Source of the DNA: Ophelia neglecta | Lineage: Eukaryota | Direction: 5' to 3' | Assembly (NCBI GenBank): GCA_965285935.1 | Contig: OZ260666.1 | Location: 50,592,001-50,656,000, forward strand | DNA: 64,000 nucleotides | Program-made: the position numbers and the translations under genes | Notes under the pieces: generated by a model | What the model was told of the DNA's origin: nothing | The model's input: the letters and a program-made list of their open reading frames with translations, nothing else | The model's database searches: none | Part shown: positions 1-64,000 of the stretch, one piece after another | Position numbering within the stretch: the stretch's first letter is position 1 | Layout of the letters: each line of letters begins with the position of its first letter

Positions 1-635
1 ATCCTCAAAGTATACTAAATGAATATTCAACCATTTGTACTTATTATTGTGTACATTTGCGAATGGTTGGCACAAAAGATTGTGAAACATGAAAACCACA
101 AATCAAATGACTAGAGTAATTTTTCCAAGTAATAAGCTATGTTTAAAATATATGTTTATCACCTTAGCTTAAAGCTCTTGGACAGTCCTTGATACCCTAA
201 TGGTCAATGGTAGCGAGTTCTCCAGCCATGGACCTGAGCACCGACAGCAGGTAAAGCACGGTCTCCGCAGTTGATAGTTGACAATCTTTGAGCGTCGTAC
301 CACAAGAAGAGCAGGCAAGTTCCCCTGAGCAGCTGATGTAACGTAAGTCCTAATATTTTAACGCTGCCGAGCCACACTTCTTTGTTGGAGTCAGCTGCTA
401 GTGTTAAGCCAACGAAACCGTTACTCAACTACGGCGAATCTAGGTCAGTGCAAAGCAAGCAGGTACCAAAACAGTTCTTATCACAGAAAGTTCACCGTCC
501 TGTTTGATCCTGCTAATGTCAGTTGTCAGGCTCTCTTTTAACACAAGCTGCGTAGAATGATTTGCAGAATTTAGCATTTCACTAGCGAAGCACGACTAGA
601 TGCAAAATGTAAGCGAAACATACTTTTGGTTAAGG

Positions 636-1187
636 TCAGGTCTTCTGTTTTGCGGAGACATCATGCAGATTTGAGAAATTGGGCACAGATCTGGATGTCT
701 CTGACAAAGTTTCTTGTGTAAGAGGGTCTCTTTTTGTTGATTTTTGACCGCCAAGGTCACCATCCCGGTCTCTGTCTAGCTGTGTAGTCGTATCATCATC
801 TGACCTGCAACTAGGATAAAACTTTCCATATTGAGACACATTCAAGTCGGATTTAGACATCGACAAGTCTGCCTGCTGGTCTTTACAAGAACCCGGGTCC
901 GAGGTCTCTTGTGCATAAACTTTATTAGTTTGTGGCCAAGATCGTCTGCTGTGTATATGTTCATCGTGTGATTGTCGCAAATCATGCTGGTACTGCGAGG
1001 CGGCGCGCGAAGGGATTTCTTTTTCCAGGGGCAGTTCTGTTGGATTGGCGTGGCACGAGAGGGCGCACAAGTCAGTACAGATGTGGTCCGGGTATTCTTC
1101 CGGCTGTGTAACTGGGCGGTGACTGTCTGTGAGTGCTATCACCTTACTCCTTGCCCCTTCACCTATCTCAGGGTTACTCGCCGCCAT
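636..1187 (-). CDS. Unassigned ORF, 183 aa, hydrophilic (MAASNPEIGEG...)
   Basis: Long open frame in AT-rich DNA with GAAATGGCG start context; no domain recognised. Confidence 0.2.
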   Translation of the reverse strand: MAASNPEIGEGARSKVIALTDSHRPVTQPEEYPDHICTDLCALSCHANPTELPLEKEIPSRAASQYQHDLRQSHDEHIHSRRSWPQTNKVYAQETSDPGSCKDQQADLSMSKSDLNVSQYGKFYPSCRSDDDTTTQLDRDRDGDLGGQKSTKRDPLTQETLSETSRSVPNFSNLHDVSAKQKT

Positions 1188-2774
1188 TTCGTTCTTCACA
1201 TATATACTGTCACTTACTCCAGTGAATAAAATGTATAGTCCAGCCGGAGAGTATTATTAGGTTCCAAAGCGCAGGCCTGAATGGAAGCTTAATGGTATCG
1301 GTAATAATATATATTACTGTCAAGTCAATCTAGGATCGGGTGTCAATTGTTTTATACGCACCTTGTTGTGTTTCTTTGCCCTAGTACGTACAATGGGCAA
1401 TGTTTTTCCATCGATAATCAGACATGACACAGTCGCCCAAATGAAATGGAACGGGAGCTATAATCCTCTAGCGGCTAATAAGGCATCCACATTGACCGTT
1501 CATTACACACTATATGTGATGAGCTGTGACAAAAGTTAGTTAAATGTACAATAATTCCCTAATTTCAATTTTGATTGAAATTTAAATAATCTTCTCTCTG
1601 AAAATCATCGTGCGTTGCAGCTATTAATTGCACACTGTTGCTCCGCAGTTTATACAGTATCTATGAAATTCCCGGCCTCAGGCTCAACTTTCCGGGAGTT
1701 TTGGCCGACCTTCACCCACGCATGGTTATTGTACGAAGCCACGTCAATGTACATAACCAGAGTGCCGAGAGTACATGCCGAACCGATAGAACAAATAAAG
1801 CCTGCAGTATTACTGATATTACAGGCTTGTGTGTAGTAAAATGAACTTTTTGCGGCAACCAAGGCGTGGGTACCGAGTGGAATTTAATTCATTTCTGAAC
1901 TTGTATAATACATGTGTACATGCCAACTAATACACTTTGCTTTATCACATATATATACAAATGTACAGTACAGGATAATTGTGTATTTCATTATTCTTTA
2001 TAGCTTATATAGAAAGTTGTGCACCAGCGAAATAATAATAGTGCAAAAAAGAGGCGTAGGAAGGTAATCAAAGTGAGGGGGACAACTAGTAGGGGGGCCA
2101 AAACATATGGTGGGCAGGGGCATGGCCTTCCCGCACCCCCCCCCCCCCCCCCCCCCCGTCTTCTGGTTCAAACTAGGCCCAGGAAAAAGGTATATTAAGC
2201 CCTACCGAGTTCCATCGTACATAATAATCATGTTTTCTACTGTGTACTGTACACATTCCCTCTAGATTATTGGAAAAAAAACGCACTTGTGTTTATACAT
2301 AAATACAAAACTGAAATAAATATAAAGGTTAAAATTTAGAATTCTACTTATTTAAAAAAAAGTAGTACTATGTAATCTCTACATCCAACATGACATATAA
2401 TTCATACAATCTTTTGTAGTATATGCAACTTTGAAAGGTACACCTCTGTCCCTTTGCCGCAATTAATAGTAAAAACCGATGTATATGTAATTATAGTAGC
2501 GGGCATACTTAGTCCCTGCTATCTGCGCTCAATGACGAATGCCATCGAATCTTTGAGAGCAGGCTACTGGTGTAGTGCTGGTAATGTACATTTAATTCAA
2601 CAACAATATATTATATTTACTAGGAATTCCCCTTCCTTTGAAAATTGGTGGTTTCCGATTTTCTGCTTCCCCTTAGTCATGAAAAAAAGCCCCCACGCAT
2701 ATTGTAAGAAGCAGGTTGAAGCAGTATTTTGTGTAACACTTGACAATGAACTAAGGTGAATGAATATATAATTC

Positions 2775-2827
2775 TAAATAAACAAGAAACACGTACAGAC
2801 ATGGAGTTTTGTAGGATATATTTTATT
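2775..2827 (-). terminator. Probable poly(A) signal of the spectraplakin mRNA (3' UTR ~2800-3896)
   Basis: AATAAA at 2827..2822 on the minus strand, followed ~30 nt later by the GU-rich element gtgtttcttgtttattt. Confidence 0.45.
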
Positions 2828-3896
2828 CATTTTTTCCTCAGATCAAATGTATGCTTGATTGAAAAATATAAAATCTAATTACCTTCATATTATGAAGTTA
2901 ATTGTGCCCTTTATATTTATTGAACAATTGTCAATAGAAGGGAGTTTGTGAATTTTTATAAAGGAAAAATAAAACCATGTAGAATCAATGTACGAGAGTC
3001 CTTTCCATTTGACAGCAAAATATATCACGTGCACTCTCATAAATAATAATATCTATTAAACTTATGGTAAATCATCAGATGTTCAAGTTGTATAAATTAA
3101 ATGTGCTTATAAAAGCGCTACATAATTATACAGATTGCTAACACTAACTGATAAGCCGCTTTTGTACTTAAATAGAATAATCCTGTTGTCAAATACAATT
3201 TCGTGTTATATTAAATGGCGCAAATGAAATAATTGCGGTTTCTCTAATGTGACGAGTTAATTTTATCCGCATTATTTTGCATAAAAAATATTAATAGTAA
3301 TTGACAAATACAGCTACATTATTACAGCTATTATTATAATGATTCAGTTTAATACATGTCATTAAATAACAACGTCCATAATAGTAAAGTTAATCGCAAT
3401 CATTCCTTTCTTCTCAATTTATTCCTCGTTGTCACACCAGCATACAATTAGAAATACAAGTTATCCAATAATATACAATGTCTTAACATCTTATCAACAA
3501 TACGGCGTAGCTCCCTTACCAGTCAAATTAAGCTGAGGAATATGAAATGAACGGGAAAAAGACAGGAACACATTTTTACAGGCTTGTTAAGAGAAAGTGG
3601 TACGTACGTGATACTGCATAGAAAAGAGAACGAAGACAGCACCAGCAGATGAGATTATGTTAAAAGAACACATCGAGTCAAAATGTACACTTTTGGAGAT
3701 TCCTAAAATATGCAACAAAGTCCGATGTACAATTCTTCCAAAGAAATGCGCCATCAATGATTCTGTACTTGAACTACTCTTGCCAAAGTAAGGCAAGTCG
3801 TTACATCAATCGACACGGCAGGTCTTTAATATCCAGCCAGGCGTATCGTATTAACTGAGAATCTTGCAGTGTTTGTGTAATGTACGTGTAGATGTT

Positions 3897-4201
3897 TTAA
3901 AATTTCATGGGAGCCAACTTAGGCGTGGTTGACATTTTGCGCGGGGTGCCGCTACTGTTTCTGGGGGAAGGTGTGCCACGCGACGCAGGTGACCTTGACC
4001 TCTGACTATTTGGCGTTCTGCTTCCCGTGGGCGTTTGTCGTCCTGTTCCGGTGGGCGTTGAGCGTCCATTAGTGGGCGTGGTGCTCCCATTGGATGGCCC
4101 TGTGGCCCCGCGTGGTTTAGGGGTGCTCGTGACTTTGCGAGATTTCGGCGTATCAGTATGGGCACCCGGAAAGGCACTTGCTCGGCGAGGGGTGCTGGTG
4201 G
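3897..4201 (-). CDS. MACF1: Spectraplakin last coding exon, basic S/T-P-rich tail
   Basis: ctgttttttag acceptor, phase 1; [10 protein letters not shown]...[16 protein letters not shown]. Confidence 0.88.
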
Positions 4202-7200
4202 CTAAAAAACAGAAAAACAAAACATTATTGAATGATATTTTCTATGTTACAAATAAGGAACTTACAAAGATGGCTATTTATGCGTATCAATTTGCCAAAC
4301 CGTTCAAGTCAACAAGAAAGGAATTCTCGAAGACGTGGTCTCATTTTTTGTGAGTTTACCTGCTCACTAACAAAGAATCAATACATATTCACTGCTAAAA
4401 TTGAAAACATACATAATCAGATTTAAGTAAAAGCCGACATAGTGTAGTTTGTTGTTAGTGTGGATGCACATGCTAGCAAGCTGTTTTGTACGTGCAACTG
4501 ATGAAGCAATGTTGTAGCAGGCTTTCATATAATTCATGGCAAATACTTCTTAAATATGCATTAAAGGCACCGGTGGAAGTTTGTGTTTTTACAACTCCTG
4601 GTCTACATGAAATACCGACACAATAAATGATGGTAGGATAACAGCAATACAAAAAGCATTGGTGACAATCTAGGTAATAAACATAATAATACAAGGTTTG
4701 GTAACTTTTCATTATAAAAACAAAAAAGGTAACTTGTCAAATTGTGAAACAAAACATGGCAGAAAACTATAAAAGCGTTAAAAATTGGTGCGCAAATTAA
4801 CTAGGACTCCGAATGAGAGCTTTCATGTGCAGCAGGCTTTTGTGTTTGACATCATTGGTTGAGCTCACCCAATGACACAATATATGGCAGGCTTCTAAAG
4901 ACTGATATGAAACGAATTTCACTCATGACATAAATTGCGAAGGGGACGGGATGTTTATGAGTAAGAATTTATTTAGTATTCAGAGGTAACAAGTTACTGC
5001 TGCACAGAACTGAAACAAAACATTTTTATGCGAGGGGAAAAGGTACCAGGTCCCAAAACCAACGATCTAGACTACCAATATATATATTTGTGTGACACAA
5101 TGGCGAAAGAATACGATTACCTGAAAAAAACGAAAAAAAACCGAGAGTACGAACATTTAAGGCAAGCTTCACTGAGTTCTACTGAGTTGATTGGATATAG
5201 GGTGCAAGGCACAGCTATAGGAGGAGCATTGGGTTGAGAGTGACTTCACCCATCCCTCTTAATGGCAGACGACCAGATCCATACATTGAATGGAAAGGTC
5301 GCCATAATGACAACACATGACGTCACAAAAGCAATGTACCTACCCCCAGTCGAAGACAAATTTGACCAAGACTTGGCCATTTGTGTGTTCTTTTTGCCGG
5401 CCAGCGTCCCGCGAGGGGGCGGCATTTGGGTCCTTCCTGTGGACGCTAAACTACTGGTACTACCTGATAGTTTGGCGCTAAGTGCTGGAAATAATTTGGA
5501 ACGAACGAAGAAGAGGTTATTTCAGACCTCAACACCTTTCAACACGTTATCTACCTTGATCGCCTACACATCTACTAAACTTTGAAAAGACACTCATTGT
5601 ATCGTTTCCATATTTAGCCAGATGTGCAGGCTCCCTACATAATTATGCCTCATCAGTTGAAATATGTGAAAAATGCGCTATAGATTAGTAGAACAAATGC
5701 TGGATTAATATGATACAAGTTAAGGTGTTTTTACCTTAACTTTTTAAAGCTGCATTATCAAAACATGCTTCAATTAATGGACAGAATAATATATTATATA
5801 ATTAAATTTAATCACAATTAATTAAATAGAGTTAATATCATACAAATGCAAAAAATGCAAGACCTGTTTTCTAGTCTAGGATTAATGGGAGAAAAAGTCA
5901 TGCATAAGATGAAAACAAACAGGAAGTATAATACCAAACCTAGGTATTAACATCTAATTTATCAGGTAAGTGGGGAACGACATTGAAGGGAATTGGTGGC
6001 GTGTCTGTGCCTCGGTATAATAGGCCATGTTGAAAGGAACGAATCCAGGATTGAGTAGAAGATTAGCAGTATGGTTAGGAGTGTGTGAAACAGGCATTTT
6101 CTTCAAATGTCTGTTGGTCACCCAACGCCTAACTTTGTGAAATGCCAGGAATAGTTAGAAAGTAGTCGTAAGTGTAGTCTTTTCTATCTATTGATGTCAA
6201 CGTGTGTTAGATGGCGATTCAGATGACTTTTTTACCTGAGGGAGATCCGCCATTATCGACCGAGCCTCTGGCGACTCGGTTTGGATTGGGGGTGCTCATT
6301 CTACGATTGGCAGGGGAGAAGGCAACCCGGGATTGAGCTGCCCCTTCGGGCAAAATGAACTGTTCCCGTAACTCCGTATTTGTTCTTCCTTTAGCTAGAA
6401 GGTGGATGAAACATGCATAGACATTAACTATACAGCCTTTTACCAGAAATCCCAGGGAAAACACAAGGAACACACCCAAAAGAAAATAAATATACATGTA
6501 TCTACCATTTCACCAAGCTCGACCCAAGGGTATGAAATGCGTGTGTACAGACCATTCACTTAATAAACCGTCGCGCTTGGCGGCAAGAACGTTGGCAACA
6601 TCTCAATATTCTTAATCGAAGGTTTTCATTGCGAATTTGTAATATCGTGTTGTGCAGAAGGCATCATTCTCTCATGCGATTAATGCATACTAAGGCTCGG
6701 CCAGATCATGGTTTATATAATGATAAACCATATAGACTGAGATCCTTACAGTAGTTCTTGACCCGAGCCCACAGTTGCCAATACCTTAACCAGAGCTCAG
6801 ATCTGGCATACTCACCCATCGCCGCCATTCCTCGAGCTTTATGAGGCCAGAAAACAACACGGAATGCAATAGAAATGTGCCTAATACAGTACTAAACTTA
6901 AACTTCATTGACCCTTCCATGCAACATAAATGGATGACTTGCAACCTTGAGTTTCACTGTGCTTAGGCTGATAACGGTAACGGGCATCACCAAGATACAA
7001 AATACACGTGTTCGAATTCAGTAGTACAACCCTGTTCAATTTTTTTTGGCGAGTGTTGTACTGGTGCATACGTTATACGTAAGGAGATCACGTATATGGC
7101 CCATGCCATATCTAGCATAAAATACCAAAGCTTTATGTGAGAATAAAATGATAGAAACCCGCAGTTAAACGGAATAAATGACACTGTATTATAGTAACAC

Positions 7201-10200
7201 TGACATTGACACTGCATGCTTGGTATCTCGGCAGTACATAAACATCACGGAAATATGATCAGTCCACTGAACAGTTTATCTAGATAATTGACCGGCATAC
7301 AGCATTTGTGCTTATTATGAATGCCTAGGCATGAAGGACTAAAAAGACAAATAGTTTGCCAACTAAAATTAATCGTGAAGGAGTCATCTTGCTGATGTAC
7401 ATGATTGACTGTCTAGGACGTTTTTTTTTACATATTTCCCGTCATTCGTTTAACCATGTGTTCTATTTTGTGTGTTCCTTGATCATGTATCTTCGTTATC
7501 AAGACAACAATTTAATTTCTGGGCCAATTGCGGCTACATCGTTTTTAAGTGTTTGACACTCAAATGGGGTTTAAAGAGACCATTTTATTGAAGTTTTTAT
7601 CAAATCCTCTTTAATTACATGGCAGTGAAATTGAAGAAAAGTAATCGCAATTCTGAGCCAATTGTGTTGGAGGGCCATTTCATATCAAGACATGACCAGA
7701 ATGAAGCCACATGACTTCCATTTAAGGCAGCGCGACGTTCTGTTCGGAATTGTGCGCTCTGTTATTTATAAATACGCTACCGTGCTAACTTACTGCAAAC
7801 TACATGGTGGCTAACTAGGACTAATTACAACTCAGAAACGCACCTTAAATTAATATTACTTAAGAATCCTCAGATGCCGAGTAGATAGTAGTAGGTCATT
7901 GTATGAGCTTACCTCGACATGGGTCGTTACTCTCCAGGAATTCCCGCAAGGTGGTCCATCCTCCTCCGACACGGACCATGACATTAGAGTTGAGAAATCG
8001 TACCAGACACATCTTCCCTTTCTCCCCCATCTGCATAAAACACAAAAAGTCTCATCTACAAGTTTATTCGTTTCTAACGAATTCTTAATATACTTTTGAG
8101 TGTAATTAAGCCAAATTCAACACGAGGTAAAAAGAATGTCTCGGATGTATTTCGTTCAACCACACAATTGTTATTTAGATTAATTACCTTGTATTTTCCT
8201 TCGCCGACCTTTTGCACTTTGAAGGCGTTTCGACACTGGCAGTGGGACACCTCGTGCTCGATCTCGTCGTGGATCAGTTCAGCGTTGGTAGCCGGTCGCT
8301 TGCCGGCTCGAAGACGGTTAGCTCGCTGAAAATAAACGAGCAACATACATGACCTAGTTATAAAATAGGTGATATAAGCGAGACCACAAACTGACAAACA
8401 TTGTAACTTCAATCACATGCGCAAACGTCTTTATAATAGTATACAAGGAAATACCAAACATTTGATGTGACTACTGACTTACTAGTCTATCGGGGCGTAA
8501 TGCATTGACAAACTCCTGGTAGTCAATTTCTCCACAGTGCTTGTGGTCAAATATATCAAACACTGCGTTCATCTCGGTCTTATTTGTGGGAAATCCTGAA
8601 ATTTGAAGATATTGTTTACCATCATGCATAGTAGCATAATATAAATATGATTTATTGAATGGCAAGTTTTAACCTTGAGACAGACCATTTCGAATCATAT
8701 TTAGCAGACTTACTACTGGCGAGCATGCCCTCAACAAACTCCTTCCGGTTCAGCGTGCCATCTCCGTTTTTGTCCTGTCGTCGGAAGAAGTCCGTGATAC
8801 GGAACTTTTTAGCGCGGATCCACGATATGTAGCGCTGCCGCCAGAGATCGAAATCGAAATTTTTAAAGCTTTCCAATTCGAGGAGATGGTCTAGAGCGTC
8901 CTGTAGTTTCTTCTTCCGGTCGACGCTCATTCTCCAGACCGAGCGCCATTTGTTTTGTAGCGTGGTGACCCGCGGGCTGGGACTGTCCGTCTCGTTCAGT
9001 TTCCACTGGCTGCCTTGTAACTGCTTCCGTGTCGCCGTCGGGGCGGCGGTCAACTTAGTTAGCCGGTCTACGTCCTTGTTCTTGTTAGACAAGTCGTCAT
9101 GAAATTCTAAAATAGAAACAGATTGCCTCAACGTCTATATGCCTTGATGGAAATGCATGCATGGAATGATCAAAGTAGCACATTAACATGTTAAAGGTAC
9201 TCGCCCTGGGCCATTTGTGTATATATATGATAAAAGTTTGCAACTCGATAACAAAGCGTATTTACCTAAATGTTCCTTGACTAGAACTTCGGCCACCGTC
9301 AGGTCTTCAGGAATGGGGTCCTTTTCTTTGGTGGAGAGCAATGCCAGTGCCTCTGTCAACCAGGCCAGTAGCTCCTCCAGCAGGGCGGCGTTACCTGAGT
9401 TTTCAGAGTTATCAGATTGTCATACATTTCTGTTCAACACAGTTCTAAGAGTACGGAGAAAACAATAGAGATTGACCAATGACCAGACGAACCTTATTGG
9501 TTGAATAAGATACGTCTCAAATACTCATTAACATACATAGACTTATTAAAGGTTGGGCATATGATTTACCCCTGATATTTCTGAGAGCCTCTTGTAGCCT
9601 CTGGGAGCGCTGGTTGGAGCGGTTCATGGCTTGTTCCCAGCGTGTCTGTGTGATGGTCAGGTAATACTTGACAAATCGAGCCGCATTGGGATGACACGCC
9701 TGTAGAATCTCCTCGGCAAGGTACCTAATACGCTCAACGTTCGGCTGCTGGCCTCGCAAATCCTCTTGGAATTTCTAAAATAGTAGAATTTTTATAATTA
9801 TTTTGTTCTTACAACGGAACCAGATGGCTTAAACTTTATTTTAATCAACGCCAGTTCCTAGCACCAAGCGTTGTAAACAAGTTTAATTCTAGAAATTGGA
9901 CGGGAACTTTTAAATGTCGAAGGATCGGGTATTAAATCATGGAAAATATCTAGTTTGTTCTTACCTCGTGGTGTTCGATGAGATTAACGATGTTCTCCTC
10001 ATCTTCCGGAAGAGCTCGAAATTTGAGTTCGGCTTCGGCAGATGGCAGCCATTCCCGGACGACCTGCACTGCGTCATTGAAGTCCTCAGCCTGGCACAGA
10101 CCAACGAAAAATTATCAATTAATCATACACAACTGGTAAAATAATAATGATAAATTTTGTTCTAAAGAGAACATGCACCATTACCACGTTTTCTTCTTGG

Positions 10201-13200
10201 GTACCAGTGGTGGTTACGTGTGCAATAAATATTTAAAGGAAGACAAAAAACACCCCTCGATTTCTGTATCTGGTGCTTACCAGTTTGAGTGCTTCCTGCA
10301 GCCGAGCTTCCCTGACGTCACTAAGCTGGTTTACGCGTTCCCATACGTGAGTGACTTCGTCCAGCTGATTGGCTACTGCCGCTTCCACGTTGGGCGAGGC
10401 TCTCATGGCCGCAACCATAGTCTGTCGGCTCTCCAACTCTTGTTGGAATGCCTAATGGAAGAAAGGTCACGTGATGTATTGGGTTGATACTATTGAGACA
10501 TGCATAGAGCATTATCTTGTGATCATTTGAAGGTCAATTGCCTAACAAATATGTTGAATCGATGCAGACGTGCAAACTTATTGACACGCCTGATTTGTGC
10601 TCGTTTGTGTGACATTTTATACCCTGGTTTCATCGTAACCATGCGTGTTTAAAAGACAGTTTTATCAGATTTAAGCTAAACGTAGCGGAAGTTTACAAAT
10701 AATAAGATTTTGCGCATGCGTTATCGATGGCCCTTTGGTATACGTGGAGTTCACTCGCACCAAATTAGTTCTTCAAAATAGAAGTTTCTGCGCCTCGCAT
10801 CTGTGTGTATCTTTTTACACTTGTCATTTATACGTTTTATGGATGCTGGAACACACGATGTCTTCATAGGTTCATTGCTTGCCTACAACGGCAAGGCAAT
10901 AAATCATGAACTGGCAAGCAGCTCAAAGAACTCGTCTGCACCTAGCTGATCATGTGACTCGCTCAGCCTTATCTTCGTCTTACTTCTCTTTAGAATCTTC
11001 CTTTATATGCAAGAGAACCACCGTCGGCCGGCGTCACCCTACCCCAGGTAGAAGACAGCTCCTCGGCAGGCACGCGTCTTAGAGTACATTTTTTTGTAAA
11101 GTCCGCCATGTTTTTGTTTCTTGTCATTATTTAGTCTAGTTTACGCGCTAGGTGCAGCTAGGAAGGGTCATTAATGAAGGTAAATGTTCCTAACCAAGGG
11201 TCCATTTTCATCAATTCCTTCAAACCAAGGGTCAAAATTTGTAATCAGTTTCCCTAGTCTTATTTTCTAACCCACAGTCCTAAGTTAATTTTCAGCGCAT
11301 TTTCAAGGGAAGTTTGTCTAATGTAAGCCTGATGTTAGAGAAATGTTCGGTTTCGTCGGATTTCCCCAGCCAATGATATGTTTATGTCACATATCTCTAA
11401 CAAGTGTATGCTTTATGCACATTATTAAGGGTAAGTTTTCGAAACCTCCATCTGCAAAATGTTTGCATGTACCTCACCCAGACACAGATCACGTGAGTCA
11501 AATGACCATTGAGGTTAGATTTATATTAGTAATTAAATTTGTTTCCTGGCGTTGTATGCCTTTTTCCCTTCGGGAAATTCTCTGCATGCCTAAAGTCACA
11601 TAAACAATAACATGTCTGTTGTGTTCGCGTTTGTTGCCTCTATGACATAACAAATCATCCACACAAATTAGTGGAATTTATCACTCATGTTGTTTGTTGC
11701 CTGTGATAAGAACATTTTGTAACGGTTTTCGAAACGTCACAGTATAGGTTTATGAGTTAATGGAATCTGAAAGCTGAGAGGACCATGGTCAAGGGCTGTA
11801 GTATATACATGTAGATTACCTCGGCTAGAAATAATGACAGGTAATTATTCAAAAAAAATACTTTAAATACACATCGACATGCTTTGTTTATCAGACGTTA
11901 GGGGTGCATTAGACTGTGCCATCAGAGCAGGTGAACATATACCAAAACTACAACTGTGATTGGGTGGTCTGAACAACAACAAATACAACTTTGAAATCAG
12001 CACGCAAGATAACCTCAAATTCGCCCTAAGCAAATATAGTAAATATTTCGACTGCATAGCAGCGTGAACAAGACCTCATCGAGATAGATCCAGACCGCAT
12101 AATGTTCCCATTTTCTCAATATTGATCGCCCCTGCACTTTTACCACCAAATCTGATTTAAGGTCACTTGTTTATTTTCAACAAATGATTAACTTTAAGAC
12201 TTTTAGAATGATTATAGTAATTCTAAGTATGGTGGGTGCTGGTGACCTCAAGGGGCTGTATGCCGGTGTGGTAGCCCGCTATTGTGTATGTGTCAGATAT
12301 AAATGGAACTATTTGAATTGCTACCTGTTAAAAGGGGTGAAGATGGCCGACATAAGGACATTAATATGATAATTTTGGGGACAGGTGTACAAAGGACAGG
12401 TCCATGTGGGTGAGACGCGACTCCGGTTACACAGTGCTATGCTGTTCATATCATCAGATCCGTGAATGACACGTTCGTCGGTATGAAGCTGGCTGTAGTT
12501 TGGGGGCGGTCTGTTCAGTGGACAGAAGCAAGTGCCTTATTTCACCTGACGGTAAGGTGACAAACCGACAACGCTGGGGTCACCACATGTTTTAAAAACA
12601 GCGTCAAATGCGAAAATAAATAGCTGCAAACGACGTTTAAAATATTCAAATAAATGAGTGGTGCCCTATAAACTAAATATTTGCAGTCGTCGTGTTAACC
12701 TGTCAAATTAAGGCTTGTGTTTTTGTTTGCTGATGTCAAAGGTGGCAAATAAAAAGAAAGATGCTGTTGCGTCAAACCCACGCGCACATAAGATGTCCAA
12801 TGTATATATTAACATAATATATATACATATATAAATAGAACCATATCCTTATGTTCATTCTTCGGAATACATGTTAAATTTATAAATTTCATATCAAGTG
12901 ACAACAACAAGCTTAAGCGAAATTTAAAATGTTATACATAGCACGAGAGAAAGTGCTCTAATCGTGGTCCTAGTACCTTGTGTTGTTCTGTGAGTATGTG
13001 GACGGTGTCGAGATCCCCGAGGATGGGTTGGTCCTCTGACAGGTAGGTCTCGGCCTTCTCCAGCCATTCTAACAACGACTGCAGAGCGTCCGCGAAACGC
13101 CCGCTTGACAACAACGCCTCGTCCAACTTGTTCTGTCTGTAAGAAAAAACAACAACAATCTACAACAGAAGACACAGTATAACTTTTCATACATAATTGT

Positions 13201-16200
13201 TACTGTCTTTACTATGCAGGAGTCTGACTGATGATGGCTGTAGTTTCTGAAGTACATACAATGCGAGCAACTGTTGAAAAACAACTATATCACATAGTTT
13301 TTCTTTTTTTATGCTAATGTACCTGAAGATGCAGGCATCTTGGTTGTTGTAACTGGTGTCATTTTCTGGTGACAAATATATATGACTATTGTGGTAGCCC
13401 GCGAAATCGTCTATATTCACCACATAATCAAATTCATCTGGCTCCGACATTAGATAATCGAACGCAGACTTTACGTTAATTTTCAAACTGATTTCCTTCG
13501 TTATGCACTTAAATCCAAAACGAATGTAGAAGTAGATATTTCCAGTGCACTTCACTACAGAACAGTTAGCATCAATTCAGAATCATAGCCTGCCCATCAC
13601 TGTCTCATTACTTCCAATATGCTAAATCGTTTGTGCAGAACTATACAAGATTTTGCCCTGTACGTTGTCCCTATAGTAACACACTTGGTTGCACAAGAAA
13701 ACTACCAATGAATTTCCGTTAAGCACATCTTCAGGTGGACATTTGAAGATCCTATGAGTTAGACCTGGTGCTGAATCTACGAGATATATTCCAAGTGTGA
13801 ATGATACTTTTGGCCGGTAGATAGGAGCTGTGTTGGCGGAGGGCCTGGTTGGCTGGCTGACAAGCTACCCTAGCACTGTCTGAGATATGAATGGCGAAGG
13901 GAAGTCACAGACGGGTGACAGACCTCTTGATCAGAAAAGGAATGATGACGGGGGCATAGGCCATTCATCAACACTTTACCATTATCAAATAATAAAAAAA
14001 CAGTAAAATTCCTTTAAAGTATTATGCAATTGTTTTCACCGGATGGATTATTATTATTAAAGAAAGAGGTGTGTCTTTTTATGTTATACAAACAAATGTT
14101 AATATTATTTCTAACATGTGTTTCAGTATGGGGATGGAATGCCCCCTGATTCTGTAGTGACTAACTCTAATAGTATTTGAAGTGCGCGTAAATGCCCTTT
14201 GATCGCGCTGACTTGTGTGTCGACAGCCTGTAGATCAGCCACCCGTGAAAACGAGATGTGCAAATAGTCTGCACCAGTTAGAATTGCCATTCAGTATTAA
14301 GATGCTATTTGATGATGTTTTGACTGTTTTTCTGAAGGTAATTTACCCTGAATGGGATTCCTGGGATGCTACACGAATGGTCCCCTACATGGTTATGTGA
14401 ACTCCCACTGTTTATGCTTCTATCTTGGGACTATAAAATGTTCTAATTCATACCCTCACAAAGGCAGTGTAACAATAAGCTGACCTAATCAGCGAGGTGT
14501 TAAATGTCATTTTGTGGTTTCTTAAATTGCAAAATAAAATCATTTTGTTTACACAAAGAAAACGAATTTAGCTTTCAGTGCGCTAGAAGTGCACGTGTGA
14601 TTGAAAATAGTAAGAGCAGTCATCGCGACAAGGCCATCGGAAACGAGAATGTCCAGTTTTAATGTCTTGTACAGTATAATTGGGGATTATGTCTTAAGGG
14701 AAGCCCGGGGATCCAACAATGTAAATATTTCTGTGTTGATAGTGCCTATACCAATTAACTATATAGCCGTTAATTCTGTTGGCGCCCCAAAAGTCTATTT
14801 AAAAAACAATACTGGTACATATTATTTCTTTGACCTTTTCGTTTCACACACACACTGTAGATTAATGAAATCATTCTGCTAATTTGCAGAGATATTCAAA
14901 TGCTGCGTCCTTTTTTATCATAATCAGCAAGGATAAATCAATGTACTTTGAAATTAAGATGGGTGCTTTAAAGATAAAGGAAATTCACTGATGAGTTTCA
15001 AACTGACATTGCTTTTGTTAAAAATGTCATGATAAAGAATTCATTCATTCAGATCACGTAATAAAAGTCACATGTAAGCCCAGGCCCCGTGAACTCTGTT
15101 TTATTTCATTTCAAAGGTTTTTCTTTTAAAAAAAATGAGGCAGTGACAAACTCATGTTTGGATGTCACAGGAAGGGGTGAATCTACAATTCATTAGCTGT
15201 CGACAAAAATGAATAAACTAAAACATACTGACTTCACACTAAAACAAATCTTAGTTCACATATACCTTGATCGTCCTTCGCTCAAATTTTTAATCAAAAT
15301 GACGATTTATAAAATAGAATACATTCACTGTTGATGTATAAATACGTATCAATATGACTTTTTACCAGCATGTCAGTTTTTTATGCCGGCATAACAATTG
15401 GCTAGGGGATGAAAATATTCCGTTACGCGTATGAACTTAATGCAAACTCATATTAATATATTCGTTATTTTCAATATGTCCCCTTGACCAGTTTACTTGG
15501 CAAAAACAGTTAACTGATAACGAAGTAAAGATGTTCAACTGAAAAGTGCAGTAGGAAACAACCCTTTTTTAATGGACCAAGAGCTAATAAAATGCTCTAA
15601 ATTTTACACTACATAGATGAATGAACTTATGCTGAAAGAACCCTTCATCCAGGGACATACCTTTGGGCGACTATAGAACGTAGTATGTTCCACTTGTTCT
15701 TGAGATCATCGAGCATGTTGGAGAGAATATCTCTCTCTTGGTCAGTTTTAGTACACCTATCCTTCAGACTACGACCAAGGCGCATGGTCGAGTAGAAACT
15801 CGGGTGTTTTGCCGCCATCTGGTGTTGGAAATACTGCAAAAGGGGCAAGATCATTATTGCTCGGAAGAAAAGGAATTACATTGTAGGTGTTCAATATATT
15901 GGTGGTGCCAAATGAAATTAAATCTTCTCAACATGTTTATGGTTTCTTAGTTTTTCATTTGCAGACCTTACGGGCAACTCAAAGTTAATAAAACATATAA
16001 TTCGACTGTCTATTATACAATTATCAGTAATTTGGCGTCTATGAAACGCGACTTATCGCAGTACAATTTCCTCCAATGTGGCGACAGATGCAACTATTAC
16101 AAAACATGCACCTAGGTGAATCCAGAAAAATGTCTATAAACCGAGCAAGATTGAAATTAAAGTATACATAAAATTCAGCACAGTATATATGTAGCTTAAT

Positions 16201-19200
16201 TAATGAAAACAAGCGATTTGATTAATAAAAAACAAGCTTAAGACTTAGACCTACGCAGATATAACCTGTTGCTACTTATATAACACGGAGGAAATGTACC
16301 ATTAAACAACCGAGAACTTAACAATGAAAGCAGACAAAACATTTAAGTATCAAGCCACTAAACACGAACTGATTCCATTGTAAACAAACACTACGAGCTA
16401 AAACATAAATGGAGAATAGTATACAAACCTCAAAATGTTCAAAAGATGCCTACAGATTAAATAGGATGCAACGATTCAGTCTTACACTCACTTATTGGTA
16501 CTAACATTATTTGACAACGTAACAAATACGAATAACTGAGTATCATAACTAAAAAAAAATTCATGCGTATAAGTTTAATAGTCTACTAAACTTAAACAAA
16601 AGCTTCAGTGGATAATAAATAAATATATATTCTAACATACAGAGACATGCAAAGCACGTGGTATAAATAAAACAGGTAATTCTCTGCATTCTTGTGATAC
16701 AACATACAAAGGGACAGGGAGGGGGGGGGGGGGGCTCTATTTCCGGTGCATTTTGGACATCCATGCATTTAGACTTGTCTACTATTATAGTTACCTTAAG
16801 CTCGTCCATGTCTTGTTTGACTTTAGATGGCGCTGCATTCGTGTATTTCTTTAACTTCCGCTCTCCATCTTCCAACCAATCACAGAGTCCCTTCCAGGCG
16901 TCATGAAACTATTAAAACAACATAACACTATGTTGGGTATTCGGCGGGTTAGTTCAATTTTAATATAATAAAGTATAACCGGCAAATGTTGGCTCATATC
17001 CAGATGGAGGTTCTAGATCTTACTCGTTTGTCTTCTTTATGAGCCTGTTGCAGTATTCTTCCTTTTTCGTCTGTTCTTCTGACCAGCTTCTTCCATCGTA
17101 GTTTGATTGATATCAGTAAGTTTTTAATGTAAACCGTGTCCTGCTTACGACCGAAGTATTTCAGGTAAGTGCCTGTCCTGTCCAGATTCTGCATGATCTC
17201 TCGATGTGCTTCAACGTCACTTCGGAAATCCTGAAAAGCATGACACTAACTTGAAGACGCAAATTCCAGACTAGAAGAAATTAATAGACATTTGATACAA
17301 CTGTAAACGTTTTAGTTTCGTTTGGTACTGCTTTAAGACACACTCACCCTGTGGTCTTGTATCTGTTTTAGAACCCTCTCGACTAGTTTGCTGGGATATT
17401 TAAAAGACCCTAGTACTTTCTCGGCATTGCTTAACCAGTCGGTGTGGATTTTTAACATGGCATGGAAGTCCCTCACGTTATTCAGATGCTCATCTAGTTT
17501 TCTCTGTAGGAATAATTAAAATGTAACTAGTTAGTACACGTTTACCGATGAATGATATTTCATACACTGGTAGTCTGTATATTCTAAGATATCAACTATG
17601 AAGCCCTATAGCTACGAGAAAAGGCTTATACCAACCTTCCTCCTTTCCGCCTTGTTCCGTGTGTCGAACATTTTTGTTTGCAGACGACTGAGATTCTCTC
17701 GCAAACTAATGGCGTCTTCCTCCCGACAACGGGCCAACATGTCTTCTCCGTTCAGTAACAGGGCTCTTCCTTCGTCTTCTTTGAGCTGTAACTCTCCATA
17801 CTTTGCCTGCACATTTTTGTGAAAAGTCATTACAACGTGGCATTATTAGCAATGAAAATGGGAAACGGCGGAAGGGAGAATGTAAAATATAATTATACTG
17901 TTTTGTACAAGCATATGGTGATTATAAAATTACTAAGCCGACTTGGGCAAACTTTCGGAATCAGTGTACCGGTAATTACCATAAACTTATCGAACTGTTT
18001 CTGCGCTGTGTCTGGCAGCGCTCCCATGGGACTGCTGGTGCGCAGGTCCACCCGGAACTCGTTCATCCACCTCAACAGATCCTCTACGTCTCCCATAAAG
18101 CCCTTCACTTCCTTAAGTCGGTCATGGAGCTCGTTCTGTTTATCGCGGGCCATCACATTTACAGTGTTGAATATCTCGTTTAGCTCCTCCATTTTTTCTT
18201 TCAATGGTGCATCCTTTTGCCCGGAACGTTCGACAAACTTGTCAACGGCCGTATTCAATTTCTTGATGGTTGGTTCGGCGTTAAGCATATCTCTTTGCAT
18301 CATCTAGGTCAGGAAAAGAGGTCATTGACCATGAGTTAAATATATCAATGATACAATATCTCACAGAAATCAAAGGAGTATTTAGTTACGCTTGCTTTTG
18401 GGGACATTGTTTGTGTACTGACTTTTATTTTTTTGAGATGGGTTTCTATGTATTTGGGATCGCCGTAGACGTAGTCTACTTGTGAGAGATCGGCCTCAGC
18501 CTGGGCCAGGAAGCCAAGAATGTCTTCTATGGCGTGGTCCAACTCTCCTAGCTGGATTAGAGAATCCTTCAACTGACGCTGAAAACAATTGAAATAGTTT
18601 GTTAACAAGGAGTGCAATAAAAACACTATTAACGCAGTATTTGTAATTTCAATATCAATCCTCAAAGTGAGAACCACTTATTTTTTTCCCGAGTTTAGAG
18701 TTTTTCTTTTATCTTTTGTATATGCCCACCCACCTCTCTGTCGGCGGTGTTGCGGAGCACATTGTTCCACCGCTCATTGATTTCCTTCACCTGGGGACTG
18801 AGGCCCTCGGCGGTAACGGGGCTGGCGTTCTTCAAATCGCTGGCATACTGGTTCAGGTTCTGAATGTCCACAAAGCGAGGGTTGGTGGTTACTTTGAACA
18901 CCTGCGTAAGAAAAGGATGAAAGTAATTATTCATTGGTGGACTGACAGATATATTCACTGAACAAATGCGCTGATTCACTTGTCTTTGAACAGTACACAG
19001 AAAAGAGACATCAATATGCTGAAGAAATAAATACCAATAAATACATTGACTTTATTAATTACTAATAGGATCCAAACATTCAGACTACACTACTTAGTGT
19101 TCATCCTTATTTGCATTTAATCAACAGTAATAGATACACATTACTGATTGATCGAGACATTTGTATGATGTGCACGATATAATATTAACTATGAAATTGT

Positions 19201-22200
19201 GAACACATATAGACCATTATGACCAGAACAAATAAAACAAAAATAAATTAAGGAACACGCCATGATGGGATCCAAAAAAGAATAAACTCAATAAAGTAGC
19301 GTGATTATATGTATGGTGAAGTTCTTTGAGGTGAGACAAACCTTTAGTTCTTCGATCTGAATGCGTACAGATCTCGGATCAGCTGACACTGGCGACATGT
19401 TGGAGAGTTTCTGCTCGGCTTTAGGTAGCCATGATGAGATAGTCTGTAGCAAAGGACACGATGAGACACGACACACAGGAAACAACTTAACTATCGAGGG
19501 CACTTAACATACTTATATCTAATACACACTTATGGTTACTGTTGGTGGGATGGTCCTTTACGTTGCAAAACATATATAAAATATGGACCAAACAAGAAAA
19601 ACCTCCATGATTAGAAATGCATCCGTGTATGAAACCCCCACGTATGATAACACACGATAATACAGTGAACTTAGCCCAAGAAACATACCTGGAGAACCTG
19701 GTCGAATTTCTGAGCCCTGTCTAAAGCAGTTTCGAGCTCCTCGTCTCTGTCTTGGATACTGTCGTGGATCTCTTCCAACATGTTATCAACATCCTACACA
19801 ATAAATATAATACAAGGTCACCGGTGACATGCAGATACAAGGTGAGTATATGAACAATCTTGGTGGTTGCTTTAGAGCAAGGTGCGATTGAAGCAACCGC
19901 GATATGATGAGGGTCTTCTCACCTCGAGATGTTTCTGTATTTCCATGCGACCAGGCACCCCACATAGAGAATTGAGGTGTTCCGCCGTCTTCCTGGCCTC
20001 AGAGATGGGATACTCGGCACGGTTCAGATCATCCTTGATTTGCTTTATAAATAAATAACATCAAATACAGCCTACATCCCTTACTATACCCTTTTAAGTG
20101 CGATTTCGATCAGTTTAATTTAAAACTGTGAAATATAAAGTAAAATCGATTTATCTAAGCTGGGTATACGTAAGACCTATCTATACCTCCAGTTCACGTT
20201 GTTGTTCCTGGATTGTCTGCGGATCGACTCCAGGTGAATCTTGTGACATTAGGTTGTCCTGTATGTCCCGGAGTGCCTGTACGGCGTCTTGCCAGTCGTG
20301 GCCGAACTTCTCTGCCACCCCGAGGGCCTCCTCCAAATCCCCCGAGCGAGCACGGGTCTGCTGGCGAATGTTTTCCTGGAGGGTATCCATATCCTGCAGC
20401 TTGGAGCGGAGGTCCTGGACTGTAAAGACAATTAAAATAGTACACGCTTTACATCTTCACGTACAATATAGTCAAGTTAACGCGTGTGTTCTATATATTT
20501 CCTAGGCCTATTTAAAACAGGCGATGATATCTGATGCGAAATACACGTTAGTCATAGTGTGTTGATGTTGAAAGTTTACGTACAATCTTCAATGTGTTCA
20601 GGAGGTTCTCCTTCTAATATACGACCAACTGCATCTTTGGTGTTCTGTATTGCCATCTGTCTTCTCTCTAGGTCATCAACAACACCCTGCAATAAACGAC
20701 AAAAGAGTCCACATCACCTCTGTATTGATATATACTCTGAAAATATGTATACGTGTTGGGAAATATGCTTACATTATTTTCGGATATCTGTTCCTTCAGA
20801 GCATGTGTATTGGCTGCAATAGGATCTGCATGCTCGACCTGATCGTTCAGGTAGTGTAGTTCTTCCAGCAGTCCATCGAGGGTGTCTCCGACCTACAAAT
20901 ACCATTCTTGTTTATAATTGGTCCAGCCTTCCATATTTCATTACCTCATATCATAGTGAATGCTTCTCTTAATGAAATTCGATTGCCGGCCAGACAACTT
21001 GATCATTTAAACACGTTCATCTTCAAGTATTCACCTCCGATGTGCTGCTTCTGAAGGCCTCGTCCAACTGGTTGAGTTTCTCGCGGACGGCTCCCTTCAC
21101 CTCGTCATACTTGGCATGGACATTGTCCACATCCTCCTTGATGTCACTCGCGTCCTCGTCAGTACACATTTCCATCAGCTCGTGTCCAGTGCTCACTAGG
21201 TCCTCAAGTAATGGCTTGTGGTCTTCTATGATACGCTGTGTGGTCTGAAAGGTAGCATGTAACATCGATAGTTAGTCTTAAAGTGCAGGCCAAACAGGTG
21301 TTTCGAAAGTGCAAAGTTAACGAATAATAAGATAGACAAAAACATCCACCTTTATCGTAAATATATGTGTGTAAAGGAGATGAGTAAGTACAGCGGAAAG
21401 GTAAGGAATAGATGGTGTAAGGAGAATAGTGAAGATCTTGTTTGGGGTAGAATTCCTGTTAGTAAATTTGTATTCAAACTAACTCCTGGAGGACCCTAGC
21501 TACATCTATCTAAACCCCCAATTGCTCCTTAATCCAGACTTATTATATTGTGACAATGCTAATGCTATCCTAAATAATCGTGATTGACACTTGTTGAGAC
21601 ATTCTTGGGCAGCCTAAATGATGATGGTTGGAATTGTTTTATACATTCTCGGGCTTATACCTGAAGGTACTCCTCGAATATTTTTGCGAGTCTTTCAGTT
21701 TCTTCATCTGGTTCGTCTTTTCCTTCTAATATAATACCAAGTGACTCGCTCACCACACTGCCTCCACTTGTCAGCCTCGGTCTGGTAGGAAACGTAAAGT
21801 AACCAAGGCTCCCCTGTGAGTGGCTGAGATCCATGAAAGGTTCAGGACTCCTTGGGTGAGAGCAACCCTCGTCCAGACTTGAGTCATTCCAGCGTACTTC
21901 TGAGAATACATCAGAATGGCGGGACCTGATTGGAATTCGTGAGGGTTTTGTAGGAGTGTTTGGAGGAGCCGACAGTTCAGGACCGTCTAGAGCTAAATGT
22001 AAAGCTGTAGGTATGTTTAAACTAGCGGTTTGAACGGCTGTACTGAGATCAACATATAAAACCATATCGTCATTTCGGGCCCTGGTTATGTTTTCAATAT
22101 TGCTGTTGGGTGAATTTCTAAATCTATGCCGTTGTGATGTGGGAATACGGGATGGTTTAGATATCGGCCAATTATTCTTTTTATCACCAGATCCAGCTTC

Positions 22201-25200
22201 TTTATCCTTGTGACAAGATTCTGTTGTTTTGGGGGGATCCAATGAGTTATTTTTGTCGAGATCAATCTGCAAATTCGCGGGTGCATTCACTAATTCTGGC
22301 TTTACTGCAATGCATACATTGACATTAACCGCTTCTTGTTCAAGTTGGTAATACGAATTGTTAGTCCGAATAGGATTTTCCTCGTCTTCATTAATACCCA
22401 GACCCATTGTATCAGGATTTTTAATAACAACCGCTGGTAGTATCAGAGGAAAAACCTCTTTCTTGGCTATATTCTTGTAAGTAGCTTCAGCGACTAGTAA
22501 ACTGCTTTGAGTACTCTTTTTATTGATTTCAGTCATACCCTCCTTCCTGTCAAAATGGTTTTCTTGAACACCTAAGTAACTATCCGTGCCCAAGAGCTGG
22601 TGTATCATTTGAAATGTTTCGATCGTACTTTCTGTGCTCTTAGGGAGAAGATATACTGCATCATCTTTGTCACTATTGTCAGTGTTGAGATCGTCCACAT
22701 TTCGGCCACCGCGAAACGACGGATTTTCATTTTCTGCTATGTAAGTGGAATTTTTTCCCGTGGCCTCGTCACCAACGACATTTACCGTTTCAAGTACAAT
22801 ATGTTTATATTGGGAGTCAAAATCGTCTCCGATGATCGCTTCCATATTTTTTGTTGCATGCAAAATATCCTGTATATGACTGTTCATTATTTCCACTCCT
22901 TGTTCCATAACGACCACAGCACCAATGTCTAGGTTGACAGGTAAGGGTTGGTTAGCGTTTGAATGGATTCGGTCAGAATCATCAGATTTGACCTGAGCAA
23001 CAGGGGCAGCAATTCCAACGTCGCTTTCTCGTCGTTCGTCGTTTTCGTTATAGGTAGTTATGCGTGCTTTATCAGTGAATGATTCATCGAGTCCCTCAAT
23101 ACCCAAGATGGTAACTTCGATGTTCTCTCCCTCATCCAAAATGTTACTACCTTCCTCATTATCAGATTCATTTTCACAACTTTCTTCATTACTATAATGA
23201 TCATCATTGAGTTTACTCGCTTTTAGTGCTGACGAGATATTGGTAAGGCAACCGTTGCCGTTTGTTATATTTGGCTCAGTAAATGCAAATCTATCACACG
23301 TTTCAATCGACCCGGCCAAGATTTTGTCACCAAGAGCAGCCACCAACTTATCGGCTTCACGAAAGCCCGAAAGAAATTGGCCGCCTGATGGAACAAATTG
23401 ACGTTCATCCTCTAGTTCTGCGTCTACAGCAGGCCGCTCTGCCTGCACCACAAACATAGCATTATTATGATCATTACAGTTATAGTTTAGTTTCTGATCT
23501 CTTTCATTGCCATGAAGATATTCGTCCATTACAACATGCGTTGTTGCGCCTTTCTTAGATTCACCATTTTCCATAGAATCAGAGTAGTCACCTTTCCTAC
23601 CGTCGGTTTTGTTTCCGTGGCAGATGGCGTTGTTTGATAATTCTAATTTCGAGACATCGAGTTCTTCTGTTCCTAACCCAACATGATATTCCTCCGACAT
23701 ACCTGATATGTCGATGTTTTCTGATTGTGGTTTCGTCTTTGCTTCAGGCTGACATCCATAAAGAAGAATGTGATCAGGTTCGTCATTCTCGGTAGAATCA
23801 GCGTAGTCAACATTCCAACTGTCGGTCTTGTTTTCGTGACTGTCGGTCTTGTTTTCGTAATAATCTCTCTTTAATAATTGTAATGGAGAAATATCATGTT
23901 CTTCAGTTCATACTCCAACTAGACATTCCTCCGACATGCTTGGAATGTCAACGCTTCCTGAATGTGGCTTAGTCGATAATTCAGGTTTACCTTCATAGAC
24001 AGAAATAGTATTAATGCTTGATTTATAACCGTTATTGTGTTCCCCATACTGGCTGTCACTGCCCTGTTTTCCATGGGAACCAAAGGAGGCTCCCTCTGAG
24101 AGGTTTTTAATATTAGGAACAGGGGATAAGACATCTATTTCGCCAGAAAAGACATCATTGTTGTCCTCATAACACACATCACAAGCTTGTCCTATCGCAT
24201 TCATTCTATGTGTTTTATTCTCATCATCGTATACACTGCTGTCTTTGTCGTTGAATCTACTAGCCACATTCATGTCACGTAAAACGCCTACCTCCCGTTC
24301 CTCATTATCTTCACTGGAAGCGGGCAGTCCATCACTGTCGTGTCTCAAATCACATTCTGATTGCGGGTTAAAATATGCTGCAGTTGTTCGTTCTCCTGGT
24401 TTTTCTTGGAGGACTGTGATAATGCTCTTCTGCTTTTCGTTATGCGTACCCCCTATATGATCACAGCTCTGGTTTGGTACCTCCTGTATTAGCATGTTAT
24501 CTGTTATCACATCTGTCTGTTTGTCAAGAACTGTCAGCAAACTAAGTGATGAAGTTTTGATCCCAGCTACTAACTTTCTTTCGTAAGGTTCAGTAACTGG
24601 CTTTTCCACTTCACTGGTGTTCATATCCTCCACTTCTTCAGAAGAAACAAGATCCATCGCCGTTTTTAATCTATAAGCAGCATTCTGGTGGTCTCTCTCA
24701 TACTTCTCGGGGCTCCTAGAACCATCAATGCCATTGTCCTCGTCGTCATCGTTCCCACTGTCATGTTTGAAGGCTATGTTGCAGTAGTCATTCAATGCAT
24801 TGCGGTATGCATCATTTGAGGGCGAATTATTTAGCGTTGCATCTACTCGTTCATTTTGGCCATCTGACACATCAAGTACATTTAAGTTTACTTTACTTCT
24901 CTTCTCAGAAGTAGTTTTCGAATGCGTTACATGCTGAACATCAATATTTTGTACAAACTCTTCAACAGGTGAACTACTATTGTTTTGTTTTTCGCCAGAG
25001 TTAGTAAAGCGATCTCCGTAATTATCTTCTATTTTTAATTGACCATCTTGAATAGCACTATCAAAACAGACACCAGTTGAGCATATATCTATGTCACTCG
25101 GTGAGGTTGTCTTTTCTACAAACACGCAAATATTTACACATTCGTCAGTACTATCTTTTTCCAATGTTTCATTGGACTCGGAAATAATTGTTCCACTTAT

Positions 25201-28200
25201 ACGAAATTCATTTTCATGTTGTTTAATACCACGATGGTTTTCAGTCTTTATCTGATTTTTGACGATATCTAGTTCGACCACATCTAATTCATTTAATTTG
25301 TCCTTCATGCCTCTATCTACGCAATCATCAAAAATATTGCTGGCCTCAACGTTCTTAGCTAGTGCTGTTTTAACCTTAAAATTATTGCAACATTCATCCA
25401 CTGAATAGCTTGACTTTTTGTTATATTTTATTTTGGTATCTACATTACAAAATACTTCATATCCTAATGCGATATCTGGTGAATTATTCTGTTGGCTTTC
25501 GCCATGTCTGTCGTAGCTAACGATCGGTGGTGGAGGATAAGTTTCATTGTCTTTTTCCGTTGAGCCAACATCCATTTTGTCCTCAATCACATCCCTGAAA
25601 ACAGAGGAACCATAGGAAGATGCAGCGGAACCTTCAAAACTGGATTCAATTTTATCGGTCGTTTTAATGATGTTTGTATCTTGCTGATCTGAGCACTCAC
25701 TGTAAGGTGATTCTGGAAGATCAGCACGGGTTGTATCTCTGCTAAACGACGATCGACTGTCTACCGGGTCTCCAACCAAAATGCCTTCAGCTACTACTGC
25801 CTCGGTGCTTGCCGCCATCCTATCCCTAAGCTGGCCCTCTTCGGCGAAGGCGACATTGTGCTCATTCTGCTGTTGGCCCATACTACTGTTTTGAGCTTCT
25901 GTAATAGTTCGACTGCCGGTGTCAGGCAATAGATCGCGGCTGGCATCATATGCCATGACGTTTTCTTGCTTCTTTTCATGCACGTACTTACAATTATCCC
26001 TTTCTCTTTCATTATGGCCAGTATGGACACTCACCAGATTGTTTGGCAATTGAATGGGTTTAGACTTAAATTCCAATGGCATAAATTGAAATGACTCTAT
26101 ACCACGGTTGTCTTCAGCCTCTCGGGTCACTCCATTGAGCTCCTTGGCACTTTCCAACGAAAGAGTATCCATCTGCCCACCTGTTGTTATCTCTACATAC
26201 ATTACTTCTGCCGTATATTCGATAGTGTTGGAAGGGGATTGGTAGGGTAGAGGGTCTTCAGCTTTAGTTATGTGCGATAATATTTCAGCATCACCAAGGC
26301 GAGTACTAGGTTCAACTTGGGAGTCACTAACAATGACTTCTTTACTCCCCACACGAGATGTTAAAATGGGCTCGAGTACCTCGGGCTCTGTTAACTCCAA
26401 GGTGGAGGCGTCTATCAGTTGGTAGTGACTCGTGCTCTCCATGGTCCTATACCTGGCAGATGGCAGATTGTCTAGATCATAGTTGAAGGTCCACTTATCA
26501 AGCAACTTCCGATGGTCATCTCTGTCTTGCGTTTGTGAAATCACGGGGTCACCTTCTTCGTAATCAGAATCGCTAGAAGAACAGAAAGCGAGACCATCAA
26601 TGTGAAGCAGCTCCGACACCATTTTAACAGCTTCAGATTTAGTGTGTGCTTTAACATCAATTTCAAGCGGCATATTCTCAGCATCTTCACTTACATTTGA
26701 GGCTGCTTTATTTGAGCAAAGTTCCGGCTTGCGTCCGCTCTGCTTACTTTTCAAGGTCAAGTGACATATATCATCCTCCAAGAAATCACTACTTTCAGCA
26801 TCAGATATTTCTGGATCGTCGTCGCCTTCATGATCAATTGCCAGCTCCTCATCGTTGTGGTCATCGACTTCTCTAGCGATCACGTTGGAACCATGAAGGT
26901 CACTTTGTGATCTGTGAGAGTCCCAGAAAAGAGTTGTGTCTGCAAAAGGTTCAGCATGCAAAGACGTCAAGGAACGGACTCTTCTCTTTCTCCGCCCGCG
27001 TGAATGAAATCCCAGACGAGGGTAGGAGTAATTTCTGGGCAGTGTTTTCTCCATTACGAAATCTGGTGATGGCAAAGAGCGCCTTGATCCATTCGAGGAA
27101 TCAAGAGAGGGTTTGCGGTGTCGTGAAAAAGACAGAGGATCATCCGAGTCGACTAGCTCAGGCGTGCTGCCTCTCCCTCGATATATGTGAGAGTGGCCCA
27201 TCATGGACCATTTTACGGCCCCAAAACGGTCGGCTACTGTTATATCATTTGCGCACTCATACTCAGTGCGGCTGTTGTTGAAGGCTTCAAGGTCATCCAA
27301 TTCTCTCTGCAGCCGCTCTATGCGGCTAATATGTCCTTCAATGTCACAAGCGTTCAGATCTGGCAATGACAGGCGTTTCCGCGGTGATGCTTTCTGGAGG
27401 GGCAGTTCTGTATCAGGTACCTCCTGCACTCCTGGATCAGGTACGCGCTGCTCCTCGTCGTGGGGCAGCTTTCGCTTCCCGAAAGGGCCACATTTGATCA
27501 GGAATATTAAGTAAACTACGGAGATCATGGCGATTACTGCATATACATCTAAAGTCATCGATACCGTTAGCATATTGGTGTCAAACATGCTGATGTTATG
27601 ATTCCGAAAGTGTTGATGCCTGCTCTATCCTTATGAAGAGAAGAAATCCGTTTGTTGGCATCGGACACCTGTGGGGCACTATGTCTGCGCGCCCACGCAC
27701 ACACCATCATTCACACCAAGGGCTGAAAAAAAGTTGACTACGTGGATCTGTCTGACGATGGCTGGTCATGCAACCGTAGTCTCGTTCTGAACAACACAAC
27801 CTGCTACAGCTAAGCAGTTTTATAATTGAAAAACCAATAAAATTCAATATTGAACAATTGGGTAGCAGACTGTGAAGTATACGATGGCCTGAAACAACAG
27901 CTGGTGACTAGGAAACCAAGCATACCCTACAGTTTACATATGGGCTGTAGAATATAATGTGAGAACACAGCCATTTAATGCATTGGTGAAATACTTTTTG
28001 TTAGTACAACAAATGGCTACATCAATTGTTTGCCTTCTTCTGTATAAATGCGATGGTCCATTATTCAGATTAACCAGTACACAATTGCCTTAAAGGCCCG
28101 ATCTACCAACAGTTGTAAATCCATTATACGCTAGGTATCTTCAGATATCTCTATCGAATAGACTGCAGCAGATTTTCTAGATATAATCAATATTTACTGC

Positions 28201-31200
28201 AGCCAAAGTATTCAATTGTCTGATTGGTTAAACTGACACAATGCTGCCTGAGTGCAGGGAACATATGGCGGACTGTATGGAAGTATGTCGAGTGGCAACG
28301 GGATAACAGAGCATATGAGAGGCACAAAATAACTCATTACATACAATATAACGTACAGTTCATCCATCAACATCAAGACAGAGCAATAATCCGTTTCCTT
28401 ATTTAGGCTATTGTTTTTTAATCATCCAATAGGAGGTCGGGAAAGAGAGGGAGGGACATAGCAGTCGTTTATAGGTATTACGAGAATATCATCTACCTGG
28501 GCATTATTAATTGAAAAGATTAATTTCATTCAAATAGATACAGTTGGCAAAGTTGGCGATAGCTAGGAAAGGTGAAAGGAGTATGAAAAAGGCTTTAGCA
28601 GTAGTATCATCTAAAATATTACAAACCTAAATGATGCTATAATGTTAGAGTGAAGTATACTGCTCATCATTATCTACACAAAGTAGTGAAAAATAAATTG
28701 AAATTACCTTAGCGTTGTCCTGTTGTTTTTTCACTTGTTCGGTGTTGCCATCTGCCGGCACATCCAAAGACTCGATTTCAGCCTCGATCTCCCCGAGCCA
28801 GGACTGGAGGTCGCCGTGGGTCTCACTAAAGTGCGAGGCCAGCGGAAGTGCCTCCTCCAGCAGCTCAAGCCGCTCGAGACTCAGCTTACAAACCAGGTCG
28901 GCCTGGTTTCTGATAGTGTCCAGTTTGTTCTTGATGTCGTCTGCCTCCTCGTTTGTCGTCTCTCTCAGCATCTTGTTACATTTGTCGATGGTGTCGTTGA
29001 CGGCTCGTTTCTTGGCTTCCAGGTCCTCATGGAAGGACTTGTGGTCTCGGAGCTGTACCGCCAAGGTCTCCGGGTCGGTGGAGATGGGCTCTGCCGTATT
29101 AATATCATTCTCAGCCTTGTCTAGGTACTTTAACAAATCATCTATCTCGCGCAGAGCCTGCAAGCAAAATATGATTAGGCGATTTATGATAGAGAACACA
29201 ACGTAATTAAAAAAAAACCCTTAATAATATTGTTACTCGCATACGTCAATTCAAAATACGCACATGTTAAAATTAATGTAATTGTCCCCATGACATATTT
29301 TATCTAGAATGTTTGCTGATCACGAGCACTTACAGCGAAGGAGATCATCTGTACGAGGAGCTCCGTGAGGTCATGCCATTTGGCCTGCACGTCAGCCAGC
29401 GTCTCCCGAAGGCGGTTCTTGTCTCCCGTGCTAGGATCGTCTATCAGCTCCTTGCCAATCTTTTTAATTGTCTTCAGATCTATTTCCTTTGCCTTTTTCT
29501 GTCTGTAAAGATTTCTCGATTATTTCAAATGCAAAATGAGGTTTACAAATTTGCAATTAGAATGACATTTTGGTTAGATGGCATATTGCATTTTACAAGG
29601 TCCTGTTTCTGGTAATCGCAGTTCGTCTCAAAATTACGGTATTTGCTGAATACATAGATAAATTCTTGGAGCATAGCAAATGTATTCGTTTAATAAAAGT
29701 TATGGCTTAAATCAATTGAGCGACGCAGCTATTTCCTACGTCTGTCTAATACCAGAAGCTGCTACTCACTTGTACAGATTTTCTATTTTCTGCTTGAGGC
29801 TGGAATGGTCAAAGTCGGTGCTCTCCCGCTTGAGGCTACTGACGGCGTTGGTGAGCCACGACTCCAGCTGTTGGACGTTGCCATGAAGGGTTCCCAGCTT
29901 CCCGACAACCTCATCAAGCTCCTGTCCTCGGTCCTGGCTGCGGGTTATCAATAGGTCGTACCTAGAGGGAGTAAGTGACATGCTGGATAAAACTTAAACA
30001 TTTCACTGGGCGCTTAATTACATAAATGGAAGAATTTGAATCGCGGTGGCTTAGTAATAATTGCTAATTACCTAGCATTATATATAAATTGAGTTTGAGA
30101 GAAGCTGTAGACTACATAGCATTATATTAACCATCGGGTACTGACCTGTCGAGCAGCTCTCCGGCCCTGTCGTCTGCGCCATGAGTCTGACTCTGTTCCA
30201 CCACCGAGTCGATCTGGTTCCGCTGATGCTCGATATCACCTGTAATCACGCGGTGCGCTTGGATCTGTTCATTGAGTTTAGATCGGTCCAAACTCACCGG
30301 GTCCATATTCTCAAACATACCCTCGGTCTCTGACACCCACGCCAGTAGATTGTTCAGGTTATAGTTCACATCTTTTGATTGGAGGACTGCTGCGTTCAGT
30401 TTGTGCTGTTTATCTACTACACCTTCCTGTATCCTGTCGAAATGACCCTGGGCAGTGTCAATGGTATTTTGAATCTCCTGAGCTTTCGGTGAATCCCGGC
30501 AATCCAGTTCTTCCAGAATCTGCACAAGTTCGTGGCCAACATTTTGCAGGTCTTCCACACATTTTCCCTGCACAATGGCCTCGCCAGTGATGCTTTTAAG
30601 TTCCTCTAGCTGCTTCTTAGGGTCGAGACCCGGAGCCAACTCCGCACTACACGAGTTGATTCTCTCCTCGAGAGATGGCAGTGTCTGCTCCAGCTGCCCC
30701 TTCAGCTGGTTGTACTGTTTGTTTTTGGAGGCGGTGTCCGTTAGTTTCGCCATAAGATCCTCGCAGTCAGACAGTACCGCCTTGAACTTGTCGTTGGCAG
30801 CCTCGAGCTCCTTCTCCACAACGTCTTCCGGATCCTGCAACTTAGCGCCACCTACTTCCTTTGGCAAATGTCGGCGGTATGCGTCCGATTCTTTGGCATA
30901 TTCCTTGAAAATTGAAAGAGTGTTGATGTATTCTTCAGCGAAAATGAGTTAGAAAAGTGAACAGCTCATTCAAAATACAAGATAACGTCTCACTCAAACA
31001 AAGCACAAAAGGATATACAATAGAAGGTTATCAGCATCATTTCAGTATCTTTATTTTAAAATGAACATCGACTGTTTTACTACAACTTATCCCCTTAGCT
31101 AAATTGACTATGGAATAAGATACTAAGCTTGCGATTTCCCCTGTGATAGGGGCATGGGTGGCCCACATATCACATCTATTTCTGGTCTGTCGGCTATCAA

Positions 31201-34200
31201 CACCGCTTAGTTTGTTTGTCTAGTCAATAAATAGTAACAATCTTATGAGCGGGGGAATGAAAATAATTCTTTTTCTGTCTGATATTTTGAAGTTCGAACA
31301 AGACCAAGCGTGATCTATTGTAGCTAGATAATGATCCAATCTCTTTTCGATTGAGAAAACAAACTTGTTCGTCGCTTAATGATTTACTACTTATCGGTCA
31401 TTATATCTTAGCCTAACAGCAACATTGATAGGGATATTGGTACAATAATATCCCGGTAAGTCTCTGTTCACACATGTGTATGATATGATCGCCTCTTGTC
31501 ATCACAGGTGGCATCAGGCTAAGGCCAAGTAAAAACAACACACAATAAAAACAAAACAAAGGCAATATCAGCAAGACATGGCCAATGGAGGAGCGTCTCC
31601 ATCTATTCTATAATTATTTCGCCACTGACTGACTATATGTTTACGTACACGTGTCTGTATCTTAATGAACGGACACCAATTAGAATGCAGGGCATCTGAT
31701 TGATGTGTCTATTACTGGTTTAGAAGCCAATAACAGTTTCCGAGTAAAACAAACGATGTTTGCCAACTTACGTGTTATTACGCTGGCACTGTTTTCAAAG
31801 ATGTTATATACAGACATAGGTATACCTGCGTAATCCGGAAGCTAAGAGTTAATAGCAGTCATGTGTGGAACCCCACGTTGCACCGTTAGCCGGGCGGTGT
31901 AATTGACATAAAAATTACAGGAAATATAGATGAAATCTTTGTGAACATCGCACCACGGCCAATATTAGTTTTTTGAAATTGAATTGAAATTAATTCAATT
32001 TTCTAGGGAAGAGTCCTTATGGGTAAGGTAAGAAAATTGAAAAAAAAATTGTTACGGTATGCGGAATCATGTCTTCTATTTGACCCATGGTTTTCTTTTT
32101 TCCAGCTATTTCCAATACTTTGCCCGATGCGCCATATTAACACTGGGGTCCCCATGCACTTTAAATTGGGGTGCTGTAGAGCTCGGTGTTATCGCTCATA
32201 ATAATGCAGTCATGCTTATTAACTGTTTATCCTCATGATCACGATTCGATCGGTTAGGCTTAATGCTGGGTACAGGGTTCTTGTTCGAGTCATAGTTATC
32301 AAAGTAAAGCTGCCACCTGTCTACACACTGATTGGTTAATAATTCAACTCAGCATTACTATAGAGGAACAACGGTACCAATTGACAAGTTTAGGCCTGTT
32401 TTATTTATTTTAAACAGGTGACACGCACACAGCAATTGCTTTTTGAAAGTTGTCAACTATATGTCAAAGTGACGACCTAAGCTTTTTGACAACAGAAAAC
32501 TTGTTATAAACACACAAAATAGGGCAGCAGCCACTCACATTTAGGTGTCCATAATTATGTCAATGTTTTGACAAGTTATTCAAGGGGAATGCTTCTTTTT
32601 TATGTGGTGTTGGATATTGTACAACAAGTAGTGCCACCAAACGTTTGTTTTCATCTAATTCCAATACTGAAGAACAAATATATCGTGTCGAGGGCTGTTC
32701 TCGACATGGACCTCAAATACCACTCAATGTCGGATTTAGTCACATGCGCGAAGAAGAATTAGAACACCTTAAAGGACTTTAATTTTATCAATCACACCAA
32801 ACCCTTTGGTGTTTCTGTATATTTTAGCGGCGATACAATGGCTGTTTATACTTTCGGTAAATGACTATAGGCGTTTAAACAAGAATTGCCAAACTGCCAC
32901 TTGGAAGGTTTAATAATTACTAGTCCCTGGCAGTTTATCATTTTGCACTATGTATTTTGTACAAAAAATAGATTTTTAGCATAATCAAAATACGATAAGG
33001 CTCATTTCGAGTTGTTTTTGTAAATCATCAAGCAATTGACCAGTATTAACCTTGCTTTGCGTTTTTGAATAAGAACCAGAAACTTGGTATTTTTGTAAGT
33101 GTGGTGATGAAAGACAGAGAGAGAGCTCGACGTGAGATGCGATACCACGACACCGCAACAGATGCTTCACGCGGGAAACCCTATCACTCGGAATTTGTTT
33201 TTAATCCTTGCCCGATAAAAAAGGCCACCTTATGTTGGAAACTGGGTAATATATATGACATAAACTAGTGCAATAATAACAGATATGGTGTGTTTTTGCT
33301 TCGGCGTGTAGAAACATGCTACCTCAATCATGTAGCAAGGATAACGAAGATCGAACCAAAGTTATAAAAAGTCGACAAAAATACTCAAAATACTAACAGT
33401 ATCAAGTGAGCAATCGATGTATGCACTAAGCGGTCGTCTGCACAAAGTCTGACACTGAGCGGTTGTTTACTAGGTCCAGAGAGGCCGGTTTCAGTATGGT
33501 TCATTTTATTACTAATCTTCCACAATAGAACGCGTGGTATCATCAAGGATGGCTCCAGATGACTCAGATCCTCTCTCATAGTTGCTGATAACCTAGCTCC
33601 CATATAACTAACTAGTCAGCCAGTTTTTATACGGGACACGTTTAATTTAGTAGGTTAATACTGGTCTGTCAGCGTGGCAGGACTATCTATTATAATAACC
33701 CGTCTCATCGGCTTTCAATAAACCACACACCATCCTAGACCTTCCTTTGTAATTGAAAATACCATTCGCTGTATTAGATTTTGGTGGACGAGTCTAACAC
33801 GTTGGAATTATTAAATGTAAATGCCAGGTGCCCATATATATAGTAGTTTGGCATTTCCAACACAATGAATGAACGGTTTTCAGAAGAGGAGAAATTTGCA
33901 CTTTGTCAATATTGACGAGTGTGTGTATTAAGAAGTGCTTTATAATAATGTAGGCCTAGTACTAAGAATTGAAATAAATCGGAATAAAACAGCATAGAAG
34001 TGTATGGCGGCCTGCTTGGCTGTAGGGCCTCTTGATAGTTCTAGCCAGACTATTATTTACCCTACTCCAGCCCATCGACAGTGAGCTCAGGCTCCACAGA
34101 GAGCCGATTTCATGGCTAAGGAAATACGCTATCACATTCTGTATATGAAAATATAACTGCCCTTCGGTAAGGCCGATGTCATGTGATATTTAGTACTGTA

Positions 34201-37200
34201 TCCTACTTGTCATTTATAATATCCCAGACGCTTACATACAAGTCCCATACTATATTTTATAGAGCCGGCTTTGTATAAGTCGAGAGAATGAACACAATTT
34301 CAAAGTTACAGAGCGGGCACTACATACCGTGATTACTACAAGCACCCAAAGATAAGGCACAAGATATATATAACATGTATTAGTTAGCAACCGTAGAGCA
34401 CATGGGGCTATAGGCCGACTCATCACTTGGATCAACACCGGCCTAGTCAGTTTCACGTTTTAAGAACCAGTAACAAAGAACTGTGATAAATGTGGTAAAT
34501 AAATATATAAATAATCTGCCATACCTTAGCATGTTGCTGCACCTTTCGGCCAGATTTGGTTAATCCATTCAAACTGTCCTCCTTGGTCAGAACCACATCG
34601 TTGAAAGCCTGAAGTCAAATCAAAAGTAGACTTAACTGATCAGGAACTGTTGACTAAGCTTTGACCTGACATAGTTGGGTGTAGTATGTCACCGCGCGAT
34701 AAGCCGATGGCGCTGTGCTAATATACTACAGGGTACGGAGTGTGGAGACTGGTTAAGCCAGATAGCAGCTAACAATGCCTAGTGCTGACCCCTGGGGAAT
34801 GCGGCATGATAAAAATAACCACAATCAGGTAAAAAGTATCCTGATGACGTACTAGACAAATTATTACAAATCTTATATTTCTGAAGTGTTATCGCATTGT
34901 TCATAAAATATAGATATCCAACAATACAGATATACAACAATAGGCAGAAGAATACCCATTATTTATAATCAAGGGGCCTACACCGAGATCGAGAGGACCA
35001 GGCATTTTCGCTAGATCTTCTAATTTTTGTGCCCTGAGTTCTTATTCAGCATACATAACAGGGAATAATTTGATGCAATTCGATCTAGATTTTTTATTTC
35101 TTAAGCTAATTTAAATGCAGCCATGCGGAATCTTAATTAGTAATACTGATAAGATATCAATCATTCAAGTACTTAAATGGGCCCGGGCATTAGTCGTTTG
35201 ACAAGTTTTTTTTCACTTATTCAACTAAATTCCGGTAAAAACTTGCAACGCGATCCTAGCAGCCCTACAAATTTAAGTTGTACGTTGAATTGTTGGCCTC
35301 TTATAATGATTGATAAGTATCCTTCAGTCCTAAAGAGGAACTTTAGTACTCAACTCCATCATTGCCGATCTTTATTTTAAAAAACGACAACCTGCCTATC
35401 AAGCAATTGATGAATAATAGTAACCTTTGAATAATTAATCATGTCAAACGCTCCTGACTGCAATTTATTACACCATAACTAACTCTCACAAATATAACAG
35501 GTTCATCATTTCTCACCTTGAAGTTATTCTTCATTTTGTCCGGGTCGTTTGAATCTGCCACCGAGTTCTTAATGTCCGCTATTTCCTGGGTGGCTTCTCC
35601 GACCCAGGAGTCGAACACGTCGACGTTCTCGTGAAAGCGATCGAGATCTCCCAGCATCTCGTCCAGACGAGTTAGGCGAGAATCGAGCTGATTATTAACC
35701 TGTCGAATAGAAAAAAGAGGTAAGTATACAATAAATACATCATGTAAATGGTTTATTATCTAAGGGATAGATCGGATAGTCGAAAGGAAGTAATAGAAAC
35801 AAAAATAATCTAAGTTAAACCTGTAACAACATTGTTAATCAGGAACTAACAGTTACCTGCTGGACAATGTCTGTTAAAAGGGAAGCATGTATTCTATGTT
35901 TTTTTCTTTCTCGATTTACATGTTAGTCGGTTAAGTATGTACCTACCCAAACATAGTCAACAAACAAACAGAAAGTTCTCTGGACTCTTTTGATACTCTA
36001 TAATGATCAGTATTACAGGATTAGTGTCCAGCACCATTTCAAGTTGCACAAAATGCAAAACCAAAATCATAACTTGTATCATTATTTCGTATAAAAATGG
36101 GAATTCAATGCATCATGCAATGTGTATTAAGACACCTTCAAGTTTACTGGTTTCCTTTTAACCTATATGGAAATCGGTTTCATATTTCAAAACTTTTTGG
36201 GGACAACACCAAACCTAGAGCCCAAGGCTGCTAAAGCTACATCATTCTTTATTTTTATTAGGCATTCCCTACTGTATAAACCATTCCTCACCTTCCAAAT
36301 ATTATAAAACTCATAATGTAAATATTAGTGTTAAATGTATCTATAGTGAAATTGCAACCGCAAATTATATTGATGTTAATGTGTTCAACTATTAGACAAA
36401 GGAATTAAGTATCCAACTTTAATTCTAAGCTAAGTTTGTAAAGTTATATCACAAAGGCCTACATGCCTGTTAGTTTAACAAACATTAGTTACATTTGTAA
36501 ACTATTACTGGATGCAAAAAATATCAATGACTTCCTGATACACACAAGGTGCATCAACAATTTCAATGGAATATTCCATAAAGTTGGCAGTGAAATTTTT
36601 TGATAAACGAAGCAAGTATACATACCGCCTCGAATCTGACTTTGAGGTCGGAGGTGTTAAATCTGAGACGCTGGTACTGTTGAGAAGTGCCCGGATGTTT
36701 GGCAGCCTCCTTGTTGTTCTCAAGGAGCTCCTGAGCCTGGTCGACGAGGATCTGCAGCGACCCCTGGCGTTTATCTACCTCCTTCTTCAGATTCTATGAC
36801 ATAAAAGTGGGAAAAATGATAATATTACTAAATTAGAGTCAATCTATAATATAAAAAAAACAGTAAGTCGAACAAAGATCTGATAAAAACGCAAGGATAT
36901 GTATGAAAACTCTATTGAAAAGAGTGAGGGAACAAGAAAAAAATGAACTTTTTACTGTCTCCGTCATAGTATCTAATGATATTTGATTCAGAAGTACTCT
37001 CTTAATGTCATAATGATAATGATGATGGTGATGATGATGACCCTGATCATGTTTTAATGGGGTGCTTACCTTGTGTCCAACTTCCATGCGTTCCAGAGTC
37101 TCTGTATCTTGTGGGACGCGGCTGCTAGTTGCCAGGGCCTTCTCTATGTTAGTAACCCAGTCCAGGTTCTTCTTGGTGTTCATCAGAGAACGGACTATGT

Positions 37201-40200
37201 CCTCATCGTCCACGCAACATACATGGCCAGTCTTGGGATCCACCTTGACTACGGATTCTGGGGTGATGTAGCCGTTTGTAATTGCCTCTTTCAGCGGGAT
37301 CGTGTGACCGTCCGGGGTTACAAAGCTGCTGGTTTGGGCACTGATCTTACCATTGGCCAGGAGGTTTTTCAGCGGGGCGCGTTCCTCGATCAGTTCCTCT
37401 GGGTTAAGCCGGGGATTGATGATGCCCTTTCTGGTAGCATTTGCAATGCTTACCTCCAGGTTGGTGAGAGGATCTCTAAATTTGCCGGTAGAAGGATTGA
37501 ATTTACCCTCCTTGATAAGGGTGTCCAGCGATACCGGTTTGTTGGTGGCTGGGTCTACCACAAATACTACGGCAGGGTCTAGGAGGCCAGCATCAATCGC
37601 CTCTTTGACGGACATTTTACGTTTGGTCTCGGGATGGATGTATTTACCCGTGTTAGGATCAATAAGTCCCCGTTCCAAGAGATCCTGTAGGGAACCATTG
37701 CTGAGAGCAGCTAGCACAGTCTTGGCAGTGAGCGGCTCGATTAGACCTAGGCTGGAGGCCTCTGTAATAGGGAGACTTTGAGTAGTGGCAAGATTCACAT
37801 AATTTACATTGGGGATATCTAGTATACCGTCTAGCACGGCTTCCTCTACGGACACATCGTCCGCTGTTTCGGTGTTCTTCACTCCCTTCATACCGGTGTC
37901 CATGTTCTCCTTCAAAAACTTCAAAGCGGACAGCCGATTGGCAAGATTATCAGCTTGCACGTTGGGGTTTACAATCTTTCTATCGATGGCTTCAGCTAGA
38001 CCCATGTCGAGCCCAGTCTTGGGATCAGTGATCTTTCCGGTTTCTGGATCCCATTTATTGTTTTCAATGGCGGTACTAAGGGAAGACACTGTTCTACAAG
38101 GTACGTCATAGAAGAACACTTTATTTGGGTCAAGTCTATGCTGATTTATAGCATCAGCAAGGCACATGGATTTATTAGTTTTGGGGTCTACATATTTCCC
38201 TGTCTTCGGATTGATTTCACCCTTCTCAATGTATTTTGCCAGAGCGTAGGGTTCCATTGCACCAAGTAATTCTCTCAGAGTTTGTGGGTCGACTAGACCT
38301 AATTGAAGCGCATCCTGCAATGAATACCTGTCCCCATTGCTGTTTTCAATGCAGAGAGGATCCAGATGTAGGATGCCTTTCTCTATTGCCTCATCGATAG
38401 TCATGACTTCGCCCGTTGACCCGTCCTTAATTCCTCGTCTGTTTCCATCCAATCCGTCCCTGATGGACTCATAGATCGTGATATTAAGTGGTTTCTCTTG
38501 GTAACCATTTTCCACTGTGAGCAATTCCTCGAGATTTTGATTACCTAACACTTTGAGTATTCTGGCATTCATCAGACTAGGATTGTTTTTATCCCTCGTT
38601 GGATCGGCCAGCCGAGCCTTTAGGTATCCTCGTTTCAAAGCATCTTTGAGCGTGATTTCCTCTCCTGTCTTGGGATCTTTATATACCCCCTTTTCTATAT
38701 CAATCACGCCCCTTTGAACAGCCTCCTGTAGAGACATAAAGCGGCCATTTTGAGGATCACGAACCCCTAAAATGACAAGATCTTTATCGGCTAGTTTGGA
38801 CGCTGGTCCTCGAGGTCCATCTACGCGGTCTTTGGAATCGTCAACTATCTCTACTTCCAGCAACCCTTTATCAATAGCATCAGTGATTGACATTGAAACT
38901 CCTGCAACAAAAAAAGTACCGTAGAACTTCAAGTATCGTAATAGACAGACAGAAGATACAGCTAAAACGTTTTCTGATTCGTCTTAGCTATAAGAAACGA
39001 GAAATCTTCTTACCTGTAATGGGGTTGACATATGTGCCTTTTGCCTGGTCAATAATGCCCTTTTCTATTGCTTCAGCCACAGTGATTCGTCTCCCTATCA
39101 CAAATAAGTTCGTAATAGGAATATTAATAGAATTGATAAAACGCATATCAGTTGCAATATTATAAGGCCAGCAATAACCTTATCCGCAACATTATTATTT
39201 TGAAGAAGTCACAATTTAACCCTGCTTGGATTTCACCCAATTCCACTTTATTTGTTCATATTCTGTACAGTAAACATCCCAAAGTGAGATGGGATGTTCT
39301 CCGAACATAGTAATCCTTCATCCATAAAAGTGTGGGGATGGTGCATAAGGTATAGAGAGTCAGAGAGCAAAAGTCTAGCATCAATACTAATCACTGGACA
39401 CCATTTAAAACTAACTAATCCAAGTCAAAATTCAAAAATCGAAACTGCTGAATGCTCCCTCAATCAGAAAACAAACTCGTCGAAAGTTAAACTCCTCTCC
39501 CAAGCCGAAGAGTAGATGAGTTTGGCTTCAACATTCTTGTTTATGACCTACCAATTTATTTCATGATCAATGATGCAAATACAAGAAAATGAGATATAAA
39601 TATATGGATGTAAAGACGAATGTGATCACATTATAAACACAGTTCATTCACATCATGGTAATATAGTGAGTGTTCAGAAAGAAGCCGCTATGAAGGACGC
39701 AGTATTATTATCAACTCACCGGTGACGGGGTCAAGGACGTTCTGAACGCTGTATGAAACTGTTTCCATGGTAGTAGTGGTGGTTATGATGCCCTTCTTTA
39801 TGAGCTCCCCCATCTCGACCTTCTTGTTGGTGTACTCGACCAGAATCAGTCCACGGTTCATGGCTTCCGGAATGGGCATGCTCTCTCCGGTTTGCGGGTT
39901 CCGGTACAAACCCTGTGTTTGACTGATGATTCCTTCAGCGATGGCCTGAAATGTGGGAATTTGAATCTCTAAAACATGTATGAAGAATTTTTAAAGGGTC
40001 TGATCATGTAAATACTATTGATCATCGAGTGCCTTTATTTTTTCCGAACGGAATTGAAAAAACTTTTGCTAATCTAGTGTGCTTAATTATTTGCAATAGT
40101 ATCAAACCGACCATGTAGATACTAATCTCCTCATCAGATCGCGGGTCGATCACGCCTCGAATCACGAACGTCTGCGTCTCCTTGATGGTCTGCGAAGTTT

Positions 40201-43200
40201 CCGTTTCCTCCTCCGTCATTTCCGCTTTTGTTTCGACGGCGTACTGGCTTTGTGTAAGCTCAGAGGACACGAAAAGCTCCTCCTCTTCTGAAGGAAGGGG
40301 CACTTTCTCCGCCAGACTCAGGTGACGTGGGTATTCGAGATTCTCGTCCTCTTCGAGAACTGCTTCTAATTGATCCTCCGGCAATCTGCATTGCAAAAAT
40401 TACTACTGATGAATAGGAGACTTAGAAGATACAAACTTAAACAGTGCAGGTTTTCGATAATTCCAGCAGGCGCATTTACCCAATATACCGCGGTACACAT
40501 CTAAACAAAATTACACATATTAAAATATTCTTAGAAGAGGGAGAGAACATTCGACAGAGAACTAATATCATACTATGTCACTTATCAGACTAATCAGATG
40601 GTTAGCATTTCTAACACACAAATATATTTGTCAAACTGTCCAGTATGATTATAACCTGGCGACCAGACATGTTGTATTAATTCCTATGGGCATTATCACC
40701 AAAATATTTACTCGATGACACTCTTTGAAAGGAATTTTTGTGAATACATGTTTGATCGACTGAATGCCGCAGTATTTGGCAAAGCGTACATTGTCTTCTC
40801 TTTCTTAGACTCTCAAGAGATAACTACCCCGAATACGCGACAGTTCCTCGAGTCCTCATTTGACCCAGGGTTTATATATCATGTCTTTTATAGTAAGGTA
40901 TACAAATATGAAATAGCCTAAACCGTGGACACACATTTTGCAACTTTCATTGAATTCGCTGTGTTTGTCTTTCTCTTAATCACGTTCAACTCTTGTCAGT
41001 GCCGGTGGCAATTTAGTAATTGGGAAAATGTTGTCCACTTCGAAACTTGCTACAATAAGTGAGCTCGGTGAGAATAGGGGCCAGCGTGCATTTCTACTAC
41101 GCTTTGGGGGATTTACAAGTAGTTATTTTTCTTTGGTAATGACAATGAATTTATTTGAAAAGAAAACTACTGATAACATCTGTTCTGTTTGTTGATTTTA
41201 ATAGTTTCTTACCTTTCGATGTAAGCTTTGCTGACGTACTTGACGTCGTCTTTGCCAGTGACTAGAAAGTTCTCCGATTGTGTGGTCGACTCGTAATCCT
41301 CCATATAGGTCCTCGCGTATGTCTCAAACTCCTAAAACGATAAAGGTAATAATAGATTCAGTCCCCACTCTTCAGGCTCCGAGACGCCAAAAACCTCATT
41401 GTTAGAAAGAAATCTGATCAATAGAGCAACATTCACGTATGAACCGACTTTCTAGTCGAAAATTTGGCGAAAATCCAATTCTGCATGAACAGCTATGATG
41501 CCACACGATGACATGATAAATGTGTTTTTAAATATCATCACGTTCCTTGGGAAGGAAATAACTTGACAGACTCTTCTTCTAGGTGGATAGACTGATAATA
41601 AAAGTTGATTAATATGCCTATCTCTGTGTGCTGTCAGGTTATTTAAGTGCGTCAAATTCCAATCAGGCTCGTAATGAATTACCGCACGCCTCTCAAAACA
41701 ACACCAACAAGCTACAAAAGGTAGTCGCTTTTTATAAATTGAATGCACCCCTCCGGTAAAAAGACCCATCCATTTTGAAGGTAGCCATTATATGCCGTGA
41801 AATCCGTTGACAAAAATCCTATGGCAAGCAAGGGACAACGGAAATTTTGCAGCAAACAACGTTAATGTTATTTCCTTTAAAGGAGCGTTCGTTCGGCGCG
41901 CGCGAAGAAGCACCTGAATTGTGAATGACAAATTCACAATATGAGATGCCCATTACACTCATCAATGATAAATACCCGCTCCTAATTCTATCAACTGGCA
42001 TTCACACCATTTTTCAGCTTTTTGCGGCATATCATAAGCTTGATAGGCCACTTTGTAACCGGTATTTAGGGGAAAATGTGAACAACTGGCCTTTTGATTT
42101 CCAACAAAAAAAGTATACCACATCTGAATTTCAATTAGATGGCGGCGTTGTGTGAAAGTTTAAAAGAATCTCATGTCCATTACCTGACAAATACATGTCC
42201 AGCTTGACGTATCTTTTTGAAAGAACTTGTCTAATTTAAAATTCCTTTATTACACCATATTTTCATCCCACCGGGTTGATTCTACATGTACATTAATAGT
42301 TTTGGGATCTACAATGTTGATATTATAAGCATATACACATCCACGAGATGAATACAAAATATCATCAAGGGCAAGAAGGGTTATCATTTTAAAATCTACC
42401 TCAATCTGCCTGAGGAGTTTTTTGTTCCCATTCCACTGGAGCTGAAGGCTGCTGCTCTTACCACGACGGTCTGAAGGAAAAAAGACGTTTGTAAAGAGAC
42501 GCTGACAAGGTTCATAGAACATGTTTGTACCGTCTTTAGTGTCACGGAGATGATTCGTTTTACGAGTGTCACTTATTAAAAAATAAATCTGCTTAAGAGT
42601 CACTACACATTCAGAGGTGAACAAGGACAGACAGGCCAGTGTCCATATCTTAATTCCAAAGAATGCATTAGACACGATGTGGTATGCTGGGGGCTCATTT
42701 ACAAATATACCTTTATAACCATTTGCTTTTGTGTTCAGTTCACCAATCATCGACTATAGTATCTGTCAAAACGTGTCTGATTTTGTTAATAATACACGAG
42801 TTTCAAGTTGCATTGACTCGACAGATTTTTCATCATGAACAACCAAACGTAGGTAGAACGAGAGCATGTGTTCCATAAGGCATATGTTTAGGTTTTGCAC
42901 GTTTAAAGATTCAAAGTTCATACATGGCAATAGGCTATTAGTACTATTGTATATATAATGAACTGTTATCAGACATAAAAATTGTTGACTGACCGACATC
43001 AGTTCCTTTCATTTCTTTGAGAGCCGTCTGCCAGAGTGTGACGGTTTCCTGGAAGTCTTTGACCTCTGCGCTGTCCTTCTTCCCGCCACACAACAGGTCT
43101 ATCATTTCCTTTAGAGTGTCGACAACCTCTGTACGCTGGCTCGGGTTCAAGCAGCGTAGCTACAAAGGAGAGACAATTGGTCAAAATATACTCTCAGAGG

Positions 43201-46200
43201 TCCACAATTCTTTTTTTTTGCAAATAAAGGTAACATATTTTCATTGAATATCTGATTTAATTAGAGTCTATTTCAGATCCATAATCGTCCAGTTCCTACT
43301 GGAGGACAAATACAAATCGAATTTCGATCATCGTACGCACCTCGCTCTTGTCATGGTCTGAGAAGTATCTGCCAAGAAAGCGACGCGCCTCCATCTTGAG
43401 TACTGATACACAATCCCGCCAGGTGGCGAACAACTGGTGGCGCATTCTAGGAAGAAATTAATGCAGTTTTTAAAAGTAGGTCACAATTATGTCTACACAC
43501 CCAGCCTGGTATAGATGGGAATCGATTATCAATAACCTAACATTTAAACAAGGGACTGTGATATAATAAGCTACCTCTGGGCATTTTGAACGGCGTCACT
43601 GTCGGGAGGAGGTACTAGGAGGACAAGGGCTGGGATGAAGCCCTCCTGACCTGAACTGTTACGGATCTTCCATCGAGAGATCTGGGAGTTGTCCAGCAAC
43701 AAACACTTTTCTCCTTCTGTCACTGTGATCTGAATAAGAATGTTAACTCAATGAAAAACGTGCATATTTTAATATAATGTCTAGATAATTGGTGGGAGAT
43801 TACGGTACATCTCTGAAGCACTTGTCAGAGTAATCAATTTGGATAAATGACCTCTAGGAAGTAGGTTAAACTTCCAAGTGATGAAGGAAATTGAAAAGGC
43901 CCCTAAAGTGTAAAATTTATTGCAAGATTGGTGTCTACAGAGGAGTGATCCGTCATGATCTCCTGAATCACAGTAGACATTTAAAGACAGGGAAACAGAC
44001 TAATTGACACGCCTTCAAGATCACACAAATAAAATCGGAAATTCATCTCATATCTATATATATAAACGTTTATGGTAGTAATTTAAGAAATAAACGCGAC
44101 GTGCTATAAAGTTCGCCCCAAAAGTAACATTTATTGTTCTTAAGTGTCATGTATCCCACCTCATTTTGTTTGTATGCAGTAAGAGCTTCGACTTTCAGAG
44201 GGCTGGTGACGGCCTGCTGTCTCAGGTGTACAGGCACTATGTACACACTTTTATTGTACAAGTCTTCTATTTTGGTTTGGAAATCCAGCAACTGCTGCAA
44301 TATAATCTGCAAAAAAAAAATGGCGATATGACCGATAAGTGTTGAAAGCCACGTAAAACCCCAAACAACAGCAAAAAAAGATAACAAACACGAATGGTTT
44401 ATAGTTATTTGGAACCATTGTTCACAAATGACATTTTCTATGTAGGTTTAGTATTTTGTTATTTCAATTGATCAGTTACAAACTTACCTTGCTTTCCTTG
44501 ATGAAAGCATGGACGTCTCTTCTTTTATCTTTAATAGCACCATCATAATGACGTAACCGTGACGTCAGCACCTTCAGACTTTGGTCATAGTGTTTTACTT
44601 CGTGGAAGAACTGCAAGAAAAAACAAGGGAATTAAATTCAACCTAAATAACGCTACTTCATTTCTTTTGTGTTTCCTTAGTTACAAAACAAATAATCATA
44701 CACAATGATCTACGATAGAGTAAATGTACTGAGCAGCTTCAGAGCAGAACTTGGTATTAAACTACTTAAATACAGTTCAAGTAGTATTTTTTCAATGGCT
44801 CTGCTCCTTTCGGACATTTAATAGATTCGATCACAGAAACCAGTTTAATCGAAATAGTTTTTATTTCTTTAAGTGTATTAAATCTACCTGGTGGAAAGCG
44901 GCAGCGTTGCGCAGGTGAACGTCCATACATCGTGAAGCTTGTATCAGCCAGTCCCAGGTGCTTCTCACGGCATAAACACACGCCTGAAGAAAGGGATAGA
45001 CCTAATGCAACACGCATTTCTACATGCGCCTGTCATGTCAACATACCAGTTAACTGGACCCAAATACTCGTCAACCCATAGAAACAAAGCTATTTGGGCT
45101 CTCAACATAGAATCACTTTTTTTAGGAGGTTCTAAATGCCTACCCTTTTTCTTTTAAAATTACATTAAACAAATATGGATTAGCTTTGGTTATATGCACT
45201 GTTTTTCCAATCGTAGAGTTGGAAATTCAAAATATATTAATACTCATTGCTAGGTCCCTCTTCTATGAAACACTGATACAGTCTAGGGTGGTAAATGACA
45301 CTAAGTATATGGACGGAAATGATTCTTATTTAAATTGGAAATGTTGACCCTTAATAAGAGTAAGCCTATTTTCAGGAATAGGCTACGTCCCAGCCTGACA
45401 TTCACGTATAGGCAATACTAGTACTATATAGTTAAGACACTCATTTAATTATAAGCATTTCGTACTAGGCCTATGGATAGATATGCTGGTAACAACCTCT
45501 TCACAGTAATGTAAACAACAATAATACCGAATAGTATAATTGATATAACGGTATCTATATGATAGCAATAGTGGTTTGAATTGGTAATAAACCTGACAAT
45601 ACATTGTCCGCACTATTGACATTGCACTTTAGATGTCAATAGACTAACAGTATCAATAACATCAATGCTATTATGTATTAGCTCGTATAAAATAAGTGCA
45701 ATGATGCACTTGTCCATTTGGTATTCTGTAGCTAGCATACAAACGCAGTTCTGTGGCTTTCATTCTGAATACCTACTTTTTGTTAATAATAGGCCTATAG
45801 ACGTAATGACGTAGAAAGTCAGTAAGATACCATTGCGCTGTTTTCACTATTGAAATAATCCAAATGAAAAAAAAACCAGTTGCAGTCCAATAAGTTCGAA
45901 AACACCCCATTCTTACATTATAATTCCTGACGAGGGCGCCTCTGTCGATGAGGCAGTAGCCATCTTCTTCCGTTGGGCAAGTTCCGGCGCACAACTCCAC
46001 AGCACGGTTGTCAACCTCTGTTGTGATCGTCTTAAAGAAAAAAGTATCATTTATTAATTTTTAAAAACCTTCATTTCAAAGTGTGGATAGTGTAAACACA
46101 ACCTTCACAATGATTGCTTCCGCAGTGGTCAAACAGACGAACATTGTATTGTATAAAGCGATATATGTATTTTACCACCACCAAACAAGTTTAAACAGAC

Positions 46201-49200
46201 ACACATGCATCGAATGAATTAGTGCCTAGCTTAAATTGATTGTACATTATGTTTTGGTATAAATGCGTTGAGTTAATATGCTTCTTATTTTACAGTTCAA
46301 GAGGAGGCGCCCTCGTTTGCAAACGATTATTTTTTAAGTAAATCATCATATTATATAATTTACGGCAAAAGAAAATCTTTGTGATGTAGGAAAAGGCTAC
46401 TTCAGTACACGCTTGCTATTCCGTCCGTTATGCCGACATATTGGTGTTGTATTGTTCCGTACTTCCTATTACTTGCCGCAATAATATTGAACTAGTAACT
46501 GACATGACAGGCGCAACAGACGTGCTTAAACATTTAAAACACACAAAAGGATTTTCAGGCTGTTTGAGTTCGCAGATTACCGAGATCAGCCAAGTAGCGC
46601 TGATCACAATTGAATGTTTGTCGTCTGCCGTGAGGATTAGAGGTTAAATATATACACCCAACTAAATCCAACCTAAACAGTCTTGATCCTTCAGCAAACA
46701 TTTGTTTGGTAAGTTTATACCCACTCGTAAAGCATTGGAAGGTAACCATTTTGTCATGAACGCCAAATGATGAAATTGAAAAGGAACAGCTCCATAAGAT
46801 TAAAACATTCCATCGTAATGAATAGTGACTATCTAACTGATCAAATGTTTGATCGCTGGTTGGAAATGGTGATTCAAGTGGGAGTGGTATCAGTGTCAAA
46901 AACAATGGCGACTGGTGCTTAAAAGTAGTTCTTAAAATAGATTTTTGAATAAGCAGTCATGGAACTGTGGCATCTGGAAAAATTAATAAATAACGGACTG
47001 AAAAGTTTAGTTACGGAGGAATTGTGAAATTTCCTATTCTTCCAATGTACCGTAGAGAGCTTTTTACTTTAAAAATCATTTCTGAACAGCCAGATAAGTC
47101 TCGCAGGTCGCATATACCAAAAGCTGTGGGGACTTGTACAATCGTATCTACGAATGCCAGTAGCGGAAGAGGTTTCCTTTCTTCATTCCTTTGAAATCCG
47201 TACTAAATAACTGGTTAACTTGAGATAATTTCTGTATCTATTTATAGTTGTGAATAAAATATGTTCAATTTGACTGCCAATGTCATTCCCTGGCATTGAT
47301 TAATCACTCTTATTTCAAGTAAAGTCTCTCACCTTCACCCGTGTTAATGATATCAAAACTTGTCACGGAGAAATATACTCCTTTGACGAATGAGTGACAC
47401 CTATTTGATTTAGATCTTGTCAGGCCTTTTAAAGTTATTCTGCCCATTTCAGCCAACCCCACTTACAGGTTTTCATATTAACAAGCGTGCCTTCATTTAA
47501 GGTCAAGTTAAGCTGGAACGAACCAACATACAATGAGTTAGCCTTCATGTGCCATAGCTGAGGTCAGGTTTTTCAATGTGGGTGTGTGTTTACCTTTTAC
47601 ATGCTTGTCCAGCACTCGAAAAAAAGATAGTTTAAGCCCATTTCTAAGTGGTGTCATCTCTATACTCAATGCGTTCCTTATAAGTCGAAAATATATGCTT
47701 GGAATGACATGTTATTTCATTGAATGTTGTTCGTTAAGCCTGCTCGTGTGGCCGGAGAATGCTGGAATGTTAATTCTCTGGACAACCTCGGTTTGGCTGG
47801 CATCCATTCAGGAAAATGACAAGCGAAGGCGATTAATAAAGAGTGTTTAGTGCCCCGCGGTAAGGAGGCATTGGGTGTAAATAAAACACCATTAACCACG
47901 TTGTAGCTACACTATCTTGAAGTCATTTGACCGAAACTGTGAGCACTAAAGCAGCTTTAAACAACCTAGCATCCTTAACCTTCAAGGACCTCAGAGCTGC
48001 CACTCACCACCCCAAAGCTGTATAACCATCCTCGGTTAATAAAACCACAACGTCGTAACTATGTGACTTTTTAAATCTGTTCAATTTAACTTCACATTTG
48101 TGAAGGGGCAGTCATTATATACTGAAGTGTACCTGGTAGTATTCTTCGATCTCGGCAACTTTGAGAAGCGTGTCCAGACATTTCTGCTTCTCCTCCGAAA
48201 GCTCCTATGAAAGAGAAAAGACAACACATCAGACATTTTGAATTATATTACACATGGGATGCTATCGTAAAGTATTATCATAAATAAATTACTAGAAAGA
48301 ACCGTGTGTCCTACGTTCACTTTCATCCCTGCCCCTATTACAACAGTATGGCTTTCTCCCAGGTAATAATCAATGGCCAAAAAACCCTACCCCCCCCCCC
48401 CCCTCCACTTTTCCAAATCCCCAACATGCCCTGCCCTCCAGTAAGCATCAATTTCAGATCAAGCAGGCTATCACATTTTACACATACGCAATTGATGAAT
48501 TATACAATTGGATGATCATCGACAGGAATTAAAGCTTATTAAACCAGTGTAATAGTGATCAGTATTTGATTAATTGAATATTACTATATCATTACATGCT
48601 AATTTAATTCCTGGGTTAATATTCTAATAGTAAATCGATAGAAATTTTTACTATGAAAAATGGTATAATGATCCACCGTAGGCCGATAACAGACCATATG
48701 TACTGATTGTATTAAAATGACTTCTGCCCTGCAATGTCGGGGCTGGATGGTAATTGATATTGATCTGGCTTTGAAACATCGAAAACATGCAAAACTATTG
48801 ATTTAAACAATTACAACAATAAACTTGACCCATATTGAACGTAAATTATACATGCTGATAGACCAGCATACGTCGAATTGTTGTATCATACAATGGAATA
48901 ATATACTAGTTAATTCTGGAAAACGAATGATATGGCATATTTACCTGTTCTCACAGGTGAGTAGTGCAGAGATTGGGAACCGTTTACTGCATATTATCAT
49001 TTAGAAATAAAATGTGCTTGGCTCAATCAAATGCTAACTGTAAAGCTATGATGCCTAAGGGAACCACCATAAGGAATAAGGAATTGAGGGGGGGGGGGAG
49101 GGGCTGAACAAACTGATGGCGCCAATTGTTGCGCAGCCCCTTTGTGGAAAAAGTACATGGAAGAAGTACGTGAATCCGCGAGACCAACTTATTTTCTCTA

Positions 49201-52200
49201 TACATAAGAAAAACCTAACTTTCTTTAACTATAATCTTCTAGCCCCCCCCCCCCCCCCCCGTCCATTTGCTTCTTAAGAAAGGTCATGGTGTACAACATC
49301 GAGAAACTAATCCCACATTCTCAGCACATGGCGATATCATACTTAGAGAAGTAGCAGACGATTTTCACACATTAATTTGAATATGAATGAAAGCCTCCAG
49401 GGGCTTTCATAAAACAACAGCTGACGCACATTGTAAATTGTATATTAAAAATAACACGAGCATGATCAGTTTAATGATTAGGGTCAACCCGGGGTCAACT
49501 AATAACATTGGTGCGGTAACTTTTATTTTTGGTAAGATGATAACTATTATTATTGTTATTAATGTGTTCGGGATTTTCAATACTATATATCCAGCACAGG
49601 AAGTTCTACAAGAGGTGGAATGTTGAAACGAACCCCGCAAAAGTTCATTCAAGAGGTCCAATATAGTTTGTATAATATTGATCGATGTCAAGAAATCGAT
49701 AAAATATCGATATAACTACAATTAATAAATCAATAATATCACCTAGACCAAACACTTTTTTCAGAACCTTAATTGGTCAATATATTTTTACTTAAGCATG
49801 CAAATCCTTACATACAGTTTATCAAATGACTTGATATGCAGTTGAATAACACTGTATCATTTGAACGTCGGTAGCTACTGTCTGCCAAACCTCCTGACAC
49901 TGTAGAGATTGGCATTCTGCAAGACCCGTGATTGAATTAGTCTGGGAATCAGCACAAGTATCAAGACTTAATATGAGGCTCATGTTTTATCATAAAAGCA
50001 AATTAAAGTGACAAAAACACCATTCAACTAAAGATTCCTCTCATAAATGGTTTGTTTATACGTCCCATTACAATTAAGTAGTAACTTATTCTGGTCCTCA
50101 AATTATTGTAATCCATGTTTATTGTTATACTAGAATTTCCATAATACATGACTGCCTAACAAGCGGTGAATCAGTCTTTGTTGACATTCTTGTGGCTACA
50201 AGCACTTGATAAACAAAACCATGCTGTTTATAAATACATAAATCTAGGAAAATATGTCACCGTTATTTGAGCTTCTTGGAAATGCAGGATAGCACTCGGA
50301 CGCACTGCTAATGTGTCCTGGTTGATGCGTCAATTGCAAAAACGGTTTGGTATAATATTTGCATTAGTAGGTGCAGCAGACAAGTGGTATTGTGCCTCTT
50401 TAAATGATTCTATTCGATTTGGAAATAGATATATTTTTGCAATTTTATCAGTTGCATCACCCAGGATGATTACAGCCCACTGCTCAGCCCGGTTATAAAA
50501 ATATAAATTCACTTTTCGCTCAGCACCAAGTTCAACTAGATTTCAGATAAGAAGATGCACTAACAGTACGGATGGTACTATTAACATAATTCATAAGCCC
50601 ATGGGACTCTCACCGTCCTCCTACATTGATTGGGATATAATGGAGCCATACTTTATACTTTTGTGTATCTTTCGGCGGCAAACAGATGGCGATAATTAAT
50701 TTAATTACATCAACAATGAGTTAACGTAACTTTCCACGATACCATCAAAATAATAAGCTAAACGCATGCATATGCACGCAGAGGAAAGTTACAACAACTG
50801 TCTGTGCGTTTCATATACTAGTAGGTGACCTTGGTCTGGATGACCAATTATTCTTTTACCATTTTCTACACAATACGTAGCGTGACACAGAAGAAAGGGC
50901 CCCATTTACTAACAGGTATGATAATGCACTACCATTCAATTTGTGTCTTATAACTATTGATGCTTTTCAAAGCATTTGGTCATTATCAGAGAATGTACTA
51001 AGGTACAAATCGGAGTCCGTTCCTCTTTCGCACATAACCACTGCAGCGTTCACGCACAGTGATGCCGTATGGCTATAGATGCAGTTTGTTGTATACAAAA
51101 TCTGGTTCGAACTAGCCATAACGTGATTTATCGTATTGATAAGTTGAAGATAAAATCCATGTCATGACATAACGCTTTCATACTAAAAGCAGAATATAAT
51201 ATATTAGATTATAACATGTAGTCCATTGTGCATGGTAGTTTGACACCAAAATTGAACTTCAAAATCGCCATTAGTAGGAAATTTAAACCCTGTCAGGTGC
51301 AAGTCCTTTTTCCAGCAAAAAGCAATGTCTGTTGTACACAAATAAAAATGTGTAAATCTACATTGTATTAAATCTTGTGTATAATCAGGTTACACTACTG
51401 TATTACATTTCCAGGTGAACACAGAGGTTTAGAATTAAGCTACCACACAGCCCTACCTGTTTCCCAATTAACATGATGTCGAATACGAACAGCTATCCAT
51501 ACAAATGTTTAGTCCTTTTTGGCAGTTCTCTCGGTTCGTAGGCAGTCCGTCAGACGATATATACTGGTACGTTATCCAAAGGAGATAGGGCAGTCATTCC
51601 TTCGCCCACTAGTTTCCTTGCGACAGATACGGTTGTAAAATATCAAATGGAGATCGTAGTTCAAACAGTTTATATTGTCCCATTGTAAACTCAATGACCC
51701 ATAAGAATTCCTGATAATGTATGGTCTGTTCTTTAGAACAAAATACTGACACTGTTCCACAAAGCAGATTCCCTCGTCTGGGACTCTCCGATATAGGGGT
51801 GGGGATTAATTCTCCTGTGCATGGTATAGGGTCTGGCGACTGCTTATAACTGGATTGGCGTCACTAACAATTGGTTTTAATTACCTAACCTAATATGGGC
51901 ATTCCGCACATACAATATGGTACCCCCTTCGAGCCATTTAGAGGCCATTTAGAACACAACGTCGCCAATAGCCTCTACCATATGATTTTGTCCATTAACA
52001 ACCTAAGTATCAAACACAAACTGATCCGATTTGAATTACAAGAGATCAGTTGATATAGCGGCACCACAACGACCTCGATCAGTCAATAGTGTATCAAGAA
52101 ATAACACCAAATCGGTAAATAGCGACCAAGAATGGCAGCTTACCATTAGAATTTAGTTGCCATTCGCCCTGACGCGGAAGCAAACGATCGAACCACGTGT

Positions 52201-55200
52201 ACAGGTGAAGTGTTGATATCCTGTCGCCTCTGATTAATGCACAGGTGAGACACTTTGATGAGACATGGCTAAACCTTAACACTGTAGTGATATCCTCCAA
52301 CTAAACCTTGGTGAATATTCAACCGAGGTAAGCTCCTATACAGCAGCCATAGTCTCAGATCGAGAGAACACCGCTCGCTGTTTAATATGAATTCACACGG
52401 AATTTCTATTTATGTTCGTGTGGCCTTCTTGTACCCAGTCACGCTCGATGGAATTACGTGGTTTTTGTTTTCCCAAGTCACGCCTACCGGCAAAACAGCC
52501 ACAATCTCGTGTGACATGTCATCCTTTGTCATAAAGTTAATTCATATTAGTTTATGAAAGTAAATCATGCGAACGAAACTCTTCAATATTATGTCGTGTT
52601 GCCAATTTCTGTTGTGTCAAAATTTCTCTTTGAATAAAAATATGTCTATTTGAATTCTAATGAGAATAGCCAGCACCAAGACTGGTCTGACTAACAAGTG
52701 TGTGCTTTTCTTGTGTCGAAATTGATGTGCAAAACTATTGTAAGATTCAACTGAAGTAGAGTTATTGGTACACATACTGGCACAGCGGTAGAGCTAATGT
52801 CAACAACGATAGGCATTGTAAATAATAAGGCTATTTAGTTTTATTTATTTAAAAGATTATGCTACCTGGTATAGTACTAATTGTAATTATACAGTCCTTG
52901 ATTAGCTTTGATTTTAAAATGACGCTTCTTTGTGTCCAATCAATTTGGGCAGGTATTAAAACTAAATTATGCGGGATCTTTGTTTTAATGATGATTAGTG
53001 TAGACTAATGACCCGTTGTTCTATGGTCTGTTTAATTATAATAGGGATGTGAATGCAGTTAATTTCCTCTTTAAAAAGGCGTCAACATGAATAACGTGGA
53101 AACTGTTGTAGAAAACGATGGTTTGTAGGTATTACATTATCTTGCAGGATTTTCTTTATGAATTGTCCCCTTCAGTTTTAAAGCATTAACTATACAGTTT
53201 GTATCATAGATTCGCCCATTTGTAAATAACAAAGAGGACGTGTCCATCCATGCTCTTCACAAAAAGTTCTTAGCACTGAAGCGCATAGGCTGAGTTCATG
53301 AACAGCGAGAAGGGCCTTGATATTTGACAGAACATGATTTAAAATCTGACATGTCTGTAAGATTTTTATTTTATAAGTTTCCAGTGAATGAAGCTAAACG
53401 ACTTCAATTTGAATTCAAAATATTCGTTTTATCCTTTAAAACATGTCCAGGCAATAGTCACATGGTTTCATACTGGAAATTCGTATCTATCATGATAACT
53501 ATAAAAATAAACTTGATTAATTCTGGTTGTTAAAAACGCCACAGGTAGACATCCTGCTGTACCTAGGGAAGGTAACAAGGCTTAATAATAGATGATCCCC
53601 CGCAGCCAAACAATTCTTTGATCTCCATAACAGAACATAATTAATGAATGCTGTCTCAAATCATCACTGACAATCACTGTTTTGTAAGTACTGTAGAAAG
53701 TATCTGTTCCGACTCATAATTCATTAATTCGTACGATAATAGAGTCCTTGTCAGTCGAAATTTGAAGGACTATCATTTTATTCACATCTAACTGTTAAGA
53801 ACCAGCAGGCGACAAAAACGTAATTCATACGTTTTTAAAAATAAACCTCACAAAGACAGACAAAGCGTATTCTTGTCCTATTCCACAAAGACGTGACCCA
53901 AATATAAATTTTATGTTACTCAAGTACTGCATAAATCAAACAAACATATTAACATTTTTTCTCTAGAACATTTGAAGGCTCTGTGTTTGAAAAGAGAACA
54001 ATGTCTACTGTACATCTGGATAATTGTATGTCGCTAACCAGATATGATAACCGACCTCGTCATTTGGCCATTGAATTTGTTAAGTTATGTGGGGAACTTC
54101 GGTGGTTTGATAAGTGACCAAAACATCAATGAATCGATATACAGTGATGGTAATCTAGTTTTACCTTGCTCGAGATTAGGCGCTATGCCTCTTAATCAAT
54201 ACCAAGCAACACACAAAGCAACTTCTACAGGTAAATGATGTCTGTATCTTGAGTCGGCATTGGGAGGAGTAAAATACTCTGACATTTGTCATTGGGCATC
54301 GAAGACTACAGTAATTGTGCAAAATAGTAACAGATAATCAGGTGGTTTGTCGCCAAACACAGTGGATATACACTTACATGGGATACAATGTACCAATACT
54401 TAGATTTTATAACTGTCATCATGACCTTACACCAAGGGTACATTACTGGGTAGATTATCATTTCATTAGTGATAAATTCAGTGGGTGAACTGCTTCATCG
54501 ATACGAGCTTAATGGCAACCACAGTTTTATAACTGTATAACATGTATAACGGGAACATAAACGATAAGTAATTGTAAGTCGTACGTGTAGTGCGTTGAAT
54601 GGTTTAACTGGAAAATATACACAAGCTGGCCATGAAATATATGGTGGGAAAAATGAAAATAGTACAATATGACAAGCTAAAAGAACCAAAGTAAATAGAC
54701 CTGTAACAAATGTTTGTTAGCAATGGGCAAACCTTCTTAAGAAAGAGGTTTCTTATTAATTATTCTTTAAGAGTTGCTTATAAACCAATTTCCGCAATCA
54801 CTAGTGCCAATCGTCTGAGCTTAACAACATATTCAAATATTATCTATGTGATCAAATTGCCCCGCAGGTAAAGTCATTAACCTACCGAAAAATCGGAAAG
54901 ATCCAAAGGTTCATCCAGGGATCCCATTGTACAGACACTTGTCCAATCCTGTTTTAAACGGACAAATCCCTTTTGATCCACGTATGATCTGTTTCCTTGT
55001 CATGAACTGCTGTGTCTGAGCTCAAATGTTTCTCAGGTGGCTGCCAGTATTAAAGTGGCGCCACTTTAAGCGTAAAAACCAGATCGCATTTACAAATCAC
55101 AAAATTAATGTTAAACCTTTAGGGACCAGCGTTGATCAGCTGATTAAAGGAAACATCAAAGTCAAAACAACAGCCGCCGGGGTCCCTGTATTTTGATAAA

Positions 55201-58200
55201 ATGGTACATTTGTCCTACTTTTTACTTTAAATATCTAGAGCAAAGAAACAAATTCGAAAGGAGACGTTGGCTCTTGGATCGCCAGTTTGGTTATGATACA
55301 TTTGAATCTGGTGGTTCAGTTGCGGACAAAACTCAACAGTGAATCATCAGTTCGTGTGAAGTCTGTGTACGTATTACAGGACTGCCATGATTGACACACA
55401 CACCATTGAATAATCTGGAAATGCTTCATACATAATAAATCAGAGAAGCTTCGGTGGATTGGACTAAGAAAACATTTATCTCTTTAGTCCCACCCACTTT
55501 CATTTGATGTTTGTTGAACTATATTAAGGTCAATTGAATAGAAGCAATGTGACCCCGATGTGGGTGAAAGCTTCTTTATAGTATCTGTGTCATTTGCGTA
55601 CCACACACATTTAAAAGCTGACCTATTGCCAAGTATGTTGCTAAACTGAGGTAGTCACCGGAACTTCCTTAAAAGGCACTGACAGACACTCCCATGTGTC
55701 CCACGTCATAAGATTGTGCGTTCCTAAGCAGACGATTCTGCCCTGAATGACATTTTGATGACTATGCCGAAGGACAACAGCGTTCTGACAACTATCACCT
55801 TACATCTAAATGGGCGCCATGGTTGAGTAAAAATGTAAATAAATACATCTTTCAAACAAAGTATTTCCTTAATGACTTGCAGGAGGATGACAAGTAGAAG
55901 CCTGCGAGCTGTCATTCATGTCACGTTAATTGAACTGGAAGCGAGAAAGAACCTTGTGGTTTTTGAAATCAGTGTAGGCGAGGACGTTTCAAAACCAAGT
56001 GGGCGTGTTTACTTTCAACTTGGCAATTCATTAATATATAAACCAGGCTCAAGTTAACTAAAATATGGCTGCTATGTTCGTTAATTATCGAACAGTCATG
56101 TATGAAATGACACCTGGCACCAGACTCACAATAAACTCCCTACTGCTAGAGAGTATAGGCCTCTGATGTGGTTCGAGACCTATAGCACTGTTCGATTTTT
56201 TTGCATGAATAATATTGCACAACTGTTAGAAAGATCTTCGTTTTTTAAGCTAACTAGTACTATAGCTTTATCAGGATAGCATTGAGTGATTAAATAGCGA
56301 GATCATAGCCCTCTAAAACAGACTTTTTTCTTGTTCTATTAAAAAAATATATATCTAGGCATAGCTAAATAATAAACAAACAGGTAAGACTTCAAAAGAG
56401 TTATTGTATTGAAATCAATTCGACTTGGTGTACATATATGGGTCTACTGAGCTTAAGCTTCCCCTCAATACTATAACAGTCCACCTGAATTATATATCTG
56501 AGTCCACATCAAGGTTATATACAAGAAAAGTCTACCTTCATTTGTGATATTATAAAAACCCGAATAGTAAAATAACCATTTAGACAGTCGATGGATTTGT
56601 TCCCTAGCTGGATACATACATTAATCTCAAAGCTGGACGCCATCAGACTTATCATCAAAGGTCGGGTGCGAGTCATGGACTAGATATGTAACTCATTTCA
56701 AACACGTGTTCTTTCCCATCATATTTATGCTTAAGTCGTTTAACATACAGATAGTTACGCATTCTTCTCTTTCATTTACCATAAAGTAAATAACTCTCAT
56801 TAAAATGTTCACTCTGCCGAACATCATCCGCTTAATACAAAGAGACCATCATGTCAAGGGGTCAACCCGTTCTTTTTTCATTTTCCACAGGCACTTAAAC
56901 GCGCATGTAGTTGTTTATTACAGTAAGTTTTAGGACGTAGCACGGCTCATAAACAGATGTGTTAACACTGGTGGCCACTCAGAGATGCACTGGCCTGAAT
57001 CCTGGACTAGTTCTGATCAGCAGTGCACTGAATGAGCGCACCAGCAGAACCGACCCTATTAACTCTAGAGCTGACAGGGTTGACTGGCTGGCATCAGTCC
57101 GGGTCTCCGGAGTTGATGGGAGGCGGAAACACGTGGAACTTTGATCCCGACACTCCGGAACCGAACGATTGCTATTGTTCACTCCATCACTTACAGTGAG
57201 TTGTGTACCCTATTATAAGTGGTTTTCACCATCAGTTGGTAAAAAGGCTGGCAAGGCGCCGTTGACAAAAAAGTTTAGTACAAGCCTACGTCAATGTGGT
57301 GCCCTGATTACACAGTGTACTTAATAAAACATTGTTTGATTGATTGTCTTCTCCAATAATTGTTTTATAGGTTGACAAAGGCGGTTAAATAGCAGCAGAA
57401 TAGAGTTTCTTTAGGCAATCCACATATTATTTCATAAATCAAAAAAACACAATTACCTTCAATAATGTGTAGTTGCTCTCCATTTCTCTAACATCTTCGT
57501 TTGCAAACTGAAATGAAAATAAAACTACTATCAATACAATCTTTTATAATAGTCTGAGGGCCTAGCAGTTAAACGCCACTTGATAAGTCTACTGCCAGCA
57601 GCCGATGTAGCCGCTTGAAGACTGCAGACAAACAAATATAAATAAATGACAATTCGATTTGAAACTTTCATCAAGTACCTTGTTTATAATGTTTTTATGA
57701 CGTGACTACAGACAGTGTTTGGTAAAACGGATAATTTTCTTTTCACAGTGATAACATATTTACAAAAGATGACTCTTATCACGGCCTAACAATGTATACA
57801 CCAACTCCACTGTCTTCTCTTGTGTCAATATCACACTTATTTATTTCCAATATAAATTACTTTCGTTGCTATAACAGTAAATTAAATAAGATCCTTTTCT
57901 CATAGGCCTATATCTCATTCTTCCATTAATTTTAGTAAAATGTGGGCATTCAAAACTTCTGAATGAACAAACTTCAGGTCATGCTATTATCCGAATTGAA
58001 TCCGTTTGGGATAAGTGCAATAAATGTGTTCTTAATTGCATTCTCATTAAAATTCCGTACGGGTTAAAAATTGCCTAATGGCATAGTATGGCGATGTCCC
58101 ACACGTGATCGGTCAAAGGTGAATCATTTACATTGTCGTCTGCCGCGATAATCTATGTCATGATTCGGGTCGCAGAGTAAATAAACTTAATGTTACATTA

Positions 58201-61200
58201 CACTGCCGACCAGACGACTGCTGACCATGCAGGGCTGTTGTAAAAATCATTAGAATCTACGAAAATTGAGGTAGGGAAAGTAGAGGTTTTAGCGCGACTG
58301 TTCTTTTTCTTATCAGAAAAAAGTTAATAGGCAGATAATTTCTTTAACGACTGGCAAAATATACGGCAATACCATTGACAAATAACTAAATTATCAAAAA
58401 TGGTCGCTTTCATCAAATATTGGTTATTTTTCGGTCGCTTTCAAAAGTAGTGTTATAGTTACGGCCCCAAGGCTTTAGTGTGCCTGCCATGAAAGACAAC
58501 CAGGCTTTGTTCATATTTCCCAGCACCGGTATATGGAGAAATCCTTCAGGTGAGCAAGCTCAAGTGTTTGTCTAGGAACTCTTAACAATCAAAACATAAA
58601 CCTAGCCCCCAATGCAAACGCTATTGTGTTAATACAATATCGTGATTCATACACATGACTTATGATCGATTTTGAGAGTCTTATAGTAAAATGTAAAGTG
58701 TTAGTAAATTAATTATTAATTAAGTGTATATACCTTCACATAAAAATTGAGGAGCATTACATCTGTAATAATTTCCTAGTGAAAGTAGCCCGGCTACTGC
58801 GTGTATGTACAGTGGTCCCTGCGATGTAGGGCCACCCCTATATCCAAGGAAAAGTGGCCTTACATTGCAGGTGGCCCTTCATCGGAGGTACTTAAACATG
58901 GTAAAGTGAGGACATGGGAATTCACAAACTATCCTGCCATCGCAGAAGCCCCTTTGGAGAGACCCTATATTGCAGGGAACACTTTATATCGTTTTGCTGG
59001 TCTGTAGTAGGCCTGTAATACGGTAAACATGGGAATTAGCAGCTGTTTTCTAAGTCTGCTGAGTCACATAGGTGGACATACAATATACATACAGATAGAT
59101 ACATAACGTCAGGTCACATGAATGAAAGTATATGGGCCTCTGTTATAATGAAATAATTAATATTATCGGGGAACATCACCACACCTCGAGTGCAAGAGCT
59201 GATGTATGGTGTCTGTAATAAACTATTGTCTAACGGATAAATGCATACCGTCATGTGGCGCGAATTCATATCATACCATTGCGAGAAAAACAACACAAAT
59301 TCTAATGTCTCTTTCTTTGTATATGCCAGTAATAAATAACCAGAAAACTGTGTTTAATGGACAATAATGTTTCCACTAATTATTCCTAAATCCCAATCTT
59401 ACTAAGCTGATTCAACTAATAGGCCTATGAGGTGTATTTGGAAATAGAAAAATTATATAAATAGATTACTACAAATTCATATCCCTGAAAATCGTTCCAA
59501 AAGTTGAGTATAGGTAACTTTTCCATGAAGAATTTTTTGAAGATTATTTTTGGATACCATCAAGGTTCAAGTCATGGCGTGTAAAGAATTGACACAGATG
59601 GTAGTTTTGCACTTATATCGTTTACCTATTTCTGAGGGCCTCTTGTGCTTTCTTTCAGGCTATGGTAGGTTTTTTTCGATGTTTGGTTTTGATCAGTAAC
59701 TAAACGATTATTACATTTCTTATCAGCTGGACGATAAGATAACACAGAAAACGGCGAGCTGCCACTGTTTCTTTCTGTAAAAGGTTCAGAGTGTGGACCA
59801 GGTGGTGTTTGACTATATATCATTAAGGATACTCAACGGTGTACTCTGACCTCGAATGTACTAATGAAAACAGTCAATAGATCACTTGGCATGAAAGTTA
59901 AATATAATCTAATGAAAAATCATAATAAGGAATATGTCCTAATGGGGCCTATCCACCCCCCCCCCCCCCGTCCCACACTTACTTGCCCCCGCCCCCTCCA
60001 CATTCACACACATATCCTGCAAAACTAGTTATAAAGTGGCTGGCCTCGGGACAGGCTGATGACCCGGCATATTATATACGGCGAAGTGGAAGGGGGGGGG
60101 GGTAGTGCTAGAACCCCACCCCACCCCCACCGCCTTATCCAACCCCGGGCCCTGCTCAACGTGCTTTGACAAACTTCTCATTCAAGGTTTATTCCACAAG
60201 AAGTAGGCACGCTATATCCTTCTTAGAGATGGTCTTGCGTCACCGGTATTTCATGAGTATGTTGATACATTATTAATTTAGGTTTAGGCAACATCTCTTA
60301 AAACCTCACAGCTACATACACTGTACATAAGAATTATATAGGCCCCTGCTGAAGAAAAATCCACTTTCAAACTAGGCACACATAACCTTGATGCGACACT
60401 TATCAGATCTACATATCCACTGGCACTGGTTTAATGAAGGGGAAACGTTGGGATTATCTAAACAGCGTGAGAGGAGTAGTGCTTAAGAATGACATCCATC
60501 AAAATGGCGTGAGAGGGGTCGTCCAAAAATATTAATTTCGAAGGTCATAAAATGAGTAAAAATAACGTCTTTTCTGTACGCACATGTATCATGTTCTTTC
60601 ATTGTGCCACGATGTCAATGAAATCCATCAAATGGTGTATAAGAGGAGATGTGATTACAAGTCTCCCAGACAAAGTGACGGACAGACGGACCGAACGGTC
60701 CATATATACCCCCCCCCCCTATGCCTGGAGCGGGGGTGGGGTGGTGGTATAGTAAAAATGGTTATCTTTTAGGCAAAATTTGCTATGACAACAATATCGC
60801 AAAAAAAACCGCGCCTCATCATGGTTAGACCAGAGTATTCGAATTTCACGTGTTTGTTAATACATTATTAATCCCATTCGAGGTTTAGGCAACATACCTT
60901 AACGGGAGAACCTTACAGCTACCTACAATGTGCACATGAACTATACAGGCCCGTGCCAAAGAAACATTCACTTTCCCACTAGGCACTCGTAACCTTATGA
61001 ATTATCCTGTGGAATTGTAAATCCAAATATCATCTGGCAATCAGTAGTGTTCCAGTAATATTCCAAACGACACAATTATACATTTATAACACAACGCAGG
61101 AATACGCCGCATATCGTATGATAATGATTGGGAATTATACAGGAGCATACGAGTTTAATCCCCGCTCTCCTGGGTTTAGCTTATTATTGTGTATTGGCCC

Positions 61201-64000
61201 CTATATTAAATTAGATGACTGCGAATTACATCTGTTGTCAGCTTCTTTCCAATAGTAGTCCACGTGCATATCCATGAAAGAGAATACTGAACACAAATCG
61301 ATTGATCGACTAGAGCTGATTAGATCCCTTGGCCGTGGACTGCCCACACGACAAATGACTAAGCGAGGGGCGTGTTCAGTCGAATACCGACAGCGCACCT
61401 TTATTCACTACCTGAACCAAGACTGAAGGCGAAATGTATCCGTTAACAATCAGAACAATGCCGGATGTCCTCGGATGTCTGATTGTTATACCTGGGTGTT
61501 AGTGCGCACTGTCTCCTCGTGTATATCATCCTTGTTTAGCTGCCGTATGCGTTTAACCACTGTACACGTCCAGAGTACACTGCTGTCGTATTCGTCTGCC
61601 TGTCGATTGTGCACAGGTGTTCCAATTAAGGTGTGATGGTCGTCATCATCACATCGCAGCAGTCGACCTCGCTCGTGAATCATTACTACTGCAGATTATC
61701 GATTATCACCAATCTGGCGACGTCATCGAAGGATTCCTAACGGGATGCGGGAGTTTTTCAAAACTCGAGCAGTATTAAACGTTAATTTCTGTGTCGCCAA
61801 TGACATGTTGAATGCATGTTATATAATGTCTAACTGTTCCTTTTACCTCCAATGTCATATAAAAATGATGACCATATAAATTAGCTTTGAAGCATTTGTC
61901 AGCATTTAACTAGTTTCTTCATAAAACGATTGGTGTTAGACAATGGTTTAGGAATGGGAAACAAGAAAAGTACTAGTTTTAACTACTGGAAAGTTGTTTG
62001 GCTCGTGAAGTGTCTTTTATGAGCATTTTCTGATATCGCGGAACTAAGAAACATTTCTTAAAAGGTTCATGCCTTTGAATTAATTATATGAATATACCAG
62101 ATCTACAATTAATAGACTAGTTATTAATACAAGTACTATTAATATATAGTTATGTAGTGTTGAGAGTACAGACTTGCTTACATGTTACACCTGATACATC
62201 TGGATGTAAGGTGCTCTACTTCAGACCCGTTGACCCCCTACTGGCTCCTTCTCTATGTTGTCTTAACCTGTAAGATAGAGCTCGGGCGCAGGTTACCTAA
62301 GAAATGTAACACCTGTTTTTACCATTCCTCTGTTCTACACCATCAGACAGAAGAGTACACATATCACCTATAGTCAAAATGTGACAGCGGAGGGATTATC
62401 TTTATTTTAATATCAATTCACATTGATAACGTCTTATCGAGGCATCCTAGCTATCGTTAGACAAATGACAAAACGCCATAGCCTATTTGACATTTACTTT
62501 GAAAATTCGTCTGCCGGGCATTACGACGTTAGAACATATTTGCCCACTGAAGGGTTTTCCCTGATGTCTGACACTGGGGTGATAAAGGTACAATCTGGGG
62601 TGTTGTTTGTTCCTCCAGTCCCTTTGCTTGTCATCTTGATTGTGGTCAATTTACTTGGATATCGGGATTGTTAATTAATATTAACTGGAACATGCTACAT
62701 ATTATTGGCACACCAAAGTAATGGAAGGAACTTAAAGCTAATAGCCTATTCTGGGAATAATATAGCTGGTACTATCACAGAATAATATAGGCATCAGGTC
62801 TCTGGCCTATTACACTGTATAAAAGACGATAGAATATCAGTTTTAACATACCAATTGTTGCTGTTATGAACGTAAGCCACCTGGTGTTATGACATGACCT
62901 CACTACATCCCAATTATCACAATTGTTGCAATAAAATAACCCTAAAGTGAACGTCTTATTCGTCCCAGAGGGATAGGCCTCTTATAATGTTTACAGATAG
63001 GAAACTATTTGGTTTGCCTTTGGATGGCGAGATGCGAAGGCAGATGATGCAGTTTATAACAAATAAAATTTCCAATAATAGAATGTTCGATATCAGTCGA
63101 TTGATCAGTGCGTTCCGGGTTGCCCAATAAAAGAGTATACGAGTTCTGGCACACACTCTTTGGACCTATACGAGTTCGGCTGCATACGCCTATGATAGGC
63201 CTATAGGAAGGCAAGTAGTGAGGCCTCTGTCCTCAAAGTATAGAGAAAGTAGTATTTACTTTTGTCTGGGACAAGGTGACTAATATTTATTTGTGGGAAA
63301 CACTCTAGTATTGTTTCTTTCTTAATATAATTTTTCCATGTTTCCCGGTTATAAATGAAATACTTCTCGCATGGCGCTAAATTCGTACCTCCTATACTCC
63401 CGATTACAACTATTTTGGTAATAATATGTTTGAAACACTTACAATTACAAGGAAAAATGTTGTATAAATAAATGTAAAGCACGGGAAATAATACTTGAAA
63501 ACATCAACCACAATTCAACAAGTGGCTGCGCAAAACCGACATAGGCCTATATAGGAGCCGTTGCGTTTTGCCCCTGTCTCAGCTACTCTGAGATGAACCT
63601 AACAGGAGGAGTGTCATTCACAAATAATTTACGTCAACATGCCACAGACAGGTGACAAACTTAACATTTTCGAGATGAAAGTCTCTTTTTTTAACCTTAA
63701 TCTTCAGTAACTGATTGACTTTTAGTGTCTTTATTATTCAAATTAAAACAGTGCGCTTTGTGATGCGTACAATGCCCTGGTAAGCAGATATCGACTCAAA
63801 TATAACAACATATTGTGATTGTTTCAACCACTCCAAGTACCTGAAATCAAACCAAGGACCTCCACTCTAGAAATCAATAACCACCTACCTTCCTCCTGCT
63901 GAGTCTGTCGATGTGTGCTCCAAACAACCTTATATCCACCGAGTCCTGGCTGTGAACGCTGTCGTTCTGAGTAATTTGCACAAGAGTTGTTCCGTAGTCC
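3897..64000 (-). CDS. MACF1: Spectraplakin (MACF1/dystonin/Shot family), multi-exon, 5'-truncated by the window; 49 exons, ~3,438 aa visible
   Basis: Exons joined by hand at GT-AG sites with matching phases: 10,318 nt = 1 + 3,439 codons including the stop. Domains in order: plakin helices, SH3, plakin repeats, ~17 spectrin repeats, [11 protein letters not shown] pre-EF motif, 2 EF-hands, GAR (CQC...VMVRVGGGW...NDPCRAKGRTN). The symbol denotes the family; orthology versus paralogy was not tested. Confidence 0.95.
5344..5484 (-). CDS. MACF1: Spectraplakin exon, S/T-rich tail
   Basis: tatttccag|[25 protein letters not shown]...SWSNLSSTG|gtaggt, phase 1-1. Confidence 0.82.
5954..6132 (-). CDS. 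Candidate alternative last exon
   Basis: ttctaac branch point, first downstream AG (cacaaag); phase-1 frame open for 58 further codons to TAG. Confidence 0.3.
6236..6394 (-). CDS. MACF1: Spectraplakin exon, post-GAR tail
   Basis: [22 protein letters not shown]... (family-conserved), phase 1-1. Confidence 0.93.
6816..6836 (-). CDS. Candidate 21-nt cassette microexon (ARGMAAM) after GAR
   Basis: gttgttttctggcctcataaag|CTCGAGGAATGGCGGCGATGG|gtgagt; phase 1-1, frame-preserving. Confidence 0.55.
7913..8030 (-). CDS. MACF1: Spectraplakin exon, GAR domain C-half
   Basis: [39 protein letters not shown]|gtaagc, phase 0-1. Confidence 0.96.
8188..8325 (-). CDS. MACF1: Spectraplakin exon, GAR domain N-half
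   Basis: ...[34 protein letters not shown], phase 0-0. Confidence 0.95.
8483..8595 (-). CDS. MACF1: Spectraplakin exon, EF-hand 2
   Basis: [37 protein letters not shown]|gtaagt, phase 1-0. Confidence 0.95.
8714..9106 (-). CDS. MACF1: Spectraplakin exon, end of rod and EF-hand 1
   Basis: ...[15 protein letters not shown]...[26 protein letters not shown]|gtaagt, phase 1-1. Confidence 0.96.
9266..9394 (-). CDS. MACF1: Spectraplakin exon, last spectrin repeat
   Basis: [42 protein letters not shown], phase 1-1. Confidence 0.93.
9570..9774 (-). CDS. MACF1: Spectraplakin exon, spectrin repeat
   Basis: [13 protein letters not shown]...ILQACHPNA...ITQTRWEQ...LQEALRNIR, phase 0-1. Confidence 0.94.
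9965..10090 (-). CDS. MACF1: Spectraplakin exon, spectrin repeat
   Basis: [42 protein letters not shown]|gtaaga, phase 0-0. Confidence 0.93.
10281..10451 (-). CDS. MACF1: Spectraplakin exon, spectrin repeat
   Basis: [10 protein letters not shown]...[22 protein letters not shown]|gtaagc, phase 0-0. Confidence 0.93.
12977..13136 (-). CDS. MACF1: Spectraplakin exon, spectrin repeat
   Basis: [29 protein letters not shown]...[16 protein letters not shown], phase 2-0. Confidence 0.95.
13323..13554 (-). CDS. Candidate alternative internal exon (ATG at 13450) feeding a short C-terminal isoform
   Basis: gctaac branch point plus tgttctgtag acceptor; open frame throughout; donor TTCAG|gtacat is phase 2 and matches the acceptor at 13136. 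Confidence 0.45.
15661..15833 (-). CDS. MACF1: Spectraplakin exon, spectrin repeat
   Basis: [27 protein letters not shown]...[15 protein letters not shown]|gtatgt, phase 0-2. Confidence 0.93.
16795..16908 (-). CDS. MACF1: Spectraplakin exon, spectrin repeat
   Basis: [19 protein letters not shown]...KQDMDELK, phase 0-0. Confidence 0.92.
17024..17230 (-). CDS. MACF1: Spectraplakin exon, spectrin repeat
   Basis: [46 protein letters not shown] (family-conserved LKYF..KQD..IKNLL), phase 0-0. Confidence 0.95.
17348..17503 (-). CDS. MACF1: Spectraplakin exon, spectrin repeat
   Basis: [14 protein letters not shown]...[10 protein letters not shown]...[16 protein letters not shown]|gtgagt, phase 0-0. 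Confidence 0.93.
17636..17806 (-). CDS. MACF1: Spectraplakin exon, spectrin repeat
   Basis: [24 protein letters not shown]...KAERRK, phase 0-0. Confidence 0.88.
17980..18303 (-). CDS. MACF1: Spectraplakin exon, spectrin repeats
   Basis: MMQRDML...LLRWMNE...[17 protein letters not shown], phase 0-0. Confidence 0.93.
18423..18578 (-). CDS. MACF1: Spectraplakin exon, spectrin repeat
   Basis: [24 protein letters not shown]...[16 protein letters not shown], phase 0-0. Confidence 0.92.
18734..18901 (-). CDS. MACF1: Spectraplakin exon, spectrin repeat
   Basis: [18 protein letters not shown]...[16 protein letters not shown], phase 0-0. Confidence 0.92.
19342..19443 (-). CDS. MACF1: Spectraplakin exon, spectrin repeat
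   Basis: [34 protein letters not shown], phase 0-0. Confidence 0.92.
19689..19793 (-). CDS. MACF1: Spectraplakin exon, spectrin repeat
   Basis: [35 protein letters not shown]|gtatgt, phase 0-0. Confidence 0.9.
19923..20042 (-). CDS. MACF1: Spectraplakin exon, spectrin repeat
   Basis: [40 protein letters not shown]|gtgaga, phase 0-0. Confidence 0.9.
20187..20419 (-). CDS. MACF1: Spectraplakin exon, spectrin repeat
   Basis: [14 protein letters not shown]...[11 protein letters not shown]...[16 protein letters not shown], phase 1-0. Confidence 0.92.
20584..20686 (-). CDS. MACF1: Spectraplakin exon, spectrin repeat
   Basis: [34 protein letters not shown], phase 0-1. Confidence 0.88.
20773..20892 (-). 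CDS. MACF1: Spectraplakin exon, spectrin repeat
   Basis: [40 protein letters not shown]|gtaagc, phase 0-0. Confidence 0.9.
21035..21244 (-). CDS. MACF1: Spectraplakin exon, spectrin repeat
   Basis: [24 protein letters not shown]...[11 protein letters not shown], phase 0-0. Confidence 0.92.
21661..27588 (-). CDS. Giant alternative (probably first coding) exon: N-terminal TM anchor plus ~1,900-aa acidic disordered region with 2 SxIP motifs; one in-frame TGA at 23908-23910
   Basis: Track ORFs 23908..27588 and 21655..23700 are in the same frame, and the 69 codons between them are open. The frame ends EEYLQ|gtataa, phase 0, matching the phase-0 acceptor at 21244. Confidence 0.75.
23555..24010 (-). 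repeat. Two diverged ~79-codon tandem repeats inside the giant exon (boundaries approximate)
   Basis: [26 protein letters not shown]...[20 protein letters not shown] vs [27 protein letters not shown]...[20 protein letters not shown]; the MSEE ATGs at 23937 and 23700 are 237 nt apart. Confidence 0.85.
23818..23859. repeat. 21-nt tandem duplication (frame-preserving, ENKTDS x2)
   Basis: actgtcggtcttgttttcgtg / actgtcggtcttgttttcgta. Confidence 0.9.
27818..27838 (-). promoter_or_regulatory. Possible internal promoter for the giant exon
   Basis: TATAAAA at 27824..27818 (minus), adjacent CCAAT on the plus strand, ~230 nt upstream of ATG 27588; such motifs are common by chance in AT-rich DNA. Confidence 0.2.
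28708..29157 (-). CDS. MACF1: Spectraplakin exon, spectrin repeats
   Basis: [16 protein letters not shown]...[11 protein letters not shown]...LQSWLGEIE...QDNAK, phase 0-0. Confidence 0.93.
29334..29502 (-). CDS. MACF1: Spectraplakin exon, spectrin repeat
   Basis: [20 protein letters not shown]...[19 protein letters not shown]|gtaagt, phase 2-0. Confidence 0.9.
29770..29961 (-). CDS. MACF1: Spectraplakin exon, spectrin repeat
   Basis: [15 protein letters not shown]...LESWLTNA...ENLYK|gtgagt, phase 2-2. Confidence 0.92.
30146..30903 (-). CDS. MACF1: Spectraplakin exon, spectrin repeats
   Basis: EYAKESDAY...LLAWVSETE...ELLDR, phase 0-2. Confidence 0.93.
34525..34608 (-). CDS. MACF1: Spectraplakin exon, spectrin repeat
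   Basis: [28 protein letters not shown]|gtatgg, phase 0-0. Confidence 0.88.
35517..35699 (-). CDS. MACF1: Spectraplakin exon, spectrin repeat
   Basis: VNNQLDSRL...[12 protein letters not shown]...NNFK, phase 0-0. Confidence 0.9.
36626..36793 (-). CDS. MACF1: Spectraplakin exon, spectrin repeat
   Basis: [24 protein letters not shown]...VRFEA|gtatgt, phase 0-0. Confidence 0.9.
37009..37040. repeat. Imperfect (GAT/TGA)n microsatellite in an intron
   Basis: taatgataatgatgatggtgatgatgatga, just past the 37070 donor. Confidence 0.7.
37070..38901 (-). CDS. MACF1: Spectraplakin large exon, plakin repeats and start of spectrin rod
   Basis: Many DPxTG...EAIxxG repeats, then [11 protein letters not shown]; donor AAG|gtaagc, phase 1-0. 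Confidence 0.95.
39014..39094 (-). CDS. MACF1: Spectraplakin exon, plakin repeat
   Basis: [26 protein letters not shown]|gtaaga, phase 1-1. Confidence 0.9.
39720..39945 (-). CDS. MACF1: Spectraplakin exon, plakin repeats
   Basis: [34 protein letters not shown]...VLDPVTG|gtgagt, phase 0-1. Confidence 0.92.
40112..40385 (-). CDS. MACF1: Spectraplakin exon, acidic linker and first plakin repeat
   Basis: LPEDQLEAV...[19 protein letters not shown], phase 2-0. Confidence 0.88.
41213..41331 (-). CDS. MACF1: Spectraplakin exon
   Basis: [15 protein letters not shown]...KAYIER|gtaaga, phase 0-2. Confidence 0.82.
42400..42470 (-). CDS. MACF1: Spectraplakin exon
   Basis: ttttccttcag|[24 protein letters not shown]|gtagat, phase 1-0. 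Confidence 0.8.
42994..43159 (-). CDS. MACF1: Spectraplakin exon
   Basis: [19 protein letters not shown]...EMKGTDV|gtcagt, phase 0-1. Confidence 0.85.
43341..43446 (-). CDS. MACF1: Spectraplakin exon
   Basis: [35 protein letters not shown], phase 2-0. Confidence 0.88.
43575..43729 (-). CDS. MACF1: Spectraplakin exon, plakin SH3 domain
   Basis: [43 protein letters not shown], phase 0-2. Confidence 0.93.
44160..44306 (-). CDS. MACF1: Spectraplakin exon, plakin domain and SH3 start
   Basis: IILQQLLDF...IVPVHLR...[11 protein letters not shown], phase 0-0. Confidence 0.9.
44488..44610 (-). CDS. MACF1: Spectraplakin exon, plakin domain
   Basis: [14 protein letters not shown]...FIKESK|gtaagt, phase 0-0. 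Confidence 0.88.
44888..44983 (-). CDS. MACF1: Spectraplakin exon, plakin domain
   Basis: [32 protein letters not shown] (plakin WxW..C..H motif), phase 0-0. Confidence 0.9.
45917..46030 (-). CDS. MACF1: Spectraplakin exon, plakin domain
   Basis: [38 protein letters not shown]|gtaaga, phase 0-0. Confidence 0.8.
48133..48204 (-). CDS. MACF1: Spectraplakin exon, plakin domain
   Basis: tttctctttcatag|[24 protein letters not shown]|gtacac, phase 0-0. Confidence 0.8.
58810..58984. mobile_element. Tc1/mariner-type MITE
   Basis: Terminal inverted repeats tacagtggtccctgcgatgtagggcc vs (reverse complement) taaagtgttccctgcaatatagggtc, 21/26 identical; CAGTG-type end, flanking TA. Confidence 0.65.
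60265..60997 (+). repeat. Diverged direct repeat pair (~130 nt; ~60265-60390 and ~60860-60997)
   Basis: Shared tacattattaat...aggtttaggcaacat...acagctac...aggccc...cacttt...actaggcac...taacctt. Confidence 0.8.
60465..60751 (+). mobile_element. Non-autonomous repeat element, Helentron/DINE-1-like
   Basis: Repeated (g)agaggag(t/a) core units, gacggacagacgga microsatellite and terminal tacccccc...ggggg...tata hairpin. Confidence 0.5.
63889..64000 (-). CDS. MACF1: Spectraplakin exon (partial), plakin domain
   Basis: [37 protein letters not shown]; donor AAG|gtaggt, phase 0. Confidence 0.75.

Follow-up and report, generated by a model that had tools for sequence, protein, structure and literature searches.

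The 5.9-kb frame that lies open within an intron of a spectraplakin gene of Ophelia neglecta is, on comparative sequence evidence, a genuine conserved protein-coding sequence. It most likely makes a membrane-anchored, microtubule-tip-binding spectraplakin form, as its predicted elements suggest, and we assign a probability of about 60% to the reading in which a promoter within the rod intron drives transcription of the host gene from this frame, as a giant alternative first exon. An isoform of this kind had been proposed in an earlier note on this DNA; the genuine conserved frame, the start, the signal-anchor-like helix, the SxIP motifs, and the phase-0 donor all stand, but an in-frame TGA blocks the full-length product from the sequenced allele.

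The host gene and the intronic frame

The window analyzed is a stretch of 64,000 nucleotides (contig OZ260666.1, positions 50,592,001 to 50,656,000), and the coordinates given here are positions in it. The host is one of two spectraplakin genes in a reportedly annelid genome, and it has the elements that identify such a gene, namely plectin repeats and a spectrin rod followed by EF-hands and GAS2/GAR. A second Pfam Plectin match is located at 39691-39990 (E = 3.6e-6), and spectrin matches are found on both sides of the giant frame. Moreover, at 43574-47 there is an SH3-like exon with 45% identity to the C5 paralog (E = 1.6e-18). The CH matches listed genome-wide include the CH exons of the C5 paralog and none near C9:50.59-50.75 Mb, and a tblastn search with the exons of this paralog gave only weak matches upstream in the host locus. 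The main features of the locus are the following, where the relative is the homologous frame of a second species.

36842..38983, minus strand: plectin-repeat exon, upstream of the giant frame (Pfam Plectin, E = 2.8e-46)
28708..29157, minus strand: upstream constitutive spectrin exon, ending ...QDNAK/gt in phase 0 (GCT AAG, then gtaatt)
27625..27627, minus strand: in-frame TAG, 13 codons upstream of the ATG (in the relative, in-frame TAG 17 codons upstream)
27586..27588, minus strand: start codon with A at -3, conserved (ACCATG in the relative)
23908..23910, minus strand: in-frame TGA at codon 1227, aligning with the GGA glycine codon of the neighboring repeat copy
21659..21660, minus strand: GT of the phase-0 donor, CAG/gtataa (AAG/gtgaat at the same codon in the relative)
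21035..21244, minus strand: next constitutive exon, a spectrin repeat, phase 0 to 0, preceded by tttcag, predicted splice target
7914..9134, minus strand: EF-hand (in the open frame 8655-9134) and GAS2/GAR exons (7914-8274; GAS2, 67.8 bits)

The frame runs on the minus strand from 27588 to 21661, and both the translation and the open-reading-frame listing give 1,976 codons with one internal stop: 1,226 codons from the methionine at 27588, the TGA, and then 749 codons whose last residues, at 21661, are ...EEYLQ. The host intron measures 7,463 nt (from the end of the 28708 exon to the start of the 21244 exon), and both of its junctions are in phase 0. Thus far the description agrees with the earlier note: its 1,976-codon frame with a single stop in a 7.5-kb intron was reproduced by translation, the ATG at 27588 with A at -3 and an in-frame TAG 13 codons upstream was found again on rereading, as was the donor and acceptor geometry of a phase-0 CAG/gtataa end matching the exon at 21244, and domain matches occur downstream of the giant frame where spectrin, EF-hand, and GAR had been placed.

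Across the same span, the two other minus-strand frames contain 108 and 247 stops, against 1 in 1,976 codons, and chance is therefore rejected as an explanation of the open frame. The frame of the relative has 0 stops in 1,311 codons, its other two frames having 67 and 188. No Pfam family was matched in the giant frame, which is single-copy in the 762-Mb genome. For an open frame arisen by chance, or for a transposon protein that was domesticated or has decayed, no positive evidence was found, the frame being without known domain and of biased composition; the frame statistics, the single genomic copy, the lack of a Pfam match, and the syntenic conserved relative lead to the rejection of this reading, whose probability is negligible. 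The transposon similarity against which the earlier note had cautioned is likewise absent by both Pfam match and copy number.

A relative in the same intron of a second species

Among 1.84 billion representative proteins searched with phmmer, the sole relative is P0001 (E = 1.3e-80, residues 1-528 versus 1-533). It corresponds to an uninterrupted frame of 1,312 codons on an ENA metagenome contig, located in that same intron in the ortholog of the host gene, flanked by the same spectrin exons and downstream of plectin repeats. The intron position that the earlier note had singled out for comparison with related genomes is, then, occupied in a second and well diverged species. The family is known from these two genomes only, and the protein collections searched contain no transcript-derived relative.

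The introns of the two loci are unalignable, three intron positions differ between them, and the exons are 70-83% identical in DNA; in the exon at 21035..21244, 66 of 71 residues are the same. Between the giant frame and its relative, codons differ at 65% of the identical residues and only 35% of four-fold sites match, which indicates that the protein sequence and not the DNA has been conserved. The N-terminal identity is 47% over about 440-460 residues, beginning at the ATG. Upstream of it, the 12-16 codons that follow the stop show no relation between the two species and are unequal in number. Further upstream lies one short conserved block.

27894..27910, minus strand: conserved non-coding 17-mer with an E-box (CAGCTG), candidate promoter or enhancer (exact match between the loci)

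Outside the exons, no other collinear exact match of at least 16 nt exists between the two loci, and the block lies 322 nt upstream of the ATG here and 331 nt in the relative. Conservation from the ATG onward, together with a 17-nt block at a kept distance, fits an internal start. Against the reading as an alternative first exon, no CpG-island signal is present and a TATA-like box at 27824-27818 is not conserved; the TGA of the sequenced allele, the neutral-looking variants of the spacer and C-terminal part, the restriction of the family to two genomes, and the lack of a transcript-derived relative in the protein collections searched also count against it.

The short stretch before the ATG bears as well on a giant cassette exon, in which, in full-length transcripts, the exon ending at 28708 would be spliced to an acceptor just past the upstream stop, leaving the hydrophobic segment internal and no anchor. 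In both species an in-frame phase-0 AG does lie between the upstream stop and the ATG (...cataaggatag/AGC here, ...ttttatcag/GGA in the relative), preceded here by a pyrimidine tract, and giant internal exons, for example the plakin-repeat exon, are normal in spectraplakin genes. However, such an AG is expected by chance in so short a stretch, the pyrimidine tract at the candidate site of the relative is poor, the codons concerned are those unrelated ones that precede the onset of conservation, and a helix with a hydropathy of 2.5 within a cytosolic rod protein would be odd. We consider a cassette exon very improbable.

Predicted membrane anchor, spacer, and SxIP motifs

The protein encoded by the giant frame can be divided as follows.

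27496..27552, minus strand: predicted signal-anchor transmembrane helix, residues 13-31 (hydropathy; predicted helix 3-33)
27469..27495, minus strand: basic flank KCGPFGKRK after the helix (K..G.F.KRK conserved in the relative)
27259..27351, minus strand: conserved juxtamembrane helix, residues 80-110 (pLDDT 80-89; nearly invariant in the alignment)
26269..27588, minus strand: conserved N-terminal region of ~440 residues, disordered with short motif islands (alignment, structure prediction)
22189..26268, minus strand: acidic Ser/Asp/Glu/Asn-rich disordered spacer (net charge -2 to -15 per 100 residues)
22141..22158, minus strand: KPSRIP, SxIP motif 1, residues 1811-1816 (TSRIP at the aligned place in the relative)
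21931..21948, minus strand: KPSRIP, SxIP motif 2, residues 1881-1886, within an invariant PPNTPT(K/R)PSRIPIRSR block
21664..21705, minus strand: conserved terminal helix (..TERLAK...EYL), reaching the last codon of the exon (pLDDT 77-88)

Residues 13-31 are the only segment with a hydropathy above 1.2, the protein of the relative also having a sole such segment, and the Kyte-Doolittle 19-residue means are 2.51 and 2.46, respectively. The helix is preceded by 12 residues, none of them basic. A short uncharged N-terminus, a strongly hydrophobic helix of ~19 residues, and basic residues on its C-terminal side are the sequence marks of an N-out/C-in (type III) signal anchor, and we infer that the helix would insert in this way in an organelle membrane. 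According to the positive-inside rule, the basic flank would place the rest of the protein in the cytosol, and the high hydrophobicity of the helix suggests an ER-type membrane. The short conserved motif islands reach about residue 440 in both species.

Beyond them, the spacer is fast-evolving and barely alignable with that of the relative, and it carries lineage-specific in-frame duplications, for example one of 21 nt. Its length is 700-1,400 residues across the two species, the sequence being free and the frame preserved. The SxIP motifs follow in a basic Ser/Pro-rich stretch, disordered in the structure prediction. By the published rule (PMC4834103), an (S/T)x(I/L)P motif has a basic residue among the four positions before it, and acidic residues are absent from its vicinity. 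Both motifs here and the second motif of the relative have this form, and the first motif of the relative (TTSRIP) is without the preceding basic residue. A complex prediction for EB docking, with the EB exon of the same genome, scored 0.27, the mark being 0.34. In the last 230 residues, the terminal helix (216-229 of 230) is the only ordered element predicted.

These results bear out the protein features that the earlier note had read from the letters: the N-terminal hydrophobic helix followed by basic residues is seen in both species (hydropathy of 2.5, KRK flank), the short coiled coil that it proposed coincides in its helical nature with the confident prediction at residues 80-110, and the acidic S/D/E/N-rich disordered region and the two KPSRIP motifs are both present.

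Proposed isoform and a possible nested gene

In the alternative-first-exon reading, transcription would start at an internal promoter in the rod intron, with the giant frame as first exon, and the exon would be spliced from 21661 to the exon at 21244. By this splice, the distal spectrin repeats would be added to the cytosolic part, followed by the EF-hands and the GAR, which binds microtubules; the product would be without the actin-binding, plakin, and plakin-repeat parts. At the growing ends of microtubules, EB proteins would be recruited by the SxIP motifs, as they are by STIM1, a membrane protein of the ER, and the product would tie the membrane to microtubules via a long, negatively charged, flexible spacer. 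The odds are about even for the complete scheme, that is, an annelid organelle-to-microtubule tether composed of a rod-internal promoter, signal anchor, conserved helix, acidic spacer (700-1,400 residues), SxIP motifs that bind EB, roughly half of the rod, EF-hands, and GAR. If true, such a tether would join the tip-attachment principle of STIM1 to the lattice-binding end of a spectraplakin.

The end of the frame also bears on an independent nested single-exon gene on the host strand, whose product would be an acidic, membrane-anchored SxIP protein separate from the spectrin rod. A stop lies 1-2 codons past the putative donor, or last conserved residue, in either species, so that a self-contained gene is conceivable, and the protein of the frame has its own anchor and EB motifs and so could act alone, much like STIM1. 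On the other hand, neither AATAAA nor ATTAAA is found in the intron after the giant frame (416 nt here, 500 nt in the relative), so a canonical polyadenylation signal is absent before the next host exon in both species, and a poly(A) site on the strand of the host would shorten host transcripts. Also, the two species share a phase-0 GT at one and the same codon boundary, the terminal helix reaches the very end of the frame, and the nesting in the same intron was kept though divergence erased intron similarity and changed three intron positions. A nested gene is for us an unlikely explanation, if the strongest of the alternatives. The donors of the constitutive host exons vary as much as the giant-frame donor. 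A nested-gene protein would end ...EYLQV here and ...EYLKVN in the relative.

The premature stop in the sequenced individual

The sequenced individual truly carries the TGA at codon 1227: the X1 and X2 contigs, which represent independent read sets of the sequenced sample, show the same base there, with all listed differences accounted for. The TGA is a G-to-T nonsense change interrupting the exon. Its presence in independent read sets implies that the sequenced allele gives no full-length product without readthrough; this allele would yield a truncated protein of 1,226 residues and probably an unstable mRNA.

The data on variation come from this one sample. Of about 55 variant sites, the first 1.2 kb contains at most 1, against an expectation of about 11. 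The variants of the spacer and C-terminal part look neutral. These data bear on a recently disabled relic, that is, an exon functional in the relative and being lost in Ophelia neglecta, which the confirmed TGA would favor. In the same direction point the listed variants, with 6 synonymous versus 34 non-synonymous for 21% of sites expected to be synonymous, and the C-terminal 170 conserved codons, which are not variant-depleted (4 sites in 513 nt). Nonetheless, the 749 codons past the TGA are still open and free of indel variants, so the nonsense change would be very young or the allele polymorphic, and the strong variant depletion of the first 400 codons argues for present-day constraint, at least on the N-terminal part. 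A relic is improbable in our estimate, somewhat more so than a nested gene.

Comparison with known systems

Spectraplakins are known to diversify by alternative promoters, and the mammalian DST isoform dystonin-a2 is thought to be membrane-anchored, by an N-terminal transmembrane segment, and is important for the integrity of the neuronal ER and Golgi. Dystonin-a2/BPAG1a2 connects microtubules with the membranes where it is found, those of the nuclear envelope, ER, and Golgi (PMC3352950, PMC3308695), its transmembrane claim having been disputed. It resembles the proposed form as a spectraplakin isoform with a membrane anchor from an alternative first exon. However, its lead exon sits at the gene's 5' end, and the isoform retains both the plakin and the actin-binding domains, whereas the giant exon is deep in the rod, has 1,300-2,000 codons, contributes SxIP motifs of its own along with an acidic spacer, and would drop everything upstream. 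Assignment to a dystonin-a2-type isoform was rejected, the exon being downstream of the plakin repeats, inside the rod, with the upstream domains absent from the predicted product. Also, phmmer against the 1.84 billion proteins gave no similarity of the giant frame to the dystonin-a2 lead peptide or to any vertebrate protein.

STIM1 couples the ER membrane to EB-decorated growing microtubule ends by means of a membrane anchor and an SxIP motif that lies in the cytosol, in a stretch that is basic and Ser/Pro-rich (PMC4834103). The giant frame shares with it, by sequence, a predicted membrane anchor and an SxIP motif in such a stretch. STIM1 differs in its luminal Ca-sensing domain, is without spectrin rod or GAR, and has no homology to the giant frame.

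Giant disordered exons occur in the neuronal scaffolds giant ankyrin-G/B and Drosophila Ank2-XL, where one multi-kilobase exon likewise gives a cytoskeletal linker a long spacer that is unstructured and evolves fast; these are, in contrast, internal cassette exons without start codon or membrane anchor. KIAA0754 is nested in human MACF1. Short isoforms from internal promoters are known in the spectrin superfamily, namely dystrophin Dp260, Dp140, Dp116, and Dp71 and the short nesprins. They have unique first exons spliced into the rod and are N-terminally truncated with the C-terminal modules kept, but their first exons are short and without membrane anchor, and among the MACF1 isoforms (PMC4914211), MACF1c and MACF1-4 keep the plakin domain.

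The earlier note knew of no description of this architecture, and none of an anchor-spacer-SxIP-rod-EF-GAR protein was found in the literature searched; nevertheless, vertebrate DST and MACF1 have an unnamed extra exon according to the Fig. 1 legend of Voelzmann et al. (bioRxiv 10.1101/122010). The protein searches detected no similarity of the giant frame to this exon, and a paper characterizing it was not found in the literature searched.

If the proposed isoform is true, it would be a second, independently built membrane-anchored form and would show that evolution has arrived more than once at tying the microtubule-binding end of spectraplakins to an organelle. This form would lack actin binding and would have EB motifs of its own and a charged spacer of great length, and it would offer a simple natural construct for studying membrane-microtubule tethering. 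Finally, a conserved coding exon of 4-6 kb inside an intron can escape gene annotation; the only database protein matching the giant exon is an open frame called on a metagenome contig.

A giant open frame within the rod of a spectraplakin gene

The host gene lies on the minus strand, and its features are as follows (window positions).

43574-43747, minus strand: SH3-like, putative plakin-domain exon, upstream of the giant frame
36842-38983 and 39691-39990, minus strand: plectin-repeat exons, upstream of the giant frame
30948-28708, minus strand: upstream set of spectrin exons, 5' of the giant frame
27588-21661, minus strand: the giant frame
8655-9134, minus strand: open frame with an EF-hand, downstream together with further spectrin exons
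7914-8274, minus strand: GAS2/GAR domain, downstream

Because SH3-like, plectin and spectrin exons precede the giant frame, and spectrin, EF-hand and GAS2 exons follow it, the predicted domain order identifies the host gene as spectraplakin-type, with the frame inside its rod. This agrees with the earlier note, which had placed spectrin repeats, EF-hands and GAR 3' of the frame. The upstream constitutive exon terminates ...AAG at 28708, followed by gtaatt, and the downstream one opens at 21244, preceded by tttcag. With both junctions read, the giant frame sits in an intron of 7,463 nt (described before as 7.5 kb), flanked by phase 0 junctions on both sides. Translation also bore out the reported geometry, being 1,976 codons from ATG 27588 to 21661 with a single stop (TGA 23908-23910, codon 1227), an A at -3, a TAG in frame 13 codons 5' of the ATG and, directly after the last codon, the donor CAG/gtataa in phase 0, matching the exon at 21244. 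The remaining two same-strand frames hold 108 and 247 stops over the span.

A genome-wide CH scan listed no CH-domain match near C9:50656001-50746000 (window 64001-154000), the region upstream of the host gene, and tblastn there with the exons that lie within 40 kb of the start of the paralog, those for CH among them, found weak matches only. In the spectraplakin of this contig, a classical actin-binding domain may be missing or may lie farther off. The paralog is a second, complete spectraplakin gene of the 762-Mb genome (C5:84395450-84513320, plus strand), with CH exons, a GAS2 domain and stop-free plectin-repeat open frames of 3,753, 2,401 and 9,995 residues; an uninterrupted plakin-repeat frame of 9,995 residues is exceptional. 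A counterpart of the giant frame is absent from this gene.

Conservation of the frame in a second species

The giant frame belongs to no Pfam family and is present once in the genome, and for these reasons a transposon-encoded protein, the alternative named in the earlier note, was ruled out. When the first 1,200 residues were compared exhaustively by phmmer with 1.84 billion representative proteins, P0001 was the sole match (1,312 residues, E = 1.3e-80; residues 1-533 aligned with query 1-528), and no sequence similarity to vertebrate proteins appeared. P0001 comes from a 58-kb contig of an ENA metagenome assembly (ERZ25069296), on which it was called as an open frame; the species of this contig is here called the relative. 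On that contig it is flanked by the same two spectrin exons, with plectin repeats upstream, has no internal stop and ends ...EYLK/gtgaat at the codon aligned with the donor of the window, the next exon beginning TTQRII... in both. Between the two species, which have diverged considerably, constitutive exons share 70-83% DNA identity (one exon, 66/71 identical protein residues), whereas introns do not align at all. Across the first 425 aligned codons of the frame, residue identity is 47%; where the residue is identical, the codon differs in 65% of cases, and four-fold sites agree in 35%. What has been conserved is the protein and not the DNA, and the persistence of 1,300-2,000 open codons at such divergence is strong evidence of translation.

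No further relative was found by word-based protein searches with a 749-residue piece (whose length window just excluded P0001), and those with a three-row profile and with the C-terminal region of P0001 found none beyond P0001. JGI metagenome contigs and a feature search of the ESM Atlas likewise yielded none, and the protein collections searched contained no transcript-derived relative. Searches proceeded exon by exon. Also, three short introns of the host gene (19799-19921, 18576-18733 and 16905-17024, about 120-160 nt) are missing in the relative, whose exons run on without a break at these places, which indicates intron gain or loss after the split of the two species.

Translation start and candidate promoter

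Amino-acid conservation sets in at the ATG. From the in-frame stop 5' of it up to the ATG, the two species have 12-16 codons that share no sequence relationship and are unequal in number, a pattern that argues for translation starting at the ATG and not for read-in from an upstream exon. The same boundary makes it very improbable that the giant frame is a cassette exon read into from the upstream constitutive exon. Upstream of the ATG, a non-coding 17-mer with an E-box (27894-27910 in the window, 9670-9686 in L003, the locus of the relative) is identical in both loci and constitutes their only collinear non-exonic exact match of at least 16 nt. It lies 322 nt from the ATG in the window and 331 nt in the relative. 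This would fit, without proving, an internal promoter to whose regulatory sequence the block belongs. Two shorter blocks follow it, CACAGTCT and TGTTCAATATT. No CpG-island peak is present near 27.6-28 kb in the window, nor in the relative, which is uninformative as a promoter test.

Anatomy of the predicted protein

Residues 1-12: short N-terminus with no basic residue
Residues 13-31: hydrophobic segment (19-residue hydropathy 2.5), the only strongly hydrophobic one in either protein
Residues 80-110: nearly invariant helix (AlphaFold2 pLDDT 80-89)
Up to about residue 440: identity islands in disordered surroundings
After about residue 440: acidic spacer with Asp+Glu at 18-23% and a net charge as low as -30 per 100 residues
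C-terminal end: final helix, ..TERLAK...EYL (pLDDT 77-88), reaching the last codon before the donor

A conserved K..G.F.KRK directly follows the hydrophobic segment, so that the hydrophobic helix and basic residues described earlier are both found. By the positive-inside rule, residues 13-31 would be an N-out/C-in signal anchor with the remainder of the protein cytosolic. Its high hydrophobicity suggests an ER-type membrane, and it may instead be a mitochondrial outer-membrane signal anchor. The short coiled coil proposed after the anchor corresponds to the predicted helix at residues 80-110. In AlphaFold2 models of residues 1-460 and of the last 230, all is disordered save three helices, the final helix being the sole ordered element among the last 230.

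The acidic disordered region of the earlier note corresponds to the spacer, which can barely be aligned, differs by several hundred residues in length between species and carries lineage-specific in-frame duplications. Both expected KPSRIP motifs are present in a basic Ser/Pro-rich patch, the second SRIP within the invariant block PPNTPT(K/R)PSRIPIRSR; counting both species, 3/4 motifs satisfy the published SxIP context rule (PMC4834103). A resemblance of the last 17 residues of the exon to those that close the constitutive exon before it amounted to just 2/17 identities and was dropped as evidence.

Junction to the rod and the proposed isoform

Splicing of the giant frame to the rod exon at 21244 is inferred because the GT shares codon boundary and phase between window and relative, the donor strength falls in the range of the constitutive donors of the host gene, the short intron after the frame lacks both AATAAA and ATTAAA in each species, and the final helix runs into the junction. 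All of these except donor strength also weigh against an independent, self-contained nested gene ending with the frame; a stop codon does follow within 1-2 codons of the donor in both species and fits such a gene, which we consider unlikely.

The preferred reading, to which we assign a probability of about 0.6, is a membrane-anchored isoform with an internal start in the rod intron. Its transcript would begin in this intron, and the N-terminal helix would anchor the protein in an organelle membrane, with the long polyanionic spacer extending into the cytosol. The SxIP motifs and EB would capture growing microtubule ends, as STIM1 does in coupling the ER to them via EB and SxIP (PMC4834103). 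The protein would then run on through the distal spectrin repeats and EF-hands to the GAR domain, parts that would bind the microtubule lattice, and would have none of the modules for actin binding, plakin or plakin repeats. The observation holds, and this interpretation is partly supported: the frame is conserved coding sequence in the same intron of both species, probably starting at its ATG, and its splice from 21661 to 21244 is predicted.

A membrane-anchored spectraplakin isoform is already known in dystonin-a2 (PMC3352950, PMC3308695), although its membrane claim has been disputed (see Voelzmann et al., bioRxiv 10.1101/122010). The a2 lead exon lies at the 5' end of its gene, and both the actin-binding and the plakin domain are retained in a2; the giant frame, located in the rod, is hence not of this type. 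None of the six described MACF1 isoforms has its design (PMC4914211). The same preprint mentions an uncharacterised extra exon common to vertebrate DST and MACF1 as a possible alternative start. KIAA0754 is nested in human MACF1, and its literature offered no functional study; the literature searched contained no paper on annelid spectraplakin isoforms. Spectraplakin diversity via alternative promoters is the known kind, and the giant anchor-spacer-SxIP exon is what is new.

The internal stop and polymorphism

The TGA differs from the aligned GGA of an adjacent repeat copy by a single G-to-T change. A mini-intron excising it was rejected, as the best GT..AG pair (23990..23869, 122 nt) breaks the frame. 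A look for sequencing runs that cover the stretch gave three, all of one sample, possibly that of the assembly itself, their library type not being on record and none recorded as RNA. For a check at the DNA level, the Logan contigs of these runs (X1, X2, X3) were used. In the X1 and X2 contigs spanning codon 1227, all differences have been placed at other positions; the TGA is hence genuine in the reads of this one sample and not an assembly slip. For X3, five differences are known by number and not by position. The nonsense change is recent, since the 749 codons past it remain open and no indel variants occur within the frame. Heterozygosity at the giant frame is high, with about 55 differing sites in 6 kb (window 21650-27649), roughly 0.9%. 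The variants listed number 40 and split into 6 synonymous and 34 non-synonymous ones, near the neutral expectation; 4 of them fall in the conserved last 170 codons. The first 1.2 kb holds at most 1 variant versus about 11 expected. The N-terminal module is under present-day constraint. In the spacer, constraint acts on frame and composition and not on the sequence.

A copy already disabled in Ophelia neglecta, which would be compatible with the anchored isoform in the lineage, would account for the TGA, the near-neutral make-up of the listed variants and those in the last 170 codons; nonetheless, the open 749 codons and the nearly variant-free first 1.2 kb make it improbable. Just past the TGA, a perfect 21-nt tandem duplication (23818-23858) repeats seven residues in frame, and a larger imperfect one of about 70 codons (about 23590-24000) brackets it.

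Finally, a complex prediction with two copies of the genome's own EB-homology exon and a 40-residue SxIP segment scored 0.27 against a mark of 0.34 and was counted neither way. The EB1-family gene (C5:21481582-21481886, minus strand; L019/L020) has two adjoining, closely similar exons, each encoding an entire EB-homology domain (at 68 and 69 bits), which look like mutually exclusive alternative exons.

What the first reader, a model, noticed from the sequence alone, without database searches (positions are those of the whole stretch)
23890..23940. Single in-frame TGA splits the 5.9-kb frame and aligns with a Gly codon in the repeat copy
Seen: GTT GGA GTA TGA ACT GAA GAA (TGA 23910..23908) versus GTT GGG TTA GGA ACA GAA GAA in the next repeat (GGA 23673..23671), a single G>T difference. 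The frame stays open on both sides. Possible explanations: (a) assembly error or a nonsense allele; (b) stop readthrough, although TGA-A is not the favoured TGA-CTAG context; (c) splicing that removes it, using GGA|gtatga (23913) to a phase-0 CAG at 23749 (165-nt exitron) or directly to 21244; (d) a real split into a 1,226-aa TM protein and a soluble form starting MSEEY at 23700. Options b-d would act as a switch coupling or uncoupling the membrane anchor from the microtubule-binding rod.
Basis: partly seen in the sequence, partly recalled or inferred. Interest (0 to 1): 0.75.

Follow-up and report, generated by a model that had tools for sequence, protein, structure and literature searches.

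The report
Lone stop codon splitting giant exon
A single stop codon really does interrupt a 5.9-kb coding block inside a worm cytoskeletal-linker gene, and it is most likely an ordinary, recent nonsense mutation in a fast-changing floppy spacer rather than a regulatory switch, though no RNA data exist to settle it.

Summary
The minus-strand frame 27588..21658 (1,977 codons) has one stop, TGA at 23910..23908. It lies in copy 1 of a 237-nt tandem duplication and aligns with GGA (23673..23671) in copy 2.

It is not an assembly slip. Read-derived contigs from two of three DNA runs of one sample match the window at that codon; the third run is undetermined.

The only homologue found, P0001, is one uninterrupted 1,312-aa ORF. 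It matches both the conserved N-block upstream of the TGA and the conserved SxIP block downstream. The ancestral state is therefore one continuous frame.

The stop sits in a spacer with no amino-acid constraint: 33 non-synonymous to 5 synonymous differences. In this ORF 4.3% of point changes create stops.

None of the bypass ideas gained support:
- The context is UGA-A, with no 3' structure.
- No SECIS was found.

No RNA run was found, so zygosity and bypass remain open. Best reading: a young nonsense codon that is not recoded.

The scan also noted a hidden membrane-anchor first exon in another spectraplakin gene of this genome.

The parts
23908..23910 (-). In-frame TGA, codon 1227 of the 1,977-codon frame
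   Evidence: The same letters stand in contigs of runs X1 (record 2) and X2 (record 11).
23911..27588 (-). N piece, 1,226 codons: N-terminal hydrophobic anchor, a conserved block (about codons 1-430), then an acidic disordered spacer
   Evidence: Residues 1-531 match P0001 1-536 at 39% identity, E 5e-86. No Pfam family.
21658..23907 (-). C piece, 750 codons with no stop: spacer, two KPSRIP (SxIP-type) motifs and a conserved end ...[14 protein letters not shown]
   Evidence: Residues 632-750 match P0001 1188-1311 at 44% identity, E 1e-22. The whole-library search gives only P0001.
23720..23960 (-). Copy 1 of the 237-nt tandem duplication; it carries the TGA
23483..23719 (-). Copy 2 of the duplication; GGA (Gly) at 23673..23671 is the codon aligned with the TGA
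23818..23858 (-). Perfect in-frame 21-nt tandem repeat (two copies) inside copy 1: a sign of ongoing slippage in the spacer
   Evidence: 100% matches, score 82
23749..23913 (-). TGTCAG|CCT). It is in frame but not better than chance.
21655..21663 (-). End of the giant frame: CAG|GTA TAA. This is at once a possible phase-0 splice donor (G at 21660) and an immediate stop codon.
   Evidence: Gene-own donor score 2.1 bits.
21023..21244 (-). Next spectrin-repeat exon. Its acceptor ...CCTTTCAG|ACC at 21244 is phase 0, the same phase as the upstream canonical donor AAG|GTAATT (G at 28707).
   Evidence: Pfam Spectrin, E 9.4e-5.
23885..23932 (-). Local RNA hairpin with the TGA in its apical loop. Weak significance; no role shown.
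   Evidence: z -3.0. Re-run z -2.6; 5 of 293 windows of the ORF reach z <= -2.5.

Best explanation
The TGA is a genuine germline nonsense codon of recent origin. It most likely arose as a G-to-T change of a Gly-type codon, in copy 1 of a lineage-specific tandem duplication. It is not recoded.

**Where it sits.** It lies in the long acidic spacer of a lineage-restricted giant coding block. That block has an N-terminal membrane anchor, a conserved N-block, a hypervariable spacer, SxIP motifs and a conserved end. The block lies in an intron between two spectrin-repeat exons of an annelid spectraplakin gene.

**Why a stop here is unsurprising.** The amino-acid sequence of the spacer is not under detectable constraint. 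Historically only its open frame has been kept. Stop-creating changes therefore arise there often, and this individual carries one.

**Expected consequence (inferred, not shown).**
- The allele yields at most a 1,226-aa anchored fragment lacking the SxIP/C-terminal block.
- If the block is spliced onto the downstream spectrin exons, the message would be exposed to nonsense-mediated decay.
- The canonical spectraplakin isoforms that skip the block would be untouched.

**Still open.** Whether the allele is still segregating or has just been fixed (the first step of losing this isoform).
For: **Shown**
1. The stop is in the reads. Contig record 2 of X1 (23470-24234) has 2 differences from the window, both listed, at 23808 and 23813. 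Record 11 of X2 (21028-25924) has 29 differences, all 29 listed, none at 23908-23910.
2. The frame was ancestrally continuous. The only homologue, P0001, is one ORF of 1,312 aa covering both conserved blocks.
3. The stop is young. The 750 codons after it carry no further stop, against 48 expected. The C-block still matches P0001 at 44% identity, including PSRIPIRSR.
4. The spacer is unconstrained at the amino-acid level. Of the 40 listed differences among contigs, 38 fall in the frame. They split 33 non-synonymous to 5 synonymous (20:2 upstream of the TGA, 13:3 downstream), against a site ratio of 3.7:1.
5. Of all possible point changes in the frame, 769 of 17,784 (4.3%) make a stop.
6. The region is single copy in the 762-Mb assembly.

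**Inferred**
- With about 50 haplotype differences in this block, about 2 nonsense differences would be expected without selection, so one is unremarkable.
- At 4.3% stop-creating changes plus frameshifting indels (indel rate recalled, not measured), 2,250 unconstrained bases stay open with probability above 0.05 only up to roughly 1% divergence. That is about the level of the differences seen among the contigs (about 0.6-1%).
Against: - Zygosity is unknown. Both informative contig sets (X1, X2) carry TGA. From overlaps among the three runs I estimate that a heterozygous site shows the window's letter in both X1 and X2 about one time in three. This favours homozygous or fixed about 3:1, and a fixed stop is what a functional bypass would predict.
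- X3's contig has 14 differences, of which only 7 were listed (19 rows of the table were not shown), so an alternative letter there cannot be excluded or shown.
- All three runs are one sample, possibly the one the assembly came from. There is no population evidence.
- The spacer codon cannot be aligned with P0001, so the ancestral codon is inferred from the paralogous copy only.
- The historic maintenance of a 1,977-codon frame means stops are selected against. That argues against a common loss-of-function allele.
- No RNA, ribosome or peptide data could be examined.
Confidence: 0.62

Rival explanations
1. The TGA is removed by splicing. Possible routes are the reader's 165-nt interval 23913..23749, the long jump 23913 to 21244, or another GT-AG pair inside the block. 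One version is a coding stretch recently turned into an intron after the stop arose (PTC-driven intronization).
For: - A GT lies directly 5' of the stop (GGA|GTATGA). An in-frame CAG acceptor with a moderate pyrimidine run lies 165 nt on.
- With a matrix built from 20 presumed donors of this gene, the donor scores 0.7 bits. That is inside the range of those donors (leave-one-out -3.0 to 5.6; 3 of 20 lower).
- The idea that PTCs promote intronization is in print (Catania and Lynch 2008, as cited in PMC4484396, passage read).
- TGA stands in both informative contig sets, which is compatible with fixation.
Against: - The donor ranks 74 of 288 GT sites (generic matrix, -2.2 bits) or 32 of 288 (gene-own matrix).
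- The acceptor ranks 42 of 429 AG sites.
- The pair ranks 248 of 2,622 in-frame, stop-removing pairs. Such a pair is therefore expected by chance.
- The interval is homologous in frame to exonic copy 2 and is otherwise open, so it is not an old intron.
- P0001 needs no intron.
- It is not an exitron by definition, because it holds a stop.
- The contigs laid were genomic and show no junctions.
Confidence: 0.13
2. Programmed or leaky readthrough of the UGA (near-cognate decoding) makes the full-length protein at a useful level. The stop then sets the ratio of the truncated anchor to the full-length form.
For: - 750 open codons and a conserved C-block follow the stop.
- UGA is the leakiest stop codon (recalled).
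- A hairpin encloses the stop (z -3.0).
Against: - The context is UGA-A, not the stimulatory UGA-CUAG. A purine at +4 is the base preferred after stop codons in eukaryotic genomes (PMC9272376, passages read).
- The 136 nt 3' of the stop fold no better than shuffles (z -0.40; 70 of 200 shuffles fold as well).
- The hairpin has the stop in its loop, not 5' of the stem. It is not exceptional: 5 of 293 windows of the ORF reach z <= -2.5.
- The homologue has no stop between the blocks, so there is no conserved readthrough site.
- Known readthrough adds C-terminal extensions at conserved stops (recalled). It does not interrupt an ancestral ORF in the middle.
Confidence: 0.07
3. The block is now functionally split. 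It makes a 1,226-aa membrane protein ending at the TGA, plus a separate soluble product from the downstream frame. The second product could start at the ATG at 23700 from an internal promoter, or come from use of the 3' part as a cassette exon of the canonical transcript.
For: - An ATG with a purine at -3 stands 69 codons after the stop.
- The downstream frame is intact and its end is conserved.
- Several phase-0 acceptor-like sites lie 3' of the TGA.
Against: - Reinitiation after a 1,226-codon ORF is not expected in eukaryotes (established knowledge).
- No promoter evidence could be obtained.
- The homologue keeps both blocks in one ORF.
- The ATG at 23700 is itself part of the strongest donor-like site of the block, CAG|GTATGT, and of the repeat unit (MSEE in both copies). 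It needs no special explanation.
Confidence: 0.07
4. Sequencing or assembly error: the true codon is a sense codon.
For: It differs by a single base from the paralogous Gly codon. All data come from one sample.
Against: Contigs built independently from two runs, at word depths of about 30 and 12, agree with the window at all three bases. No indel is listed anywhere in 21001-27000 (table 4).
Confidence: 0.03
5. Other recoding: selenocysteine insertion at UGA, or A-to-I editing of UGA to UGG.
For: The codon is UGA. A local hairpin exists.
Against: - No Rfam family, hence no SECIS, reaches its gathering score anywhere in the 64-kb window, which includes the gene's 3' end.
- The paralogous codon is Gly, not Cys.
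- In the predicted hairpin the A of UGA is unpaired in the apical loop, not in a duplex.
Confidence: 0.02

Closest known systems
Premature termination codon (nonsense allele) in an isoform-specific, intrinsically disordered exon
   Same: - A single-base stop in an otherwise intact, ancestrally continuous frame.
- It is present in the reads.
- The downstream frame has not yet decayed.
- It affects only the isoform that uses this block.
   Different: Allele frequency and zygosity are unknown. The gene block itself is uncharacterised and has a single known homologue.
Exitrons (Marquez et al. 2015, PMC4484396) and PTC-driven intronization (Catania and Lynch 2008, seen only as cited there)
   Same: A GT..AG interval with a length that is a multiple of 3, inside a coding exon and derived from coding sequence.
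   Different: Exitrons by definition hold no stop codon; this interval holds the TGA at its positions +4 to +6. The splice sites are no better than chance matches, and there is no RNA evidence.
Programmed UGA readthrough (UGA-CUAG class in mammals; conserved readthrough stops in Drosophila, PMC3840789 seen as abstract only)
   Same: UGA followed by a long open, partly conserved frame.
   Different: - The context is UGA-A.
- There is no 3' structure.
- The stop is absent from the homologue.
- The stop is internal to an ancestral ORF rather than at its end.
Dystonin-a2 (BPAG1-a2), the spectraplakin isoform with an N-terminal transmembrane domain (PMC3279385, passages read)
   Same: An alternative N-terminus that would tether a spectraplakin rod and microtubule-binding tail to a membrane.
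   Different: - In dystonin-a2 the anchor is a short 5' exon ahead of the actin-binding and plakin domains.
- Here the anchor heads a 5.9-kb block deep in the rod region and would bypass the SH3, plectin and upstream spectrin exons.
- There is no sequence similarity.
- The splice to the rod is unproven, because the block also ends in its own stop.

Membership tests
Nonsense (PTC) allele | The stop codon is present in primary sequence data, not only in the assembly | tested here: met
   X1 record 2 and X2 record 11 equal the window at 23908-23910. All of their differences are accounted for elsewhere.
Nonsense (PTC) allele | The frame is continuous in relatives (the ancestral state is one ORF) | tested here: met
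   P0001 is one 1,312-aa ORF matching both flanking conserved blocks. The exact codon is not alignable.
Nonsense (PTC) allele | A sense allele exists at the same site in the population or on the other haplotype | tested here: inconclusive
   X3's contig has 7 unlisted differences, and 19 table rows were not shown. Only one sample is available.
Exitron | The interval lies inside a protein-coding exon and has GT..AG ends | tested here: met
   23913 GT ... AG 23749, 165 nt
Exitron | It contains no stop codon when retained | tested here: not met
   The TGA occupies +4..+6 of the interval. Definition taken from PMC4484396.
Exitron | Splicing is observed in RNA | not testable with these tools
   No RNA run was listed. 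The contigs laid are genomic and show no joints.
Exitron | The splice signals stand out from chance GT/AG sites | tested here: not met
   Donor rank 74 of 288 (generic matrix) or 32 of 288 (gene-own matrix). Acceptor rank 42 of 429. Pair rank 248 of 2,622.
Programmed stop-codon readthrough | A leaky 3' context (C at +4; CUAG) | tested here: not met
   The text is TGA ACT GAA. Context rule taken from PMC9272376.
Programmed stop-codon readthrough | A stimulatory RNA structure shortly 3' of the stop | tested here: not met
   z -0.40 for 23915..23780
Programmed stop-codon readthrough | The stop codon is conserved in relatives, with coding constraint beyond it | tested here: not met
   P0001 has no stop between the two blocks. 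Only one relative is available.
Selenoprotein (UGA = Sec) | A SECIS element in the transcript | tested here: not met
   0 Rfam matches at gathering score in the whole window
Spectraplakin (host gene) | Plakin SH3, plectin repeats, spectrin repeats, EF-hands and a GAS2/GAR domain in one oriented gene | tested here: met
   Pfam matches, exon by exon on the minus strand:
- SH3_10, E 4e-13
- Plectin, E 3e-46
- Spectrin on both sides of the block, E 9e-13 and 9e-5
- EF-hand_1, E 3e-5, below the curated cut-off
- GAS2, E 1e-6
Spectraplakin isoform using the giant block as an alternative first exon | The block is spliced in frame to the downstream spectrin exon | tested here: inconclusive
   The phase fits: CAG|GT at 21660 and the acceptor at 21244 are both phase 0, as is the canonical donor at 28707. 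However, the same GTA is followed at once by TAA, and P0001 also stops two codons after the equivalent point. There is no RNA. The joined model was not built or searched.

The most novel reading that the evidence does not exclude
The stop is fixed and functionally bypassed. A stretch of coding sequence that acquired a PTC is being spliced out through the weak GT created right beside it (intronization in statu nascendi), or the UGA is read through. The cell would then tune the ratio of a truncated membrane-anchored fragment to a full-length form that carries the EB-binding SxIP motifs and perhaps the spectraplakin rod and GAR tail.
Probability: 0.15. Interest if true: 0.6.

Novelty: already known. 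Interest (0 to 1): 0.2.

Why it matters
If the reading is right, the TGA is an ordinary loss-of-function variant. Its main practical use is as a warning for annotators: the two ORFs (1,226 and 750 aa) belong to one ancestral coding block and should not be modelled as two genes. The reference individual may also not represent the species at this site.

It also gives a small, clean example of a disordered spacer in which only the open frame, not the residues, is under selection.

If the minority reading were right (a bypassed stop), it would be a rare natural case of a PTC being rescued by new splicing or readthrough in a giant exon.

The more interesting object is the block itself, a membrane-anchored, SxIP-bearing unit inside a spectraplakin rod intron. 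That is the subject of other findings on this window.

Tried and rejected
- **More relatives.** I looked for further homologues to align the codon, and found only P0001:
  - N piece search
  - two-sequence profile
  - whole-library search with the C piece (1 protein at E <= 0.001 among 1.84 billion)
  - JGI metagenome contigs (170 pattern matches, none confirmed)
  - GTDB genome contigs (128 pattern matches, none confirmed)
  - ESM Atlas (no usable hit)
  - PDB sequences (nothing below E 0.99)
  - Pfam on both pieces (nothing meaningful)
- **P0001's origin.** It has no name or accession on record. I therefore could not see whether it too lies in a spectraplakin intron or what follows its stop.
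- **Paralogues or alternate haplotigs in the own genome.** None found.
- **RNA evidence.** The single run search (kind 'any') listed three runs, none on record as RNA. Laid on the window they are collinear with the genome, introns included, so they are DNA. The RNA-only look-up was not possible after the cap. Other follow-ups on this genome also report no RNA data.
- **Selenocysteine and other RNA families.** 0 matches.
- **Readthrough structure.** Rejected.
- **Hairpin around the stop.** Real but unexceptional.
- **Splice-site scoring.** The gene-own matrix rests on 20 donors chosen automatically as the best GT in the tail of open segments that I took for exons. It therefore leans towards the consensus.
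- **Zygosity.** It cannot be read from popped-bubble contigs. My estimate that a heterozygous site would look like the window in both X1 and X2 about one time in three comes from a capture-recapture count made by hand on table 3. That count assumes the unlisted differences of X3 are X3-only.
- **Supplements.** No paper supplement was needed or opened.
Full report
**1. The observation**

On the minus strand the window reads GTT GGA GTA TGA ACT GAA GAA, with TGA at 23910..23908. Exactly 237 nt downstream it reads GTT GGG TTA GGA ACA GAA GAA, with GGA at 23673..23671.

MAFFT aligns the two 237-nt units at 78% mean column identity, with TGA over GGA. The repeat finder reports the same spacing. A codon-by-codon listing shows the two units in the same frame.

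The frame from the ATG at 27588 to 21658 has 1,977 codons and one stop. Shuffles of the same letters carry 124 stops on average (minimum 98 of 500). The two other frames carry 108 and 247.

**2. Context**

The window holds one minus-strand spectraplakin gene. Pfam matches, exon by exon:

| Domain | Position |
|---|---|
| SH3_10 | 43747-43574 |
| Plectin repeats | 38983-36842 |
| Spectrin repeats | 30948-30130, 29220-28648, 21265-21023, 18303-17893 |
| EF-hand | 9131-8652 |
| GAS2/GAR | 8412-8074 |

- The giant frame sits between two spectrin exons.
- The canonical donor AAG|GTAATT (G at 28707), the block's own CAG|GTATAA (G at 21660) and the acceptor CCTTTCAG|ACC (21244) are all phase 0. Use as an alternative first exon is therefore possible.
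- However, the GTA is followed at once by TAA, so the block could equally be a nested single-exon gene. I did not build or search the joined model.
- Neither piece of the block matches any Pfam family, any PDB chain or any ESM-Atlas cluster.
- The block is single copy in the 762-Mb assembly.
- Earlier notes of the scan call the animal an annelid.

**3. Is the stop real?**

The one run search returned three runs of one sample, none on record as RNA. Laid on 21001-27000, their contigs are collinear with the genome across the 414-nt intron, with no joints and no indels. They are therefore DNA.

- X1 record 2 (23470-24234) has 2 differences from the window. Both are listed, at 23808 and 23813.
- X2 record 11 (21028-25924) has 29 differences. 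I matched all 29 to listed rows, and none is at 23908-23910.
- Two independently built contig sets, at word depths of about 30 and 12, therefore carry TGA. An assembly or consensus error is very unlikely.
- X3 record 16 has 14 differences, of which only 7 are listed, and 19 rows were not shown. X3 is undetermined.

The contigs differ from the window at about 0.6-1% of sites, and both branches of two complex bubbles are kept in all three runs. The sample therefore holds at least two haplotypes.

Simple SNP bubbles appear as one letter per contig, so zygosity at the TGA cannot be read. From the overlaps among runs I estimate by hand that a heterozygous site would show the window's letter in both X1 and X2 about one time in three. 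The data therefore lean mildly (about 3:1) towards homozygosity. The pattern of differences is also spatially structured in a way I cannot explain (see the items noticed in passing).

**4. The ancestral state**

The N piece (1,226 aa) finds one protein among 5.8 billion: P0001, 1,312 aa, unnamed, E 4e-80. A two-sequence profile finds nothing more. The C piece, scored against all 1.84 billion representatives, finds only P0001.

- P0001 residues 1-536 match N-piece residues 1-531 (39%, 220 of 569 columns).
- P0001 residues 1188-1311 match C-piece residues 632-750 (44%, 55 of 125). This stretch includes PPNTPT[KR]PSRIPIRSR and the end TERLAK..EYL[QK]V.
- Between these blocks P0001 has an unalignable acidic spacer of a different length.

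In the only known relative, both blocks therefore lie in one uninterrupted ORF that needs no intron. The TGA interrupts what was one frame. The spacer codon itself cannot be aligned, so Gly as the ancestral residue rests on copy 2 alone.

**5. How the spacer evolves**

Of the 40 listed variable sites, 38 lie in the frame. They split 33 non-synonymous to 5 synonymous (20:2 upstream of the TGA, 13:3 downstream), against 3,864 non-synonymous and 1,044 synonymous sites. This gives a pN/pS of about 1.8, not below neutral.

None of the listed sites falls in codons 197-436 of the conserved N-block. The three in the C-block are one synonymous and two at positions that differ in P0001; at one of them the other allele equals P0001's residue.

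The spacer thus shows no constraint on residues, although its openness has been kept over a divergence that erased all similarity. In this frame 769 of 17,784 possible point changes (4.3%) create a stop. With about 50 differences between haplotypes, about two nonsense differences would be expected if stops were not selected against, so a single one is unremarkable.

Conversely, the 750 codons after the stop are still open (48 stops expected in shuffles, minimum 27 of 2,000). The copies of the duplication differ by 22-28%. The stop is therefore much younger than the duplication. By a rough calculation that uses a recalled indel rate, it is no older than about 1% neutral divergence, which is polymorphism-scale.

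**6. Tests of the bypass ideas**

*Splicing.*
- With a generic donor/acceptor matrix (frequencies recalled, used only for ranking), GGA|GTATGA scores -2.2 bits and ranks 74 of 288 GT sites in the block.
- The acceptor ranks 42 of 429 AG sites.
- The pair ranks 248 of 2,622 in-frame GT-AG pairs that would remove the stop without creating another.
- With a matrix built from 20 presumed donors of this gene, the donor scores 0.7 bits. That is inside but at the low end of their leave-one-out range (-3.0 to 5.6, median 3.4), and it ranks 32 of 288.
- The interval is in-frame coding sequence homologous to copy 2. It also holds the stop, so it does not meet the published definition of an exitron (PMC4484396).

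*Readthrough.*
- The context is UGA-A. The stimulatory motif is CUAG, and purines are the preferred base after stops (PMC9272376).
- The 136 nt after the stop fold no better than shuffles (z -0.40).
- A hairpin (23932-23885) places the stop in its apical loop (z -3.0; -2.6 on re-run). In a scan of 293 windows of the block, 5 reach z <= -2.5. The copy-2 equivalent does not fold (z -0.6). I give the hairpin no weight.

*Selenocysteine.* No Rfam match at gathering score in the whole window.

*Split gene.* The ATG at 23700 belongs to the repeat unit and to the strongest donor-like site of the block. Nothing else speaks for an internal start.

**7. Verdict**

The most likely reading (0.62) is a genuine, young nonsense codon that is not recoded. 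It is either a segregating allele carried by the sequenced animal or a just-fixed first step towards losing this block.

| Rival | Probability |
|---|---|
| Removal by splicing | 0.13 |
| Readthrough | 0.07 |
| Functional split | 0.07 |
| Sequencing or assembly error | 0.03 |
| Other recoding | 0.02 |

The consequences for the protein (a truncated anchor without SxIP, and possible NMD if the block is spliced to the rod) are inferred. Nothing here supports a regulatory switch, but nothing excludes one, because no RNA, ribosome, peptide or population data could be examined.

As a phenomenon this is ordinary. The unusual object is the block itself, which other findings on this window address (s1-739825, s1-740073, s1-740184).

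**Papers**
- PMC3279385, PMC4484396 and PMC9272376: passages read.
- PMC3840789, PMC10985678 and the other listed titles: search listing and start of abstract only.
- Catania and Lynch 2008 and Irimia et al. 2008: seen only as cited in PMC4484396.

Noticed in passing
window 23697-23705 (minus strand): The strongest donor-like site of the whole 5.9-kb block is CAG|GTATGT, with G at 23702 (6.9 bits with the gene-own matrix, rank 1 of 288 GT sites). It lies exactly at the boundary of the two repeat copies. It is phase 1 and lies 3' of the TGA, so it cannot remove the stop.
   Followed up: partly
window 23885-23932 and 23680-23695: The 16 nt at 23900-23885 are 94% complementary to 23695-23680 in copy 2. 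They also pair locally with 23932-23917, forming a hairpin with the TGA in the loop. The copy-2 counterpart of this stretch is far less complementary. The cluster of differences between the copies here may stem from one templated mutation event rather than independent substitutions.
   Followed up: partly
window 23818-23858: A perfect 21-nt (7-codon) tandem duplication lies inside copy 1. It indicates recent in-frame slippage in the spacer.
   Followed up: no
window 21655-21663; P0001 C-terminus: The giant frame ends CAG|GTA TAA, and P0001 ends ...EYLKVN followed by a stop. In both species a donor-like GT and a stop codon nearly coincide. Whether the block is an alternative first exon of the spectraplakin or a nested single-exon gene cannot be decided from the sequence.
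   Followed up: partly
window 21001-27000 (contigs of runs X1-X3): The three runs are labelled as one sample, but their contigs differ from the window in a spatially structured way. X3 equals the window at all listed variable sites left of about 23400 and differs at all listed sites right of 23460, plus 12 unlisted differences of its own. This is not what independent bubble popping in one diploid would give. More than two haplotypes or some library effect may be involved.
   Followed up: no
window 26279-27000: None of the 40 listed variable sites falls in the 720 nt laid over the conserved N-block (codons 197-436), although about 5 would be expected at the density of the spacer. This is consistent with constraint on that block. 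The 19 unlisted rows could change this.
   Followed up: no
window 3897-4220 (minus strand): The presumed last coding exon is a Ser/Thr/Pro/Arg/Gly-rich tail with no Pfam match. It resembles in composition the C-terminal microtubule-binding tails of spectraplakins (recalled), and it ends in a stop.
   Followed up: no
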